NCBI GenBank assembly: GCA_963674965.2
Contig: CAXXFL010000007.1
Coordinates: forward strand, 800,001-864,000
Length of the DNA stretch: 64,000 nt
Direction of reading: 5' to 3'
Source: a bacterium
Lineage (GTDB): Bacteria; RBG-13-61-14; DATKZS01
Below, one piece after another: positions 1 to 64,000 of the stretch. The position numbers and the translations under genes are program-made. Below the pieces are notes generated by a model, which saw nothing but the letters and a program-made list of their open reading frames with translations, ran no database searches and had not been told where the DNA came from. How positions within the stretch are numbered: position 1 is the stretch's first letter; every line of letters starts with the position of its first letter.

Positions 1-614
1 CCTCCCTGCGCGAGGCCCTGGCCGCGGCTGCCGAGGACTCCTTCAACGCCATGACCATCGACGGGGACACCTCGACCAGCGACTCCCTTATAGTCATGGC
101 CGGCGGCGCGTCGGGAGCGAGGGCCTCCTCGGGAAAGGGCGCGGCCATGTTCAGGGAGGCCCTGAAGGATATTTGCCTCGAGCTGGCCAGGGAGATCGCC
201 GCCGACGGGGAGGGCGCCACCAAGTGGTTCGCCGTCACCGTGAAGGGGGCCAAGTCCAAGGCCATGGCCGACAAGGTGGCCCGGCGAGTGGCCAACTCTC
301 CCCTCGTAAAGACGGCCTTTCACGCCGGCGACCCCAACTGGGGCCGGGTCATGATGGCCGTTGGAAGCGCCGGCGCGCCCATCAAAGCGGACGCGGTAAA
401 CCTGTGGTTCATAAGCTCGGGCGGATCGCGGGCCGAGGTGGTTGAAAACGGGGCGCTCGCCGGGGCCTACTCCGAGGCCAAGGCGGCTAAAATACTCTCG
501 GGCTCGGGGTTCACCGCGCTCTTGGACCTTGGCCTGGGCAATTCCGAACGCACGATCTACACCTGCGACTTCTCGGCGGACTACGTCAGGATCAACGCGG
601 ATTACCGAAGCTGA
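1..614 (+). CDS. argJ: Bifunctional ornithine acetyltransferase ArgJ, 5'-truncated by window edge
   Basis: Frame open from window start; SFN-x-TIDGDTSTSD, DGEGATK, NSPLVKTA, DPNWGR and C-terminal TCD..DYVRINADYRS are ArgJ signatures. Confidence 0.96.
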   Translation, partial: SLREALAAAAEDSFNAMTIDGDTSTSDSLIVMAGGASGARASSGKGAAMFREALKDICLELAREIAADGEGATKWFAVTVKGAKSKAMADKVARRVANSPLVKTAFHAGDPNWGRVMMAVGSAGAPIKADAVNLWFISSGGSRAEVVENGALAGAYSEAKAAKILSGSGFTALLDLGLGNSERTIYTCDFSADYVRINADYRS

Positions 615-618
615 GCGG

Positions 619-1932
619 TCAGGAGTCCCAGGCTATAAAGCTGGCTCCCGCGTGGGGCAGGACCACCACCTCCGCGCTCGGCATAATCTCGGCCGCTCGA
701 TCGAGCAGGGGACCCGCCTGATCGAAAAACTCGATTCCCATGCCGGCCAGGGCCGGGGCCATCTTGCCCGAGGAGTTGAGCATAAGGATCGCCCTGAAGT
801 CTCGGAGCATGGTCACCAGGCTTAGCGTGCCGTGGGCCTGGTCGGGTGAAGGATTGACCCGAAGCGCCACGGGCTCGAGCAGGCCCATGGGAATTTTCTT
901 CACCACTTTTTTGGCGCCGGATGGAAGCGACTTGGGAAGCCGAAGATCTCCCAGGCCCTCGGGCGTGGCCGAAACGGATATGAGCAACCCGCCCTTCTTA
1001 AGCGCCGCCGCCGCGTTAAACAGGCTCTTCATGGTCACGCGAAGATCGACGTCCAACGGGCTGGCCCCCGCGATCACGACGTCAGCCGGGCCGCGATCGA
1101 GCCTTACCTCGGTCATCTTCACGTAGGCCGCGCGTCCCGCGTCGTGGGCCTTTCGAGGATGCCCCGCCACGATGGCCTCGACCGCGTCGCCCAGGGTCAC
1201 CGCGTTCAGGATGAAGGTCTTGGGACCGAGAAGCTCCCCGCACTCGTCCAGGGTCCGGCGGAAAACGCATGACTCCCAGGGCATGCCGCCGTTGGAAACG
1301 CGGGTCGGACGCTGGAATTTCCGGTTGTGGGTCGCCAGGATCGCCTCGAAGCCGGCCACTCCGGGCATGACGTTTTTATAGCCGCCGCCGACGCCGGCCA
1401 TTTCATGGCTCTCGATGCATCCGATCAAGACCACCACCTCCGCCTCAGCCGCGGCCCGGTTGACCGAGAAGGGTATCCCCCGAGTCGGGGTCCTGCCCAT
1501 GAACTGAAGACGCGACTTGTCATGACAGTCGTGGTTTATATATTTAAAGCGGCGGAAGGCCTCCGTCCCCACCCTCTCCTCTATCTCCTCGTCCGTCATG
1601 GGACGGTGGGTACCCAGGGCCATTAATAATTTTATCTTGTCGTCCGGTACGCCGGCGGCCTCGAGTTCCCGAATTACGCGGGGCATCATCCTCGCGACGG
1701 GGGTGGGACGGGTCCGGTCGTCGACCACGATCGCCGCCGAGGCCTTGCCCCTGGCGAACTCGGACAAGGGAGGAAGTCCGATGGGCTTGTCCATCGCCTC
1801 ATCGACTTGGGACTCGACCGGCAAAGGGCTCTCAGGGACCCTCGGCTCCAGGACCTCACGCAGGTCCCAGCCCGAGGGAAGATCGAAATCGACCGACCCT
1901 TCCTTTCCCCATGGGATCGATACCCTGGTCAT
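619..1932 (-). CDS. LarA-family (nickel-pincer-dependent) alpha-hydroxyacid racemase/epimerase; substrate not established
   Basis: Motifs IVVDDRTRPTP, ALGTHRPM, NHD, IESHEMAGVGGGYKNVMPG, ATHN; GGAG RBS upstream. Confidence 0.88.
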   Translation of the reverse strand: MTRVSIPWGKEGSVDFDLPSGWDLREVLEPRVPESPLPVESQVDEAMDKPIGLPPLSEFARGKASAAIVVDDRTRPTPVARMMPRVIRELEAAGVPDDKIKLLMALGTHRPMTDEEIEERVGTEAFRRFKYINHDCHDKSRLQFMGRTPTRGIPFSVNRAAAEAEVVVLIGCIESHEMAGVGGGYKNVMPGVAGFEAILATHNRKFQRPTRVSNGGMPWESCVFRRTLDECGELLGPKTFILNAVTLGDAVEAIVAGHPRKAHDAGRAAYVKMTEVRLDRGPADVVIAGASPLDVDLRVTMKSLFNAAAALKKGGLLISVSATPEGLGDLRLPKSLPSGAKKVVKKIPMGLLEPVALRVNPSPDQAHGTLSLVTMLRDFRAILMLNSSGKMAPALAGMGIEFFDQAGPLLDRAAEIMPSAEVVVLPHAGASFIAWDS

Positions 1933-2059
1933 AACATCTCCTTGTTTATTACGGTTCTCTCCATGAAAGTCATTACCTTTTTACCATCGCCAAATGAAAG
2001 GCGCAATTATCCGCCCATGGCGGCCCTATATTAAATGAAAATAAAGTAATGGACGGGTC

Positions 2060-2422
2060 CTAGTCATTGGCTGGAGGGGGAGTTCCCCGGTCGATAATAC
2101 CGCCGATCACCTCCAGGGCCTCGTCGGAAATATCGACAAACTCGATGCCTATGCCCTCGGGATGGCCGTCGATAAAACGGACGTGGCGGACGGCCCCGTT
2201 AATGAACACCGAGCGGGCCGGCGATAAAGGTATCTCGATGACCACCTTGTCGCCCTTCTTTCGAGTCCGGTCCACGCGGATGAACATGCCTCCCCTGCTC
2301 AAGTTGAGCACCGAGGCCTGAATCATCTTCTCGATATGCTCGACGCTCCGAAACTTGATCTGGAGCGCGACCTCAATGCGAAGGTGGCGGCGCGGGGGCC
2401 AGTATTTTCCGTTTTGACTCAT
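2060..2422 (-). CDS. Single PilZ-domain protein (TIGR02266-like)
   Basis: RRHLR (RxxxR), NLSRGGMFI (NxSxxG), GIGIEFVD; start uncertain (2422 preferred over 2473). Confidence 0.8.
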   Translation of the reverse strand: MSQNGKYWPPRRHLRIEVALQIKFRSVEHIEKMIQASVLNLSRGGMFIRVDRTRKKGDKVVIEIPLSPARSVFINGAVRHVRFIDGHPEGIGIEFVDISDEALEVIGGIIDRGTPPPAND

Positions 2423-2741
2423 GTTACTCAAAGGCGAAGTGACGACGATTATCCGCGTCCGAGAACGAGACAAGTCATATGACTATAACACGCCTCGGAG
2501 AAAGGAGTGAAGTTTTTTGTCACGCCAATAGTAAATCTTTGGACCCTCCTCCTAGCCAATATGCGGAGTCTTGGGATGGAAACGCCATAATGATATACTT
2601 TTTTGAACCTTATTGCGAGACAATCTCGTCTAACCGTAAGACAAACCCCAAGTCCAAGCGGCCGGCCTCGACGGATCGGCGGCGGAGAGGAAGATATTTA
2701 AACGCGGCCAGTTAAGCCGCTCAGCTTCAAAGCCTGAAACC

Positions 2742-4082
2742 ATGAGCGCTATGATTTCATTTATTAATAAAGGCCTCCTTGCTCTCGCCTTACTGACTTT
2801 ATTGACCATCTCCGCCTGCTTGGACAAGGAACCCGATCCCAAGAACATATTTGACGCCGTAATCGATCGGGACTACGAGTTGGCCGAGTCGATATTGGAC
2901 TTGAACCCCGAGGCCGTGAACCAAGTGGTAACCAGTTCAGGGCATACTCCCATTTATTACGCGGCCGCAAACGCCGACCTCAAGATGATCGACCTGCTCC
3001 TCTCCAGGGGCGCCGAGCTAAAAGGAGACTTTCAAACTCCCGTTCACGGGGCGGCCTCGTCCGGCGACCTGGAGGTCATCCTGTACCTGCACGAAAAAGG
3101 AGCTGACCTGGAGGATGAGTATTGGAGCCCATATTTTACCTCGGTCGAGAAAAAAAATATCGATCTTTGCGAGCTTTGCATTGAACTCGGTCTTGATCCG
3201 GATAAAAAAGACAACCGGGGAAAAACCGCCTTGCACGAGGCGGCCTCGTTACGGAAAAATCAAGCCATGATTGATTGCCTTTTGCGAGGAGGGGCTGACC
3301 TGGAAGCAAGAGACAACGGTGGAAGCACTCCTCTTTTTTACGCGTGCGCGGTAAAGGATGCTTTTATCGCCCGGCGCCTGATACTGGCGGGGGCCAACGT
3401 AAACGTCGTCAACGACATGGGAGATACGCCTCTTCACGTCGCGGCCGGGTCTGGACAGCGAAATACTCTCATCTTTCTTCTGGTTTCCGGAGCCGATCCC
3501 AACGCGGTAAATAATCAAGGTTGCACGCCTCTTAACGAGGCCTTGATGAGAGGACGAAAACCAGAGATATCGGAATTACTTTTAAAACACGGCGCCAAAC
3601 CAGACGCCTTCGCCCTGGTGATGCTTCAAAGAAAAGAAGAACTTAAAAGAATGCTTGATGACAACCCGGGGTTATCCAACGCGGAACTGAATGATAGGCC
3701 AATAATGTATTTCGCGATCGTCTCCAGAAACGAGGATATTATTAATCTACTTTTCGACCACGGCGCCGACCCGAACTATACTTTCAGTAAAAACGGGGAG
3801 GGCCTTGTCCATGTCTCGATGCGCCACTATAGCCCCAGACCCTTGATCGAGCGTGGAGCGCCGATCGATAAAAAAGACTATAAAGGCCGTACCCCGCTTC
3901 ACTTTGCCGCTCGAAATGGTTATTTGTATGGGGTTAAAACCCTGCTCGAATGCGGAGCCGACGTCAACGCCAGAGATATTTACGGTAGAACTCCGCTTTA
4001 CTACTCGATGGACAATAACACATCATGGGCTTCAAGCGGTGAGATCGCCGTACTTTTAAAAAAGCATGGCGGGACCGAATAA
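2742..4082 (+). CDS. Ankyrin-repeat lipoprotein
   Basis: Hydrophobic N-terminus ending LTISA-C (lipobox); many G-x-TPLH/TALH...GAD-N repeats. Confidence 0.88.
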   Translation: MSAMISFINKGLLALALLTLLTISACLDKEPDPKNIFDAVIDRDYELAESILDLNPEAVNQVVTSSGHTPIYYAAANADLKMIDLLLSRGAELKGDFQTPVHGAASSGDLEVILYLHEKGADLEDEYWSPYFTSVEKKNIDLCELCIELGLDPDKKDNRGKTALHEAASLRKNQAMIDCLLRGGADLEARDNGGSTPLFYACAVKDAFIARRLILAGANVNVVNDMGDTPLHVAAGSGQRNTLIFLLVSGADPNAVNNQGCTPLNEALMRGRKPEISELLLKHGAKPDAFALVMLQRKEELKRMLDDNPGLSNAELNDRPIMYFAIVSRNEDIINLLFDHGADPNYTFSKNGEGLVHVSMRHYSPRPLIERGAPIDKKDYKGRTPLHFAARNGYLYGVKTLLECGADVNARDIYGRTPLYYSMDNNTSWASSGEIAVLLKKHGGTE

Positions 4083-4274
4083 TCCCATCGCGGTTTTTTA
4101 GCTTCCCGCGAAAAACGATCCGATCCCAGATCGGCGCTCTTTGGAGCTTTGAACGTCAATAACCCGTTAGCGCTCCCGAGAAAATTCGAAGCCGGGTGGC
4201 ATAGTCTATAGAAATATGCTTTTTTATGAGTAATAGAACCTTGGCCTCGCGCCCTCGTTCAATTTATTGGGACG

Positions 4275-5666
4275 GTGAAATTGAGAAAACACGGACCAAA
4301 CATCACGGCTATATACTTTGCTTTTTTTACGGCCCTCATGCTTTTGGCCGGCGGTTGCGGCCATGAGATTCATCACGAGGCCCGGTCCGGCAACCTGAAA
4401 AAGGTGAGGGCCCTGGTCGAGAAGGACCCGACCCTGGTCCACGCCCGGGACATGCTGGGGGCCACGCCCCTCCACAAGGCCGCGGCCAAGGGACACCTGG
4501 AGGTGGCCGAGTTCCTGGTGGAGAACGGGGCCGACGTCAACGCCAGGAACCTTAACTGGACCACCTCCCTGCACCGGGCCTCGGTCAAGGGGCGCGAAGA
4601 GGTCGTAAAATACCTGATCGAAAAAGGCGCCGACATTAACGCCAAGACCAGGCAGGGAAACGCTCCCCTGCACCTGGCGGCCCAGAAGGGGGAGGACGAC
4701 GTCGCCGAACTATTGCTCGAGGCGGGGGCCGAGGTCGATATTGAAGACAACCTGGGCCGGACCCCGCTGTCGGAGGCCGCCGAGCGCGACCGCCGCAAGA
4801 TCATGTCCATGCTGATCGAGAAGGGCGCCAAGGTGAACTCGAGCGACGACAAGGGCCTTACGCCCCTTCATCACGCGTCTCAAAACGGAAAATACAAGGC
4901 CGCCAGGCTGCTGATAGAAAAGGGAGCGGCGATCGACGCCGCCGACCAATGCTCGATGACTCCCCTCCGCCTGGCGGCCGTGAGCGGGGAGAAGAAAACC
5001 GCCGACCTCCTGCTCGATCACGGCGCCAGGCCCGACGCCTACGCCTTCGCGGCCCTGGGAGACGTCCGCGCCCTCGGGAAAGCGCTTGACGAGGACCCGG
5101 GTCTGGTGGGGAAAAAGCTCGATTGCCACGAAAACGAGCTTATCCATCTCGCGGCCATGAGGGGAAAAGTGAACGCCGCCGAGGAACTTCTTAAAAGAGG
5201 GGCCAACGTGAACGCGACCCGCGAGCGCGAGGAGACGCCCCTCCACCTCGCGGTCCAGTCGAACTCGATCGAGATGACCGGATTTCTGCTGGAAAAGGGC
5301 GCCGACGTGGAGGCTAAATCCAGCTACGGCTCCCCCCTTTGCATAGCCGCCGACCGAAACGATCCGGAGATAGCCGGGCTCCTTATTAAATCGGGGGCCG
5401 ACGTTAACGCCGATTGCTCCGGTGGAAGAAGCCCTCTTCACCAGGCGGTAATCTCGGGGAGGACCCCGACGGTCCGGTTGCTCATCCAAAAGGGAGGCAA
5501 GGTGAACGCGATCGACGACGAGGGGTGGACCCCGCTGAAATGGGCTATATTCTATAATAACGACGAGAAGGCGCAAATACTGAGACAAAACGGGGCCGCC
5601 GAGCCTTCCGGCCCCATGGTAACGGCTCCTCTTGGCCAGGACACGGTGGAGGAGGAAGACGAGTGA
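4275..5666 (+). CDS. Ankyrin-repeat protein, probable lipoprotein
   Basis: Signal-like N-terminus with LLAGG-C; about 11 GxTPLH..A...GADVNA repeats; GTG start. Confidence 0.88.
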   Translation: MKLRKHGPNITAIYFAFFTALMLLAGGCGHEIHHEARSGNLKKVRALVEKDPTLVHARDMLGATPLHKAAAKGHLEVAEFLVENGADVNARNLNWTTSLHRASVKGREEVVKYLIEKGADINAKTRQGNAPLHLAAQKGEDDVAELLLEAGAEVDIEDNLGRTPLSEAAERDRRKIMSMLIEKGAKVNSSDDKGLTPLHHASQNGKYKAARLLIEKGAAIDAADQCSMTPLRLAAVSGEKKTADLLLDHGARPDAYAFAALGDVRALGKALDEDPGLVGKKLDCHENELIHLAAMRGKVNAAEELLKRGANVNATREREETPLHLAVQSNSIEMTGFLLEKGADVEAKSSYGSPLCIAADRNDPEIAGLLIKSGADVNADCSGGRSPLHQAVISGRTPTVRLLIQKGGKVNAIDDEGWTPLKWAIFYNNDEKAQILRQNGAAEPSGPMVTAPLGQDTVEEEDE

Positions 5667-5708
5667 GACGGTCCCCATTGTGGGTCGGTCTTGCAAGGAG
5701 AGGGTGAT

Positions 5709-6362
5709 ATGAAAACTTTAAAGACGATTATCGCGGTTTCTCTTATAACGGTCTTTGTCGCCTTTTCGGCCCAGGCCGGACAGATTCACTGGGCGGCCAA
5801 AGCGGGAAACCTGGACAAGATCGAGAAGATTCTCATAAAACATCCGGACGCCATCGACTCGAAAGGGTTCAAGGGGTTTACGCCACTCCACCTGGCCATT
5901 AAGTTCAACCACAAGGAGGTCGTTAAAGCCCTGCTGGAAAAAGGCGCCAACGTCAACGCCAAGGACGGCAGGTTCGGCAGCACGCCCCTGCACGTGGTGG
6001 CGGTGACGGGAAACGACGCCATCGCCAGGCTTCTGGTGGAAAAGGGAGCGGACTTGAACGTGGAGGCCGCTTATGGAATGACGCCCCTTTTCATGGCCGC
6101 CTTCGAGCAGAACACGACGGTGGCGAGGCTTTTCCTCAAGAACGGGGCCGAGGTCAACGCCAAGGACGCCCAGGGATGGACGGCCCTTCACGTGGCGGCC
6201 TTTTTCGGCAATGAAAACATGGCCAAGCTGCTTATCGATTATGGAGCGGACGTGAACGCCATGGACAAGGAAGGCACGACGCCCATGCAGTTGGCCAAGA
6301 AGAAGAAACACCTGGAAGTGATCGAGCTCCTGCGGAACAAGGGGGCCGGCGAAATCATTTAA
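5709..6362 (+). CDS. Exported ankyrin-repeat protein
   Basis: GGAG RBS, ATG 5709, Sec signal MKTLKTIIAVSLITVFVAFSAQA, 5-6 ankyrin repeats. Confidence 0.9.
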   Translation: MKTLKTIIAVSLITVFVAFSAQAGQIHWAAKAGNLDKIEKILIKHPDAIDSKGFKGFTPLHLAIKFNHKEVVKALLEKGANVNAKDGRFGSTPLHVVAVTGNDAIARLLVEKGADLNVEAAYGMTPLFMAAFEQNTTVARLFLKNGAEVNAKDAQGWTALHVAAFFGNENMAKLLIDYGADVNAMDKEGTTPMQLAKKKKHLEVIELLRNKGAGEII

Positions 6363-6547
6363 AGGCCAACTCCGCGGTCTTCCAAGCCCGCTCTTTCTTA
6401 ATCTGCTTACCATCGGGTCGCCAGGCGAAAAGAGGTCCGTACCCATGGGCCCATTCGTGTCTCTTTTCATTTGCCGCTGTCCATTTCGGATTATTTGGGT
6501 TATAACATAGGTATTGCCTCACGTACCCGTTGGAAAGGAGTAATCCG

Positions 6548-7633
6548 ATGGCTCAAAAGGACGCTGAACTTGAAAGGGCGATAAGACGCGCCCTGGGCAA
6601 GCCCAGCGGAGATATCAGGAAGTCCGACTTGGCCGGTATGACCGAATTGGAGGCCAGCGGCCTCGGGATCAAATACCTTTTCGGTATCCAATTCTGCTCG
6701 TCGCTAAAAACCCTCGACCTTTCATACAACGCCGTCTCCGATCTGGCTCCCCTTAAAGAACTGCCCAGTCTGGAAACGCTGATCCTCGATGGAAACGAGA
6801 TTTCCAATATTTCCGCCCTGTCGTCCCTGTCCAACTTGAAAAAACTCGACCTGACGGGAAACGCGGGGATCAGCGACCTCTCTTCCCTCGCGTCCCTCAC
6901 CCGTCTCGAGGTCCTTTACCTGTCGCATAATTACGAAGTCCAGGACCTGGGCCCGCTCGCCGGCCTCGTGAACCTGACCGAGCTGTCCATAGCCGGAAAC
7001 GACGAGGTTTCCGCCCTGGCCTCGATCGGGACCCTTACCAGCCGGGCCTGGATTAAGCTTCAACACTGCGAGATAAAAGACTTAAGCCCGCTGTCGAAAA
7101 TGACCCGGATGAAAAAACTGGACCTCTCGGGAAACAAAATCGAGGATATCTCTCCCCTGGCCGGCATGATCGAGCTCGAGTCCCTCAAATCCTCGGGGAA
7201 CAGGGCCGGCAACCTCGAGCCCCTCAGGCTCCTGACCAACCTCGAGTACATCAACCTCTCGGGCAACAAGGTCCACGACTTGAGTCCCATATCCGGCCTT
7301 ATCAACCTGAAAACCTTGAGCCTCGCCGCCAACGGAGTCTCCGATATATCTCCGCTCGCCGGCCTGCGCAACCTGGAAAGACTGAACCTGGAGCACAACC
7401 TTATCAAGGACGTCACGGCTCTGGCCGGCCTTTCCTCGTTGCGCGAATTGTCGATATACAAGAACGAGATCGAGGACATAGGCCCCCTGGTGGAAAACTC
7501 CAGGTCCGGCGGACTTGGCCAGGGGGACAGGGTGCACATGGGGAAAAATCCTCTCTCCGATAAATCCTTGAACGAGCACGCCTCTTACTTGAAGGAACGA
7601 GGAGTAAAGGTCAGGTTGGAAAGGAAATCTTAG
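6548..7633 (+). CDS. Internalin-like leucine-rich-repeat protein
   Basis: AAGGAG RBS; 22-aa LxxLxxLxLxxNxIxDLxPL repeats with N-cap (D..LE.AIR.AL.K) and C-cap (NPLS...L..RGV.V); no signal peptide. Confidence 0.9.
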   Translation: MAQKDAELERAIRRALGKPSGDIRKSDLAGMTELEASGLGIKYLFGIQFCSSLKTLDLSYNAVSDLAPLKELPSLETLILDGNEISNISALSSLSNLKKLDLTGNAGISDLSSLASLTRLEVLYLSHNYEVQDLGPLAGLVNLTELSIAGNDEVSALASIGTLTSRAWIKLQHCEIKDLSPLSKMTRMKKLDLSGNKIEDISPLAGMIELESLKSSGNRAGNLEPLRLLTNLEYINLSGNKVHDLSPISGLINLKTLSLAANGVSDISPLAGLRNLERLNLEHNLIKDVTALAGLSSLRELSIYKNEIEDIGPLVENSRSGGLGQGDRVHMGKNPLSDKSLNEHASYLKERGVKVRLERKS

Positions 7634-7688
7634 CCGGCCGCCGGCATGGTCGGCCCTCGAGCGATATATCGGTACGCGCCCGATTTAG

Positions 7689-7717
7689 TTGATATCGCCG
7701 GCCAAACATTATAATAT
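7689..7717 (+). promoter_or_regulatory. Putative sigma70 promoter of FHA gene
   Basis: TTGATA at 7689 with TATAAT (7710) or TAATAT (7712, 17-nt spacer). Confidence 0.45.
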
Positions 7718-7767
7718 GAACGCGTTAATCTTCAAGATCGCTTAGGATTTCAGTATAAAGGAGGCTT

Positions 7768-8169
7768 ATGATGGCTAACGCCAAGGGTACGATGCATATC
7801 GAGGAGGCCAGGAAAAGACTTCGCGACGACATTCAGGTCCTTCTCAGCGTCACGAACGGGCCGGACTCCGGCAAGAAATTTGAAATCGAGTACCTGGAGA
7901 TATCGCTGGGGAGGGGCGGAAGCGGCAACGATTACGACGTCGAGTTCACCGACAACTACATCAGCGGCTCGGCCGGCGCCCACGCCTTCATCAATTTCAG
8001 CGGGAAGAACATTTACATCCAGGACAACGAAAGCACCAACGGCACCTTCGTTGACGGAAAGCAGGCCCATCCCCGGGAGATCGAGGAAATCATTCCGGGC
8101 AAGACCGTGGTCCGGCTGGGCAAGAAGACCGAGTTTAAAATCGATATCAGGAAACGCCCCAAAGCGTAA
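7768..8169 (+). CDS. Stand-alone FHA-domain protein
   Basis: AAGGAGG RBS; LGRG, IS..AH and D.ESTNGTFVDG FHA motifs. Confidence 0.88.
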   Translation: MMANAKGTMHIEEARKRLRDDIQVLLSVTNGPDSGKKFEIEYLEISLGRGGSGNDYDVEFTDNYISGSAGAHAFINFSGKNIYIQDNESTNGTFVDGKQAHPREIEEIIPGKTVVRLGKKTEFKIDIRKRPKA

Positions 8170-8354
8170 AGGCCGTTTTCAGCGGGACTCTCCAATTCCA
8201 CCCGCGAGTGGAAACAAAGGGGAAGCGGCGATCGACTCTCGCCCGCGCGGCCGCCGGGAGTAAGGCGGGGCGCGGGCTTCTTTTTGGACGTGGCCGGCCC
8301 GCGACGAAGTGGAGACCGCGTTGCAACGCGGCCCGGATTCTTGGAGGAAATGAA

Positions 8355-9818
8355 TTGATTTGTCCAGTCTGTGAAAAGGAAATCGCCGACGGGTCCACCT
8401 TCTGCGACAAGTGCGGCGCCAGGTTTGCCCCTCCTAAACCCAAAGACGCGGCGCCTAAACAAGAAGCCGCCGCGCCCGGACAGAGTTACGAGAAAAGCCT
8501 GGAGATACTGGACAAAAGTTTCCTGCAAGGCAAGATCAGCTCGGAAGAGTACATGATGCTGAAGGAAGAGCTGAATGAGCGCTTTAAAAAGGCCGGGGCC
8601 TCTCCGGTCCAGGAAGTTGAGGAGGGGGCCGATTACGATGATTTTTCATGGGAAAGCTCCGACTCGGCCGAGGTGGACGAGACTTTAACGGACGGCGAGA
8701 TGGTCGAGTGTCCCATTTGCGGAAAGACGATCGGCAAGGACAGCGGCTTCTGGTGCAAGAAATGCAATCGCGATTATATCTGCTTCGAGCACCGCCATCC
8801 TCGGACGGGCCACTGCTCGGAATGCATGGCCCCACCCAAGCCCAAGGAGGTCGTGCATGAGCCCCCCCCCGAGCCCGAGAAGCCGAAGGTTAACCCGGCC
8901 CTACTCAAGGAATTCAAGATCATGCGCGGGCACGTGGCCGGGATCAACTCCATGCACGTCTGCAAGGACGGCAAACAACTCGTGACCTCCAGCAACGACA
9001 CGACCATGAAGATATGGAACATCAGGAGCGGAAAGGTCGCCCAGTCCCATCCTGGAATCGACGTGCCTTTCAACTCCGTCAAGTTCGCGCCGGACAAAAA
9101 GTTCGTGCTCGCCGGCGGCCGGGACTCGAAAGTCTACGTGTGGGAGCTGTTCACGGGAAAAATCTTCAAGATCGGGACCCACGACAACGAGGTCACGGCG
9201 GTGGCCATCTCTCCGGACGGCGCCTTTGCCTTCTCCTCCTCCGTGGACGGCAAGGTCTGCCAGTGGGAAATCACCCCCTACGAGAAGCCGCCTCACGTCT
9301 TTCAGGAGGGCAACGGGCCCGTCAACGACATGGCCCTGTCCCCTGACGGACAAAGGCTGATCGCCGGCGGCGACGATAATATCGTCAGGGTCTACTCCGT
9401 GGAAACGGGCAAATTGGAAGCCGAGCTCTCGGGACACGACAAGGAAATACTTTCCGTCGCCTTTTCCTCGGACGGCGAGAGCGCGGTCACGGGCGGCAAG
9501 GACAAGGCCCTTAAGCTGTGGGAGGTCTCGTCGGGCGAGTTGGCGGGCGGTTTCGAGACCGTGGGGTTCGTCACCGCGGCGGCCATCTCCCCGGACAAAA
9601 GGTACCTGCTTTCCGGGGAGGGGGCGGTTGGAGAAGAGACCGGCCGCTCCGGATCCGAGTTCGAGGTTACCCTCTGGGACCTCGAGACGGGAGAGGACGT
9701 GAGAAACTACGTGGGACACGAGGACTCGATAACTTCGGTCATGTTTCTGCCCTATTCCAAGTTCGTGGCTTCCGCCTCGGCCGACAACACCATCAGGACC
9801 TGGAGGGTCCCGGAATAA
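8355..9818 (+). CDS. Zinc-ribbon / SHOCT-like / Zn-finger / WD40 beta-propeller protein
   Basis: GGAGG at 8343 then in-frame TTG 8355; CPVC..CDKCG; L...GKISSEEY..LK.EL; CPIC..CKKC..C..H..C..C; about 7 WD40 repeats. Confidence 0.82.
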   Translation: MICPVCEKEIADGSTFCDKCGARFAPPKPKDAAPKQEAAAPGQSYEKSLEILDKSFLQGKISSEEYMMLKEELNERFKKAGASPVQEVEEGADYDDFSWESSDSAEVDETLTDGEMVECPICGKTIGKDSGFWCKKCNRDYICFEHRHPRTGHCSECMAPPKPKEVVHEPPPEPEKPKVNPALLKEFKIMRGHVAGINSMHVCKDGKQLVTSSNDTTMKIWNIRSGKVAQSHPGIDVPFNSVKFAPDKKFVLAGGRDSKVYVWELFTGKIFKIGTHDNEVTAVAISPDGAFAFSSSVDGKVCQWEITPYEKPPHVFQEGNGPVNDMALSPDGQRLIAGGDDNIVRVYSVETGKLEAELSGHDKEILSVAFSSDGESAVTGGKDKALKLWEVSSGELAGGFETVGFVTAAAISPDKRYLLSGEGAVGEETGRSGSEFEVTLWDLETGEDVRNYVGHEDSITSVMFLPYSKFVASASADNTIRTWRVPE

Positions 9819-9920
9819 TCCACCATGACCGCGCGGTTTCAGGCCACGGGAAACGGCCTTTCCCTATTTCATCGGCTTGGACCGCGTCCGGCCTTTCGCC
9901 CCGCTTGGAGGTAACCGCGA

Positions 9921-12900
9921 TTGGGCAAGGACGTTAAGGGGGCTGGCGTAAAGGAACGCGGACTGCTTTTCGGCCTCCTGGCCGTGCAGCTCGGTTTCAT
10001 TACTCCCGAGCAGCTTACCGCCGCGGCCGGAGAATGGGCCGTGGACCCCTCCGCCGACATCGGCGAGTCCATGGTGCGCTCGCGATACATCACCGAGATT
10101 CAGAAATCTTCCATTGACGCCCTCCTCCTTACCAAGGTCAGTTCCCACGGCGGCGACATGAAAAGCACCCTGGCCTCGGTGGACGAGGACGTTAAAGGGT
10201 CCATGATTCCAGGAAGCGAGGACTTGACGGCCGACTTCGAGAGGGCGGCCCGCCGGAGCGGACACGCCCGGGGCGGCGTGGTCGTAAAGGGCCCCGACGC
10301 GGGGCGCAAAAAAGAGCCTCCCCCCATGGGCAGGGTCGATATTTCCTTCGGGGAGCCGGAGAAGAAAGAAGAAGAAGACGAGGAGGATTCCGTCGATTAC
10401 GACTTCCGGGACGCGCCGACCGTGACTAAAATGCCCAGCGCGGCCGATCTCATCCGCCTCAAGGACGAGGAAAGAAAAAAGGACGCCGCCGGGACCCTGA
10501 TCGACGAGGAGGAAGAGGAAGAGGACGACGACCAAACCAAGACCATCTCTCGCGGCGTCGGCACGCTGGTGGACGAACCCGTCCCCGAGTCGGCGGCAAA
10601 GCCGGAGACGGCCGGCGGCACGATGGTCGATTCCCCCGCCAGGGGACCTGAAAAGACCAAAGCGTCGTCCGGCCCCGCGGGGACCCTTGACGCCCGGGAG
10701 GAGGAAGAGGATGAACCCCCGTCCTCCGCTCGGACCGAGATCGACGGCCTCGAGATAGACGGATGGGCCGCCGACGATGACGAGGAAGATGACGACGACG
10801 TAATCTGGTCCGACGGCGCCGAACTGGACGACCGGGCCGAGGACTCGACCATCGACAGCCAGTTCGCCAGCCTGGTGGACACGGAAAGCCTGACCACCGA
10901 GCACAAGGGAAGATACATTATCAGGTCCGAGCAGGGAAGAGGGGCCATCGGCCGGGTGCTGGTGGTCTTCGACCAGCACATAGGACGCGAGGTCGCCCTC
11001 AAGGAACTTCTCGTCACCTCGAGGCGAGCGAAAAGAAAGGGCAAACAAGCCGGCGAAGTGGACGAGGCCACGGCCCGTTTCCTGGGCGAGGCTCGCGTCA
11101 CGGGCATCCTCGAGCACCCCGGCATCGTGCCCGTTTACGAGATAGCCAGAAGGCAGGACGGCTCGATCTACTACACCATGAAGCTGGTCCGGGGGGAGAC
11201 CCTCGAGGAGAAGATCGAGGCGTGCAGGACCATGCGCGACCGCTACGCCCTGCTCAACAGTTTTCTCGATCTCTGCCAGGCCCTGGCTTACGCCCACTCG
11301 ATGGGAGTCATTCACCGGGACATCAAGCCCGCCAACGTCATGATCGGGGAATTCGGCGAGACGGTCGTGCTCGACTGGGGCATAGCCAAGATCAAGGGCG
11401 TGCAGGAAACGGCCAAGGCCTTCACGGCCGACGATATAAACATCATGATGTTCGGGAGCGGGGGCCACACCGTGGCGGGCAAGCCGATCGGCACGCCCTG
11501 CTACATGAGTCCCGAGCAGGCCGAGGGCGCCCTCGACGTGATCGACGAGAAGAGCGACGTGTGGAGCCTGGGAGCCGTCCTTTTCGAGCTCCTGTCCGGC
11601 CAGCCCCCCTACACGGGCGAGTCGGCCTGGGACGTGGTGGGCAAGGTCCTCAAGGACCCGGCCCCATCGGTCAGGGAGGCCGCGCCTCAGGCGGCCCCCG
11701 AGCTTTGCGCCATCTGCGACAAGTGCCTTACCAAGGACAGGGACAAAAGATACAAGAACGCCAGCCGGCTGGCGGCGGACATAAAGAATTTCCTCGACGG
11801 ATCGAGGGTCTCGGCCTACGACTACTTCTCCACCTCCGTGGACATGAGGGTCATCGGCCGCTACCTCATGCAGAGATGGCCGGTGGTCGCGACCATCGGC
11901 GTGGCCCTTTTCATTCTCGGCATCTTCGGGGGCTGGTCCTTCCAGAGGATCGGCCACGAGAGAGACATCGCCATCCAAACCGGCGAGGACCTGAAAACGA
12001 CCCTGACCGACGGCTACATATCCAAGCGAAAGCAGGCGGTGGCCGAAAAGGCATGGGGAAGCGCCGAGGTTTACGCCTCCATGATCCTGACCCTGCGGGA
12101 CACCATGAAGGACCGCTACGGGGTCAGCTATTACCGAACCATGCGTCCCCTCAAGCTTAAGTCCATCCTGAGCGGGCACAAGGACAAGGTCATGAAGGTC
12201 CTTTTCAGCCCGGACGGAAAAACCCTGGCCTCCCAAAGCGTGGACGGGACCGCCAAGCTGTGGGAGGTCTCCACCGGGAAACTTCTTCATTCCTTCGAGG
12301 GACACAAGGCCTGGGTGTCGTCCATGGCCTTCAGCCCGGGGGGAAGGACCCTGGCCACGGGCGGAAGAGACAACGCGCTTTACGTCTGGGACACTTACTC
12401 GGGCCGGACCCTTCAGGCCAAGGAGGAAGCCCACCTGGGCTGGATCACCAACGTGGCCTTCAGCCCCGACGGCAGGACCATAGCAACGGCCAGCAGGGAC
12501 AGGACCATAAAAATCTGGGACGCCTTCTCCGGACAGCTTCTGAACCTTTTGTTCGGACACGCGGGGGACGTGAACTGCATCGCCTTCAGCCCCGACGGAC
12601 GCTTCCTGGCCTCGGGCAGCAAGGACAAGACGGTCAAGGTCTGGGACATGGAGACGGCGAAGCTGAAGTACGATATGAAGGGCCACGAGGGCCTTAATGA
12701 GGACGTCTTTAACGTGGCCTACAGCCCCGACGGCCAGTATATTGCCTCGGGCGCCTTTAACGGCGTGATCATATTGTGGAGCGCCACCACTGGCGAGATG
12801 GTCGCGAAGATGAAAGAGCACACCATGATGGTTAACGACCTGACCTTCAACGAGAGGGGCGACAAACTGGCCTCCGCTGGTTGGGACGGGTCGGTCAAGA

Positions 12901-14333
12901 TATGGGACGTTCCCGCCGGCGTCATGGCCCATTCCCTGGAGGGGCACGGCCAAAGGGTCGTGTCGGTTGACTTCAGCTCGGACGGCAAATACCTGGCCTC
13001 CGCCGGGCTCGACGGGTCGGCCCGGCTGTGGAACCCTACTTCCGGCCAACTCCTGTTCACCCTGCAGGGACATCCGGGCTCCGTGTACGACGCGCTTTTC
13101 AGTCCCGACTCGAAATACCTGGCCACCTGCGGCCTTGACGCCAACGTGAAGCTCTGGCAGGTTTCCTCCTCGAAGATCGACCTGGAGGAGGATGACAACA
13201 AGGTAACCAAGATAGCCTTCAGCCCCGACGGAAGCTGCCTGGCCTCGGTGAGCGAGGACAACAGGATCAAGATATGGAGCCCGCAAAAGGGAAAACTCCA
13301 GACCCTGGCCATGCACACGGACTCCATCAGGGCCATCTCCTTCAGCCCCGACGGAAGGATACTGGCCTCGGCCGGAGACGACTTTACCGTGAAGCTGTGG
13401 AACGTCAGGTCGGGCAAGCTTCTACGGTCATTTGACAACCACGTGGACACCGTCACCTCGGTCGCCTTCAACAAGGAGGGAAGCTACCTGATCTCCGGGA
13501 GCGAGGACAAGACCATCAAGGTCTGGGACACCTACCTGGGGGAAATGGTGGTGAACTTCAACGCTCACGAGGGGGCCGTAACGTCGATAAAAGTCAGTCC
13601 ACACGAGGGCAACGTCTTCGCCTCGGCGGGCAAGGACGGAGTGGTCAAGCTGTGGGACCTGGACAAAATCTTACAGAAGAAAGAGGGGATATTCATTCAC
13701 GAGCTGAAAGGCCACAAGGGATCGGTCCTGGAATTGGCCTTCTCCCCGGATGGAATCACGCTGGCATCCGCGGGCAAGGACGGGACGGCGAAAATATGGA
13801 ACGCGGCGGCGGGAAAAATCGAGCACGACCTGAAGGGGCACAGGGGAGCGGTCAGGGTCATCGCCTTCAGCCCCGACGGAAAAATCCTCGCCACCGGAAG
13901 CTCGGACGAGACGGTCAAACTCTGGATGACCGACACGGGCAGACCCATCAACGAAGATGAAAACCAGATAAGACATAAAAGCTGGATAAGCTGCCTCGCC
14001 TTCAGCCCCGACGGAAAAATCCTCGCCACCGGGAGCTGGGACAACACGGTCAAGCTATGGATAGCCCAGACCGGAGAACTCATCTCCTCACTCGACGAGC
14101 ACTCCGACGTGGTCAACGACCTCGCCTTCAGTCCCGACGGGTCCTACCTGGCCACCGCCAGCTACGATAATTCCATCATGCTCTGGCCCTTCGATAAAAA
14201 CGTCTTGAGCGGAGACCCCAAGGAACTGCTCGAGACCTCTCAATTGGAAAACGGACTCGTCATCGAGGGACTGGACCTCGTGCCTTGGACGCCGGAAAAA
14301 CCGGGCGAGAGCGACGGCTCCTCCGTCGAGTGA
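9921..14333 (+). CDS. Hanks-type Ser/Thr protein kinase with acidic N-terminal linker, hydrophobic helix and 16 WD40 repeats
   Basis: GRGAIGRV, VALK, HRDIKPANV, DWG, GTPCYMSPEQ, DVWSLG; helix WPVVATIGVALFILGIFGGW; 16 GH..FSPDG..W repeats counted; GGAGG before TTG. Confidence 0.93.
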   Translation: MGKDVKGAGVKERGLLFGLLAVQLGFITPEQLTAAAGEWAVDPSADIGESMVRSRYITEIQKSSIDALLLTKVSSHGGDMKSTLASVDEDVKGSMIPGSEDLTADFERAARRSGHARGGVVVKGPDAGRKKEPPPMGRVDISFGEPEKKEEEDEEDSVDYDFRDAPTVTKMPSAADLIRLKDEERKKDAAGTLIDEEEEEEDDDQTKTISRGVGTLVDEPVPESAAKPETAGGTMVDSPARGPEKTKASSGPAGTLDAREEEEDEPPSSARTEIDGLEIDGWAADDDEEDDDDVIWSDGAELDDRAEDSTIDSQFASLVDTESLTTEHKGRYIIRSEQGRGAIGRVLVVFDQHIGREVALKELLVTSRRAKRKGKQAGEVDEATARFLGEARVTGILEHPGIVPVYEIARRQDGSIYYTMKLVRGETLEEKIEACRTMRDRYALLNSFLDLCQALAYAHSMGVIHRDIKPANVMIGEFGETVVLDWGIAKIKGVQETAKAFTADDINIMMFGSGGHTVAGKPIGTPCYMSPEQAEGALDVIDEKSDVWSLGAVLFELLSGQPPYTGESAWDVVGKVLKDPAPSVREAAPQAAPELCAICDKCLTKDRDKRYKNASRLAADIKNFLDGSRVSAYDYFSTSVDMRVIGRYLMQRWPVVATIGVALFILGIFGGWSFQRIGHERDIAIQTGEDLKTTLTDGYISKRKQAVAEKAWGSAEVYASMILTLRDTMKDRYGVSYYRTMRPLKLKSILSGHKDKVMKVLFSPDGKTLASQSVDGTAKLWEVSTGKLLHSFEGHKAWVSSMAFSPGGRTLATGGRDNALYVWDTYSGRTLQAKEEAHLGWITNVAFSPDGRTIATASRDRTIKIWDAFSGQLLNLLFGHAGDVNCIAFSPDGRFLASGSKDKTVKVWDMETAKLKYDMKGHEGLNEDVFNVAYSPDGQYIASGAFNGVIILWSATTGEMVAKMKEHTMMVNDLTFNERGDKLASAGWDGSVKIWDVPAGVMAHSLEGHGQRVVSVDFSSDGKYLASAGLDGSARLWNPTSGQLLFTLQGHPGSVYDALFSPDSKYLATCGLDANVKLWQVSSSKIDLEEDDNKVTKIAFSPDGSCLASVSEDNRIKIWSPQKGKLQTLAMHTDSIRAISFSPDGRILASAGDDFTVKLWNVRSGKLLRSFDNHVDTVTSVAFNKEGSYLISGSEDKTIKVWDTYLGEMVVNFNAHEGAVTSIKVSPHEGNVFASAGKDGVVKLWDLDKILQKKEGIFIHELKGHKGSVLELAFSPDGITLASAGKDGTAKIWNAAAGKIEHDLKGHRGAVRVIAFSPDGKILATGSSDETVKLWMTDTGRPINEDENQIRHKSWISCLAFSPDGKILATGSWDNTVKLWIAQTGELISSLDEHSDVVNDLAFSPDGSYLATASYDNSIMLWPFDKNVLSGDPKELLETSQLENGLVIEGLDLVPWTPEKPGESDGSSVE
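13861..14032 (+). repeat. 37-nt exact direct repeat between WD40 blades 14 and 15
   Basis: tcgccttcagccccgacggaaaaatcctcgccaccgg at 13861-13897 and 13996-14032. Confidence 0.9.
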
Positions 14334-14392
14334 CCCGCCCGCCCATACGGTCTCTCGTCGTAGTAGCGCGGCGAGCCTGGAGGAGATATTTC

Positions 14393-17050
14393 ATGAATAC
14401 CCATAAGAGGATTATTCTGGCCCTCGCTCTTGCCATGGCGACGCCGCTAATCCTGGCCTCCGCCGGGCCGGCCGGCGCTGCCTCCAAACACATGAAGGAA
14501 GACCTCGCCGAGGGATGGAGCATAATCAACGCCCGTGAAGTCGCCCAAGGCGGAGAGGAAATCTCGACGCCGGGGTTCGACCGCTCCGGCTGGATTCCCG
14601 CTCGGGTCCCCGCGACCGTGATGGCCGCCCTCGTCGAGGCGGGCGAGATCGAGGACCCCTATTTCGGCGTGAACCTCAAGTCCGTTCCCGGCGCCCTGCC
14701 CCCGCCCCTGGACATATCCGCCTCGCGCATGCCTCCCTTCAGCCCCTTCAGGGACCCATGGTGGTACGCGATCGAGTTCGATATTCCACCGGGCTTCTCC
14801 GGCCAAAGGATATGGCTCGAGCTTAAAGGCGTTAACTACCGGGCCAACGTCTGGATGAACGGGCGGAAAATAGCGGGTTCGGACCGGATCGTGGGCGCCT
14901 ACCGATACTTCGAGCTCGACGTCACCGAGGCGGTGAGGGCGGGCCGAACCAACGCCCTGGCCCTCGAGGTTTTCGCGCCGGAGCGAAGGGAGTTGGCATT
15001 TAGCTGGGTGGACTGGAACCCGGCGCCTCCCGACCGGGACATGGGCATATGGCGAGAGGCGTCACTCATCGCCGCGGGGCCCGTCAGAATCCGGCGCCCT
15101 CGCGTCCGGTCCGAGATCGACCTTGCCACTCTGGGCGAGGCCCGCCTTACCGTGGCCGTGGAGGTCGAAAACGGCTCGGAGAGCGAGCGAAAAGCCACCG
15201 TCAGGGGAAGGACGGACTCGATATCCTTCGCCAAGGAGGTAACCCTGGGGCCGGGCGAAAAAAGAGAGGTCCTATTCAGTCCCGAGGAGTTCCCCGTCCT
15301 GGTCATTCGAGAACCCCGGCTCTGGTGGCCCTACCAGATGGGCGAGCCCAACCTTTACGACCTGGAGATATCAGCCGAGGTTGGCGGCGAGATTTCCGAC
15401 TCGGCGCTCTCGAGGTTCGGCGTCAGAGACGTCAAGTCCGAGTTCACCGAGGAGGGCAACCTGGTTTTCAAGGTCAACGGAAAAAGGGTACTCATCCGAG
15501 GAGCCGGGTGGGCCCCCGACATGATGCTCCGCCCCAATCCCGAGCGCCTGGCCTGGGAGATAAGGTACGTCAAGGAGATGAATCTTAACGCCATCCGGCT
15601 GGAGGGTAAGCTCGAGACCGACGAGTTCTACGACCTTTGCGACCAGGAGGGGATCATGGTCATCGCCGGCTGGTGCTGCTGCCACCATTGGGAGAGATGG
15701 CACGCCTGGGACAAGGAGGACCACGTGGTCGCCGAGCGCAGCCAGCGCGACCAGATAAGGCGCCTTGGTTCCCATCCCTGCATGATCGCCTGGATGAACG
15801 CAAGCGACATGCCTCCTCCCCCCGCGGTGGAGAAGGTTTACCTCGAGACGCTTGAGGAGGCCGGCTGGCCCAACCCCTCCATATCCTCGGCCTCCGAGAA
15901 GCCGGCCAAGTTCAGTGGGCCCTCGGGCGTGAAGATGACCGGGCCCTACGATTACGTTCCTCCCCTTTACTGGTATGAGGACGATAAAAGGGGAGGGGCC
16001 TGGGGATTCAACACCGAAACCTCGCCCGGACCGGCCGTTCCCCCTATCGAGTCGCTCGAGGCCATGCTTCCGGCGGACGAGCTCTGGCCCGTCAACGACT
16101 ACTGGAACTATCACGCGGGAAGAAACCTCTTCGGAAACATCTCCATTTTCAAAAAAGCCCAGGATTCCCGGTACGGACCCTCGAGCGGCGCGGAGGAATT
16201 CTCCGTCAAGTCCCAGGCCATGTGCTACGAGGGAGAGCGGGCCATGTTCGAGGCCTACGGCCGCGAGAAGTACACGGCCACCGGCGTTATCCAGTGGATG
16301 CTCAACGACGCCTGGCCCTCCATCATCTGGCACCTCTACGATTACTACCTGAGGCCGGGGGGAGGATACTTCGGGACTAAAAAGGCCCTCGAGCCACTCC
16401 ACGTCCAGTACTCCTACGACGACCGCTCGATAGTGGTGGTCAACGGCCGCGTCCGACCGGCGGAAGGCCTCACCCTGAAGGCGCGCCTTTTCAACCTCGA
16501 CATGGAGGAAAAGTGGTGCGAGGAGTTCGCCGTGAGCGTGGATGAGGACGCGGTGAAACTCGTCGGGTTCGCGCCGGAGCCGGAAGGCTTGACCTCGACC
16601 TATTTCCTCAAGCTCGAGCTTCGCGGCGAGGGCGGAGAATCGATAAGCGACAATTTTTACTGGCTGTCCACCAAGCCCGACGTTCTAAGCTGGATGGGCT
16701 CGACCTGGTATTACACGCCGGCCAAGTCCCACGCCGACTTCAAGGCGTTAAACGATCTCGAGACGATCGGGATCGAGGCCAGGGCGGATTTCAAAAATAC
16801 GGAGAGTTGGGGCTCGGCTGAAGTAGCCGTGAGAAACCCCTCGGGTTCCCTGGCCTTCATGGTAAGGCTGAAGATGGTCGCCGGCGGCGAGGAAATCCTT
16901 CCCGTCTTCTGGGAGGACAATTACTTCTCCCTTCTCCCCGGCGAGGAAAGAACGATCAAGGTCGAGTTCCCTTTGCCCGCGGCCAAAGATAATGATCCAA
17001 TCCTGGAAGTGGGCGGCTGGAACGTATCGGGATACGAACCCTTAAAATAG
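14393..17050 (+). CDS. Secreted GH2 glycosidase, exo-beta-D-glucosaminidase (CsxA-like)
   Basis: GGAGGAG RBS, signal peptide; LWWP..MGEPNLY, IRLEGK, GWCCC..WE, NASD, GVKMTGPYDYVPP.YWY, FNTETS and WMLN resemble CsxA-subfamily GH2. Confidence 0.85.
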   Translation: MNTHKRIILALALAMATPLILASAGPAGAASKHMKEDLAEGWSIINAREVAQGGEEISTPGFDRSGWIPARVPATVMAALVEAGEIEDPYFGVNLKSVPGALPPPLDISASRMPPFSPFRDPWWYAIEFDIPPGFSGQRIWLELKGVNYRANVWMNGRKIAGSDRIVGAYRYFELDVTEAVRAGRTNALALEVFAPERRELAFSWVDWNPAPPDRDMGIWREASLIAAGPVRIRRPRVRSEIDLATLGEARLTVAVEVENGSESERKATVRGRTDSISFAKEVTLGPGEKREVLFSPEEFPVLVIREPRLWWPYQMGEPNLYDLEISAEVGGEISDSALSRFGVRDVKSEFTEEGNLVFKVNGKRVLIRGAGWAPDMMLRPNPERLAWEIRYVKEMNLNAIRLEGKLETDEFYDLCDQEGIMVIAGWCCCHHWERWHAWDKEDHVVAERSQRDQIRRLGSHPCMIAWMNASDMPPPPAVEKVYLETLEEAGWPNPSISSASEKPAKFSGPSGVKMTGPYDYVPPLYWYEDDKRGGAWGFNTETSPGPAVPPIESLEAMLPADELWPVNDYWNYHAGRNLFGNISIFKKAQDSRYGPSSGAEEFSVKSQAMCYEGERAMFEAYGREKYTATGVIQWMLNDAWPSIIWHLYDYYLRPGGGYFGTKKALEPLHVQYSYDDRSIVVVNGRVRPAEGLTLKARLFNLDMEEKWCEEFAVSVDEDAVKLVGFAPEPEGLTSTYFLKLELRGEGGESISDNFYWLSTKPDVLSWMGSTWYYTPAKSHADFKALNDLETIGIEARADFKNTESWGSAEVAVRNPSGSLAFMVRLKMVAGGEEILPVFWEDNYFSLLPGEERTIKVEFPLPAAKDNDPILEVGGWNVSGYEPLK

Positions 17051-17250
17051 GAGCGGCCGGGCAATTGTCGAGTTATGATGTAACTTTTGCGGGCGGCCGT
17101 CCAATTGGAGGGCGTATGCCCAAATTGCCGATCCGCGCCTAATTGTGCTACCTTCAAGTAGAAGCTTGGACGTATTATCCGGCTTTGCATGGGGACCCTC
17201 GCGGCTGGTCCGCGAGGATGGTACATTATCCCGCCCCGAGCGCGATCACC

Positions 17251-17266
17251 TGGCGCGGTCTTTGCT
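17251..17266 (+). promoter_or_regulatory. Putative sigma54 (-24/-12) promoter
   Basis: TGGCGCG-GTCT-TTGCT with GG and GC 12 nt apart, about 40 nt upstream of ATG 17308. Confidence 0.6.
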
Positions 17267-17307
17267 GGGGCATTGAAGCATAAAACGATAATAAGGAGAT
17301 CAGGCAG

Positions 17308-20300
17308 ATGAGAGCCAAATTTTTCCTTCGCGCGTGGGCGGCGCTTATGGCGCCGCTGGTTCTGGTAATTTTTTCCCTCGGCGGGACAAGCGAGGCGGCC
17401 GATTCCTCCGGTCCAAGGCCGACCGTGGTCCGCTCATCCAAGGTGGGCGTTTCCCGGCCCTTGAGCGAGATGAAGGTCGCGCGGCCCTCGGGGCGGGCCG
17501 TCTCGGGACCGGCCATCGAGGTCCCTCTTGGCCGTCCTTCCCCCCGGCGTCCGGTATCGGTTCACGAGTCGGACGGGGCGCTTCAGGACTGGCAAGGCAC
17601 GGCGCGGATGCCGTCCATTGACGTTAACTTCGAGGGCCTGGGCAACGTTAACGGAGTTTTGCCCCCCGACACCAACGGGGACGTGGGACCGGACCACTAC
17701 GTCGAGTGGGTCAATCTCTCCATTGCCGTCTACGATAAGAGCGGGGACCTGCTGCTCGGACCGATCCCCGGCAACCAGATTTGGGACGGCTTCGGCGGGG
17801 CCTGCGAGGAATTTAACGACGGCGACCCCATCGTCATGTACGACCAGTTGGCCAACCGCTGGATGATAAGCCAGTTCGCCCTCGAATGGGGCGTGGGCTT
17901 CCACCAGTGCATCGCCGTCTCGCAAAAGCCCGACCCCACGGGCTCGTGGTACCTTTACGACTTCGAGATCAGCTCGGAAAAAATGAACGACTATCCCAAG
18001 TTCGGGGTATGGCCCGACGGCTATTACGTCTCGTTCAACCAGTTTAACGACGACGCGACCAACTCCTGGGCCGGAGCGGGAGTGGCGGTTTTCGAGCGCT
18101 CCGAAATGCTGCAGGGCCGCTCCGCCCGCATGGTCTACTTCGACCTTTACGACGTGGACTCGGACTACTGGGGACTTCTTCCCTCCGACTTCGACGGGCA
18201 GCCCCCCCCAGCCGGGTCGCCCAATTATTACGTGTCCGTCGAGTTCACCGAATGGGGCTCGCCCCAGGACAGGCTGCGCATATGGGAGTTCAAAACCGAC
18301 TGGACTAAACCCACGGACTCGACCTTCGGGGTCGGCGGCGTGGCCAATGAGACCCTGGTCACCTCCTCTTTTGACGCCGACATGTGCGGCTTCAGCAGGA
18401 ACTGTATCTCCCAGCCGGGAGGGGCCAAGTTGGACGCCATATCGGACCGTCTCATGTTCCGCAACCAGTACAGAAATTTCGACGACCATGAGACCCTGGT
18501 CCTGAACCACACGGTGGACGCCAATGGTTCCGACCTGGCGGGGATCAGGTGGTACGAGCTTCGCAATAAGGGTACCTGGTCGATCTTCCAGCAGGGCACC
18601 TATTCTCCCGACTCGACCAACCGGTGGATGGGCAGCATCGCCATGGACGCGGTCGGAAACATCGCGCTGGGCTATAGTAAAAGCAGTTCTTCCCTGTCTC
18701 CTTCCATCGCCGTGGCCGGACGCCTGGCGGGCGATCCCGCGGGAACGCTTCCCCAGGCCGAGCGGACCATCATAACCGGAAGCGGCTACCAGACCCATTC
18801 CAGCGGCAGGTGGGGAGACTACTCGTCCATGTCCGTGGACCCCACCGACGACTGCACCTTCTGGTACGCGCAGGAATATTACGACTCGGCCTCGAGCGCG
18901 GACTGGAAGACGAGAATAGCGTCCTTCCGTTTTCCCACCTGCAGTTCCTCCGGCCTGGGAGAACTGAAGGGAAAGGTCACGGACGACTCGACCGGCGACC
19001 CCGTAAGCGGGGCCCTGATCTCGGCGGGCATATTCAGCACCATCACCGACGACAACGGCGAATACGACATTATCAACCTTCCCGGGGGCACTTACGACGT
19101 CACGGCCTCGAGCTTTCTTTACAACGAGGAAACCGTAACCGACGTGGTGATCACGGACGGCGTCACCACTACTCTCGACTTCACGCTGACGGCCAAAGAC
19201 CCGGCCCTGGTGCAGGGCACGGTCAGGGAGGACTCCTCGAACGACTGGCCCCTTTACGCCAAGGTCCACGCCAAGCACTCCTCCGGTTTTGAAGCCTCGG
19301 TTTATACCGATCCCGTCACCGGCCAGTACAGCCTTAACCTGCTCCGCGACGACCCCTTCACCTTTACCGTGACGGCCCAATACCCGGGCTATGAGGAACT
19401 GGTAACGACGGTAACTCCCACCTCGAACCCCTATACGGCCGACTTCGACCTGGCGGTGATCGAGGCCGAGTGCACGGCGCCGGGAAGGTATATCGATTAC
19501 AAGTACTATAACGACTTCGAGTCCGACAACGGCGGCTTCACCGCCCAGGCCCTCACTGGCTCGACCGACTCCTGGGCCTGGGGCGAGCCGACCAGCGGCC
19601 CCGGCGGGGCCTACTCGGGATCGAAAGCCTGGGCCACCAACCCGGCGGGCGACTACCAGGTCAACGAGAACTCCTGCATGGTCTCTCCCGCCATCGACCT
19701 GACCAGCGTGCCCGCGGGCGAGAGCATCACCCTCGAGTGGAGACAATACGCGGTCATGGAGCAGGGCTACGACTTCTACAGCGTCGAGGCGTCCAAAAAC
19801 GGCGGCGGGACCTGGGCCGTAATTTACGGCCCTCGCACGGGACAGGTCGACAACTCCTGGACGCGGACCTCCGTGGAACTCGACTCGACTTACCGGGTAT
19901 CGAATTTCAGGGTGAGGTTTTGCCTTGACAGCGACTATTCCGTCACTTACGACGGCGTATACATAGACGACGTCGGCCTGTACCCGGAGAGCGCGTGTCA
20001 GATCGAGGCCGGCGGACTGGTGATCGGCAACGTGTACGACGGGAACAACGGCGAGCCGGTCGACGGGATTTCCGTCAAGGACGGCCTGGGCCACCTGGAT
20101 TATACCGAGTCCACCTATGGCGACGGCTCGATCGACGACGGCTTCTACGCCCTTTTCTCCCAGGCGGGGTCCCGTACGGTGACCGCCGACGGCGGCGAGA
20201 ACTACGGCGACGACTCGGCCTCGGTAACGTTCGCGACCAACGCCGTCGCGACCCAGGACTTCGTGCTTCCCGCCGGGATACTCGAGGCCGACACCACCTC

Positions 20301-21630
20301 GATGACCTTCACGGTCAACAAGGACGCGAAGACCTCGAGCGTCTCCTTTAACCTCAGCAACCTGGGCGGAACGACCTTGACATACTCGATCGCCGAGGTG
20401 AGCGGACAGCTCGACTTGCCCGAGCCCACCGGCGTCATCGCCTCCGTCACCCGACACCTGGGACCCAAGAACTTGAACCTGCCCAGCCTGGACGGCGTGG
20501 CCTATTACGTCGAGCCCCCCGAGACCGGCGCCCTTTCAGGCGGAGAGGCGCTAGGCTCCTTCCCCTCCTCCTCGAGCGGGACCTGGGGACTGGCGCTCGA
20601 CCTCGAGCGCGACTCGCTCTGGGTTTCCACCGCCAAGATACTGGGAGGCGAAAACCAGGCCAGGGAGTACGACAGGGCGGGGGCGGCCGCGGGCGGCTCG
20701 ATAAGCGGCGCCTACTGGACCGATCGGTTCGGCGCGGACATGGCCTACAACCCCTTCACGGACAAGCTCTGGCAGGTCAACGTCGGGGGGGACAACTGCA
20801 TTTACGAGATGGACCCGGACACGGGCGGGAGCACGGGCAAGACGGTCTGTCCCTCCCTGGGCAGGTCCATGCGGGGCCTGGCCTACGACCCGGTAACCGA
20901 CACCTTCTTCGCCGGCTCCTGGAACGACGCCAATATCCACCGCTTCACCTCGGAGGGCGTGGTGATCGGCTCGAAGTTCGTGGGCCTGGCCATATCCGGC
21001 CTCGCCTACAACCCCTCGACCGGACACCTTTTCGCCGCGGTCAACGACGACTCTCCCTTCGACGTTTACGTGCTCGACGCCAACGACGGCTATCGCGTGG
21101 TTGGGGGCATGAACGTCGAGGGTCTGGACGACTTCGAGCAGGCCGGCCTCGAGATCGACTGCAACGGGGACCTGTGGGCCGCGGACCAGGTGGACGGGGT
21201 GGTTATCAACGCCTCGGGATGCGAGAAGGACGCCTGCGGCTACAGGAGCGTGTCCTGGCTAAGTGCCGCGCCGTTATCCGGAAGCCTGGCCTCCGGCTCC
21301 ACGGCGACGGTCACCGTTACCGTGGATGGAACGGGCAATAACGTCGGTACCTATTACTCGTATCTGAGGATCGACTCGACAACTCCCTACGGCCCGCTTT
21401 ACGTTTCGGTCAAGATGATCGTGGAGGACGACCTGAGGGAAAGCGGAGATGGAGGAGGTGACGATGGAGGCGGCGACGACGGATGCGGCTGCGTCATGCG
21501 TCCCGGGGCCCCCTCGGGCGGGATCGTCGCGGCCGCCCTTGTCCTCGCCGCTCCCCTCATGATAGCCCTGGCCCTGGGAGGACTGTCCAGACGGAGAAGG
21601 GCCGCGGCCGAAAAAAGATATCCGGGCTGA
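17308..21630 (+). CDS. Large secreted multidomain surface protein with carboxypeptidase-regulatory-like repeats and MYXO-CTERM-like C-terminal anchor
   Basis: AAGGAG RBS, signal peptide; N-domain PPDTNGDVGP...RWGDYS; G.L.G.VTD..TG.P..GA beta-sandwich repeats; WAWGEP..GP..AYSG..AWAT jelly-roll; WLS.AP.SG.L; ends GGGDDGCGC-hydrophobic helix-RRRR. Confidence 0.8.
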   Translation: MRAKFFLRAWAALMAPLVLVIFSLGGTSEAADSSGPRPTVVRSSKVGVSRPLSEMKVARPSGRAVSGPAIEVPLGRPSPRRPVSVHESDGALQDWQGTARMPSIDVNFEGLGNVNGVLPPDTNGDVGPDHYVEWVNLSIAVYDKSGDLLLGPIPGNQIWDGFGGACEEFNDGDPIVMYDQLANRWMISQFALEWGVGFHQCIAVSQKPDPTGSWYLYDFEISSEKMNDYPKFGVWPDGYYVSFNQFNDDATNSWAGAGVAVFERSEMLQGRSARMVYFDLYDVDSDYWGLLPSDFDGQPPPAGSPNYYVSVEFTEWGSPQDRLRIWEFKTDWTKPTDSTFGVGGVANETLVTSSFDADMCGFSRNCISQPGGAKLDAISDRLMFRNQYRNFDDHETLVLNHTVDANGSDLAGIRWYELRNKGTWSIFQQGTYSPDSTNRWMGSIAMDAVGNIALGYSKSSSSLSPSIAVAGRLAGDPAGTLPQAERTIITGSGYQTHSSGRWGDYSSMSVDPTDDCTFWYAQEYYDSASSADWKTRIASFRFPTCSSSGLGELKGKVTDDSTGDPVSGALISAGIFSTITDDNGEYDIINLPGGTYDVTASSFLYNEETVTDVVITDGVTTTLDFTLTAKDPALVQGTVREDSSNDWPLYAKVHAKHSSGFEASVYTDPVTGQYSLNLLRDDPFTFTVTAQYPGYEELVTTVTPTSNPYTADFDLAVIEAECTAPGRYIDYKYYNDFESDNGGFTAQALTGSTDSWAWGEPTSGPGGAYSGSKAWATNPAGDYQVNENSCMVSPAIDLTSVPAGESITLEWRQYAVMEQGYDFYSVEASKNGGGTWAVIYGPRTGQVDNSWTRTSVELDSTYRVSNFRVRFCLDSDYSVTYDGVYIDDVGLYPESACQIEAGGLVIGNVYDGNNGEPVDGISVKDGLGHLDYTESTYGDGSIDDGFYALFSQAGSRTVTADGGENYGDDSASVTFATNAVATQDFVLPAGILEADTTSMTFTVNKDAKTSSVSFNLSNLGGTTLTYSIAEVSGQLDLPEPTGVIASVTRHLGPKNLNLPSLDGVAYYVEPPETGALSGGEALGSFPSSSSGTWGLALDLERDSLWVSTAKILGGENQAREYDRAGAAAGGSISGAYWTDRFGADMAYNPFTDKLWQVNVGGDNCIYEMDPDTGGSTGKTVCPSLGRSMRGLAYDPVTDTFFAGSWNDANIHRFTSEGVVIGSKFVGLAISGLAYNPSTGHLFAAVNDDSPFDVYVLDANDGYRVVGGMNVEGLDDFEQAGLEIDCNGDLWAADQVDGVVINASGCEKDACGYRSVSWLSAAPLSGSLASGSTATVTVTVDGTGNNVGTYYSYLRIDSTTPYGPLYVSVKMIVEDDLRESGDGGGDDGGGDDGCGCVMRPGAPSGGIVAAALVLAAPLMIALALGGLSRRRRAAAEKRYPG

Positions 21631-21664
21631 TGAGCCCGGATATATAAGCGTGGCGCAAAAGGCC

Positions 21665-21695
21665 AAAGGGGACGGTTTTTTCCGTCCCCTTTTTT
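21665..21695. terminator. Bidirectional intrinsic terminator
   Basis: aaaggggacgg-tttttt-ccgtcccctttttt between convergent genes. Confidence 0.85.
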
Positions 21696-21709
21696 ATTCG
21701 AGCCGGAAT

Positions 21710-23272
21710 TTACCCGCCTCCCGCAGGCAGGGTGATGGGCATGCCCATGATGGGCCAGACTACCAGAATGAATATGCCCAGGACCACCATAAGTATTATG
21801 CTCGCCGGGATTCCCACCACGAAATACTCTCCGGGCGAGAACTGCTTGCTCTCGTAGGCGATGGCGTTGGGCGCGGCGCCGACCAGGGTCAGGAAGGGCA
21901 TGCCCGCGGTAACGAGGGACGAGAACAGAATGACCTCGGGGGCCACGTTCAAATAAGGAGCGATCACCAGGGCCACGGGAAGAGATATGGCGATGGCCGC
22001 GACGTTCATGATGAAGTTGGTCATGATGAGCACGAAGAAGGCGATGCTCATTATAAAGACGAACCAGTGGGCGTTCTGGAACATGAGGAGCCACTTGATG
22101 GCCAGCCACTGGGCGGCGCCGGTTTCCCACAGGCAAAAGCCTATGCTCATGGCCCCGCCGAAAAGGAGGATGATGTTCCAGGGAATTTTCTCGAGGTCGT
22201 CGAGGGTGAGAATCCTGAAGGTGAAGAAGGCCGCCGTGGTGAGCAGGATGATCGAGCTTTTATCTATGGAGAGGAGCTTGAACAGGGCGGAGTCCTCGTC
22301 GGGCGTGGGGCCGAGAATCTGGGACTTGACGGACTTGATCCCGAGGAAGACGATCACCGATAACACCATGACCAGGGTGAAGATTTCCGCGCCCGTCATG
22401 GGACCCAGCTTGGCGTAGAGTTCCTTGGATTTTTCCTTCAGCCCGGGGATGGTTTTTTTCTCGGGCTTGTAATAAATAAGGAGGAATAGCCAGAGCACCG
22501 CGGTCATGGCGATCCCCACGGGCGCCATGTAATAGGAAAGACCGAAGAAGGTGATCTCCTTTCCCACTATTTCCTTGAAGAACCCGACGGCCACGGCGCC
22601 CCGGGCGGCCCCCAACAGGGTGATGATGGAGCCGGCGCCGGCCACGAAGGACATGCCGATAAAAAGCCCCTTTCCGAACTTGGTGGGGGCTTCCTCGTCG
22701 GTGTAGAGGGCGTAGATGGCCGTAAGCAACGGGAAGATGGTGGCGGCCACGGCCGTGTGGGCCATAACCAGGGTCAGGCCGGCGGTCATGGCGAAGCACC
22801 CGAGGTATATCATCGAGGTTTTCTCGCCGACCAGGCCGATCATTTTATAGGCCAGTCTCCTGGTAAGTCCCGTTTTGGTGAAGACCATGCCGATGACCAG
22901 GGAGGCCAGGATGAACCAGACCGAGGGGTCGAAGAAGTCCTTGTAGCCGACCTTGCTTTCCCTGATAAAGAAAAGGCCCTGGATGGCCCCGATCAAGATG
23001 CTGGTCACGCCGATGGGCACGACCTCGAAGACCCACCAGGTGGCGGCGAACAGGAACAGGGCGATGGCGGCCTTGGCCTGGGGGGAGAGGGCGAAATGGA
23101 CGCCCTTTGGATCGACGGCGTCCGAGAAAGGTGGGGCCAGATATATGATTAAGAAAAGCAGGACTCCGGCCACCCCGGCGCCGAACTTGGTCCAGTTGAT
23201 TTGCTTCATCACGGCGCCGAAGAACCCGCCCGATTTTTTGGACTCTCTTTTTACTTCAGGATTCGACGTCAT
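21710..23272 (-). CDS. SLC13/DASS family anion (sulfate or dicarboxylate) permease
   Basis: Many TM helices; WW.FEV.PIG.T, MAHTAVAA, IPWNIILLFGG, TNFIMNVAA, GAAPNAIAY. Confidence 0.9.
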   Translation of the reverse strand: MTSNPEVKRESKKSGGFFGAVMKQINWTKFGAGVAGVLLFLIIYLAPPFSDAVDPKGVHFALSPQAKAAIALFLFAATWWVFEVVPIGVTSILIGAIQGLFFIRESKVGYKDFFDPSVWFILASLVIGMVFTKTGLTRRLAYKMIGLVGEKTSMIYLGCFAMTAGLTLVMAHTAVAATIFPLLTAIYALYTDEEAPTKFGKGLFIGMSFVAGAGSIITLLGAARGAVAVGFFKEIVGKEITFFGLSYYMAPVGIAMTAVLWLFLLIYYKPEKKTIPGLKEKSKELYAKLGPMTGAEIFTLVMVLSVIVFLGIKSVKSQILGPTPDEDSALFKLLSIDKSSIILLTTAAFFTFRILTLDDLEKIPWNIILLFGGAMSIGFCLWETGAAQWLAIKWLLMFQNAHWFVFIMSIAFFVLIMTNFIMNVAAIAISLPVALVIAPYLNVAPEVILFSSLVTAGMPFLTLVGAAPNAIAYESKQFSPGEYFVVGIPASIILMVVLGIFILVVWPIMGMPITLPAGGG

Positions 23273-23302
23273 TTTACTTCCCTTTCACTGCTTGTGGCGC
23301 CT

Positions 23303-23860
23303 TTACTCGGCGCACTTTGGATACTCGTCGCCCAGAATAATCTCCGCTATGTCCTGGAAGACGTCCACCGACCTGGCCACTCCGATAACGGAGCCGTCCT
23401 TGACCACGGGAAGGAGGCTGGTGTTGCTCTCAACCATTTCGTAAATGGCCTTCATAAGGTGATCGTCCGCCGAGATCACCGCCTCGACGGGCCGCATGAT
23501 CTTTCCGACCGTGACCTGCCTGGACCTCTCGATTATTCCCTTTATCAGGCGGTCCGAGAGCATCTCGAGAAGGTTGGGATCGAGCTCGACGTTAAAGTAA
23601 TTTCGCCGCTGCGAAAGCGGCTCGTTGGACAGGAATTTCGGCTCGATCCCCCTGAAGATGTCGCGCCTCCTGACCAGGCCGACCAGTTCCTTGTCCCGGT
23701 TGAAGACCAGTATTACCCGGGGAAGCGACACGCGTCCGTCCACGTCTATCTTGCATTTCTCGATGACGACGATCGCGTCCTTTAAATTCTGGTCCTCATA
23801 CACCCAGGGATAATGGTCCAGCGAAATCATTATCTCGCCCACGGTCTTGATTGTCTCCAT
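23303..23860 (-). CDS. CBS-pair protein
   Basis: TVGEIM, LVGLV...DI, TVGKIM, LPVV..G.VIG....DV; GGAGG RBS favours ATG 23860. Confidence 0.82.
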   Translation of the reverse strand: METIKTVGEIMISLDHYPWVYEDQNLKDAIVVIEKCKIDVDGRVSLPRVILVFNRDKELVGLVRRRDIFRGIEPKFLSNEPLSQRRNYFNVELDPNLLEMLSDRLIKGIIERSRQVTVGKIMRPVEAVISADDHLMKAIYEMVESNTSLLPVVKDGSVIGVARSVDVFQDIAEIILGDEYPKCAE

Positions 23861-24090
23861 TTCAACCTCCCTTCTCCGATCGATCACTTTCGAATGATCG
23901 AAAGTTCCAGCCCCTTTTTCAGGCGCGCCTCTCCCCTTGAGCCTAATTTCCGAATCAGGGGAAGAAATTGACGGGACGACACGATGAATTCCAAACCTCT
24001 CGATTCACCGCTACAACTCCTCTCGAATACTCGAGTTAGGGAAAGCCGCCTAAAAACGCGCCCTTTTCCGGGCGCGAAAAATTCCGGGCG

Positions 24091-24522
24091 CTACCAGCCC
24101 TTGTTCTTCAAGATATCGTTCATCTTGGCCTGCATCTTCTTCTCGACCAGGACCGCCTTTTCCACCTTGGCCTTTTTGATTTTTTCCATCAGGTCTTCTA
24201 TCTTGGCCGGCTTCTCGAGAAAGTCCACCGCCCCCAGCTTGACGGCCTGGACGCCCTTCTCGACCGTGGCGTGTCCCGTGAGCAGGATCACCTGGAGTTC
24301 GGGGTTTTTCTCGAGCATCTTCTTCAGGGTTTCCATGCCGTCCATGCCCGGCATGACCATGTCCAGGATTACCGCGTCAAACCTTTTTTGCGCGATCTTC
24401 TCGAGCGCCTCCGGCCCGCTGCCCGCGGACTCGACGCTCAGCCCCCGCGACTCCATCCTCGTGGACAAGGCATCGACGAAATCCTGCTCATCGTCGACCA
24501 GGAGCACCTTTTCATCAGACAT
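24091..24522 (-). CDS. Single-domain response regulator (receiver)
   Basis: VLLVDDE, ILDMVMPGMDG, LTGH, FLEKP; no output domain. Confidence 0.92.
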   Translation of the reverse strand: MSDEKVLLVDDEQDFVDALSTRMESRGLSVESAGSGPEALEKIAQKRFDAVILDMVMPGMDGMETLKKMLEKNPELQVILLTGHATVEKGVQAVKLGAVDFLEKPAKIEDLMEKIKKAKVEKAVLVEKKMQAKMNDILKNKGW

Positions 24523-24623
24523 GTTACATCCCCCTTCCAAGCCGGCTAAAAAGAGCCGCTTTCACTTCGATAAAACCGACCCTATCGCCAATAGGCGATA
24601 AAACTACATTGCCGAGAAAGGCT

Positions 24624-25310
24624 TCAATGGCCGGGCGATCTCGCTGGAAAGGCCAATACAATGGGGCCTTGCGCGTTTTCCACCGACGCCCGTCCTCCCA
24701 TTTCCTCCATTATAAAACAAAGCGCGTGAAATTGCTCGCCGCCACTATCGGTTTCCCCGGCCGCCGTGGAGGATACCCTTGCCTCCACGCCGCCGTCCGC
24801 GGCTTGTATGGCCACGCAAAGCCCGTCACCGGAGCCGGACTTCTCGAGCATGAGCATGACGGCCAGGAAAATGGCGTGGCGGAAGGCGAAGGGGTCGGTC
24901 TCGATCATGACCTCATCCGGCGGAAGCTGGGCCAAAAGCTCGGCCTTCTTCTGATAGGCGAGCCGTCCCGCCAGGTTGACGATGTTTTCAGCGGCCTCGC
25001 CGGCGTTAAAGGACGCGACGGGCTGGTCCACGCTGTGAGAGAAGTTGTTGAGCCGCTTGACGATGGTCTTGCCGCGGTCGAGATGCTTTTTAATGGTCCG
25101 GACCACGTTTCCGATCTTCTCGGGGCTGAGGGGTCGTTCCTCGGACACGGTAAGGAGAAGGTCCTCGGCCAGTCCCGCGTGCTCCCCGATAATGGCGAAA
25201 ACGTTGTTGATCTCGTGGGACACGCTCGCCGTCACCTTGCCGAAGAAGCGAAGCTTCTCCCCCGTCTTGGACCGGCCGTTATCAGCGTCCGTCATGGCCT
25301 TGCCCGTCAA
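24624..25310 (-). CDS. Degenerate sensorless histidine kinase / phosphotransferase-like protein
   Basis: H-box SVSHEINN retained; N, G1, F and G2 boxes not recognisable; no TM or sensor; overlaps upstream receiver gene by 4 nt. Confidence 0.7.
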   Translation of the reverse strand: MTGKAMTDADNGRSKTGEKLRFFGKVTASVSHEINNVFAIIGEHAGLAEDLLLTVSEERPLSPEKIGNVVRTIKKHLDRGKTIVKRLNNFSHSVDQPVASFNAGEAAENIVNLAGRLAYQKKAELLAQLPPDEVMIETDPFAFRHAIFLAVMLMLEKSGSGDGLCVAIQAADGGVEARVSSTAAGETDSGGEQFHALCFIMEEMGGRASVENAQGPIVLAFPARSPGH

Positions 25311-25672
25311 GCCTTCACGGCTTCCTTCATTTTCTCGATCAGCGCGTCAATGGCCACGGGCTTGATGAGGTAATCGAAGGCCCCCATGCTCTTGACCTCG
25401 CGGAAGTCCTCGTCCGATCCCCTTCCCGACACCAGAATAACGGGCAGCTCGGGCCGCACCTTTTTAATGTCTTTGAGGACCTCCGTGCCTTTGACCCTTT
25501 GCAGCACCATGTCAAGGATGACGACGTTGAACTCTTTGGCCTCGACCAGCTCGAGGGCTCCTTTCCTGTCCGTCGCCACCTCGGCCTCGATGTCCCGCAG
25601 GGCAAGGCGCTCGGCCAGGGTTTGTATGAGTTCCATCTCGTCGTCCACCAACAGAACCTTCATGGACGTCAT
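25307..25672 (-). CDS. Single-domain response regulator (receiver)
   Basis: VLLVDDE, ILDM, VSG, YLIKP. Confidence 0.9.
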   Translation of the reverse strand: MTSMKVLLVDDEMELIQTLAERLALRDIEAEVATDRKGALELVEAKEFNVVILDMVLQRVKGTEVLKDIKKVRPELPVILVSGRGSDEDFREVKSMGAFDYLIKPVAIDALIEKMKEAVKA

Positions 25673-27393
25673 TTAATATCCCCCCCAATCATATTACCCG
25701 AGGGCAGGAAAATGGTAAAGCTCGTTCCGACCCCGAGCTCGCTTTGGACCTCGATCCGCCCGCCCAGTTTTTGCACGATACCGTAGGTAATGGAAAGTCC
25801 GAGTCCGGTCCCCTCGCTTCTGGTGGTAAAGAAGGGATCGAAAATCTGCTTCATATGCTCATCTGGAATGCCGGGGCCATTATCCATGAATTTGATGGAC
25901 ACGAACCCCATGTCCTCAGGATATATGGACACCTTGATTTTCCCCTCCCGGTTCGACTCGGACAGGGCGTTTAAGGAGTTGTTCAAGATATTCAGAAAGA
26001 CCTGCTGCAACTGTCCCCTGTCGCTCTCGATGGGCTTAATTTCCCCCTTGGCGATCACCTCGATGGCGATTTTCCTGAACTTGGCCTCATGCTCGAGGAA
26101 ACTTATCACCTCACGGGCCAGCTGTTCCAGGTCGATGCTCTCGATCTGCAAGTCGATATGCTTGGCGAAGCGGAGCAGACGGCGGGTTATGCGGCTGCAT
26201 CGGCCGACCGAGTTCTGGATGGCCTCCATGAGCTTGGAGACCTTTTCCTTTTCGGGAAAATTCTCGATTATCCCGATCATGTCCATCATCATGCCCGCCT
26301 TCTCGTTGATGATGGCCAGGGGGTTGTTGATCTCGTGGGCCACGCCCGCGGCCAGCCTTCCGATCGAGGCCATTTTGTTGGTGTACTCGATCTTATGCAG
26401 GGCCTGGGTCCTCTGCTCGTCGGCCAGCCTGATCCTGGAGACGAGATAATATGAAATCCACATGACTATCAGAAGGATCAGGACCATGCTGAAAATGAGG
26501 ATGAGCCACAGGTTCCGGGCCAGGGCGAACCAGTTCTTGCCGGCCGCCGACGGGTCCTTTAAGACCATGAGGATGAAGGGAGAATTGTCGATATAGGCGT
26601 GGCCTTGAATGAGCTCCAGGCCCTGGGGGTCCTTTATCTGGCTGACCACCGCGTGGTCCACGTAGGGCGGCGTGGGGATATTGGCCTTGCCCAACAGCTC
26701 CCCGTGGCGATTCGACGGGGTCTGGAGTATCCCCTCATGGTTGATGATAAAGAGCTCCGACGGCGGGGCCACGTTGACCGACCGAAGCAGCTCGTCAAGG
26801 GTGCTCGAGTCGATGGTGGCGCGAAGGACGTAGGACCGTCCATCCTTGTCGGAGGCGGAGAGGGCGATCACGAAATGAGGCAGGTTCCGATACCCCATGT
26901 AAACGTCGCTGACGTAATGTCCCTGCACGATGACCTTGTTGAACCATTCCTGCTCGGAGTAATCCTTGCCCGCCAGTTCCCTGGCGTAGGGCCCCACGTA
27001 GGACACCTGTTTTCCGTCGGGGTCGATAACGCTGAGGTCGACCATTCCCCCCAGCGCGTTCTTTAAATGGGCGAAAACCACCTGCAGCTCACCCTGGTCC
27101 TTAAGTTCGTCGTAGCTCCTCTCGTTCGTGATCAAGACCAGGGCGGCGGCCCTCTCGGCCAGGAAGAACTCGATCGAGTGTTTGGTCATTCCCGTGATGT
27201 GGTTGACGCGCTCCTTGATCTCCTCGCGTATGGCGTTCTTGTACTGGAAATAATTTAAAAAGGTAAGGATAATTAAAGGGGTGAAGGAGACGAGGGTCAT
27301 AATGACGACTACCCATCTCCATAGCCTTACATACCTGGACTGGCCGTCTTCCGTCTTGCGCCAGGGCGAGGCCGCGTCATGCATTTCAGGCAA
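25669..27393 (-). CDS. Membrane sensor histidine kinase with periplasmic Cache-type domain
   Basis: Two TM helices flanking DYSEQEWF...YVSDVYMG; AHEINNPL, NILNN, DNGPGI, FDPFFTT, GTGLGL. Confidence 0.92.
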   Translation of the reverse strand: MPEMHDAASPWRKTEDGQSRYVRLWRWVVVIMTLVSFTPLIILTFLNYFQYKNAIREEIKERVNHITGMTKHSIEFFLAERAAALVLITNERSYDELKDQGELQVVFAHLKNALGGMVDLSVIDPDGKQVSYVGPYARELAGKDYSEQEWFNKVIVQGHYVSDVYMGYRNLPHFVIALSASDKDGRSYVLRATIDSSTLDELLRSVNVAPPSELFIINHEGILQTPSNRHGELLGKANIPTPPYVDHAVVSQIKDPQGLELIQGHAYIDNSPFILMVLKDPSAAGKNWFALARNLWLILIFSMVLILLIVMWISYYLVSRIRLADEQRTQALHKIEYTNKMASIGRLAAGVAHEINNPLAIINEKAGMMMDMIGIIENFPEKEKVSKLMEAIQNSVGRCSRITRRLLRFAKHIDLQIESIDLEQLAREVISFLEHEAKFRKIAIEVIAKGEIKPIESDRGQLQQVFLNILNNSLNALSESNREGKIKVSIYPEDMGFVSIKFMDNGPGIPDEHMKQIFDPFFTTRSEGTGLGLSITYGIVQKLGGRIEVQSELGVGTSFTIFLPSGNMIGGDIK

Positions 27394-27495
27394 TTATTTT
27401 CCTTCTGGGTTTATCTCGATCATTTCTCGAACGTGGCCCGGTAATATCAAGACCAGGTCACGTCCGACGTTTACATCCGCCCGCCGCTTCCAGCT

Positions 27496-27930
27496 TCACC
27501 CGACGGCCGGCGGCTTTCCTTCCCCATAGGCGAGAGCCGGACGAGGCTCGGAAGAGTCGGCGGCCCTGCTTTTGAACGCGCGGTCCACCACTCCTATCAG
27601 AACGTTAATATCAGCCGGCTTCTCCATGTACTCGAAAGCCCCGAGGCTCCTGGCCATCGCTCCGTCGGAGTCGGTCCCGTGTCCGGTAAGCATGATGACG
27701 GGGAGACATGGACGGACTTTTCTCACGCGCCTTAGGACCTCCATGCCGTCAATGCCCGGGAGCCTGAGGTCAAGGACCATAACGTCCGGCTCCTCATCCT
27801 GGACCATCTCCAGGGCGCGCTCACCGGTAAAAGCCGTGGACGCCCGAATGGAACGAAAGCCCAGGCGCTCGGCCAGGGCGTTCACGTATTCTTCCTCGTC
27901 GTCCACCAATAACAGCCTTAAATTGTCCAT
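27496..27930 (-). CDS. Single-domain response regulator (receiver) with short C-terminal tail
   Basis: LLLVDDE, VLDLRLPGIDG, LTGH, YMEKP. Confidence 0.9.
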   Translation of the reverse strand: MDNLRLLLVDDEEEYVNALAERLGFRSIRASTAFTGERALEMVQDEEPDVMVLDLRLPGIDGMEVLRRVRKVRPCLPVIMLTGHGTDSDGAMARSLGAFEYMEKPADINVLIGVVDRAFKSRAADSSEPRPALAYGEGKPPAVG

Positions 27931-28062
27931 ACTTCTTACTCCCGCCGACTTACGCGTACGTCAAGCGTTTCATATTGATTATAACAGAATTCCACGGCCG
28001 GTAAATACCGGGCTGGAAAAATAATTCGCCTTCTCGAAGACTATTGGCGATAAATATTTTAA

Positions 28063-28248
28063 GAGCCTCTTGTAAAAGTCCCGCTTTGGAGTGCGGCGGC
28101 TCGACGCCGCTTTTCTTCCGAGCGGCTTGACGCGAGGCTAGCCGTTGTATTCTTAGGCCTTGTCAAGTCAAAGCCATCGAAAGCGCTCTCAAGCGACCCC
28201 AATCCAAAGCGGCTATGCCGCCAAGAAAGGGACTTTTGCAAGAAGCTC
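28063..28248. mobile_element. MITE-like non-autonomous element, 186 bp, TTAA-flanked
   Basis: Left end GAGCCTCTTGTAAAAGTCCC and right end GGGACTTTTGCAAGAAGCTC (18/20 inverted match), TTAA on both sides; no ORF; internal GGAGT-GCGGCG-gctcga-CGCCGC hairpin. Confidence 0.75.
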
Positions 28249-28260
28249 TTAAAGTAGCTC

Positions 28261-28317
28261 TTGACAATGCCTCCCATATATAGTATATCTTTTCTATCTG
28301 ATTAGTGATTACTATCA
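28261..28317 (+). promoter_or_regulatory. Sigma70 promoter plus putative TetR operator
   Basis: TTGACA at 28261, AT-rich -10 region near 28284; near-palindrome TAGTGATTACTA at 28303-28314 upstream of tetR. Confidence 0.55.
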
Positions 28318-28357
28318 TTTTGTGGAGCGATATATAATTTGACGGCGGCAATATCCA

Positions 28358-28981
28358 ATGAACATCGTACAAAAATATGAGGAAAAATTAAGCGAACAGA
28401 TAAAAAAACACGACGAGCTGATCGAGGCGGCCATCCGCGTGTTCAACGAAAAAGGTTACAGCGCCGCCACTACCGCCGCCATAGCGGCCGAGGCCAAGGT
28501 CAGCGAGCCCACGCTGTACAAGCACGTCAAAAGCAAGCGGGAGCTTTATCTCGAGTGCTTCAAGGTGGTCGAGGCCGAGCTTAACGGCCTGTTCTTAATA
28601 ATCGAAAGGGCCAGCCGGGGCGGCGGCGCGCCGTTTATCAAGCTTCTTATCAGCGAGTACGTGGACTTTGTGGCCGAGAACCCGCACAAGTCCAAGTTCC
28701 TGGTGCATCTTTTCGCGTACCGGGGGGAGAAGGGGTTCGAGGAAACCTTCAACGGCTTCATGGACGGGACCGTATCGAGGATCGAAAAGGCGCTGATCGA
28801 GGCGCGCCAAAGGGGAGAGTTGGCTGAGGGCATCGATCCCTCCGTGCTGGCGGCGGCGTTTTTCAGCCAGTATTTCACCTTGAACGTGCTCGAGTCGGTA
28901 AGGGTCGGCCGGGGCATACCGGTCGAGACGATAAAACGAACCATGGAGCGTATGGCTTCCGGGTTTCTAAATGAAAAATAA
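28358..28981 (+). CDS. TetR/AcrR family regulator
   Basis: LIEAAIRVFNEKGYSAATTAAIAAEAKVSEPTLYKH HTH. Confidence 0.93.
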   Translation: MNIVQKYEEKLSEQIKKHDELIEAAIRVFNEKGYSAATTAAIAAEAKVSEPTLYKHVKSKRELYLECFKVVEAELNGLFLIIERASRGGGAPFIKLLISEYVDFVAENPHKSKFLVHLFAYRGEKGFEETFNGFMDGTVSRIEKALIEARQRGELAEGIDPSVLAAAFFSQYFTLNVLESVRVGRGIPVETIKRTMERMASGFLNEK

Positions 28982-28996
28982 AGGGGAAAGATAATC

Positions 28997-30217
28997 ATGG
29001 CAAGCGTGGTGGTTTTTGGAGGATGCGGCCAGGTTGGCGGCGTGGCGGTCAAAACTCTGGCCAAAAGCGGTCACTTCGAGGAAATCGTCATTTGTGACCT
29101 GAACGGCGACAGGGCCGGCCAACTCATCAAGGAGGCCGGTCCCAAGGTGAGCTATAAGAGGACCGACCTGATGGACGCGGAAGCGGTCAAGCGGGCGGCC
29201 GCCGGCAAGGACGTGGCCCTCAACTGCTCGGGCCCTTTCTACAAGCTGGTCAAGACCGTGCTTGCCGCGGTGATCGAGGCGGGCGTCAACTACGTGGACA
29301 TATGCGACGACGTGGACGTTACCCTCGAGGTGTTGGCCATGGACGAGAAAGCCAGGGCGGCGGGAGTAACGGCCCTGATCGGCATGGGCAGCTCGCCAGG
29401 CGCGACCAACCTCCTGGCCAAGTTCGCGGCCGACAACCTCCTGGACGAGACCGAGTCCATCGATATTTTCCACGCCCACGGGGGCGAGCCCCTCGAGGGC
29501 GAGGGCGTGATCGGCCACCGTTTTCATTGCATGTCCATCGACATCCCCATGTATCTGGACGGCGAGTTGAAAAAGGTGAAGTATTTCGAGGAGGACGGCG
29601 TGGCCCTGCGCGAGAGCTTCGCCTTTCCCGTGATCGGGGAGGTCCTTCTTTATCCGTATCCTCACCCTGAGCAGGTGACCCTGCCCAATTACGTCAAGTG
29701 CAAACGAGTCACCAACAAGGGCAGCGTTCTTCCCGATCGGTATTACGAGTTGATACGGGACATGTGCGGCCTGGGCCTGAGCCAAAGGGACCCGGTTACG
29801 GTCAAGGGGGTCCAGATAAGCCCTTACGACTTCTCCATGGCCTATATCATTCGGGAAAGGGAAAGGATACTGCGCGAGACCGATTTCGGCCCGCAGAGGG
29901 GCTGCGCCAGCGTCGTGGTCAAGGGGAAAAAAGACGGCAAGAAGACCGAATACCGCTTTCACATGGCCTCGAGAAGCCAGGCCCTGGGAGAGGGAACGGG
30001 GGTCCCCGCCGCGGTGGGCGCCATCTTGATGGCGCTTGGCAAGGTGAAGGGCCAAGGGGTTGCCCCGCCCGAGGCCATGGTCGATCCCATGGACTTCATC
30101 GGCATAGTCCCCAAGGTCATGGACCTGGACTCGAAAAAGGAGGAGGGAGAATCCTTCGGCGGAGTGATAGTCGAGCGGATCGACGAAAACGGCAAGGTCA
30201 CCAAACTGGACATCTGA
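28997..30217 (+). CDS. Saccharopine-dehydrogenase-family NAD(P)-dependent oxidoreductase
   Basis: GGCGQVG, NCSGPF, YVDICDD, GMGSSPG, HPE. Confidence 0.85.
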   Translation: MASVVVFGGCGQVGGVAVKTLAKSGHFEEIVICDLNGDRAGQLIKEAGPKVSYKRTDLMDAEAVKRAAAGKDVALNCSGPFYKLVKTVLAAVIEAGVNYVDICDDVDVTLEVLAMDEKARAAGVTALIGMGSSPGATNLLAKFAADNLLDETESIDIFHAHGGEPLEGEGVIGHRFHCMSIDIPMYLDGELKKVKYFEEDGVALRESFAFPVIGEVLLYPYPHPEQVTLPNYVKCKRVTNKGSVLPDRYYELIRDMCGLGLSQRDPVTVKGVQISPYDFSMAYIIRERERILRETDFGPQRGCASVVVKGKKDGKKTEYRFHMASRSQALGEGTGVPAAVGAILMALGKVKGQGVAPPEAMVDPMDFIGIVPKVMDLDSKKEEGESFGGVIVERIDENGKVTKLDI

Positions 30218-30224
30218 GAGCGGC

Positions 30225-31811
30225 ATGGCTGAACATCGAGACAAGTTCATATTGGCGATCGACCACGGAACCTCCGGCGTCAAGACCTCGCTCATGACGA
30301 CCAGGGGGGAGATGGTCGGCCACGAGCGAGAGCCGACCCCCATCCATTATCTTCCCGGCGGGGGCGCCGAGCAGGACCCGGACGACTGGTGGAACGCCTT
30401 GCTCGAGACCGGCGGGCGTTTGATCGGACGGGGCCTGGTCCCGGCGGAGGACGTGGCGGCCGTCTGCGTCTCGAGCACTTTTTCCTCGACCGTGGCCGTC
30501 GATTCCTCGGGCCGCCATCTCATGAACTGTCTCACCTGGATGGATTCCAGGGGCGCTCCCTACATAAAGGAGGTGGTGGGAGGGTTCCCCAGCTTCGACG
30601 GCTATTGCCTGTACAAGATGCTGCCCTGGATTTATAAGAGCGGCGGCGGTCCCCAGCTCTCGGGCAAGGACGACGTGGCCCACGTCCTCTTTATCAAGCG
30701 CGAGAGGCCCGAGATTTACTCGAGGACCCACATGTTCATGGGGAGCAAGGACTACTTGAACCTCCGGCTATCGGGGGAGTTCGCCGCCAGTTACGACTCG
30801 ATGTCCCTCTTCTGGGTGACCAACTCCAGGGACCCCGGCCGGCCTTATTACGACGACTATCTTCTGCGTCTTTCCGGCCTTGACAAAAACAAGCTCCCTC
30901 CCATGAGGCGCTCGATCGACGTACTGGGATATTTAAAGCCCGAGGTGGCCGGCCGATTGGGATTGAAAAAGGACGTCAAGGTGATCGTGGGGTCTCCGGA
31001 CCACCAGGCGGCCTGCGTCGGCTCGGGCGCGGTCCGGGACTTCGAGGGGCACCTTTACGTGGGGACATCCTCCTGGATTCAGTGCGTGGTCCCCTTTAAA
31101 AAGACGGACGTTCTCCACTCGATCGCTTCCCTTCCCACCTCGATACCGGGAAAATACTACTGCGCCAACGAGCAGGACGCCGCGGGCGGGTGCCTGACGT
31201 TCCTGATCGGCAATATCCTTTATCATCGAAACGAGGTCCGCTCGGAGGACCCGCCGGCCGACGTCTTCGAGCGCGTCGAGAAGATCGCCGCCAGGACCCC
31301 CGCGGGAAGCGGCGGGCTGATCTTCACGCCCTGGCTGAACGGCGAGCGGACGCCGGTGGACGACCCGAACGCCCGGGCCGGTTTCCATAACCTGGGACTC
31401 ACCTCCAACCTGGACCACATGGTCCGGGCGGTCCTGGAGGGCGTGGCCTACAACAACCGCTGGGCGCTGGGGTACGTTGAAAAATTCATCGGCCGCAAAA
31501 TGGACGGCCTCAACATGATCGGGGGCGGCGCGCTTTCCCCTTCTTGGCGTCAAATCTTCGCCGACGTGACGAACCGTGAGATACGCCAGATCAAGGACCC
31601 GGTTCAGGCCAACGCGAGAGGGGCTGCCTTTATCGCTTCCGCGGCCCTCGGTTATATCACCTTCGAGGAAATACCGGGCCTGGTAAAAGTGGAGAACGTC
31701 TCGAGACCCGAGCCCGGGAACGTGAAAATCTATAATGACCTCTATGGGGAATTCCTCCAGATTTACCGCCGTAACGCCCCCATTTACAGGCGTCTGAACC
31801 TGAAGAAATAG
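30225..31811 (+). CDS. FGGY-family kinase (xylulokinase-like, substrate unknown)
   Basis: IDHGTSGVK, EQDP, WMDSR, GTS, PWLNGERTP, RAVLEGVA, GGGA. Confidence 0.88.
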   Translation: MAEHRDKFILAIDHGTSGVKTSLMTTRGEMVGHEREPTPIHYLPGGGAEQDPDDWWNALLETGGRLIGRGLVPAEDVAAVCVSSTFSSTVAVDSSGRHLMNCLTWMDSRGAPYIKEVVGGFPSFDGYCLYKMLPWIYKSGGGPQLSGKDDVAHVLFIKRERPEIYSRTHMFMGSKDYLNLRLSGEFAASYDSMSLFWVTNSRDPGRPYYDDYLLRLSGLDKNKLPPMRRSIDVLGYLKPEVAGRLGLKKDVKVIVGSPDHQAACVGSGAVRDFEGHLYVGTSSWIQCVVPFKKTDVLHSIASLPTSIPGKYYCANEQDAAGGCLTFLIGNILYHRNEVRSEDPPADVFERVEKIAARTPAGSGGLIFTPWLNGERTPVDDPNARAGFHNLGLTSNLDHMVRAVLEGVAYNNRWALGYVEKFIGRKMDGLNMIGGGALSPSWRQIFADVTNREIRQIKDPVQANARGAAFIASAALGYITFEEIPGLVKVENVSRPEPGNVKIYNDLYGEFLQIYRRNAPIYRRLNLKK

Positions 31812-32056
31812 CCGGATCGTCGGGAAAGCCAACCCCCGGCCGTCCTCATCGGAACGTCCGGACGCCTATCGTTGTCAAAACTTAAATCGCCGGGTCTGGC
31901 AGTTTTCTCTTGACAGTGAAAATCATTGTTGTACCTTAGTATCAAGGAGAACTGGATTCCAGATTGAAGCTTTTGTTCCGGCGCTCGTTTCAGCTCATGG
32001 CAGTACATATGAGCCGATAAGAACCTCGCCATATTGGCGGTGAAAGGATTACGGTC

Positions 32057-32653
32057 ATGGCCCGGGTAAAAGGAACTATTATTTTGGACTTTGTAAAAAC
32101 CATCAAGGCGGATAAAAGCGGAGCCTATGACGGTTTTCTTAACGAGGAAGACTGGAAAGTTATCAACCAGCGCGTACTCCCAAGTAATTGGTATCCATAC
32201 GAGACTTTCGAGCGGCTCTTCGGCGCCGTGGTCAAGGTCCTGGCCGGCGGCGACATGCATACCGTCCGGCAATGGGGCCGCATCTACGGCGAGGCCATCG
32301 TGACGGGCGTCTACCGGGGGATCATCAAGGAAGGCGAGCCGATGGAGAGCCTGCGCAAGTACGGGACTTACATCCGCAACCTTTTCGACACCGGCGAGCT
32401 CGTCATCCAGCCCATCACCGCAAACGAGGCCGTGCTGACGGCCCGGGGTTTCGATCCCAATTTCGAGCCTCACTATCACATGATGATGGGATGGATCGAG
32501 AGGTCCCTCGAGCTTTGCGGGGCCCAGGACATCAAGATGGATTTCGTTTCCAAGTCCTGGCTCGGGGACAAGGAGACGAAATTCAGCGTCCGCTGGCGTG
32601 AGCTTCCCGCCTTCGTGCCGCCCACCAAGGGCATGGTCAAGGAAAAAGGCTGA
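32057..32653 (+). CDS. Conserved hypothetical protein (myxobacterial DUF2378/V4R-like)
   Basis: AAGGA RBS; own promoter TTGACA 31910 and TACCTT 31932; VKG....F, LPSNWYP, GW..R.LELCGA, F.VRW pattern. Confidence 0.6.
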   Translation: MARVKGTIILDFVKTIKADKSGAYDGFLNEEDWKVINQRVLPSNWYPYETFERLFGAVVKVLAGGDMHTVRQWGRIYGEAIVTGVYRGIIKEGEPMESLRKYGTYIRNLFDTGELVIQPITANEAVLTARGFDPNFEPHYHMMMGWIERSLELCGAQDIKMDFVSKSWLGDKETKFSVRWRELPAFVPPTKGMVKEKG

Positions 32654-32674
32654 TCCGATCGCCTGAGGCAATGC

Positions 32675-32712
32675 GCCTCTCCCGGTCTCGGGGCCGGGAG
32701 AGGCTTTTTTTT
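32675..32712 (+). terminator. Intrinsic terminator
   Basis: gcctctcccggtc-tcgg-ggccgggagaggc followed by T8. Confidence 0.85.
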
Positions 32713-34483
32713 ATCGGCGGGGAATGATGGGCAGCACTATCCGCGACGGGTGGTCCGGGTCGTGATAGATGACCTGGTTGGCCTCGACGGCGCGGGTGGC
32801 TCCGGGGACCGGCTCGCCGGTGTTGAGGTTCCGGTTAAACCGCGGGAAGTTGCTGCTCGAGACCTCGACCCTTATCTTGTGGCCCGCCATAAAAAGGTTC
32901 GAGGTCGCCCACAAGTCGATCTCGTACTCCTCGATCTCACCCGGCGTAACCGGGGTGGGGCTTTCCGGGTCGTTGTCCCTGAACATGGCCCGGACCACGC
33001 CGTCCTGGATATTGATGGGCCGGCCATCGGGATGAACGTCCACCAGCTTGACCGTGAAGTCCGTGTCCAGGGCGCTGGTCTTGGCGTAGATGACGGCCTT
33101 GATCGGTCCCGTCACCTCGACGTCCCTCGAGAGCATGGGCGTGGTATAGCAGAGCACGTCCGAGCGCTTTTCCGCCTTGCGCTGGTCGTAGGCCCCCAGG
33201 TTGAGGCCCAGGTTGTTTCCGCCGTAGGTGGGGACCGGGTCGAGCGGGTCGTAGATGAACACGTCGGGGGTCTCCTGGGTCTCGGGCGGCTCCTCGCTCA
33301 AGAGCCCGTCTCCCTCGCCGGTGTTGGCGTGTCCGTCCGAGCGGAAGTAAAAATCCGTGTACTTCGTCCGCTCGAGGGGCCACTCCTTCTCGTCTCGCCA
33401 CACGTTCTCGCCCATCACGAAAATCCTGACCCGGGGCCAACTCGGCACGTCGTTCTCGATGCCCTTCAGATGATAATCGAACCATGACAGCACGTGGGCG
33501 GGGCCGAGCGCGTTCTTTTGCCTGGCCTCCTTGCCGTACTCCATGACTCCGTCCTTGCCGTGGCCCCAGGGGCCGACGATCAATATCGAGTCCCTGGCCT
33601 TGCCCTGGCCCTGGGAGACGATCTTCCGAAAGTCGGAAAGCTGCGGGCCCAGGAACATGTCGTACCAGCCCGCCACGAAGACCGCGGGGGCCGAGACCTG
33701 GGAGTAGCGGTCCTCGAAGTTTACCGATTCGTACACCTTCATTATCTCCGCGGGATCGAGGGCCTGGTTGAAATACTCGACGTCCCGGCCCACCTTGTCG
33801 TCGGCCTGGTCCAGGGGAAGGGTCTTGGCGTAATGGTCGAGCCGCTGGAGCTTCATGGCCACGAGGGGATTGAACCTTCGGCCTCCCATCATGACCGACC
33901 AGAAGTAGACGGTTTGAAGGTGGAGCTCGCCTCCCGTGTACATGACCTCCCGAAGGTCAGGGCTGGTCACGGCCAGGTGCATGGCCCCTATCTCCTGGCC
34001 CGGCGCCGAGAACCACTGGGTCGTGCCCAGGTAAGACCCGCCGTACGTGCCCAGGCGGCCGTCGAACCACGGCCGCTCGCGAATCCAGTTCATGGTCTCG
34101 ACCCCGTCGGGACCGTCATGGATAAAGGGATAGAATTCTCCCTCCGACTTGAACCTGCCCCGGACGTCCTGCTTGACCACTATATACCCGCGCCTCACCA
34201 GAAGGTTGACGGTTTTATCGTAGCCGGAAATGCCCTTGCCGTAGGGGGTCCTTATCAGGATGACGGGGGCCTGGTCCAGGCCCACCGGAGAATAAACGTC
34301 CGCGGCCAGGCGGACCCCGTCGCTCATGGGGATCATCACGTTGGACTGTTTCTTGACCAGGTACTCGGGCTTTCTAAGACGCGGCTTCTTGCTCTTTAAC
34401 TTGAACTTGGCGCAGGAGCCGGACGCCATGGCGACAATGACGAGCAAGAGGGCCGCGTTCCGAAGGCGTTTATTTTGGATCAT
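32711..34483 (-). CDS. CocE/NonD family serine hydrolase, probable lipoprotein
   Basis: IPMSDGVRLAADVY, RTPYGK, QDVRGRFKSEG, GGSYLG (nucleophile), GWYD, GPWGH, SSSNFPRF.RN; signal ending ASGS-C. Confidence 0.92.
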   Translation of the reverse strand: MIQNKRLRNAALLLVIVAMASGSCAKFKLKSKKPRLRKPEYLVKKQSNVMIPMSDGVRLAADVYSPVGLDQAPVILIRTPYGKGISGYDKTVNLLVRRGYIVVKQDVRGRFKSEGEFYPFIHDGPDGVETMNWIRERPWFDGRLGTYGGSYLGTTQWFSAPGQEIGAMHLAVTSPDLREVMYTGGELHLQTVYFWSVMMGGRRFNPLVAMKLQRLDHYAKTLPLDQADDKVGRDVEYFNQALDPAEIMKVYESVNFEDRYSQVSAPAVFVAGWYDMFLGPQLSDFRKIVSQGQGKARDSILIVGPWGHGKDGVMEYGKEARQKNALGPAHVLSWFDYHLKGIENDVPSWPRVRIFVMGENVWRDEKEWPLERTKYTDFYFRSDGHANTGEGDGLLSEEPPETQETPDVFIYDPLDPVPTYGGNNLGLNLGAYDQRKAEKRSDVLCYTTPMLSRDVEVTGPIKAVIYAKTSALDTDFTVKLVDVHPDGRPINIQDGVVRAMFRDNDPESPTPVTPGEIEEYEIDLWATSNLFMAGHKIRVEVSSSNFPRFNRNLNTGEPVPGATRAVEANQVIYHDPDHPSRIVLPIIPRR

Positions 34484-34622
34484 TCATGTCTCCCCGGCCG
34501 AATTTTCGGCTGTTGGTAATCAGTCGATTATCGAAGGCCAGTCCCCCGATGTCAAGAAGAAACCGTCGGGGCGCCGGATCAGGAAACCGACGCCCCGCTT
34601 AAGCGCTCGATATCCTTACCGA

Positions 34623-35288
34623 TCAGTCCTCCTTGGTCCAGGTCCCTCCCGACTCGATCCGTTTCTTGATGTTGATTACCACGGTCGGCAGGTCCTTCGA
34701 GGTCAGGTAGTTCTGCACCATGCTCGGGACCTTGAGGCCAGTCTCGACCTTGGTGGCCGCGTAGGTGATAAGGGTCTTCTTCTCGTCGACCTTCTCGAAA
34801 TGGAAATAGCCGGCCGTGTCCTTCAGGTCGTGGGGGTAAGAAGGGTCCATCTCGAAATCGACCCGGTGGTTTTTCTCGTCCTTCACGTACTTGACCGTGT
34901 ACTCGATGGTTATAAGCGAGAAGTCGAACTCCTTGTGCACCCAGGAAACTTCCCCCTCCGTCTTGACCACGTCGCTTTTGGTCTTGCGGGGAAAATAAAG
35001 CTGGTGCTTGTCGTACTGGCAGAAAATCTTGAAGGCCTCGTCAATGGGCGCGTCGATCAAGGCCGACGACTGGCCGTGGCCGTGAAGCTTGCCGTCCTCC
35101 CCCTTCTCCTCGACGTGCTCGTAGATGGCCTCGCCGGCCAGGAGCTTTTCCTTTTGCTCGGGCGTGAAGCGGGCGAGAGGCGACTCCTCGGCCGCGGCCC
35201 CCGCCTCTTTTTCCGCGTCGCCTGGGCGCGCCATAAGGGGCAGGGCCAGTGCCAACAGTAACGCAAGCAGTATAGATTTAATCTTCAT
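34623..35288 (-). CDS. Exported SRPBCC/START-like (polyketide cyclase/lipid-binding fold) protein
   Basis: GAGGA RBS, Sec signal; IDAP...F.....YD....YFP core and C-terminal helix. Confidence 0.7.
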   Translation of the reverse strand: MKIKSILLALLLALALPLMARPGDAEKEAGAAAEESPLARFTPEQKEKLLAGEAIYEHVEEKGEDGKLHGHGQSSALIDAPIDEAFKIFCQYDKHQLYFPRKTKSDVVKTEGEVSWVHKEFDFSLITIEYTVKYVKDEKNHRVDFEMDPSYPHDLKDTAGYFHFEKVDEKKTLITYAATKVETGLKVPSMVQNYLTSKDLPTVVINIKKRIESGGTWTKED

Positions 35289-35315
35289 CTTTGTCCTCCT
35301 TGGGCGAAGGGCGGC

Positions 35316-36518
35316 TTACAGATGCTCCGCCGCCTTGACCATCAACGTTTCGTTGGTCCCGTCCATTATCTTAAGAAGGTAGGCGTCGCGGGCGAACTTT
35401 TCAACGGGATACTCCTTGGAGATGCCGTATCCGCCCAGGACCTGGACCATCTCGGCCGTGTGTTTGGCCGCCATCTCCGTGGCGAAGACCTTGGCCGCCA
35501 GGCTGGTCTTGAGGTCGCCGGGAAAATTCTTGGTCGCGAGCCAGCTCCCTTTATAAAGGAAGGTCCGCGAGGCCTCGATGGCCTGGTGGCACTCGAAGAG
35601 CTTCTTGGCGATGAGCTGGTGCTTGAAGATGGGGGCCCCCCATTGGACGCGGTTCTTCGAGTGCTCGAGGGCGTACTCGAAGGCCCCCCTCATCAGCCCG
35701 ACGGCGATGTAGCCCACGCCCAGGTTGCCCACCGTGATAATCGAGTTGTGCAGCATGGGATAGAGCTCGCCGGGAGGGAAGATCATCCACTCCTCGGGGA
35801 CCTCGACCTCGTCGAAGAAAACGGCCGACTGGTTGAGCGCCCGAAGCCCGATCTTGTCGATGGACCTGCCGGTTGTGAGGCCGGGGGTATCGGCCGGAAG
35901 CACGAAGGCGCCCGAGCCCTTGATCCCCAGCGACGGGTCCACGCAGCCGAACACGATGTAAGAGTCGGCTATCCCGCCGTTGGAAACGAAGTCGGACTTG
36001 GTACCGGTCAGATAAAATTTCCCGTCCTTTTTCCTGGCGTCCGTGTGGTGGCGCACGTTTTTGTCGTAATAGTTTTTCCCGTCCGAGCCCACCTCGGGCT
36101 CGCTGCTGCACCAGGCGGAAATCTTTTTCCCCGTCGAGTCCTCGCAATAGGGGGTGACGAAGCGCTCCACCAGGTCCTTCCTGTCCGGGGCCAGGAAGGC
36201 CACGAGCTGGGGGACCACCGCGCCCGGTATGAGGGTCGAGACTACGCCGGGGGCCCACCTGGCCAATTCCTCCCACACCAGGCCGATGGTTTGGGGATCG
36301 AGGCCCAGCCCGCCCATGTGCTCGGGTATGGCCATCTTGTTAAAGCCCAGCTCGAAGGCCTGGCCGATGACGCCCCAGAAGCGGTCACTTTTAAATACCT
36401 GCTCGGGGCTGGCCATGAGGTCCAACTCGACCTCGGCCGGACCGGCCACTTCCTTTCCGAAGTCGTGGGCCGTGTCCATCATCAGTCGTTGAGTTTCGGT
36501 CGGTTCGAAGTCGATCAT
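35316..36518 (-). CDS. Acyl-CoA dehydrogenase family flavoprotein
   Basis: IPE.MGGLG, SEPEVGSD, L.GTK..VSNG, DKIGLR, RVQWGAPI..HQ, QVLGGYG...EYPVEK..RDA, IMDGT. Confidence 0.92.
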   Translation of the reverse strand: MIDFEPTETQRLMMDTAHDFGKEVAGPAEVELDLMASPEQVFKSDRFWGVIGQAFELGFNKMAIPEHMGGLGLDPQTIGLVWEELARWAPGVVSTLIPGAVVPQLVAFLAPDRKDLVERFVTPYCEDSTGKKISAWCSSEPEVGSDGKNYYDKNVRHHTDARKKDGKFYLTGTKSDFVSNGGIADSYIVFGCVDPSLGIKGSGAFVLPADTPGLTTGRSIDKIGLRALNQSAVFFDEVEVPEEWMIFPPGELYPMLHNSIITVGNLGVGYIAVGLMRGAFEYALEHSKNRVQWGAPIFKHQLIAKKLFECHQAIEASRTFLYKGSWLATKNFPGDLKTSLAAKVFATEMAAKHTAEMVQVLGGYGISKEYPVEKFARDAYLLKIMDGTNETLMVKAAEHL

Positions 36519-36533
36519 TTCACGCTCCAGTCA

Positions 36534-37298
36534 TTATCCGGTGAAGAAGTCGGTGATCTTGAAGTAATAAGGAAGATAGGAGTCGGCGTCCACTTCCTTT
36601 ATCACCGAGCCGGGCCTCATAACGTTGTCGCTCTCGAGGTAGAAGGCCACGTTGACCTTTTCGATCTCGATCTCGGCCCAGGGGTCGTCCTCCGATTCCC
36701 GGAGGGATATCTCGGCGCTCCCTATTTCCAGGCTCTTCATGTCGATGTCCGTCTTTTGCCGGCAAAGCAGGACGGGACCGTCGAAGCCGGGCTGAAGGTC
36801 TATGCGGGGCATGGCCTTGAACAGGAAGTTGGGGCCCGTGTCCGGCATGGCGGGCAGGCTTCCCGACAGGTCGGCCTTGATCTCGACGAACCTTACGCCG
36901 TGCCTCTCGACCCAGCCGCGGACCTTGTTCCCGTTCTTCTCCAGCCCGATGGACGCCATCTTCTTGGGATACCCGAAGATGTCGCGGCCGTTGTACAGGC
37001 GGCTCTCGAGGCTGTCGATGGGCATGGCCAGGCAGTAGCTTCCGCCCTCGTCACCGTACTTGCACCGCAAAAACAACGCGGCCTCCCGATAGCCCGGACC
37101 CAGGTTGGTCTCGGGATACCGGGCGATGAACATCATGCCCGCGGGCGCGTCCGCCGGCTCGAGCGGCGGCGGCAGAAGCCGCTTGACTATCTCCGGCCTG
37201 GTCTCGAACATGACTCCCAGCATGTTCGCGCCAATGAACTTCCTGTCCCCGAACCCGTAATAGGCGTCAAGCTCCTCTTTCGTCTTTGTAAAACCCAT
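36534..37298 (-). CDS. Acetoacetate-decarboxylase-superfamily protein
   Basis: LLPPPLEP, Y.EAAL, GRDIFGYPKK with putative Schiff-base Lys; GGAGG RBS. Confidence 0.85.
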   Translation of the reverse strand: MGFTKTKEELDAYYGFGDRKFIGANMLGVMFETRPEIVKRLLPPPLEPADAPAGMMFIARYPETNLGPGYREAALFLRCKYGDEGGSYCLAMPIDSLESRLYNGRDIFGYPKKMASIGLEKNGNKVRGWVERHGVRFVEIKADLSGSLPAMPDTGPNFLFKAMPRIDLQPGFDGPVLLCRQKTDIDMKSLEIGSAEISLRESEDDPWAEIEIEKVNVAFYLESDNVMRPGSVIKEVDADSYLPYYFKITDFFTG

Positions 37299-37356
37299 TT
37301 AAAACCTCCCTCTCGGCCCGGCGGAAATTCTTTCTCTTAGGGCCGCTCGATAATTT

Positions 37357-39162
37357 CTATGAAAACCTCTTGAATATCCCCATCCGGCTCGACTGGGCGA
37401 ACAGCACCGCCCGCTCCAGGAAAGTCGGAGAAATCCTGTATACCGTTGCTCCCAGCTTGCCCACCGGCGTCATGATGAGCCGGGCTTTTCTTTTGAGGAG
37501 CATGTTCACGATCTGGTCGGCGGCCTGGGCCTGGCCGTGGTGGGCCGGCCGGTCGGGAAGCACGAGCGAGCCGTCCGCCGCCAGAATCCTCTTTTCCGGG
37601 TCATGCTCGGTAAACCCGAGATAGACGATGCCCACGTGCATGCCCTTTGGCAGGAGCTCGAGGCGAAGGGACTCGGTGAGTCCGGTCAGGGCCTTCTTGG
37701 TGGCGCAGTAAACCGACGCCCCCGGCAGTCCGAATATCCCGGCTATACTGGAGATGAAAACCAGGTGTCCCTTTGCCTCGGCCAGGTGGGAGATGGCCGC
37801 CTTGGACACGTTGACGCACCCGTCGTAATTCGTGCGCCCCACCCTCTGGCAGACCTCGGGCGACAGCTCGATAAAGTGGCCGCGCATGGACACGCCCGCG
37901 TTGTTGATAACCACGTCCAGCCGTCCATAGTTCGATATGGCCGTCTCCACCATGGCGGCGGCGTCCTTGTAATCTCCCACGTCCCCGGTGACCGCGACCA
38001 CGTCCCGTCCCAGCCTTTTCAGCTTTTGCTTCGAGTCCTCAAGGCGTTCCCGACCCCGGGCCGTCATCACCACCCTGGCCCCCCGCAGGGAGAGGGCGCG
38101 GGCCGCGGCAAAGCCGACTCCCCTGCTGGCGCCCGTTACCAGGGCGACCTTGCCCTTGAAATAATCCGTCCCGGAAAACTCGAGGTGTCCATACTCCAGC
38201 AGGGACTTGACCGACTCCTCGATGGCCGTCTCCACCGGGGCGTGCGTCATGCCCAACTCCTTCATGGCCTTGCCCGAGTCGTAATAGGTCCCCATCGCGG
38301 CCAGTTTGGCCATTACGCGGTTGAGCACGGCCTTTTTGCCCGAGACCTTCTCGTAGGCCGAGGCCGCCTCCCCGGCCAGCCGGAGCGCGGGGGCCGGCAT
38401 GATCCGGCTGGGCGCGGCCGTTCCCACCACCTTGGCCACGCGGGTGAAGAAGTCCATGTAAGTCAGGTTGTGGCCGCCCAGGATATAGGTCTCGCCCTTC
38501 CTTCCTTTTTCCCACGCCGCGAAAGCCGCCTTGCTCACGTCCGGCGCGTAGGCGAAGTTCCTTCCCCCCGGCGAGGTCACGGTCAGGCCCTTAACGATGA
38601 ACTGCCTTATCAGCTCGCCTCCGCTGGGCCTCGAGTCGTAGGGCCCGAGCAGGAAAGTGGGCGTCACGATCACCGCGTCCAGGTCCTTTTCCCGAACGGC
38701 CTTCCTGACCAGCTCGGCCGCCTTGTGTTTGGACTCCATGTAGGCCACGCCCTTGTATCCCTCGGGAAACCCCGAGGTCTCGCCGGCCGGTTTCTCGATG
38801 GAGCCAGGCTCGAAGGAACTGGCCGAGCCCACGAAAACCAGCCGGCCCGCGCCGGCGGCCAGGCAGGAATCCACTACCCTCTCGGTGGCCTCCAGATTGA
38901 CCTTCCAGGTTATCTCGGGCGAGGCCCACATGTCGGTGATGGCGGCGCAGTGGAAGACACCGTCGCATCCGTTCATAAGGCCGGCCAGGTCCAGCCCGCC
39001 GTCCAGCAGGTTGCCCTCGAGGCGCTCCATGGGCAGGCCCTCCAGGGTGGGCGTTTTAATTCCCGGCAGGATCAGCGCCTTAACCTCGTGTCCCGCCCCT
39101 AAAACGTCGCGGACGAGGTTCGACCCGAGCAGGCCGTCCGCTCCCGTAATGAAAAATTTCAA
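37357..39162 (-). CDS. Two-domain fusion: extended SDR (epimerase/3-beta-HSD/HpnA-like) plus classical SDR
   Basis: N-half TGADGLLG, FHCAA, YMESK; C-half TGASRGVG, NNAG, SSIAG, YCATK; single frame, TTG start with GGAGG. Confidence 0.88.
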   Translation of the reverse strand: MKFFITGADGLLGSNLVRDVLGAGHEVKALILPGIKTPTLEGLPMERLEGNLLDGGLDLAGLMNGCDGVFHCAAITDMWASPEITWKVNLEATERVVDSCLAAGAGRLVFVGSASSFEPGSIEKPAGETSGFPEGYKGVAYMESKHKAAELVRKAVREKDLDAVIVTPTFLLGPYDSRPSGGELIRQFIVKGLTVTSPGGRNFAYAPDVSKAAFAAWEKGRKGETYILGGHNLTYMDFFTRVAKVVGTAAPSRIMPAPALRLAGEAASAYEKVSGKKAVLNRVMAKLAAMGTYYDSGKAMKELGMTHAPVETAIEESVKSLLEYGHLEFSGTDYFKGKVALVTGASRGVGFAAARALSLRGARVVMTARGRERLEDSKQKLKRLGRDVVAVTGDVGDYKDAAAMVETAISNYGRLDVVINNAGVSMRGHFIELSPEVCQRVGRTNYDGCVNVSKAAISHLAEAKGHLVFISSIAGIFGLPGASVYCATKKALTGLTESLRLELLPKGMHVGIVYLGFTEHDPEKRILAADGSLVLPDRPAHHGQAQAADQIVNMLLKRKARLIMTPVGKLGATVYRISPTFLERAVLFAQSSRMGIFKRFS

Positions 39163-39208
39163 TTGTCCTCCTTCTCTTCTTTTGGCCGACGCGATATTTC
39201 CGGACGTC

Positions 39209-40117
39209 TCATCCGTGGATTACGACGGGAAAACCGCGATCCATAAAAATCGACTCGATCCTTTTCAGGTCATCCTCCCCGAGCTTTCCCCTGTCCTCGA
39301 AGTCCCCCGACCTTCCAATCCGATCGTATTTTCCCCTGGCCCACGAGTGATAGGGCATCACGCGCGCGTCGCCCTTGTAGCCCGAGTCCGCCAGAAAGGC
39401 GGCCATGCCCTCGAGGTCCTCCGTCGAGTCGTTATAGCCGGGCACCACGGGAAAACGCGGCATGATCCCGCCGCTTCCTTTCAGGGCCAGGAGGGCCTTG
39501 AAGTTCTCGAGTATCAGAGAGTTTTCCACCCCCGTTCCTTCCTTGTGCCGGTCAGGATCGACGTGCTTCAAGTCGAACAGGACCACGTCCATGGCCTCGG
39601 CGATGGGCTTTGCCAACTCCTTTTTGAAGAACCCGCAGGTCTCGATGGCCAGGTGAACGCCCTTCTCACGGAGCGCCGCCGCCGAGGCCAGCATGAAGTC
39701 GGCCTGATAGGTCGGCTCGCCGCCGGTAAAGGTCACCCCCCCGCCGGAGCGCTTGAAAAACGGCTCGTCCAGCATGACTTGACTAACCAACTCCTCCACT
39801 TCCATCTCTTTGCCTATCTTCTCCAGGGCCCCGGTCGGACAGGCGCGGGCGCAAACGGCGCAGGACTCGCAAACGCTCCGGTCCCGCGCGAGTTTGCCAT
39901 CCACCATGCCGATGGCCGAGTTCGGGCAGACCTCGGCGCATTTGAGGCAGCCGGCGCATTTTTCCGCGTTATGCGACATCTCCGGCAATTCCCCCTGTCC
40001 CTCCGGGTTATGGCACCAGAAACACGAAAGAGGGCAACCCTTCAGGTAGACCGCCGTCCTTATTCCCGGCCCGTCGTAAATGGCGTACGACTGTATATCG
40101 AAGACGATGCCTTTCAT
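39209..40117 (-). CDS. Glycyl-radical enzyme activating enzyme (radical SAM, with 2x[4Fe-4S] insert)
   Basis: DGPGIRT, GCPLSCFWCHNPE, CAGCLKCAEVCP, CESCAVCARACP, GGGVTFTGGEP. Confidence 0.95.
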   Translation of the reverse strand: MKGIVFDIQSYAIYDGPGIRTAVYLKGCPLSCFWCHNPEGQGELPEMSHNAEKCAGCLKCAEVCPNSAIGMVDGKLARDRSVCESCAVCARACPTGALEKIGKEMEVEELVSQVMLDEPFFKRSGGGVTFTGGEPTYQADFMLASAAALREKGVHLAIETCGFFKKELAKPIAEAMDVVLFDLKHVDPDRHKEGTGVENSLILENFKALLALKGSGGIMPRFPVVPGYNDSTEDLEGMAAFLADSGYKGDARVMPYHSWARGKYDRIGRSGDFEDRGKLGEDDLKRIESIFMDRGFPVVIHG

Positions 40118-40162
40118 AAATCCGCCCTCCCTCCAGCGGGGAAGGCTTACCCCAAATGAGTC

Positions 40163-42775
40163 TTAATGCTCGGTCCTGGCGATTATCTCGTCCTGGACGT
40201 CCCTTCCCAGTTCCACGAAATAGGAACTGTAGCCGCCGATCTTGACTATCAGGTCCCGGTATTCGTCCGGGTTCTCCCGGGCTTTACGGAGGTCATCGGC
40301 CGAGACCACGGTCGGCTGTATCTGCGCCCCTCCCATCGAGAAATACGTCCTCATCAGGTCGGCCCACTTTTTTCTGGCCTCCTCGTTGAGGCCCACGCCG
40401 GTGGGATGGAATTTCACGTTCACCGCGCATCCCATCACGTCCTCATAGGGGAGGGCCGATATCGAGCGCAAAGCGGCGGTGACCCCGTTTTTCTCGACGT
40501 TGTAAGGATTGCAGCTCGCGGCGTAGGGCGTGGCCGCCCTCCTGCCGTCGGGAGAGGCTATGGAAAGCCTTCCGTCCACCGTGTGGGTTATCATGCTGAT
40601 GATATAAATGACGACGGGCCCGCCGGCGAAGGACCGGTAATCGTAGCTCATGTCGAAGATGCGTTTCATCACGTCGTGAGCCATGGCGTCGGTTTCCGGG
40701 TCTCCGTTCCCCCATTTCCCGGGAAGTTGCTTGATTTTAGCCAGCAGGTCCTCATGGCCCTTGTAGTTAATATCCATGGCCTCCATCAGTTCGCCTATGG
40801 TGACGTCCTTGTTCTCGTAGACAAGCTTCTTGATCACGTAGAGGGAGTCGATCATGTTGGCGATCGAGTTGATGGTGGACACGCCGGCGAACACGTATTT
40901 GCCGCCCCCATTGGTGATATCGCGGCGCTTTTCCAGGCAGTCCTGGACAAAGGCTGAGAGCATGGGGGCGGGTAGGCTCTCGGCGAAAATCCGGTCCCTG
41001 ATGTTTGACCCCTCCACTATCTTGTCCATGAAGAACCTGGCCTGCTTGTAGAGGGCCTCGAGGAGTTCGTCGAAGTCCTTAAAGGATTTCGGGTCTCCCG
41101 TGGCTGGACCGTCTCCCTTGATGGTCCCCGCCAGTATGCGGGAGTCCCCGTTCCGGAGGGTTATATCCAGGAGCCTCGATAACTGAAGCGCGTTGGCGCT
41201 CATGGGCCCGGTCTTGCCCGGGCAGGTGGTCTCGACGCAACCCATCACCGCGTAGTCCCTGGCGTCCTCCAGGCTGAAGCCCCGGTTGACCATGGACTGG
41301 ATATTCATCTCATCCGAGAACAGGGAAAAGGTGCTCGTGCCCTTGGCCGCGTACTCGGCCGTCTGGAAAAGGACCCGGTCGGGCGTCTTCTCGTGCACCC
41401 TGACCGACACGTTGGTAATGGCCTTGGACAAGTGGGCCGCCTCGAGGAATACATAGGTCAGCTCGTTGGAGGCGTCCTCCCCCTCGGGCGTGATCCCGGC
41501 CAGGGTGATGGGCGTGGAACCCAGGAAACGGTGATAGAAGTTGCTTAAGATGTTCGACTCGGGACGGATGTTCTGGGACATGACCTTGAGCAGAAGCTCG
41601 GCCAGAAGCTCGACCGCCCATTCCCTGGTGACTCGTCCCTCGCCGAGGTCCTTTTCATAAAAGGGGTACAGTACCTGGTCCATACGGCCGAAGCAATGCA
41701 GGTAAACGGGATGGGCCGTCTCGATGGCCGTCTTCAGCGTCCAGCAGGACTGCACGGCCTCCTCGAAGGTATCCGCCGCCTGGAGGGGGACCTTGCGGCA
41801 TATCTCGAGCATGCGCCTGAGACGGGCCTTGTCATCGTCGTCCCTCGCGGCCTCGAGGTCCCTCTCGAGGCGGCCGGCCAGGCGGCGGGCGTAGATCATC
41901 ACGCCCTCCACGGCTATATCGATGGACTTGAGGAATTCTTTTTCCTCATCCGCCAGACCCTCGCCCTGGCCCAGGAGTCCCTCTATCTCGCGCTTGATGG
42001 ACTCGAGGCCCCGGCCCAGGACGGGGCCGTAATCCAGGATGATATGGGCGTGGTAGCTGGCGATGGTGGCGCAGGTGGAGAGCATGATGACCTGGCGCGA
42101 GGTATTGCCGGGTATGGCCATGACGAAGTCCCGCATCTGCTCGGAGAGAAGGCCCGACTCGAGCAGTTCCTTTTCAATGAGGTCCACCGTGGTCTTGCCC
42201 TTCCAATAGGGAAGGAGCCTCGAGAGCATCTCCTTTTTATCCTTCTCCTTGATCTGGTAGGGGTTGATGGACCGCTCCGACATGGTCTTGAAATCCATGT
42301 TGAGGGGAGCCGTCCCGCTTTCGCGCGTCATTTTCTGGTTGCGGATGAATTCACCCAGCATCCTTTTTCTGGTCATGTATCCTATGCCCTTGGCCATGGT
42401 CTTGGCCCTGAACTTGACCATGCTTATCTTGTCCAACTCCGACTCGAGCACGGAGTTGAAAACGCCCCTCTCGATATCGATGGGAACGCCGAGGAAATAC
42501 TCGCACCAGTAGCCGGCTATACGGTCGTCGGGGTCAACGTAATGGGTCATCTTCTCGTAGACGTTCTTCATGGCCATGGCCACGCGGACGGGCGTGGAAA
42601 TGCCTTTGCCCTCGGTCGCCTTCCAACTCTCGGTGTAGTACCTGGCCCGCTCGACCGAAATGTAAGCGGGACCGGTCTGGTATTTTCTTCTCATGCGCCT
42701 TATGCGCTCGGCGCCGTCATTTTGCTTTTGCCCGGAGGAGATATCGTCCATTTTCATTACCGGCTGGCTGGCCAT
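40163..42775 (-). CDS. Glycyl radical enzyme (PFL superfamily) of unknown substrate
   Basis: ERARYYTES, GRMDQ.LYPFY, VMGCVE (thiyl Cys), KWGN, ASPDGR, C-terminal PDEYRDLIVKIGGYSSYF..QDEIIART. Confidence 0.93.
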   Translation of the reverse strand: MASQPVMKMDDISSGQKQNDGAERIRRMRRKYQTGPAYISVERARYYTESWKATEGKGISTPVRVAMAMKNVYEKMTHYVDPDDRIAGYWCEYFLGVPIDIERGVFNSVLESELDKISMVKFRAKTMAKGIGYMTRKRMLGEFIRNQKMTRESGTAPLNMDFKTMSERSINPYQIKEKDKKEMLSRLLPYWKGKTTVDLIEKELLESGLLSEQMRDFVMAIPGNTSRQVIMLSTCATIASYHAHIILDYGPVLGRGLESIKREIEGLLGQGEGLADEEKEFLKSIDIAVEGVMIYARRLAGRLERDLEAARDDDDKARLRRMLEICRKVPLQAADTFEEAVQSCWTLKTAIETAHPVYLHCFGRMDQVLYPFYEKDLGEGRVTREWAVELLAELLLKVMSQNIRPESNILSNFYHRFLGSTPITLAGITPEGEDASNELTYVFLEAAHLSKAITNVSVRVHEKTPDRVLFQTAEYAAKGTSTFSLFSDEMNIQSMVNRGFSLEDARDYAVMGCVETTCPGKTGPMSANALQLSRLLDITLRNGDSRILAGTIKGDGPATGDPKSFKDFDELLEALYKQARFFMDKIVEGSNIRDRIFAESLPAPMLSAFVQDCLEKRRDITNGGGKYVFAGVSTINSIANMIDSLYVIKKLVYENKDVTIGELMEAMDINYKGHEDLLAKIKQLPGKWGNGDPETDAMAHDVMKRIFDMSYDYRSFAGGPVVIYIISMITHTVDGRLSIASPDGRRAATPYAASCNPYNVEKNGVTAALRSISALPYEDVMGCAVNVKFHPTGVGLNEEARKKWADLMRTYFSMGGAQIQPTVVSADDLRKARENPDEYRDLIVKIGGYSSYFVELGRDVQDEIIARTEH

Positions 42776-42801
42776 GTTCCTACCCCCTTGAAAGAAATTT
42801 A

Positions 42802-43410
42802 TTAAACCGATCGTCCCTTTTCTATCGCCTCGATGGTCAAGTCCAACATTTTAAGGACATGGGCTTTTCTTCTTTTCAGCTCGTCCGACGAGAGCGGGTC
42901 GCGGTCGAGGAGTATCTCGAGCACGCCGCTATAGGTGAACCAGGCCGTGATTATCCCGTAGAAGCTCACGAACACGTGCTCCGCCGCCAGGTCCCCTTCC
43001 TTGGTCGCGGGAAGGGCCGCCTGAATTATTTCCATGCCCATCCTGAACATGGGGTTGAGGTTCCGGGCGATACGGCCCACGTTTTTGCCGCCCGAGCTTT
43101 CCCTTTGCACGATGCGGGAGAAATTTCTGTTTTGCGAGAGGAAATCGACGTAGGTATCGACCATGATGGCGAGCTTTTCTCTCAAGGTGGCCTCGGTTTG
43201 AAGGGCTTTCACCAGGGTCTCGCCAAGCCTTTCGTAGTAGCCGTCCAGCACGGACTCGAAAAGACCCTGCTTGGTTTTAAAGTGGTAATGGATGAGGGCC
43301 TTGTTAACGCCAGAGGCTTCGGCGATTTCCCTGGTGGTAGCGGCGTCGAAGCCGATATCTCCGAAGATTTTATCTGCCGCCCGCAGGATATCTTGTTTGG
43401 CGTTGATCAA
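42802..43410 (-). CDS. TetR/AcrR family regulator, first gene of the GRE operon
   Basis: ILRAA...F...GFDAATTREIAEASGVNKALIHYHF; GGAGG before TTG. Confidence 0.93.
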   Translation of the reverse strand: MINAKQDILRAADKIFGDIGFDAATTREIAEASGVNKALIHYHFKTKQGLFESVLDGYYERLGETLVKALQTEATLREKLAIMVDTYVDFLSQNRNFSRIVQRESSGGKNVGRIARNLNPMFRMGMEIIQAALPATKEGDLAAEHVFVSFYGIITAWFTYSGVLEILLDRDPLSSDELKRRKAHVLKMLDLTIEAIEKGRSV

Positions 43411-43422
43411 TGGCGCCTCCGA

Positions 43423-43485
43423 ATTTAACTAACCGCCCAGTTAAATATTTAGACTTACGTTAGCACGCCATATGGAACATGTCAA
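43423..43485 (-). promoter_or_regulatory. Sigma70 promoter and TetR-type operator of the GRE operon
   Basis: Minus strand TTGACA (43485-43480), 17 nt, TAACGT (43462-43457) with TGn; perfect IR ATTTAACT-N8-AGTTAAAT at 43423-43446 just downstream. Confidence 0.75.
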
Positions 43486-43567
43486 TATAAAATTAGAGTG
43501 AAGTTCCCCCAGTTTTTCAAAACTCGGGATGTACGGCTCGTGGCGGTCTGTAAACAAATCGAAGGCC

Positions 43568-43785
43568 AAGCCCGAAGGGCTTTAACATGAGTAACCGTAG
43601 GCGCCAGCCTACGGGAGGCGTGGCCGGAAATTTCTTCCCCGCCCCTGAAAGGGGCGAACCTTGCCGGGCGTAGGCAGTACACTTCGCCGAGGGTCCGGCC
43701 CGTTCAGGGCCGAAGGAAATTTTACACGCCATCTTTTCCGTAGGCTGGCGCCTACGGCTATTCGAATTTCCCCCTTTCAGGGGGA
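43568..43785. repeat. REP-like mirrored hairpin array
   Basis: CCGTAGGCGCCAGCCTACGG (43595-43614) and its exact reverse complement (43738-43757), each flanked by CCC-(t)gaa(a)-GGG-type hairpins (43568, 43641, 43696, 43769). Confidence 0.75.
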
Positions 43786-43939
43786 GGAGGCCACGTCCGT
43801 TTCAGCGGCGTCCCAGACCATCCGCGCGAGGAGGCGAGGATTGATTTTCACTTCTCGCGGCGGACAACTTGCCGGCTGAAAATGGGAACCAAGAGTGAAA
43901 CGGTCAAAATTGGGGAAGTTCCGAAATTCAGAGAAAAAA

Positions 43940-45145
43940 TCAGGCCCAGTTATCCAGTATCTCGTCGATCCGGGCCACGTTGGCTTCCTCAATGGATATC
44001 CTGGAAGAGACGGCCTGGCCGATGCCCAACTCGGCGGCGTAATAGATTTGCGGCTGGGACCACACGCTCTTATCGACGTAGGGACGGTCCACCTTATCGT
44101 CCGAAGCGTACAGCTTAAGCGCCGATAAAGCCACCGAGTCAGTGGCCACCCGGTCCTTCCCCGCCAGGATCAGCCTCGGCTTGGCCCATACGACGCCGTC
44201 CCGCTTGGGGAAAAGTCCCATGCCGCTGGCGAGAGCGCCCGCGTCGGGACCGCACCGGGTAATAATAGTGGTGGCGTCCACAACGTTGATAAGCGGCCTG
44301 GAACATAGGTTCAATTCCGCGATCTTTTCGCCGATGTTATTCTGATGCATCGCGTTTTTTCCCTCTTGTAGCCTGTCGATGGGCATGCAGATTCCCACGA
44401 AGGCCTTGAGGCAGCAGGTGTATTCGGCGGCTGTAACGTCGTGGTTCTTGAGCATGGGCGCGTTAATCCAGTGATCCACCTCGCTTAGTATGCCGGGCAT
44501 ATGGAAACCTTCGCTCCAATGGCGCTGGCCCGGCTTGAAAAGCTCGTACTTGGATCTGGTAAAGGGGAAGGCTATTGCCCCCTCCTCTTGACAAATCTTG
44601 GCAAAGCCGCACTTTACAAAGGCTTTTTCAGTTTGATAGGCCGAGCGGTCCCCCACCAGCGCCGTTGCTCCGCGCTCTTTTACCATCCTGACTATCGCTC
44701 GAACCACGTCGGGTTTGGTCGTGATCCTGCCGATATCGAGCCCGCCGTCCGACGGCCCGCACATGTTGGGCTTGATCAAAACGCGCTGGCCCGGCTTTAT
44801 CTCGTCTATTCCCCCGGCCGCCTCGACCGACTCCCGGACCGCTCTCTCAATGTCCTTATAGTCAAGGTATTCGCCCGAGACTCGTTTCACCTGGGAGAGC
44901 CCGACCTTGGCGGGGGGCATTTCAGGATAAACGCCGGTTGGCGGTAGAGGATCTGGACCGACCAGGGTGGTTGTTCCATCCGGACCGTATACGGCTTTGA
45001 CCCGATTATAGAAGTTGACCGGCTCGATACCCTTTTGCTTGGGTAAAAAACATCCCGCCGAGGCCAGCCCGAATATTCCGGCCGACGAGGCGGCCCGGAA
45101 AAAGGAGCGCCTGGTAAAATCCGCGTTGCGGAGAATATGCCTCAT
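43940..45145 (-). CDS. DUF362-domain protein with Tat signal, probable lipoprotein
   Basis: TRRSFF..LASAG-C; VLIKPN, TTKPDVV, INAPMLKNH, D.VA.D. Confidence 0.8.
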   Translation of the reverse strand: MRHILRNADFTRRSFFRAASSAGIFGLASAGCFLPKQKGIEPVNFYNRVKAVYGPDGTTTLVGPDPLPPTGVYPEMPPAKVGLSQVKRVSGEYLDYKDIERAVRESVEAAGGIDEIKPGQRVLIKPNMCGPSDGGLDIGRITTKPDVVRAIVRMVKERGATALVGDRSAYQTEKAFVKCGFAKICQEEGAIAFPFTRSKYELFKPGQRHWSEGFHMPGILSEVDHWINAPMLKNHDVTAAEYTCCLKAFVGICMPIDRLQEGKNAMHQNNIGEKIAELNLCSRPLINVVDATTIITRCGPDAGALASGMGLFPKRDGVVWAKPRLILAGKDRVATDSVALSALKLYASDDKVDRPYVDKSVWSQPQIYYAAELGIGQAVSSRISIEEANVARIDEILDNWA

Positions 45146-45514
45146 GAATTTTTCCTTTCCTTCCAGCTCTCACGTGATCGGATATTGTAAAATACTACTT
45201 AAATCGCCCCGTTATTCTACTATACCTTAAACCAATTGAAATGTCACGTTTTTCCTTGGCCGATCCGGCGCGCTCCGCTTTTTTTAACGCGACACAATCC
45301 ATGGAACCATTCAATATTATTAATTTGTTTTTTTCTTTTAACATAACTTCGCGTTTTCTCGCAAAAAGCCTCTGATTTGGAAAATCTGGCGGGAATACAA
45401 TGGACGATAATAAGAATCAATACTCCTGCCTCTTGCAAAGCCCATAAAGATGATTACCTTAAGAGTTAAGTAAAAGAATTCACGGCGGCTTTATTAACAA
45501 GAATGGAGGATTAA

Positions 45515-45796
45515 ATGGAACTCGAGGGAAACATAAAAGAGATTATCGAAAAAGAAGCAAAGGAAATATCCGAGACCTCGGAGTACGACTACGATGACGC
45601 TCTGAGCGCCATGACGAGATCGTACCAGTACGCCCTGGACGTTGGGGAGACCGGTGAGGCGGCTTTCGACAAGGCCCAGGAAATCGTGGGCGAGGCTTTG
45701 ATGGGCGCGAGCAGGATGGGTTTCGAGCTTAGGGGGGCAGTGGATCATCTTCTTTTCTCCATGCACCATCGGACCCCGTCAAGAGGGGCGTTTTAA
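45515..45796 (+). CDS. Small acidic hypothetical protein (93 aa)
   Basis: GGAGGA RBS, fills an otherwise empty intergenic gap; no recognised motif. Confidence 0.65.
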   Translation: MELEGNIKEIIEKEAKEISETSEYDYDDALSAMTRSYQYALDVGETGEAAFDKAQEIVGEALMGASRMGFELRGAVDHLLFSMHHRTPSRGAF

Positions 45797-45988
45797 GAGC
45801 GATCACTTGGCTTAAGGCGCGGCGGCCCATTTTGCATCATGATAACTCAAAAAAGGCCGCCGCGCCTTAACTTATATGCCTGGACTATTTTTTATGGAAA
45901 AGTATTTGAAACCGGGGAGTAATTGGTGTATATTAGATAAATGCCTTACGGGGCGTTTTTTATTTTTCAAATCCCAGGGGGTTTTACC

Positions 45989-46240
45989 GTGAAGGAAGGA
46001 ATCCATCCCAAATACGACAAGGCGCGTTTCGAGTGCGTGTGCGGAAACGTGATCGAGACCAGGTCCACCCGCTCGGGGACCATCAAGGTTGATATCTGCT
46101 CTGCTTGCCATCCGTTTTTTACGGGCAAGGCCAAGCTGCTTGACACGGCCGGCCGGGTCGAGCGCTTTTACCGGAAATACAAAGACCACTACGACAAGCT
46201 GGAGCAGGACAAGAAACAAGAGCAGCCCAAGGAATCTTAG
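45989..46240 (+). CDS. rpmE: 50S ribosomal protein L31 (Zn-binding type A)
   Basis: GTG start; [32 protein letters not shown]. Confidence 0.96.
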
Positions 46241-46257
46241 ACTGGAAGAACTTCTCG

Positions 46258-46295
46258 CCACGGGTCCGGTCCGGCCGGGTCCGTGGTTTTCTTTT
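46258..46295 (+). terminator. Intrinsic terminator after rpmE
   Basis: ccacgggtccggt-ccg-gccgggtccgtgg followed by ttttctttt. Confidence 0.7.
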
Positions 46296-46354
46296 GTTCG
46301 ATCGGCATGGGAATCTGCAAATTGACATTTTCAACTTGGCGGGAGAGGCGTTAA

Positions 46355-47425
46355 ATGTGGGAAAAGCTTGACGGCATGGTCAAACGATTCGACGAGTTGG
46401 AGGGGCTTTTGGCTTCTCCCGAAATCGTGACCAACCCCGAGCGCCTGAAGAAGGTGGCCCAGGAACACTCCGAGGTGAGAAAGGTGGTCGAGGCTTATCG
46501 CCGCTATAAAAAAGTGGAGTCGAGCCTGACTGACGCCAAGGAATTGTCCCGCGGCGAAGACGCCGAGTTGGCGGAATTGGCCCGGGATGAAATCGACGGC
46601 CTCTCCGAGGACCTTGCCCGCCTGGAGGAGGAGCTCAAGGAACTTCTCATCCCGACGGACCCGCTGGACGGCAAGAATATTATCCTCGAGATCAGGGCGG
46701 GCACGGGGGGCGAGGAAGCCGCGCTTTTCGCCCGCGACCTGTTCGAGATGTACAGAAAATACGCGGAATCGAGGAAATGGAAAACCGAGATACTTTCCCT
46801 TAGCGCGGCCGAGGCCGGGGGCATCAAGGAATTGATCGCCATGATCTCGGGACGAGCGGTCTATGGCCGCCTGCGCTACGAAAGCGGGGTCCATCGCGTG
46901 CAGCGCGTTCCCGCGACCGAGTCCCAGGGCCGGGTCCATACCTCGGCCGCCACCGTGGCCGTGCTTCCGGAGGCCGAGGAAGTTGACGTCGATATCGATG
47001 AAACGGAACTGAACCTCGAGACCTTCCGGGCGGGCGGCCCCGGCGGACAGCACGTCAACACCACCGATTCCGCGGTAAGAATCACCCACAAACCCACCGG
47101 CCTCGTGGTTATCTGTCAGGACGAGAGGAGCCAGCATAAAAACAGGGCCAAGGCCATGAAGATACTTCGGGCACGCCTGCTTGACCTCGAGCGGGAACGG
47201 CAAAATAACGAGAGGGCTTCCATTCGCAAGGGCATGGTCGGCTCGGGCGACCGGTCCGAGCGAATCAGGACCTACAATTTCCCCCAGGGCAGAGTCACGG
47301 ACCACCGGGCCAACCTGACCTTGTACAAACTGGACTCCATCATGGAAGGAGAGTTGGACGATCTCGTCGAGCCTCTCTCCCAGCGCCATCGCGCCCAACA
47401 GCTCGCTGGGGATGGGGCCAGTTGA
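46355..47425 (+). CDS. prfA: Peptide chain release factor 1
   Basis: [25 protein letters not shown] (PxT), GGPGGQ, RTYNFPQ. Confidence 0.97.
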
Positions 47426-47588
47426 TTTCCGCCCGGGCGACTATTCCCGGTTGACGTTTAACGTCAAGGCACGCGCCTTTTCCCATCCGGCGCCGAAAAA
47501 AAAAGGTCGCCGTCCATATTGAATTTATTGCGATAATAATCTAATATCAGATTCAATAAGTACTAATCAATCTTGGAGGCGTTCCATC

Positions 47589-48311
47589 TTGGAAGACAAC
47601 GGCAGGAGATCAAACGTTAGAGTCAAGGCCAAATTGAAGGTCAGATTCAAGGACACAAGCGCCTTTATTTCCGAGTACACTCACAATATCAGCAAGGGCG
47701 GACTGTTCGTGCGCACCGGCAAGCCATGTGAGAAAAACTCGTTCGTACAGGTGATCCTTATCATGCCGGAGACGGAGAATGAGGTAAGCGCGGTCGGCGA
47801 GGTCATTCACGTGATCACTCCCGGCCAGGCAACCGATTCTCAGCCCTCGGGCATGGGCATAGAATTAAAGGAGATTTCCCAGGCCGACCAGAAGCTTATC
47901 GAGGACTTCATCCGGGACAAGCTTAAAAGCGACGCTGAGAAGGAATCTCTTGGCCGGCGCGAGCATCAAAGATACGAGACCAAAATACGGGTGCGCTTCG
48001 GCAGCAGGGAGGCCCTGGCCGAGGAATACACCCACAACATAAGTCACGGTGGCATATATATCCGGACCAAGTCGCCCAAAAAGCTGCGCGAAAAGCTGAT
48101 TATTATACTAACGCATCCCGATACCGGGGCCGAGATGGAACTGGAGGGGGAAGTGGTCAGGGTCGTCTCTGAGGACGAGTCCTACCGGACGGGACAGCCG
48201 GCGGGCATGGGTATCCGCTTTTTAACCATGGGTCACGATACAAAGGCCCAGATAACCGCCTTTATCAATTCCGAGTCGGTAACGAGGAACAAAAGAGTGG
48301 AGTTCGAGTAA
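47589..48311 (+). CDS. Tandem PilZ (TIGR02266-like) protein
   Basis: Two copies of RxxxR...EYTHNIS.GG.....GMGI; GGAGG before TTG. Confidence 0.88.
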   Translation: MEDNGRRSNVRVKAKLKVRFKDTSAFISEYTHNISKGGLFVRTGKPCEKNSFVQVILIMPETENEVSAVGEVIHVITPGQATDSQPSGMGIELKEISQADQKLIEDFIRDKLKSDAEKESLGRREHQRYETKIRVRFGSREALAEEYTHNISHGGIYIRTKSPKKLREKLIIILTHPDTGAEMELEGEVVRVVSEDESYRTGQPAGMGIRFLTMGHDTKAQITAFINSESVTRNKRVEFE

Positions 48312-48331
48312 ATCCTAAAAACGGCGCGTTA

Positions 48332-48359
48332 AAAAGCCGTTCTCCCGGGAACGGCTTTT
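48332..48359. terminator. Bidirectional terminator
   Basis: aaaagccgttct-cccg-ggaacggctttt between convergent genes. Confidence 0.75.
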
Positions 48360-48375
48360 CTCGTGGGAACCGACT

Positions 48376-49139
48376 TCATTCGCGCGAGAAGAGCCTCGAC
48401 TTGAGGTACTCCCTGTTCAGTCTCGCGATATTCACTATGGATATGGACTTGGGGCAAACCTCCTGGCACTCGGTGTAATTCGAGCAATTGCCGAACCCGA
48501 CCTCGTCCATCTTTTTGACCATGGCCGCCGCCCTGCGGGCCGCCTCCGGGCGCCCTTGCGGCAAAAGAGCCAGGTGAGACACTTTGGCCCCCACGAAAAG
48601 CATGGCCGAGGCGTTGGGACAGGCGGCCACGCAGGCGCCGCAGCCTATGCACTGGGCCGCGTCCATGGCCAGCTCCGCCGCCTCCTGCGCGATGGGGATG
48701 GCGTTGGCGTCCGGCGCCCCGCCCGCGGCGGCGGATATAAAGCCGCCGGCCTGGATGATCACGTCAAAGGCCCCCCTGTCCACGGCCAGGTCCTTGATTA
48801 CGCCGAAGGGCTTGGCGCGGAAAGGCTCGATAATGATGGTGTCGTTGTTCTTGAAGTGCCTCATGTGAAGCTGGCAAAGGGTCGTTCCCTTCTCGGGGCC
48901 GTGAGGGCGGCCGTTCACCACGGCGCCGCACATCCCGCAGATGCCCTCCCTGCAGTCGTGGTCGAAGGATATCGGGTCCGCGCCCTCCAGCGTGAGCTGC
49001 TCGTTAAGCACGTCCAGCATCTCGAGGAAAGAGGCGTCCGGGGATATCTCCTTCAACCGATATACCTCGAAGCCGCCCTTCTCCATGGGGCCCTTCTGGC
49101 GCCAAACCTTCACGTTGACCGCGATCGTCTTTGACTCGC

Positions 49140-49143
<4 letters not shown>
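48376..49143 (-). CDS. sdhB: Succinate dehydrogenase/fumarate reductase Fe-S subunit
   Basis: [34 protein letters not shown]. Confidence 0.95.
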
Positions 49144-51050
<1,907 letters not shown>

Positions 51051-51128
51051 CTTTGCCTCCATTCCGTGAATACCGGAGGGTTAAAGTGAATAACGTACAT
51101 CTTCGCCTTCCCCGCGCCTCGCGAGAAA

Positions 51129-51770
51129 TCAGGCGCTCATGAGAACGAATATGGGAAGGGAGCCGTAGCCGACCGCCACCGCGATGGCGAAGACGAAGCT
51201 CGCGGCCCTCACCAGCGGCGTGTACTTGGGGTGGTTGGCCCCCACCGTCTGAAAGGCGCTCCACAGGCCGTGCTCCACGTGCAGGGCCACGACGAGCATC
51301 GAGACCACGTAGAACAGGGCGTACAAGGGATTGGTGAGAACGCCCGACACTATCTCGGATATGGTATTGGCGTCATGGTCCGCGAAGTGGAAGTTCACGA
51401 GGTGGATGACGATGAAGAAAAACATGAAAACCCCGGTGTAGGGCATGAACCCCACGCCCAGGGTCTGGCGCTCCGACTTGTGCGTCACCGCGTAGCGCCG
51501 GGGACGGGCGGCCCGGTTCCGGATGAACAATAAAAGGCCCATGCCCACGTGAACGAGGGCGAAGAATAGAAGTCCCAGCTCCGCCAGGGTTATCAGGGGC
51601 CCGAGGGAATGAAGTTTTTCCGCGTAGGCGTTAAAGGACTCATGACCTCCGAACATGGTGAAGTTGCCGGCCAGGTGAGTGGTCAGAAAAAAACAAAAGG
51701 CCAGTCCGGTGACGGCCATCATCTGTTTCTTTCCGATTGAAGACCCGAGAAAGCTGATTATCCAGTCCAT
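51129..51770 (-). CDS. sdhC: Succinate dehydrogenase cytochrome b subunit (5-TM, b558 family)
   Basis: SSIGKK..MAVTGL, HL.GN, H..HG.WSAFQT.G; GGAGG before ATG 51770. Confidence 0.92.
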   Translation of the reverse strand: MDWIISFLGSSIGKKQMMAVTGLAFCFFLTTHLAGNFTMFGGHESFNAYAEKLHSLGPLITLAELGLLFFALVHVGMGLLLFIRNRAARPRRYAVTHKSERQTLGVGFMPYTGVFMFFFIVIHLVNFHFADHDANTISEIVSGVLTNPLYALFYVVSMLVVALHVEHGLWSAFQTVGANHPKYTPLVRAASFVFAIAVAVGYGSLPIFVLMSA

Positions 51771-51881
51771 CCTAACCTCCCGATCGGACCAGTGATTGGC
51801 AAGGCCCGGCGCCGCGGGCAATCTATTCACTTCGTAAAAACCCCGGCGGCGTCCGGGATCAATATAAATAACGATTGTTAT

Positions 51882-51911
51882 ATTATAGGGGACTCATGCT
51901 TAATAATGCAA
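51882..51911 (-). promoter_or_regulatory. Putative sigma70 promoter of sdhCAB
   Basis: Minus strand TTGCAT-18 nt-TATAAT. Confidence 0.5.
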
Positions 51912-51995
51912 ATGACTAATACCAAATATCCGACGATTACGCAAAAAACCTCACGGCATATTTGCCACGCGCCGCGAACGCGATTCGCGAGCGCC

Positions 51996-52628
51996 CTACT
52001 GGCTCCTTACGATCTTGAGGCAGACCATCTGGCAAAGGACCGTTATATCCTCGGCGGGCAGAAGGCCGATGGCCGACGAGTCGAACAGGATATTGATCTC
52101 GGCTGGAAACTCCTCGTCCGGCTCGTAGAGCACGAAGATATAATCGAGTCTCGGCAGGGCCCTGATCTTGAAGGCCAGGTCTCCATGTCCCTCGATCTTT
52201 TCCGCTCCTATCCTCATCGCCGCGTCGGCCAGATGAGGAAGACGAGACCCGAATACCGAAAGCAGTATCCCGGAGGTCCGCTTCAAGAAAACGGGGTAAT
52301 AGGGCGCGCCGTCCGGGACCTGCTTATAAGTGATAAGCTCGTTGGAGGGGCCGCCGCCGTCCGCCTTGACGAGGTAATGGAGGGCCACGATATTTTCCCA
52401 CGTCTCGGGCGCGGGTCCTCCATCGCCCGGCTCGAGGTCAAGGGATGACTCATCAAGCGCGTAGACGCGATCGATCATCTTCACTTGAATCTTGCCGCCC
52501 ACTCTGGCGAAGCCCGCTTTTTCCGCCTGGCCGCCGAGGTCCATGCTCTGGAGTTCCTCCTTGGCCAGGGCCAGTGAAGTCTCCTGGTTGGTCTGTCTGG
52601 GAAGCTCGTATTTCGATTTGTCCGGCAT
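51996..52628 (-). CDS. DUF3786-domain protein
   Basis: LHYL..A, ELITYKQVPDG..Y...F..R, ALPR, DEEFPA..NILFD, L.AEDI; start uncertain. Confidence 0.8.
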   Translation of the reverse strand: MPDKSKYELPRQTNQETSLALAKEELQSMDLGGQAEKAGFARVGGKIQVKMIDRVYALDESSLDLEPGDGGPAPETWENIVALHYLVKADGGGPSNELITYKQVPDGAPYYPVFLKRTSGILLSVFGSRLPHLADAAMRIGAEKIEGHGDLAFKIRALPRLDYIFVLYEPDEEFPAEINILFDSSAIGLLPAEDITVLCQMVCLKIVRSQ

Positions 52629-52661
52629 TTTATCACCCGCGGATAAACGCTCTTTCTTCTT

Positions 52662-52706
52662 GAAAAATGAAACGGCCCCAAGGACCTTTCGGTACCCGGG
52701 GGCCGC
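52662..52706 (-). terminator. Putative terminator after acsE
   Basis: Minus strand gcggcccccggg-...-ccttggggccgt followed by ttcattttt. Confidence 0.5.
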
Positions 52707-52738
52707 GTTCATTTATATAGTCATAAGATCGGGGGAGG

Positions 52739-53632
52739 TTATCCTTCCAGCCACGAGTCGGAATAGAGGGTCTCTCCCACGAGCACCTTGGCGGTGCGGT
52801 AGTATTTAAGCTGCTCCTCGGACAAGGAGTCGACGCCGACGGACTTTCCATCCATCACGTCGTAGGTTAACTGAACGATGTCCTCCTTGCCGCCCTTGGC
52901 GATGGCGATAAGGTCCTCGTCAAAGGCGTCCACGATGGCGGAGTACATCCCGTAGCGCATAAGCATGATGAGATAGGAGCGGTTGAGCCACTCCCGGAGC
53001 TCGGTGGGAGCGCCGTTGGAAATATTGGAAAGTCCGCAGGTGCTCTTGGCTCCCGGCACCAGGTCCTGCAGGGTCTTCATGAACTCGATGCAGGACTTGA
53101 CCTGGTTGATCTCGACCGACACGGGGCTGACGATGGGGTCGATCCACAGCCTCTCGTTGGGGAAGCCCAGCTCGGTGGCCTTCATCATGGCCTCGGCCGC
53201 GAACATGGCCCGCTCGTTCTCGTCGCGGGGCATGCCGTCGGGACCCCAGAGGACCACGATGATGTCGGCGTCGTACTTGGGCGCCAAGGGGAACACGCGC
53301 TCCATCTTGGCGGGCTGAAGGGTCACGGAGTTGATCAACGCGGTGCCGGGCTTGACGACCTTAAGGCCGGCCTCGACGGCGTCGCCGTTGTAAGAGTCCA
53401 GGGCCACGGGGTTGTCCACCGCCTCCTGGACCGCCTTGACCACGAAGGGCATGAGCTCCTGGCCGTCCTTGCGGGCGGGCCCGATGTTAAGGTCGATATA
53501 ATCGACGCCCTGCTCAGCCTCGGCCTTCGCCATGTCCTGAAGGGGGCCGGCGTTCCTTTCCTTCATGGCCGGACCAAGGGTCTTGGACATGACGTTGAGG
53601 TTTTCACCGATGGTTACGCACTTCATTTTCAC
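52739..53632 (-). CDS. acsE: Methyl-THF:corrinoid Fe-S protein methyltransferase
   Basis: IGENLN, YIDLNIG, LINS, IDP, GLSNISNG; position in acs operon. Confidence 0.92.
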   Translation of the reverse strand: MKMKCVTIGENLNVMSKTLGPAMKERNAGPLQDMAKAEAEQGVDYIDLNIGPARKDGQELMPFVVKAVQEAVDNPVALDSYNGDAVEAGLKVVKPGTALINSVTLQPAKMERVFPLAPKYDADIIVVLWGPDGMPRDENERAMFAAEAMMKATELGFPNERLWIDPIVSPVSVEINQVKSCIEFMKTLQDLVPGAKSTCGLSNISNGAPTELREWLNRSYLIMLMRYGMYSAIVDAFDEDLIAIAKGGKEDIVQLTYDVMDGKSVGVDSLSEEQLKYYRTAKVLVGETLYSDSWLEG

Positions 53633-53641
53633 TTTCCTTTC

Positions 53642-54979
53642 TTAGGACAAGTCTTTGAGGAAACCGGCGAGATGCGCCGCCTCGCGCGGACCGATGATGA
53701 TTTCCCAACCGGGCAGCTCCTCCTCGAGCTCGCCCGAGATGCTGGCGACCATGCCGGGGATGACGAGCCGTTTCTTGCCCATCTTGTCGGCCACGCCGCT
53801 CTTGAGGATCGCCGGTCCGATCAGGTCGGCCGCGAACTTGCCCGCCGCCCATCCGGTCAGGACCGAGAGCCCCTCGGTGTCGACCACTATGAGGCGCGCC
53901 GGGGACCTGCTCGTCTCCAGTTCCCCGGAGACGATGAAGTAGGTCAGCGAGAAGTTCGAGGTCACGAGAAGCGGAGAGTTCTCGTCGGGGTTGTTGAAAT
54001 CGTAAACGCCGGGCTCGGTGGCCATGGGCCTTTGCGGGTCGGTATATATGTTCATCCGCTCGACCAGGAGCGGGAACAGGTACTCGGCCTTGAGGTCGGA
54101 AAGGACCACGATACCCGCGTACTTGGGTATGAAGATCGAGGCGTAAAGGGCCTCCTTGAGCGGGTCGTCGGTCATCTCGCAGGGGAACGTGATAATCGGA
54201 TACCCCAGCGGCCGGAAAGTCTTCTTGATGGCCTGGCGGCGAATCTGAATCTGGTCCTTAAGCGCCTGCTTGATTTGCCTCGCGCCGGCGTCGATGAATA
54301 TCTTCTTCAGGCCGGCGGCCGCGAGCTTTTCGGTGACCGCGGCCACGCCGCCGAGTCCGTCGCCCTTGGCGGCCACGGGAACGTCCAGTTCCTTGGCCAG
54401 GGCGGCCATGGCGTCGACGTTGTCGGCCGTCGCCGCGTAGAGCAGGGGCTGCTTCGCCTTCAGGGGCTCGGCGGCCTTCTTGAGAGCGTCGAGGTTCCCG
54501 CTGACCAGGATCAGGGGCAGACCCGTTCCCTCGTCGGCCTTCTTGGCCAGGGCGGCGAGCTTGTCCGCGTCGTCGCTCTTGACGGCCACGAGGTCGCAGT
54601 GAAGGGCCACGCCCACGCGCTCGTACTTTAACTCGTTGGCGGCCTTGATCCTCGCGTCAACGGCGGCGGCGTCCATGGCGTCGGTGAGAAGGACCGCCAC
54701 TCCGGTCGGAGACACGAAGGTCTTCTCATGCCGGAACAGGATCGTCTCTCCGCCGGACTTGAACGCGCTATCGCCGGAGCCGATGGTGACGGGAAGCACC
54801 GGCGGCTGGCTCGACGCGCTAAGTTCTTCAGCGGCCGCCGAGTCCACGTGCGGGCACTGTGACAGTTCGGCCTTGCCCTGGGTGAGCTGCACGGCGAAAG
54901 CCATGCAGGTGGGCACGCCGCAGTCGCCGCAGTTGGTCTTCGGCAGCTTTTTGAAGATTTCAATTGGTGATACGCCCAT
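53642..54979 (-). CDS. acsC: Corrinoid Fe-S protein large (gamma) subunit
   Basis: LPKTNCGDCGVPTCMAFA..CP, FRHEKTF, NIYTDPQRP, TSNFSLTYF. Confidence 0.96.
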   Translation of the reverse strand: MGVSPIEIFKKLPKTNCGDCGVPTCMAFAVQLTQGKAELSQCPHVDSAAAEELSASSQPPVLPVTIGSGDSAFKSGGETILFRHEKTFVSPTGVAVLLTDAMDAAAVDARIKAANELKYERVGVALHCDLVAVKSDDADKLAALAKKADEGTGLPLILVSGNLDALKKAAEPLKAKQPLLYAATADNVDAMAALAKELDVPVAAKGDGLGGVAAVTEKLAAAGLKKIFIDAGARQIKQALKDQIQIRRQAIKKTFRPLGYPIITFPCEMTDDPLKEALYASIFIPKYAGIVVLSDLKAEYLFPLLVERMNIYTDPQRPMATEPGVYDFNNPDENSPLLVTSNFSLTYFIVSGELETSRSPARLIVVDTEGLSVLTGWAAGKFAADLIGPAILKSGVADKMGKKRLVIPGMVASISGELEEELPGWEIIIGPREAAHLAGFLKDLS

Positions 54980-55031
54980 TTGCTAACTCCTCCTTAAATA
55001 TTCCTCCCACGTGTTTCCAATTACCTTTGGC

Positions 55032-57242
55032 CTACATGAGCGGGTCCATGCTCAGAACGGGATGGCCCTTCTCGGTGATGTAGGCGAGAACTTCCTCCTC
55101 GGTGACGCCCACGGTCTCGTCGGCTATCTTATCGAGAAGGTCCGGGTGGCCCAGCTCGGCGGCCACCTTGTTGAAGCGCTCCGCGATCTCTTCCTTGAGC
55201 TTCTTGGGCATCCACACCATCCTGAGAATCCCGCCCTCGGCGGAGAGGAACTTCTTGGAGGTGATGTAGAATTTCGAGTGGCCCACGAAGCCGGGGGTCA
55301 CCGCGCCGCCGCCGACGGTGCCGGCGAGGGTGGTGAACTTCATGCCCACGGGGGTCATGCCCTTGTAGTCGCGGTCGACGGTCATGAATCCCTGGCAGGT
55401 CCAGAGCATGGCCGCGATGGCCTCGAAGCAGCCGCAGGAGGTCATGGGCTGGCGCAGGATGCCGTAGGCGTCAACCGACTCCACGTTGCCCCTGCTGGCC
55501 TTTTTCACGAACTCGTTAACGCCGGTCCAGACGCCGTAGGTCTTATCGATGATATCGCCCTTCTCGACGGGCTGGTTGGGACCGGTGGGGTTGATCTCGT
55601 TGCTGGCCTTGCAGTCGAGCCAGTTATAGGCGCCGCAAAGGCCAGGACGCTCCGGCGTGACCACGCACACGTGGTTGGGCGCGAAGCTCTGGCACAGGGT
55701 GCAGCTGTAGAAGGGGTCCGTCGTCTCGTCCTTCATGTCGGCCAGACGCTCGTCGCGGGTCTTGTACATGCCCCGGGCCTTCTCGGTCAGTTCCTTGACC
55801 TTGTCCTCCTCGGTGAAGATCGTTACCTGGACCTTGTCGAGGATCGAGCCGAAGTCGCCGTGGAACTTGGCGTGAAGTATCTTGCCGATATGCTCGAGGG
55901 CGAAGCCCTTTTCCACGGAACCCTTGTTGATGCGCACCCAGGCGATGTCGCGCTGCCCTATGTGCATGATGCCCTGGGCGTAGTTCAGAAGATGGTGTAT
56001 CTGGCGCTCCAGGATGGGCTCGAAGTCCTTCTGCATCTGGCGGCCCGCCACCTCGACGTATATGCCAAGGGCCATCCTGGTCCCGGGATCGATGTCCTTT
56101 AAGTCCTTGCCGATGACGGTGACCTTGCCGTCCTCGATCGCGTTCATGTCCTTCATCTCGACCAGCTCGACCGCCTGGGTCTTGCCGCCGCCCATCTCCG
56201 TGTAGATGTCGTCGCCGCGCACGCGCTCGCCCTCGAAGGCGGGACCGTAGGCCACGGGTACCGGTACCTTGGCGATGGTGACCTTAAGTCCGCGGACCTC
56301 GGTCGACTTGGCCACGATCTGGTCGTGGGGAACGTTGGAAATAACGTGCTCGTAAGTGCATATGCCGGTGGGCAGCACCTCGGGGATCGGCGTGTCGGCG
56401 ATGACCGGGAACCCGTAGTTGACCACGCCGGTGCCCTGGGCGTACCACTCGTCGGTAACCAGGCCCATGGTCATGGCGAAGGCGAAAACGCGGTCCTTGT
56501 TATAGATAAGGATCTTGCGGTAGTCGCCGGGCTCGATGCCGCCGAAGCTCATGGCCGCGCGGGTGGCGAAGCCGACCGCGAAGGCCGCGCCGGCGGCCGC
56601 GCTGTCGGAGAAGGGCACCAGACGGGTGCTCCAGCCGATGTCCATGCCCGCGTCGCGGAGCTGCTGGCTGAAGGTGTTCCCATGCTCGTCCTGGCCGCCC
56701 ATGAACACGTAAAGGCTCTTCTCGAGAAGCTCCTGGGCGATGTTCTTGGCGACCTCGGGGCTGGGGGCCGCGCCGAGAATGGCGGCGAAGCCGGGGGCCG
56801 AGCCGTCAACGAACTCGACGCCGCGCTTCCTGAGAATGATGTCGTCGGCCGCGCCGACCCAGAGCTTGTCGTCGGGCGGGTCCTCGCCCTGCGCGTAGTA
56901 GTTGGGGTCCTCGAGGTAGCGGATGGCCTCGGCCACCTCCGTCGCCCAGAAGTTGACCATGCCGGCGTCGAGGGCCGGGGCCAGGTATGGCAGGGGGTTG
57001 TTGGCCTTGGGCGCGGGGGGAAGGAGCTTCTTGCACATCCCGATGACGTCCATGGCGTCTTTCAGGTTCTCGACCTTCTTGCCCGTGATGCCGTAGGTAA
57101 TGGGAAGATAGTATCCGGTGTTGGGGAAACCTATCTCCTGTTTCTCTCCATGTTTATCTATAGCTTTTTTTACTTTTTCCTCGGCGTTGGCAACTATCTT
57201 GTGAGCGCCTCTTATCGCCGCGGACGCAATAATTTTAGACAC
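55032..57242 (-). CDS. acsB: Acetyl-CoA synthase subunit
   Basis: FPNTGYYLP, CTLCQSFAP, GLCGAY, MTSCGCFE A-cluster ligands. Confidence 0.97.
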   Translation of the reverse strand: MSKIIASAAIRGAHKIVANAEEKVKKAIDKHGEKQEIGFPNTGYYLPITYGITGKKVENLKDAMDVIGMCKKLLPPAPKANNPLPYLAPALDAGMVNFWATEVAEAIRYLEDPNYYAQGEDPPDDKLWVGAADDIILRKRGVEFVDGSAPGFAAILGAAPSPEVAKNIAQELLEKSLYVFMGGQDEHGNTFSQQLRDAGMDIGWSTRLVPFSDSAAAGAAFAVGFATRAAMSFGGIEPGDYRKILIYNKDRVFAFAMTMGLVTDEWYAQGTGVVNYGFPVIADTPIPEVLPTGICTYEHVISNVPHDQIVAKSTEVRGLKVTIAKVPVPVAYGPAFEGERVRGDDIYTEMGGGKTQAVELVEMKDMNAIEDGKVTVIGKDLKDIDPGTRMALGIYVEVAGRQMQKDFEPILERQIHHLLNYAQGIMHIGQRDIAWVRINKGSVEKGFALEHIGKILHAKFHGDFGSILDKVQVTIFTEEDKVKELTEKARGMYKTRDERLADMKDETTDPFYSCTLCQSFAPNHVCVVTPERPGLCGAYNWLDCKASNEINPTGPNQPVEKGDIIDKTYGVWTGVNEFVKKASRGNVESVDAYGILRQPMTSCGCFEAIAAMLWTCQGFMTVDRDYKGMTPVGMKFTTLAGTVGGGAVTPGFVGHSKFYITSKKFLSAEGGILRMVWMPKKLKEEIAERFNKVAAELGHPDLLDKIADETVGVTEEEVLAYITEKGHPVLSMDPLM

Positions 57243-57278
57243 GGCAAATACCTCCTTTTCTTTTTATCAGGCTAAGCC

Positions 57279-59228
57279 TTACTCCATCTCGCGCCTGTCG
57301 GCCATATCCATAAGGACGCGCTCCCTGGCCTTGTCGATGCCGAGGGCCTTCCTCTTCTTGTCGATATGGGCGATCATCTTGTGGGCGTGCTTGATCGGGT
57401 CGGGCTCGAAGTCCCACATGCCGCCCAACTCGGCCTCGAGTTCCTCGAAGAGGTACTTGACCAGGTTCTCCGCCCCCATAATGGGGAAGGTGGTCCCGAA
57501 GACGGTGTAGACTCCGGAGGCGACGAAGTAATGGCCGATGGAGATGGCCTTCTCGCTCATCCACTCGGGCGCGCTTCCCGCGGCGGGCAGGTCCGAGATG
57601 TCGTCGCCCAGTCCGCCTTCCTTGACCACGGCGGCGGCGGCGAGCAGTATCCTCGAGTTGTCCACGCAGGAGCCCATGTGCAGGACCGGCGGGATGCCGA
57701 CCGTCTCGCAAACCTCGGCCAGTCCGGGTCCGCAGAACTTGGCGGCCGACTCGTGAGTGAGCAGTCCGGCTTTGCCGCAGGCCATGGCCGAGCAACCGGT
57801 GGTAAGAACGATGACGTCGTTCTTGAGGAGTTCCTTTATAACGGTCAGGTGGCCGTCGTCGTGGGGGGTCCTGGCGTTGTTGCAGCCGACCACGCCGCCG
57901 ATGCCCCTGATCTTTCCGTTGATGATGTTGTCGTTAAGGGGCTTGTAGCTCGCCCTGAACATCCCGCCCAGGAGGTAGGAGATGGTCTCGTGCGAGAAGC
58001 CGGCCACGACCGGTTCCTTTTCCTTGGGCACGGCGACCTTCTTGGGGTCGCGGTTCTTGAAGTTGTCGATCGCGGCCTCGACGATTTCACGGGCGCTGGC
58101 CAGCGCGTCGTGCTCCTCGAACTGGATGTGCGTGGCGTCGGGTATATTGGCCCGGTAGTTGGTGGTGATCAGCTTGGTGTGGTAGCACTTGGACACCTCG
58201 GAGAGGCTCTGCATGATGCACTGGACGTCCACGATCATGGCCTCCAGGGCGCCGGTGACGATGGCCAGTTCCTGCTGGAGGAAGTTGCCCGCGATGGGCA
58301 GGCCGTGCCTCATGATGATCTCGTTGGCCGTGCAGCACATGCCGGCGATGTTGATGCCCTTGGCCCCGACGGCCTTGGCCTTGGCGACCATGTCCTCCTG
58401 CTGGGCCGCGACCACGATCATCTCCGAGAGCAGGGGCTCATGGCCGTGGACGATGAGGTTGACGTGGTCTTCCCTGAGGCACCCCAGGTTCATCTCGGAG
58501 GCGATGGGAACGGGCGTTCCGAACATTATGTCCTGCAGGTCGGTGGCGATCATGGAACCGCCCCATCCGTCTCCCAGGGCCGCCCTGCTGCACTGCTTGA
58601 TGATGTTGTGGTATTCCATGTCCACGCCGATGTGGGTGCGGTGCATGATCTCGACGATCTCGCGGTCGATGCCGCGGGGCTGGATGCCCAGCTTCTTCCA
58701 GAGTTCCTGCCTCTTGAGGGGGGCCCGCTTGAGGCATACCAGAGGCTCCTCGCTCTGGCTGCCGTACTCGGAAAGGGCCTTTCTTCCGACCTCGATGGCG
58801 ATTTCCTTGTCGTCGCGGTCGGCGATCTCGACCCCGTAGTCCATGGCCACGGCGTAAAGCTTCTGCCTGTCCTTGACCTCGTAGCCGGGGATTTTGCCCT
58901 CGGCCGCCAGGAGGAACACGTCGGCCACGGCGCGGCCGTGGTCGGAGTGGGCCGAGGCGCCGGCGGCGACCATGCGCGCGAAGTTACGGGCGGCGATGGT
59001 CTCGACCGTGGCGCCGCACACGCCCCTGGGGGCCTTCTTGGTTATGCGGCAGGGGCCCATCGAGCAGATGCGGCAGCAGACGCCGTCGGCGCCGAAGCTG
59101 CACCTGTTCTTCTGTCCTTCCCTGACGCGGTCAAAGCAAGTGTCGCATCCATCGGCCTTGGCCTTCTCGAGGAGAGGGGCCACGGTTGGATCGACGCTGA
59201 TTATTTCCTTTTTCTCTTCATCCGCCAT
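57279..59228 (-). CDS. cooS: Ni,Fe carbon monoxide dehydrogenase catalytic subunit (AcsA)
   Basis: CSFG..GVCCRICSMGPC, HGHEP, MCCTANE, DVQC, GCNN, TGCS, GSCVDN, SEKA. Confidence 0.97.
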   Translation of the reverse strand: MADEEKKEIISVDPTVAPLLEKAKADGCDTCFDRVREGQKNRCSFGADGVCCRICSMGPCRITKKAPRGVCGATVETIAARNFARMVAAGASAHSDHGRAVADVFLLAAEGKIPGYEVKDRQKLYAVAMDYGVEIADRDDKEIAIEVGRKALSEYGSQSEEPLVCLKRAPLKRQELWKKLGIQPRGIDREIVEIMHRTHIGVDMEYHNIIKQCSRAALGDGWGGSMIATDLQDIMFGTPVPIASEMNLGCLREDHVNLIVHGHEPLLSEMIVVAAQQEDMVAKAKAVGAKGINIAGMCCTANEIIMRHGLPIAGNFLQQELAIVTGALEAMIVDVQCIMQSLSEVSKCYHTKLITTNYRANIPDATHIQFEEHDALASAREIVEAAIDNFKNRDPKKVAVPKEKEPVVAGFSHETISYLLGGMFRASYKPLNDNIINGKIRGIGGVVGCNNARTPHDDGHLTVIKELLKNDVIVLTTGCSAMACGKAGLLTHESAAKFCGPGLAEVCETVGIPPVLHMGSCVDNSRILLAAAAVVKEGGLGDDISDLPAAGSAPEWMSEKAISIGHYFVASGVYTVFGTTFPIMGAENLVKYLFEELEAELGGMWDFEPDPIKHAHKMIAHIDKKRKALGIDKARERVLMDMADRREME

Positions 59229-59310
59229 TTTATAACCTCCCTTGCGTTACCGGTCGAATTATTATTAAAGCCAGCCGATTTCGACCGATCAGTTATAGCG
59301 CCGGCCCTTA

Positions 59311-60243
59311 TTACCAAAGCTCGTCGATGAGCTCTTTTATCTTGGCAACGGACTCCGGGTGCCTCATGACCAAAAGGTCAGACCCGGCCATAAGCAGCAC
59401 GACCGCGGTCATGCACTCCATGGCGATGGCCCTTTCCTTGACGGGTCCCATTGTATCGTCCACCTGGCGCGCCTCCTTGCACTTCCAGGTTTCGTGGGAC
59501 ACGAAGTTGATCATGGGCTGCTGCATCTTGTCGTCCTGCTGGACAAGGGCCGCCATCCGGTCGCGCTCCATGACGGAGAAGGAGTACTCCATTCCGTAAC
59601 CGATGCCTCCGGTGGTGGGGTCCATGAGGATTTTTTCCGCCTTGACGCCCAGGTTCATGAGCAGCGTGTTGAGCTGCTTGGCCAGGTTGACGTCGATGGG
59701 CGTGTTGGCCGACACGGTGTTGCCCGAGGCCAGCGCTCCCGCGCCCAGCGACTTGTAGGTGGTCTCCTCGACGGGAGCGATGACGAGGTTCCTGCCCTCG
59801 CACTCGTCGCTGACTTTCCTTAGCACCTCCTGGTCCTTGGCGGTGTTGGCCGTGCCCTGCACTATGAGGGGGACGCTGATGGCGTCGAGCACCTTCTTGA
59901 CCGTCGCCACCGCCTCGTCGGCGGGCGCGTTCTTGCCGTTGGGGTCGGTGCTCTGAAGCCTGATCGAGATGATCTCGGCCCCGAACTCGTCCTGGAGCTT
60001 CTTGGCCCAGGCCGCCGGGTCGCCCAACACGTCGGCGAAGGGTTCCTTGACCGCGTCCGGCCAGTCCTCGGCGCAACCGTCCCACATCTCCATGGCCACG
60101 CGCGGCTTGTTGCCAAGCTCGCCCTCGAAGCCGTGGAAGGGATAGGCCGCGGAGCCGCCGAGCTTTACGGCCTTGTCGCCGGTCCCTATCACGACTTCAC
60201 GGATTTTTCCCGAGTAAGTTTCCTTGATTAGATCCAAGCCCAA
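59311..60243 (-). CDS. acsD: Corrinoid Fe-S protein small (delta) subunit
   Basis: DPAAWAKK, PIDVNLAKQLN, DPTTGGIGYGMEYS, MRHPES. Confidence 0.95.
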   Translation of the reverse strand: MGLDLIKETYSGKIREVVIGTGDKAVKLGGSAAYPFHGFEGELGNKPRVAMEMWDGCAEDWPDAVKEPFADVLGDPAAWAKKLQDEFGAEIISIRLQSTDPNGKNAPADEAVATVKKVLDAISVPLIVQGTANTAKDQEVLRKVSDECEGRNLVIAPVEETTYKSLGAGALASGNTVSANTPIDVNLAKQLNTLLMNLGVKAEKILMDPTTGGIGYGMEYSFSVMERDRMAALVQQDDKMQQPMINFVSHETWKCKEARQVDDTMGPVKERAIAMECMTAVVLLMAGSDLLVMRHPESVAKIKELIDELW

Positions 60244-60300
60244 CTTATTTCCTCCTTGTTTATTTTGACCTCAATCTCACGTCCACTCCGACACGGTCCG

Positions 60301-60522
60301 TCAAGCGGGATTTTTCCTCTTCTCGCTGCCGAACCAATCGTCGGAATACCAGTAGCGAAGACCGGTCTTGAGGAATTTGATTATTTCGCCCTTGTCGTCG
60401 CCAAGCTGATCGATCCAGTTGTGCTTGTCTCCCTGCTGGGACTCGCCCGCCTCGTAGGTCTCGCCGAGGATTTCTACCTCGGTCCCGTCAAAACGTTTCT
60501 TTTTAATGGTGGAATCACCCAT
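60301..60522 (-). CDS. Small hypothetical protein (73 aa) heading the acs operon
   Basis: AAAGGAGG RBS, ATG, co-oriented 57 nt upstream of acsD; aromatic C-terminus LRYWYSDDWFGSEKRK. Confidence 0.75.
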   Translation of the reverse strand: MGDSTIKKKRFDGTEVEILGETYEAGESQQGDKHNWIDQLGDDKGEIIKFLKTGLRYWYSDDWFGSEKRKNPA

Positions 60523-60719
60523 TACCCCTAACCTCCTTTCGATTGCCAGCCATCCAACTGAGATTTAATAAAAAAGTACACTTTAAACTATATATAAATA
60601 AACTTAGCCTTTAAACCAGGCGTAAAGTTCGCGCTACCTGAAACCGGTCATTCAACTTTTCTGAATCGAAAATGTTTGGATGTACTACGCCCCCGAAAAC
60701 TACTTTGCGACCGCTACAT

Positions 60720-60749
60720 AGTATACAATGATTTTTGGGCGAATGTCCA
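60720..60749 (-). promoter_or_regulatory. Putative sigma70 promoter of acs operon
   Basis: Minus strand TGGACA-18 nt-TATACT in AT-rich gap. Confidence 0.5.
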
Positions 60750-60820
60750 GCGGGAATTTCAAGTTTTTTTCATTATATCCTTTAGAAAACATTAATTTTT
60801 TCTAATTTTCATCCGCCCGG

Positions 60821-61588
60821 TCAGGGGTTGTCAAGATCGCGCTTGATCGTCTCCAGCATGCGGGCCGCCGCCGCCTTGGCGGCGTTGTCCTCGGGAAGGT
60901 CCAAAAACGATTTTAAATCAAGGTCATAATCGGTCACAAAGGGGTCCTCCGGTATCGTTCCCAGAAGTCCGACGGGAAGCTCGGAGATCGCCTTTTCCAG
61001 TCTGGGATCAAGTTCCCTGGCCCTTCCAACCACCACGTACTTTTTCATGATGGGCAGGGAAAGCTCGCTTAACAGATCGAAAAGACCGCTTACGGTCCGA
61101 ACTCCCTTCATGGAAGGGTCCGTCACCATCAAAAGCGCGTCGATTCGGGAGGAGGTCCTCCTCGAGAGGTGCTCCATGCCCGCCTCGTTGTCTATGACCA
61201 CGTAGGAATAATTGTCGACCAGGCGCTCGAGGTTGTCGCGCAGTATCGAGTTGGCCGAGCAGTAGCACCCCGGTCCCTCCGGCCGTCCCATGACGAGAAG
61301 GTCCATGTTCTTCTTTTCCACTATGGCCTGGTTGATGCGAAGCTCGAGGAAGGCGGCCTTGGTCATGCCCTGGGGAATGGTCAGCTTCCTGCCGTGGAAC
61401 TCCTCGAGCACCTGTCCCACCGTCTCCTCGGGCGTGATGCCGAGGGCGGGAGCCAGGTTCGAGTTGGGATCGGCGTCCACGGCCAGGATCGGGCCGGACC
61501 CGTTTTTAATAAGGTTCGCCACCAGTAGGGCCGAAAGCGTGGTCTTGCCCGTTCCTCCCTTGCCGCATACCGCTATTACCCTGCTCAT
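60821..61588 (-). CDS. cooC: CooC/AcsF nickel-insertion ATPase
   Basis: GKGGTGKTT, DADPNSNL, GPGCYC, DNEAGMEHLSR. Confidence 0.93.
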   Translation of the reverse strand: MSRVIAVCGKGGTGKTTLSALLVANLIKNGSGPILAVDADPNSNLAPALGITPEETVGQVLEEFHGRKLTIPQGMTKAAFLELRINQAIVEKKNMDLLVMGRPEGPGCYCSANSILRDNLERLVDNYSYVVIDNEAGMEHLSRRTSSRIDALLMVTDPSMKGVRTVSGLFDLLSELSLPIMKKYVVVGRARELDPRLEKAISELPVGLLGTIPEDPFVTDYDLDLKSFLDLPEDNAAKAAAARMLETIKRDLDNP

Positions 61589-61767
61589 TATTATTCCTCC
61601 AGCGCGGCGCGAGCCTTAAGCGCGAGTCGCCGCCGTTATGATTTCTTGATCTGGACTTTTGGAGCGCGCCGCGGGCGAGTAATTTGGCCGGCGACGCCGG
61701 ATGGCCGTCCCGAATTCTATGGTAACCTCAATTTCCGCCGCTTTCCAAAAAGCATGGGGCTCCCGGG

Positions 61768-62418
61768 TCAGGTTTTCTTTTTAATCAGGTAAAGGGCCCC
61801 GACCGGACAGACCTCGACGCATTTGAGGCAGGCGTCGCAGTTCTGCTCGGACAGGGGCCGCCCGTCAAAGGTGGATACCGCGGTTTCCATCCCTCTTTGA
61901 GTGAAGTCCAGTATCCTGCATCCCGTCACCTCGTTGCAGACGTGGACGCATTTTCCGCAAAGCACGCAGCGGTTGGGATTGAGTCCGAAGTCGAACCGGC
62001 TGTCATCGATCGGAAAATCGGGCTCGATTTTGGGGAAAGATTTTGGTTTGAGCGCCAGTTTTCGCTCGCGGGCGATCCTTTGCAGCTCGCAGTTCTTATG
62101 CGCCGGGCAGTCCTTGCACTCGAGACGGTGGACGCTCATGATCAGCTCGAACCCGGTCTTCACCAGGCGGTCCACCTTCTCGCTCCTGGTGCGGACCACC
62201 ATGCCGGGCTGGACGCGAGTAGTGCATGAGGTTACCGGCGCGGGAAGTCCCTCGACCTCGACCACGCACAGCCGGCAGGCCGCGGGAATAAAGCCCATTT
62301 CCTCCATGGCGCAAAGGTTCGGTATATAAATCCCCGCCGTGAGGGCCGTCGCCAATATGGTCGCGCCTTTTTCGGCCTCGACCTTTTTTCCGTCTATTTC
62401 TATCTCGATCTTGTTCAT
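61768..62418 (-). CDS. Fe-S subunit, NuoG/HydA N-terminus-like (HoxU/BfuA-like), no catalytic domain
   Basis: IPNLC..CRLC..TSC [2Fe-2S]; HRLECKDC.....C; CVLCGKCVHVC and CDACLKCVEVCP; stops right after the last cluster. Confidence 0.88.
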   Translation of the reverse strand: MNKIEIEIDGKKVEAEKGATILATALTAGIYIPNLCAMEEMGFIPAACRLCVVEVEGLPAPVTSCTTRVQPGMVVRTRSEKVDRLVKTGFELIMSVHRLECKDCPAHKNCELQRIARERKLALKPKSFPKIEPDFPIDDSRFDFGLNPNRCVLCGKCVHVCNEVTGCRILDFTQRGMETAVSTFDGRPLSEQNCDACLKCVEVCPVGALYLIKKKT

Positions 62419-62423
62419 CGTTC

Positions 62424-64000
62424 TCAATGCCCGCTTTTTTGTCCCTCGGGTCTTTTCTCGACCTCGGGCAGGTCCCGGAGGGGAGATATCTTTACCACCG
62501 CGTCGTACTCGGGAGGACAGACCCCCATGCAGGAGTCGCACTTCACGCAAAGGGACTGGTCCACGGCCTTGATCCGCTTCGAGGTGGTGTAAACGGCCTC
62601 GGGCGGACAGCTACCCACGCAGGCGTCGCACCCCCTGGCGCATTTTTCCGGCAGAATATAGTAAGCGGTAAAGGCCTTGCACACCTTGGCCCGGCACGTA
62701 TGATTGAGCACGTGCTCCTCGTACTCCTCCCTGAAGTAGCGCAGGGTGGTAAGGACCGGGTTGGGCGCGGTCTTTCCCAGGTTGCAAAGCGACCCGGCCT
62801 TGACGTCCTCGGCCATGCGCTCGAGCAGGTCAAGGTCCTCGATTTTGCCCTCCCCCCCCACGATCCGGTTCAGCACGTCGAGCATCTGCCTGGTTCCCAC
62901 CCGGCAAAAGGTGCACTTGCCGCAGGACTCGCGCTGAGTGAACTCGAGAAAATATCGGGCCGCGTCCACCATGCAGTTATCCTCGTCCAGGATCACCATG
63001 CCGCCCGAGCCCATGATGACCCCGGCCTTCCCCAGGCCGTCGAAGTCGATCGGAATATCGAGCTCGCTCTCGGGAAGGCAGCCGCCCGAGGGCCCTCCAA
63101 TTTGCACCGCCTTGAACTTCTTGTCCCCGGGGGGGCCGCCGCCAAGGTCGAAAATCACGCGCCTTAAGGTCGTTCCCATGGGAACTTCCACCAGGCCCGG
63201 ATTGGTGATCTTGCCGGCCAGGGCGAAAACGGCCGTGCCCTTGCTTTTCTCCGTCCCTATGGAGGAAAACCACTCGGGCCCCTCGGTGAAGATGAGGGGA
63301 ACGCCGGCCAGGGTCTTGACGTTATTGACCGAGGTGGGCAGACCGAAAAGTCCCTTTTCCGCCGGGAAGGGCGGCTTCACTCGAGGCATCCCGCGTTTAC
63401 CCTCGATCGAGGCGATCATGGCCGTTTCCTCGCCGCAGACGAAGGCCCCCGCCCCCTCGATCACCTCGAGGTCGAAGGACGCCCCCGATTCCAGGACGTT
63501 CTTGCCGAGAATGCCCGCCTCCCGCGCCTGGCGGATGGCCAGCTTGATCCGCTCGACCGCCAGGGGATACTCGGCCCGCACGTAAATAAATCCCCTCTCG
63601 GCGCCGGTGATAATGGCGGCCAGCAGCATTCCCTCCAGGAGGGCGTGGGGGTCGGACTCGAGTATGGTCCGGTCCATGAAGGCTCCCGGGTCGCCCTCGT
63701 CGGCGTTGCAGATGAGTATCCTTTCCGTCTCGGGGCTGCCTCTTAAAATCTCCCACTTGCGGCCGGTGGGAAAACCGGCGCCTCCCATGCCCCTAAGTCC
63801 CGCTCTTTTTACCATCTCCAGGTTTTCCTCGGGGGAACGGGACATGGCGTCCACCAGCCCCTTGTAGGCGCCGTTGGCCAGGGCGTCCACGAAGGAGTCG
63901 GGATCGATCGCCCCGCAGCGCCGGAGGAGTCTTCTCTCCTCCATGCCGTAGCGCGGGTAGTCCTCCATCCGGGGCAGGGACATATCGTTTTCCTCGGTGG
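62424..64000 (-). CDS. NuoF/HydB-like NADH-binding flavoprotein, 5'-truncated by window edge
   Basis: GLRGMGGAGFPTG.KW, CNADEGDPGAFMDR, GAFVCGEET, GGPSGG, ESCGKCTFCRVG, C-terminal 2x[4Fe-4S]; frame open to window end. Confidence 0.93.
   Translation of the reverse strand, partial: TEENDMSLPRMEDYPRYGMEERRLLRRCGAIDPDSFVDALANGAYKGLVDAMSRSPEENLEMVKRAGLRGMGGAGFPTGRKWEILRGSPETERILICNADEGDPGAFMDRTILESDPHALLEGMLLAAIITGAERGFIYVRAEYPLAVERIKLAIRQAREAGILGKNVLESGASFDLEVIEGAGAFVCGEETAMIASIEGKRGMPRVKPPFPAEKGLFGLPTSVNNVKTLAGVPLIFTEGPEWFSSIGTEKSKGTAVFALAGKITNPGLVEVPMGTTLRRVIFDLGGGPPGDKKFKAVQIGGPSGGCLPESELDIPIDFDGLGKAGVIMGSGGMVILDEDNCMVDAARYFLEFTQRESCGKCTFCRVGTRQMLDVLNRIVGGEGKIEDLDLLERMAEDVKAGSLCNLGKTAPNPVLTTLRYFREEYEEHVLNHTCRAKVCKAFTAYYILPEKCARGCDACVGSCPPEAVYTTSKRIKAVDQSLCVKCDSCMGVCPPEYDAVVKISPLRDLPEVEKRPEGQKSGH

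Follow-up and report, generated by a model that had tools for sequence, protein, structure and literature searches.

Among described enzymes, the closest to the system reported here are the B12-independent glycerol dehydratase (GD) and 1,2-propanediol dehydratase (PD), which are C–O-cleaving 1,2-eliminases of the glycyl radical enzyme (GRE) family (1R8W, 5I2G, and 9RCO), and the C–S-cleaving sulfolyases HpsG, IseG, and IslA (6LON, 5YMR, and 7KQ3). As the GRE isomerases demonstrate, ether and amine C–X bonds are also within the reach of this family. According to a review (PMC13450708), His164 of GD is the proton donor to the leaving hydroxyl, and the Cys-x-Glu (CxE) motif also occurs in GRE isomerases. 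We analyzed a 64,000-nucleotide window of a bacterial genome (assembly GCA_963674965.2, contig CAXXFL010000007.1; coordinates below refer to the window) that contains a GRE gene with an unusual set of partners. With moderate confidence, we infer a TetR-autorepressed catabolic operon for a hydroxylated compound, built around an uncharacterized GRE clade of the PFL2/eliminase branch; the operon probably encodes an as yet undescribed anaerobic breakdown pathway.

All eight genes lie on the minus strand (32711–43410), where the original prediction had placed them. In order, they encode a TetR-family repressor (202 aa; 42802–43410; TetR_N, 59 bits) with a TTG start and a GGAGG 5 nt upstream; the GRE (870 aa; 40163–42775; PFL-like, 469.6 bits, and Gly_radical, 72.4 bits); a radical-SAM GRE activase (302 aa; 39209–40117; TIGR02494, 315.8 bits vs. 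a cut-off of 174); a fusion of an extended and a classical SDR (37357–39162; residues 1–324 and 335–590), recognized by domain matches; an acetoacetate-decarboxylase (ADC)-family protein (254 aa; 36534–37298; PF06314, 166.9 bits); an ACAD-fold flavoprotein (400 aa; 35316–36518), assigned from family profile matches and alignment to 1BUC; a putatively exported SRPBCC/START-like protein (221 aa; 34623–35288); and a CocE/NonD-family hydrolase with a lipoprotein-like N-terminus (590 aa; 32711–34483; TIGR00976, 416.5 bits). From tetR through the START-like gene, successive genes are separated by 26, 45, 46, 58, 15, and 27 bp, confirming the predicted string of co-oriented genes with tight spacing (15–58 bp). 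A genome-wide search for the BMC shell domain PF00936 gave no match in this 97.6%-complete genome, so the claimed lack of microcompartment shell genes holds, and the scanned window ORFs of at least 100 aa include neither an aldehyde dehydrogenase nor a small GRE subunit.

A putative sigma-70-type promoter (43457–43485, minus strand) was read from the sequence ahead of tetR, with a perfect −35 element (TTGACA, 43485–43480), a 17-nt spacer, and a weak −10 element (TAACGT, 43462–43457); it is missing from the consensus scan because the −10 element matches at just 3/6 positions. The weak −10 element makes "clean," in its earlier description as a clean sigma70 promoter, an overstatement. Between the −10 element and the GGAGG/TTG start of tetR lies the presumed TetR operator, a perfect 8 + 8 palindrome with 100% complementary arms (ATTTAACT-N8-AGTTAAAT, 43423–43446), which is present as a single copy in the window and is matched in 0/100 shuffles. 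In four other non-redundant loci (L004, L009, L077, and L088), a related motif, TTAACNGGNCGNNNNGTTAA, precedes tetR by 22–45 bp, with no further occurrence in the 103 loci searched; its position in these four loci backs the proposed control by TetR through the palindrome. The comparison set used throughout consists of 73 non-redundant loci of the clade, with a GRE identity of 54% or more; TetR homologues with 48–59% identity adjoin the GRE in 21 of them. Autorepression is the best explanation of this arrangement, by which TetR on the 24-bp palindrome would cover the transcription start and would be released upon binding of the substrate or an intermediate.

The best NCBIfam model for the GRE is the subfamily model TIGR01774 (488.5 bits vs. 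a cut-off of 678.2). No NCBIfam equivalog cut-off is reached, and the scores for HypD (437 vs. 1100), HpsG (435 vs. 1000), CutC (379 vs. 1050), and HpfG (376 vs. 1000) all fall far below. The best PDB sequence match is HpsG (353 bits), and identity to solved GREs is 20–28%. The AlphaFold model (pLDDT 82.9, pTM 0.88) superimposes on HypD, GD, CutC, PD, HpsG, IseG, HplG, YbiW, and PflD with TM 0.77–0.90 at 25–28% identity, vs. 20–24% identity for decarboxylases and X-succinate synthases. Profile scores, PDB matches, and superpositions thus bear out the claim that the GRE lies outside every isofunctional group with a characterized enzyme, and it is best explained as a member of an uncharacterized clade within the PFL2/eliminase branch.

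The Cys loop of the GRE reads G512-C513-V-E515-x-x-C518 and its glycyl loop K845-I-G-G848-Y-S, with the clade form K-V/I-G-G-Y. Among 28 clade GREs, C513 and H244 are invariant, as are K845 and C518, and position 515 is occupied by Glu in 25 members and by Asp in the other 3; H244 aligns with His164 of GD. The CxE loop and His244 fit the radical dehydration or deamination that had been predicted, and 1,2-elimination appears to be the most likely reaction class, other classes being possible. Elimination is not the sole possible reaction, because the CxE motif also occurs in GRE isomerases and in arylacetate decarboxylases. This breadth of CxE, the invariance of K845 and C518 (28/28), and the equal distance of the clade from all eliminases are what favor a GRE that is a decarboxylase or catalyzes a wholly new type of reaction, marked by the Lys-for-Arg glycyl loop and Cys518. 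We nevertheless consider such an enzyme improbable: eliminases and isomerases score clearly higher (285–353 bits) than HPAD, BSS, and MASS (171–188 bits) or the arylacetate decarboxylase 7e7l (278 bits), and a Cys at +5 is present in the Cys loop of HypD, too.

The active-site pocket was mapped by pairwise sequence alignments at ~27% identity, with residue roles taken from the literature; in the model, Cys loop residues 514–523 and residues 728–761 have pLDDT <50, so the reading of the pocket is sequence-based. From GD to the clade GREs, Asp447 is replaced by Ala527, His281 by Asn/Tyr358, and Ser282 by Leu; from HypD, Asp339-Phe340 by Gly419-Ser420, Tyr450 by Ala529, and Thr645 by Met728; and from HpsG, Arg183 by Ala/Ser, Gln187 by His244, and Arg672 by Ile725. 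Substrate residues known for GD, HypD, CutC, and the sulfolyases are absent from the GRE in these alignments. Small residues at pocket positions that are bulky or polar in C2–C5 eliminases, together with Arg416, which is invariant in the clade, suggest a substrate that is probably larger than C3 and anionic.

A roomier pocket might also suit an ether lyase, with an alkoxide or aryloxide as the leaving group instead of water. Candidate substrates would be 1-O-alkylglycerol or archaeol-type lipid ethers, lignin-type beta-aryl ethers, or methoxy-alcohols, and the partner enzymes would finish the released aldehyde/ketone and alcohol. The small residues at 419, 420, 527, and 529 suggest space for a large substituent, His244 could protonate an alkoxide, and the GRE isomerases YbiW and PflD cleave a ring ether C–O bond by the same ketyl chemistry (PMC13450708). 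Arg416, by pointing to an anionic substrate, speaks against an ether; moreover, the proposal is purely inferential, all of the partner families are generic, and, among the 15 papers listed by a literature search pairing glycyl radical with ether cleavage, none contains the term "glycyl radical." With the neighborhood evidence given below, we regard an ether lyase as unlikely, and 1,2-elimination of an oxygen function remains the preferred reading.

The partner proteins retain their family hallmarks. In the activase, two ferredoxin-like cluster motifs accompany a CPLSCFWC (CX3CX2C) motif, and these motifs are conserved among 40 homologues. The extended SDR half is HpnA/aldehyde-flavonoid-reductase-like (3Beta_HSD, 47 bits; HpnA, 205 bits, below the cut-off of 368), the GxxGxxG/YxxSK and TGxxxGxG/NNAG/YxxxK motifs are conserved, and extended and classical SDRs are fused or adjoining in 40/40 non-redundant loci that have both. 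In the classical SDR, the second strand is followed by Arg (TAR), a feature that hints at NADP(H) and thus at a role that may be reductive or biosynthetic. In the ADC-like protein, Lys112, Lys113, Glu72, and Arg19 correspond to the decarboxylase Lys/Lys/Glu/Arg set; among 36 homologues, Lys112 and Glu72 are kept in all, and Lys113 and Arg19 in 33 each. Its PDB sequence matches are true ADCs only, with Met in place of Glu61 of clostridial ADC. Because the catalytic lysine is invariant, the suggested passage through Schiff-base chemistry to an acyl-CoA appears plausible. In the ACAD, Asp386 replaces the catalytic Glu (1BUC alignment: IYEGTNE vs. IMDGTNE), and this Asp is kept in 31/31 homologues, so the protein may be no ordinary dehydrogenase; a catalytic Asp distinguishes ACAD10/11/LvaC (PMC12440821). 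The top NCBIfam match of the ACAD, acryloyl-CoA reductase, would be in keeping with an ether lyase, but reaches 177 bits vs. a cut-off of 640.

The partner set is conserved across phyla, as had been predicted and as is borne out over the 73 non-redundant loci, yet it is not universal. In the 23 non-redundant loci with at least 6 kb on both sides of the GRE, both SDRs are present in 21, ADC in 15, ACAD in 14, the activase in 12, and TetR in 10. Gene order is shuffled, and the pairs that are kept are extended SDR–classical SDR, ADC–ACAD, and GRE–activase. Clade loci occur in Myxococcota, Gemmatimonadota, Thermodesulfobacteriota, Planctomycetales, Phycisphaerae, Helarchaeota, and Promethearchaeota. 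Planctomycete-type loci have the GRE, activase, and SDR fusion only, within 10 kb, and in Asgard loci the GRE is accompanied by ADC and an MtaA-like protein, whereas neither SDRs nor ACAD lie within reach. A CrtC/lipocalin-like gene was seen at one related locus. An AMP-binding enzyme is found in 3 loci only, and the conserved set includes no CoA ligase or transferase, which weakens the thioester steps. An MtaA-like URO-D fusion adjoins the GRE in 9/73 loci and corrinoid proteins occur in the Asgard loci and at one Dehalococcoidia paralogue locus, as would suit methyl-ether metabolism by an ether lyase; TauE/TSUP or EamA-like membrane proteins of small-solute type, present in about 18 to 20 loci, are a misfit for lipids.

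The clade GRE has an orthologue in 11/12 other genomes of the host's class. Such near-universal presence, the NADP-type Arg of the classical SDR, and the membership of SDR, ACAD, and SRPBCC proteins in typical tailoring families would accord with a biosynthetic rather than catabolic module, tailoring a self-made lipid or cofactor-like metabolite. A biosynthetic role is nonetheless hard to reconcile with the dedicated TetR repressor and its operator over the promoter, with a conserved set that has no carrier protein, ketosynthase, or ligase, and with accessory genes that are shuffled and variable across phyla; furthermore, the characterized PFL-like GREs reviewed in PMC13450708 are all catabolic. 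We therefore hold it to be quite unlikely and retain the catabolic reading.

The 3' end of the gene string is less firmly tied to the module. The START-like protein matches Pfam weakly (20.1 bits vs. a cut-off of 27.4), and its ESM-Atlas neighbors are SRPBCC clusters (scores 0.96–0.98). Homologues lie 3' of the ACAD gene in 8/73 loci, 7 of the 8 with a hydrophobic N-terminus; an exported ligand binder of this kind might also serve an ether lyase. Behind the START-like gene, the predicted hairpin is present as a terminator-like structure closing the conserved operon (GGGGCGTCGG-N9-CCGGCGCCCC, 34596–34568, minus strand; 9/10 pairs, then a T-rich stretch), which escaped the scan because its 9-nt loop exceeds the loop limit of 8. 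Directly behind it, a consensus scan found a promoter-like site (TTGACA-17-GATAAT, 34555–34527, minus strand; 11/12) that the original prediction does not mention. The CocE gene is beside the cluster in 0/73 related loci, and four further CocE paralogues lie elsewhere in the genome; it is a separate unit, a neighbor outside the conserved module.

These observations bear on the pathway first proposed, in which CocE frees an ester-linked lipid, sterol, or sphingoid outside the cell and the START-like protein binds it, followed by redox adjustment, dehydration or deamination, and conversion to an acyl-CoA. Signal-peptide-like N-termini, read by eye, are present in both the START-like protein and CocE (the latter with ...MASGSC), and the 3Beta_HSD and HpnA matches of the extended SDR and the CrtC/lipocalin-like gene would also agree with such a substrate. 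The separation of CocE from the operon, its paralogues, the scarcity of the START-like gene, and the recurrent TauE/EamA-type proteins nearby make the proposal very unlikely, and the backing for a lipid-, sterol-, or sphingoid-like substrate is weak. The original prediction is thus supported in part: the placement of the GRE outside characterized groups, the conserved neighbors, the TetR control, and the lack of shell genes are backed, while the CocE role and lipid-type substrate are not supported.

In the catabolic pathway that we favor, the activase would place the radical on Gly848, Cys513 would abstract hydrogen from the substrate carbinol carbon, Glu515 would accept the hydroxyl proton, and His244 would protonate the neighboring leaving group, for which an oxygen function is the most likely candidate; the 1,2-elimination would yield a carbonyl product. 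Before or after the radical step, the always-paired SDRs would adjust hydroxyl/carbonyl groups. The ADC-type enzyme would decarboxylate a beta-keto acid, or otherwise handle a ketone, via a Lys112 Schiff base, and the Asp-type ACAD-fold flavoenzyme would act on a thioester, possibly eliminating, like ACAD10/11/LvaC, rather than plainly dehydrogenating. The exported SRPBCC protein would be an optional substrate catcher. Many uncultured anaerobes, Asgard archaea among them, carry the module, which is built around an unstudied branch of these oxygen-sensitive radical enzymes.

Compared with the glycerol/propanediol dehydratases, the clade GRE shares the barrel fold (TM 0.79–0.90), the Cys-x-Glu loop, the His164 equivalent, and an activase next door, but it is only 26–28% identical, has K-V/I-G-G-Y rather than R-V-x-G-Y in the glycyl loop, and contains an extra ~70-residue segment after residue 90. 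Its partners are two SDRs, ADC, and an Asp-type ACAD, as opposed to aldehyde/alcohol dehydrogenase, and no microcompartment is associated with it. The sulfolyases include the best PDB sequence match, and TauE/SafE-family membrane proteins recur beside the clade module (10 loci, 8 after duplicate removal); however, the Arg/Gln/Arg sulfonate clamp (PMC13450708) corresponds to Ala/Ser, His, and Ile. HypD, HplG, YbiW, and PflD have the CxE loop in common with the clade at 25–27% identity, and HypD has the same GCVET-x-C wording, although its Asp278, Asp339, Ser334, Tyr450, and Thr645 are not conserved. ACAD10, ACAD11, and LvaC, which eliminate phosphate from 4-phosphoacyl-CoA, have the same Asp at the catalytic-base position as the ACAD, the likeness to LvaC being by its described catalytic Asp; here, no kinase partner or domain lies beside the ACAD, and the ACAD10/11 "HCMR" motif reads G-L-M-R by eye. 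The ADC-like protein shares with the Clostridial and Chromobacterium ADCs (3BH2 and 3BGT) the fold family, the Schiff-base Lys and neighboring Lys, and equivalents of Glu76 and Arg29, but scores only 27–50 bits against solved ADCs and has Met as the Glu61 equivalent; unlike in ADC systems, its gene always adjoins the ACAD gene in bacteria and the GRE gene in Asgard archaea.

The window encodes a TetR-controlled glycyl radical enzyme (GRE) pathway with conserved neighbors and an unassigned substrate, as the original prediction had proposed, and profile matches bear out its gene list, with all genes on the minus strand between 43485 and 32711. In order, these encode a TetR regulator (42802–43410; TetR_N, 59 bits); an 870-aa GRE (40163–42775; PFL-like PF02901, 469.6 bits; Gly_radical PF01228, 72.4 bits); a GRE activase with a CX3CX2C motif (39209–40117; TIGR02494, 315.8 bits vs. 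a cut-off of 174); a 601-aa fusion (37357–39162) of an extended SDR (SDRe, residues 1–324) and a classical SDR (SDRc, residues 335–590); an acetoacetate decarboxylase (ADC)-family protein (36534–37298; PF06314, 166.9 bits vs. a cut-off of 29.8); an ACAD-fold protein with three ACAD domains (35316–36518); a 221-aa SRPBCC-like protein with weak polyketide-cyclase/SRPBCC similarity (34623–35288); and a CocE/NonD hydrolase (32711–34483). Intergenic gaps from tetR through the SRPBCC gene are 15–58 bp, with the activase gene lying 45 bp downstream of the GRE stop.

The operon had been credited with a clean sigma70 promoter, of which the perfect −35 element stands (TTGACA, 43485–43480), followed by a 17-nt spacer, but the −10 element (TAACGT) is weak, and the promoter is absent from the output of a consensus promoter scan. 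Between this −10 element and the GGAGG/TTG start lies a perfect palindrome, ATTTAACT-N8-AGTTAAAT (43423–43446), which occurs once within the window and for which 0 of 100 shuffles yielded a match. Of the loci searched, only the window's own contains the exact operator when the spacing is allowed to vary (TTTAACT-N6-10-AGTTAAA), and a looser form, TTAACNGGNCGNNNNGTTAA, was needed to find the motif elsewhere. Across 103 loci, this form is present only in the window's own locus, L004 (and its duplicate L044), L009, L077, and L088, in every case 22–45 bp upstream of the tetR start. Of the 21 further non-redundant loci with a TetR gene, 4 thus have it and the rest lack it. This recurrence just upstream of tetR in four other loci supports autoregulation by TetR through the palindrome as a putative binding site, and the N-terminal TetR HTH and the palindrome at the regulator's own promoter fit a TetR-family autoregulated operon.

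At the distal end, a hairpin with a T-rich tail (34596–34568, minus strand; 9 of 10 pairs) separates the SRPBCC stop from the CocE start, and CocE is preceded by a promoter-like site of its own (TTGACA-17-GATAAT, 34555–34527, minus strand; 11 of 12 consensus matches); from this, the CocE gene appears to be transcribed as a unit of its own. A further strong hairpin of 13 pairs, GC-rich and followed by a T run (32675–32704), sits just past the CocE stop and probably terminates transcription between CocE and a convergent FGGY unit; the latter (28358–31811, plus strand) consists of a second TetR gene followed by genes for a saccharopine-dehydrogenase-like protein and an FGGY sugar kinase. A saccharopine-dehydrogenase-like gene is also found behind the SRPBCC gene in one related locus (L051). 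Upstream, the 530-bp spacer between a DUF362 gene and tetR holds two copies (43595–43614 and 43738–43757) of a perfect hairpin, CCGTAGGC-N4-GCCTACGG, which look like a REP-like repeated palindromic element. The DUF362 gene itself (43940–45145, minus strand), whose product has a twin-arginine-type N-terminus (RRSFFRAAS) and a 52%-identical paralog elsewhere on the same contig, was rejected as a member of the module, as it has no counterpart in any related locus. An ORF downstream of CocE (31784–32671, minus strand), considered as a TauE/EamA transporter, was judged spurious, having neither hydrophobic segments nor similarity to the neighbor set.

Conservation of the GRE and its neighborhood was assessed by a word-indexed protein search, in which 412 of 8000 scored candidates were retained at E ≤ 1e-50; the best 120 of these 412 relatives are 58–73% identical to the window GRE, with the self match excluded. 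Related loci were obtained from species genomes (23) and metagenomes (67), and in JGI metagenomes 273 of 316 matches to two clade-specific peptide patterns encoded a relative. Comparison of the window's proteins with all loci by tblastn, followed by removal of duplicates, gave 73 non-redundant loci of the clade (GRE identity of at least 54%), 23 of which have at least 6 kb on both sides of the GRE. Both SDRs are encoded at 21 of these 23 long-flanked loci (among all 73, SDRe at 48 and SDRc at 40), ADC at 15 (35 of 73), ACAD at 14 (31 of 73), the activase at 12 (36 of 73), TetR at 10 (21 of 73), SRPBCC at 2 (8 of 73), and an MtaA-like fusion at 1 (9 of 73). The full six-gene core is found at 9 of the 23 and at 19 of the 73. 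CocE is encoded at none of the loci in either set (0/23 and 0/73), which, with the hairpin and promoter-like site that precede it, leaves the role that had been proposed for it wrong or unsupported. Gene order varies between loci (e.g., ADC-ACAD-TetR-GRE-AE-SDR-SDR, where AE is the activase), and three pairs are kept despite this shuffling: SDRe-SDRc (fused or split), ADC-ACAD, and GRE-activase.

By record title, the clade extends across Myxococcota, Gemmatimonadota, Thermodesulfobacteriota, Planctomycetales, Phycisphaerae, Helarchaeota, and Promethearchaeota. An ortholog is encoded in 11 of 12 other species genomes of the host's class, and a GRE at clade-level identity in 0 of 28 sampled unrelated genomes. 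The predicted conservation of the neighborhood thus holds across phyla, although the partner set is not uniform: Planctomycete-type loci have the GRE, activase, and SDR fusion alone within 10 kb, and Asgard loci have an ADC-GRE-(MtaA-like)-corrinoid arrangement without SDRs or ACAD. The Asgard loci (L014:5043-16581; also L003, L005, and L085) encode, in order, a TrmB regulator, a second GRE, a FAD_binding_4 protein (with a CCG protein in L003), the ADC-like protein, the clade GRE, a fusion of HMG-CoA_red_N and URO-D, a corrinoid protein, an MtaA-like protein, and another corrinoid protein. A sister clade of 48–51% identity is represented by seven loci (L016–L022) with a GRE(-GRE)-activase arrangement, often as tandem GRE-GRE-activase, and without SDR, ADC, or ACAD partners; its hosts are Dehalococcoidia, Thermodesulfobacteriota, Promethearchaeota, and Zymogenaceae, and one locus (L019) additionally has URO-D-like, corrinoid, and MtaA-like genes.

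When flanking ORFs of approximately 80 loci were clustered and checked against Pfam, recurring neighbors included a TauE/SafE (TSUP) membrane protein at 10 loci (8 without duplicates; 87–121 bits) and an EamA-like membrane protein at 10 loci. For the latter, Pfam matches are weak, at 25–31 bits where the cut-off is 28.2, and one representative had no match. An AMP-binding ligase is encoded near the clade GRE at three loci, and the HMG-CoA_red_N and URO-D (MtaA-like) fusion adjoins the GRE at 9 of 73. In the window's own genome, a copy 73% identical to this fusion, a 577-aa protein with an HMG-CoA-reductase-N-like domain and a divergent MtaA/URO-D domain (G000:C3:318728-320458, minus strand, corresponding to L036:9726-11459), stands alone on another contig; a search for a close solved relative of it gave a top PDB match of 27 bits, with none that was close.

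The GRE has the hallmarks of its superfamily, namely the barrel and C-terminal glycyl radical domain, the fingerprint Gly, the catalytic Cys, and an adjoining radical-SAM activase. Comparison with characterized GREs by NCBIfam HMM cut-offs and PDB matches placed it short of every equivalog: HypD (NF043068; 437 bits vs. 1100), HpsG (NF048011; 435 vs. 1000), CutC (TIGR04394; 379 vs. 1050), HpfG (376 vs. 1000), PflD-type (357 vs. 1109), IAD (300 vs. 1100), HPAD (261 vs. 1150), and PFL (85 vs. 994), as well as the PFL2/glycerol dehydratase (GD) subfamily model (TIGR01774; 488.5 vs. 678.2). Its top PDB sequence match is HpsG (353 bits). Modeling with AlphaFold on 28 clade members gave a structure (pLDDT 82.9, pTM 0.88) that is unreliable exactly at the Cys loop and residues 728–761; it resembles all solved eliminases and isomerases at TM 0.77–0.90 with just 25–28% identity, and identity to decarboxylases and X-succinate synthases is 20–24%. 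The PDB matches include every structure-solved member among the characterized eliminases and isomerases listed in the available part of a 2026 superfamily review (PMC13450708), and HpfG, which has no structure, is covered by its NCBIfam model; according to the review, whole clades, and the PFL-like GREs of archaea altogether, are without function. As judged from these comparisons (all equivalog cut-offs missed, PDB identity of at most 28%), the window GRE is none of the known GRE enzymes, as had been predicted. Literature searches on the partner combination, Asgard GREs, recent GREs, the ADC superfamily, and glycyl-radical ether cleavage returned nothing on this cluster; a limonene paper (PMC12583861) deals with an enzyme that adds fumarate and was discarded.

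Catalytic loops were examined in an alignment of 28 clade members (57–72% identity). The Cys loop has the consensus G-C-V-E-x-T-C with Cys513 invariant, and the C-x-E motif of eliminases and isomerases, as defined in PMC13450708, is present as C513-V-E515 (position 515 is Glu in 25 of 28 and Asp in 3 of 28). The glycyl loop has the consensus K-V/I-G-G-Y-S, the window's K845-I-G-G848-Y-S aligning with RVAGYS of GD, HypD, and HpsG; Gly847, Gly848, Tyr849, and Ser850 are invariant, and Lys845 replaces the Arg of other GREs in 28 of 28. Arg416, in the beta2-beta3 segment, is also invariant.

The pocket was mapped by pairwise sequence alignments at approximately 27% identity, with residue roles taken from PMC13450708 and the HypD structure paper (PMC7077986). 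His244 is invariant in the clade and is the counterpart of GD His164, described in the former as the acid for the leaving hydroxyl. Identity to GD and propanediol dehydratase is 26–28%, and His164 is the only substrate residue kept, GD His281/Ser282 being replaced by Asn(Tyr)358/Leu359 and Asp447 by Ala527. By offsets from the catalytic Cys, His244, Ser420, Ser526, and Leu530 stand at what we take to be CutC Asp216 and the aromatic or polar cage residues Phe395, Thr502, and Tyr506. Relative to HypD, Asp278 is replaced by Asn/Tyr358, Ser334 by Tyr414, Asp339-Phe340 by Gly419-Ser420, Tyr450 by Ala529, and Thr645 by Met728; the HypD Ser334 position is Phe in most eliminases, including the equivalent CutC Phe389, according to PMC7077986, so that CutC Phe389 also corresponds to Tyr414. 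The Arg-Gln-Arg sulfonate clamp of the sulfolyases (IslA/IseG/HpsG), as given in PMC13450708, is replaced as well, HpsG Arg183, Gln187, and Arg672 reading Ala239/Ser240, His244, and Ile725.

With His244 and the C-x-E loop kept and the clamp residues replaced in these alignments, the GRE appears to have the general acid/base pair of dehydratases without the residues by which GD, HypD, CutC, and the sulfolyases clamp their substrates. Small residues stand at positions that are bulky in C2–C5 enzymes, and from these, the retained acid/base pair, the lack of known clamps, and the invariant Arg416, we infer a 1,2-eliminase acting on a hydroxylated substrate that is larger and probably anionic, with oxygen the most likely leaving group. 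On the pocket alignment, a sulfonate lyase and a carnitine/choline-type TMA lyase, readings raised by the HpsG best match and by the TauE and methyltransferase neighbors, were rejected. The lipid-, sterol-, or sphingoid-like substrate of the original prediction was judged wrong or unsupported.

For the ADC-like protein, fold profile and residue conservation place it in the ADC family, and its sequence matches among solved structures are true ADCs only. Lys112 (36 of 36 homologs), Lys113 (33 of 36), Glu72 (36 of 36), and Arg19 (33 of 36) are the equivalents of Lys115, Lys116, Glu76, and Arg29 in true ADCs, which we take to be functional residues of the clostridial enzyme, Lys115 being the Schiff-base Lys; unlike in the clostridial enzyme, the Glu61 position is Met. 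The whole of the ACAD can be aligned with butyryl-CoA dehydrogenase, the IYEGTNE of which reads IMDGTNE here, so that Asp386 occupies the position of the catalytic Glu (31 of 31 homologs); it is therefore best described as an ACAD-fold protein rather than filed as a canonical dehydrogenase. According to PMC12440821, ACAD10/11 and LvaC, enzymes that remove phosphate from 4-phosphoacyl-CoA by elimination, are distinguished by a catalytic Asp; the operon's ACAD has GLMR in place of their HCMR motif.

Both SDR halves have the Rossmann Gly motif and catalytic Y-x-x-x-K of their superfamily. The extended half (TGADGLLG and YMESK, conserved in 44 homologs) has HpnA as its best model at 205 bits, below the cut-off; the classical half has TGASRGVG, NNAG, and YCATK, conserved in 39 homologs. 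The SRPBCC-like protein scores 20.1 bits against PF10604, below the cut-off of 27.4, and has no match in an NCBIfam profile search; its ESM-Atlas feature neighbors are SRPBCC clusters (0.96–0.98), which we treat as a lead only. Signal-peptide-like N-termini were recognized by eye on this protein and on CocE, and SRPBCC homologs have a hydrophobic N-terminus at 7 of 8 loci.

The host is a strict anaerobe with the Wood–Ljungdahl pathway; the window also encodes CdhC/ACS beta, two CdhD, a pterin-binding protein, DUF3786, and a NuoF-like protein (52739–60243 and 62424–63983, minus strand). As predicted, microcompartment shell genes are lacking: the BMC shell domain (PF00936) had no match in the whole 97.6%-complete genome, and control genomes matched. 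Four more GRE genes of this genome (G000:C4:364076-366562, C6:214736-216826, C7:971428-973344, and C6:1021089-1023194) are 30–37% identical to the studied GRE and stay below every NCBIfam equivalog cut-off; the C4 copy shares 44% identity with the additional GRE that neighbors the clade GRE in Asgard loci. Elsewhere in the window (2742–14333, plus strand) are genes for eukaryote-like repeat proteins (two ankyrin-repeat, one LRR, one FHA, and WD40 proteins of 536 and 1470 aa).

We consider it reasonably probable that the pathway follows a general scheme in which the GRE would carry out a radical 1,2-elimination, probably of a C–O bond, with a hydroxylated anion of middle size as its substrate. 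Redox steps by the SDRs, a Schiff-base decarboxylation by the ADC-like enzyme, and an atypical ACAD step would come next; any single downstream step is held with far less confidence. A bolder and rather improbable reading would make the clade the first ether lyase of the glycyl-radical type, in which a ketyl-radical 1,2-elimination would expel an alkoxide or aryloxide; the compounds attacked would be glycerol-ether membrane lipids of necromass, or else lignin-type or methoxylated ethers. The product would then be processed by the ADC-type Schiff-base enzyme and by an Asp-type ACAD performing beta/gamma-elimination instead of dehydrogenation, with a corrinoid methyltransferase system linked to the route in some lineages, Asgard archaea among them. 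If true, ether-linked carbon, which is very abundant and recalcitrant, would have an anaerobic route that was not known before.

GRE enzymology advances by giving functions to unassigned clades, and the present clade is large, reaches across many phyla of bacteria and into the Asgard archaea, and is near-universal in the host's class. Discovery of its substrate, for which the conserved TetR operator provides a direct handle in ligand screening, would bring to light a new anaerobic reaction of the carbon cycle in sediments and digesters, and would give archaeal PFL-like GREs their first function. No characterized GRE pathway has the set of partners that accompanies this clade, which combines a coupled pair of SDRs with an ADC-type decarboxylase and an Asp-type ACAD.
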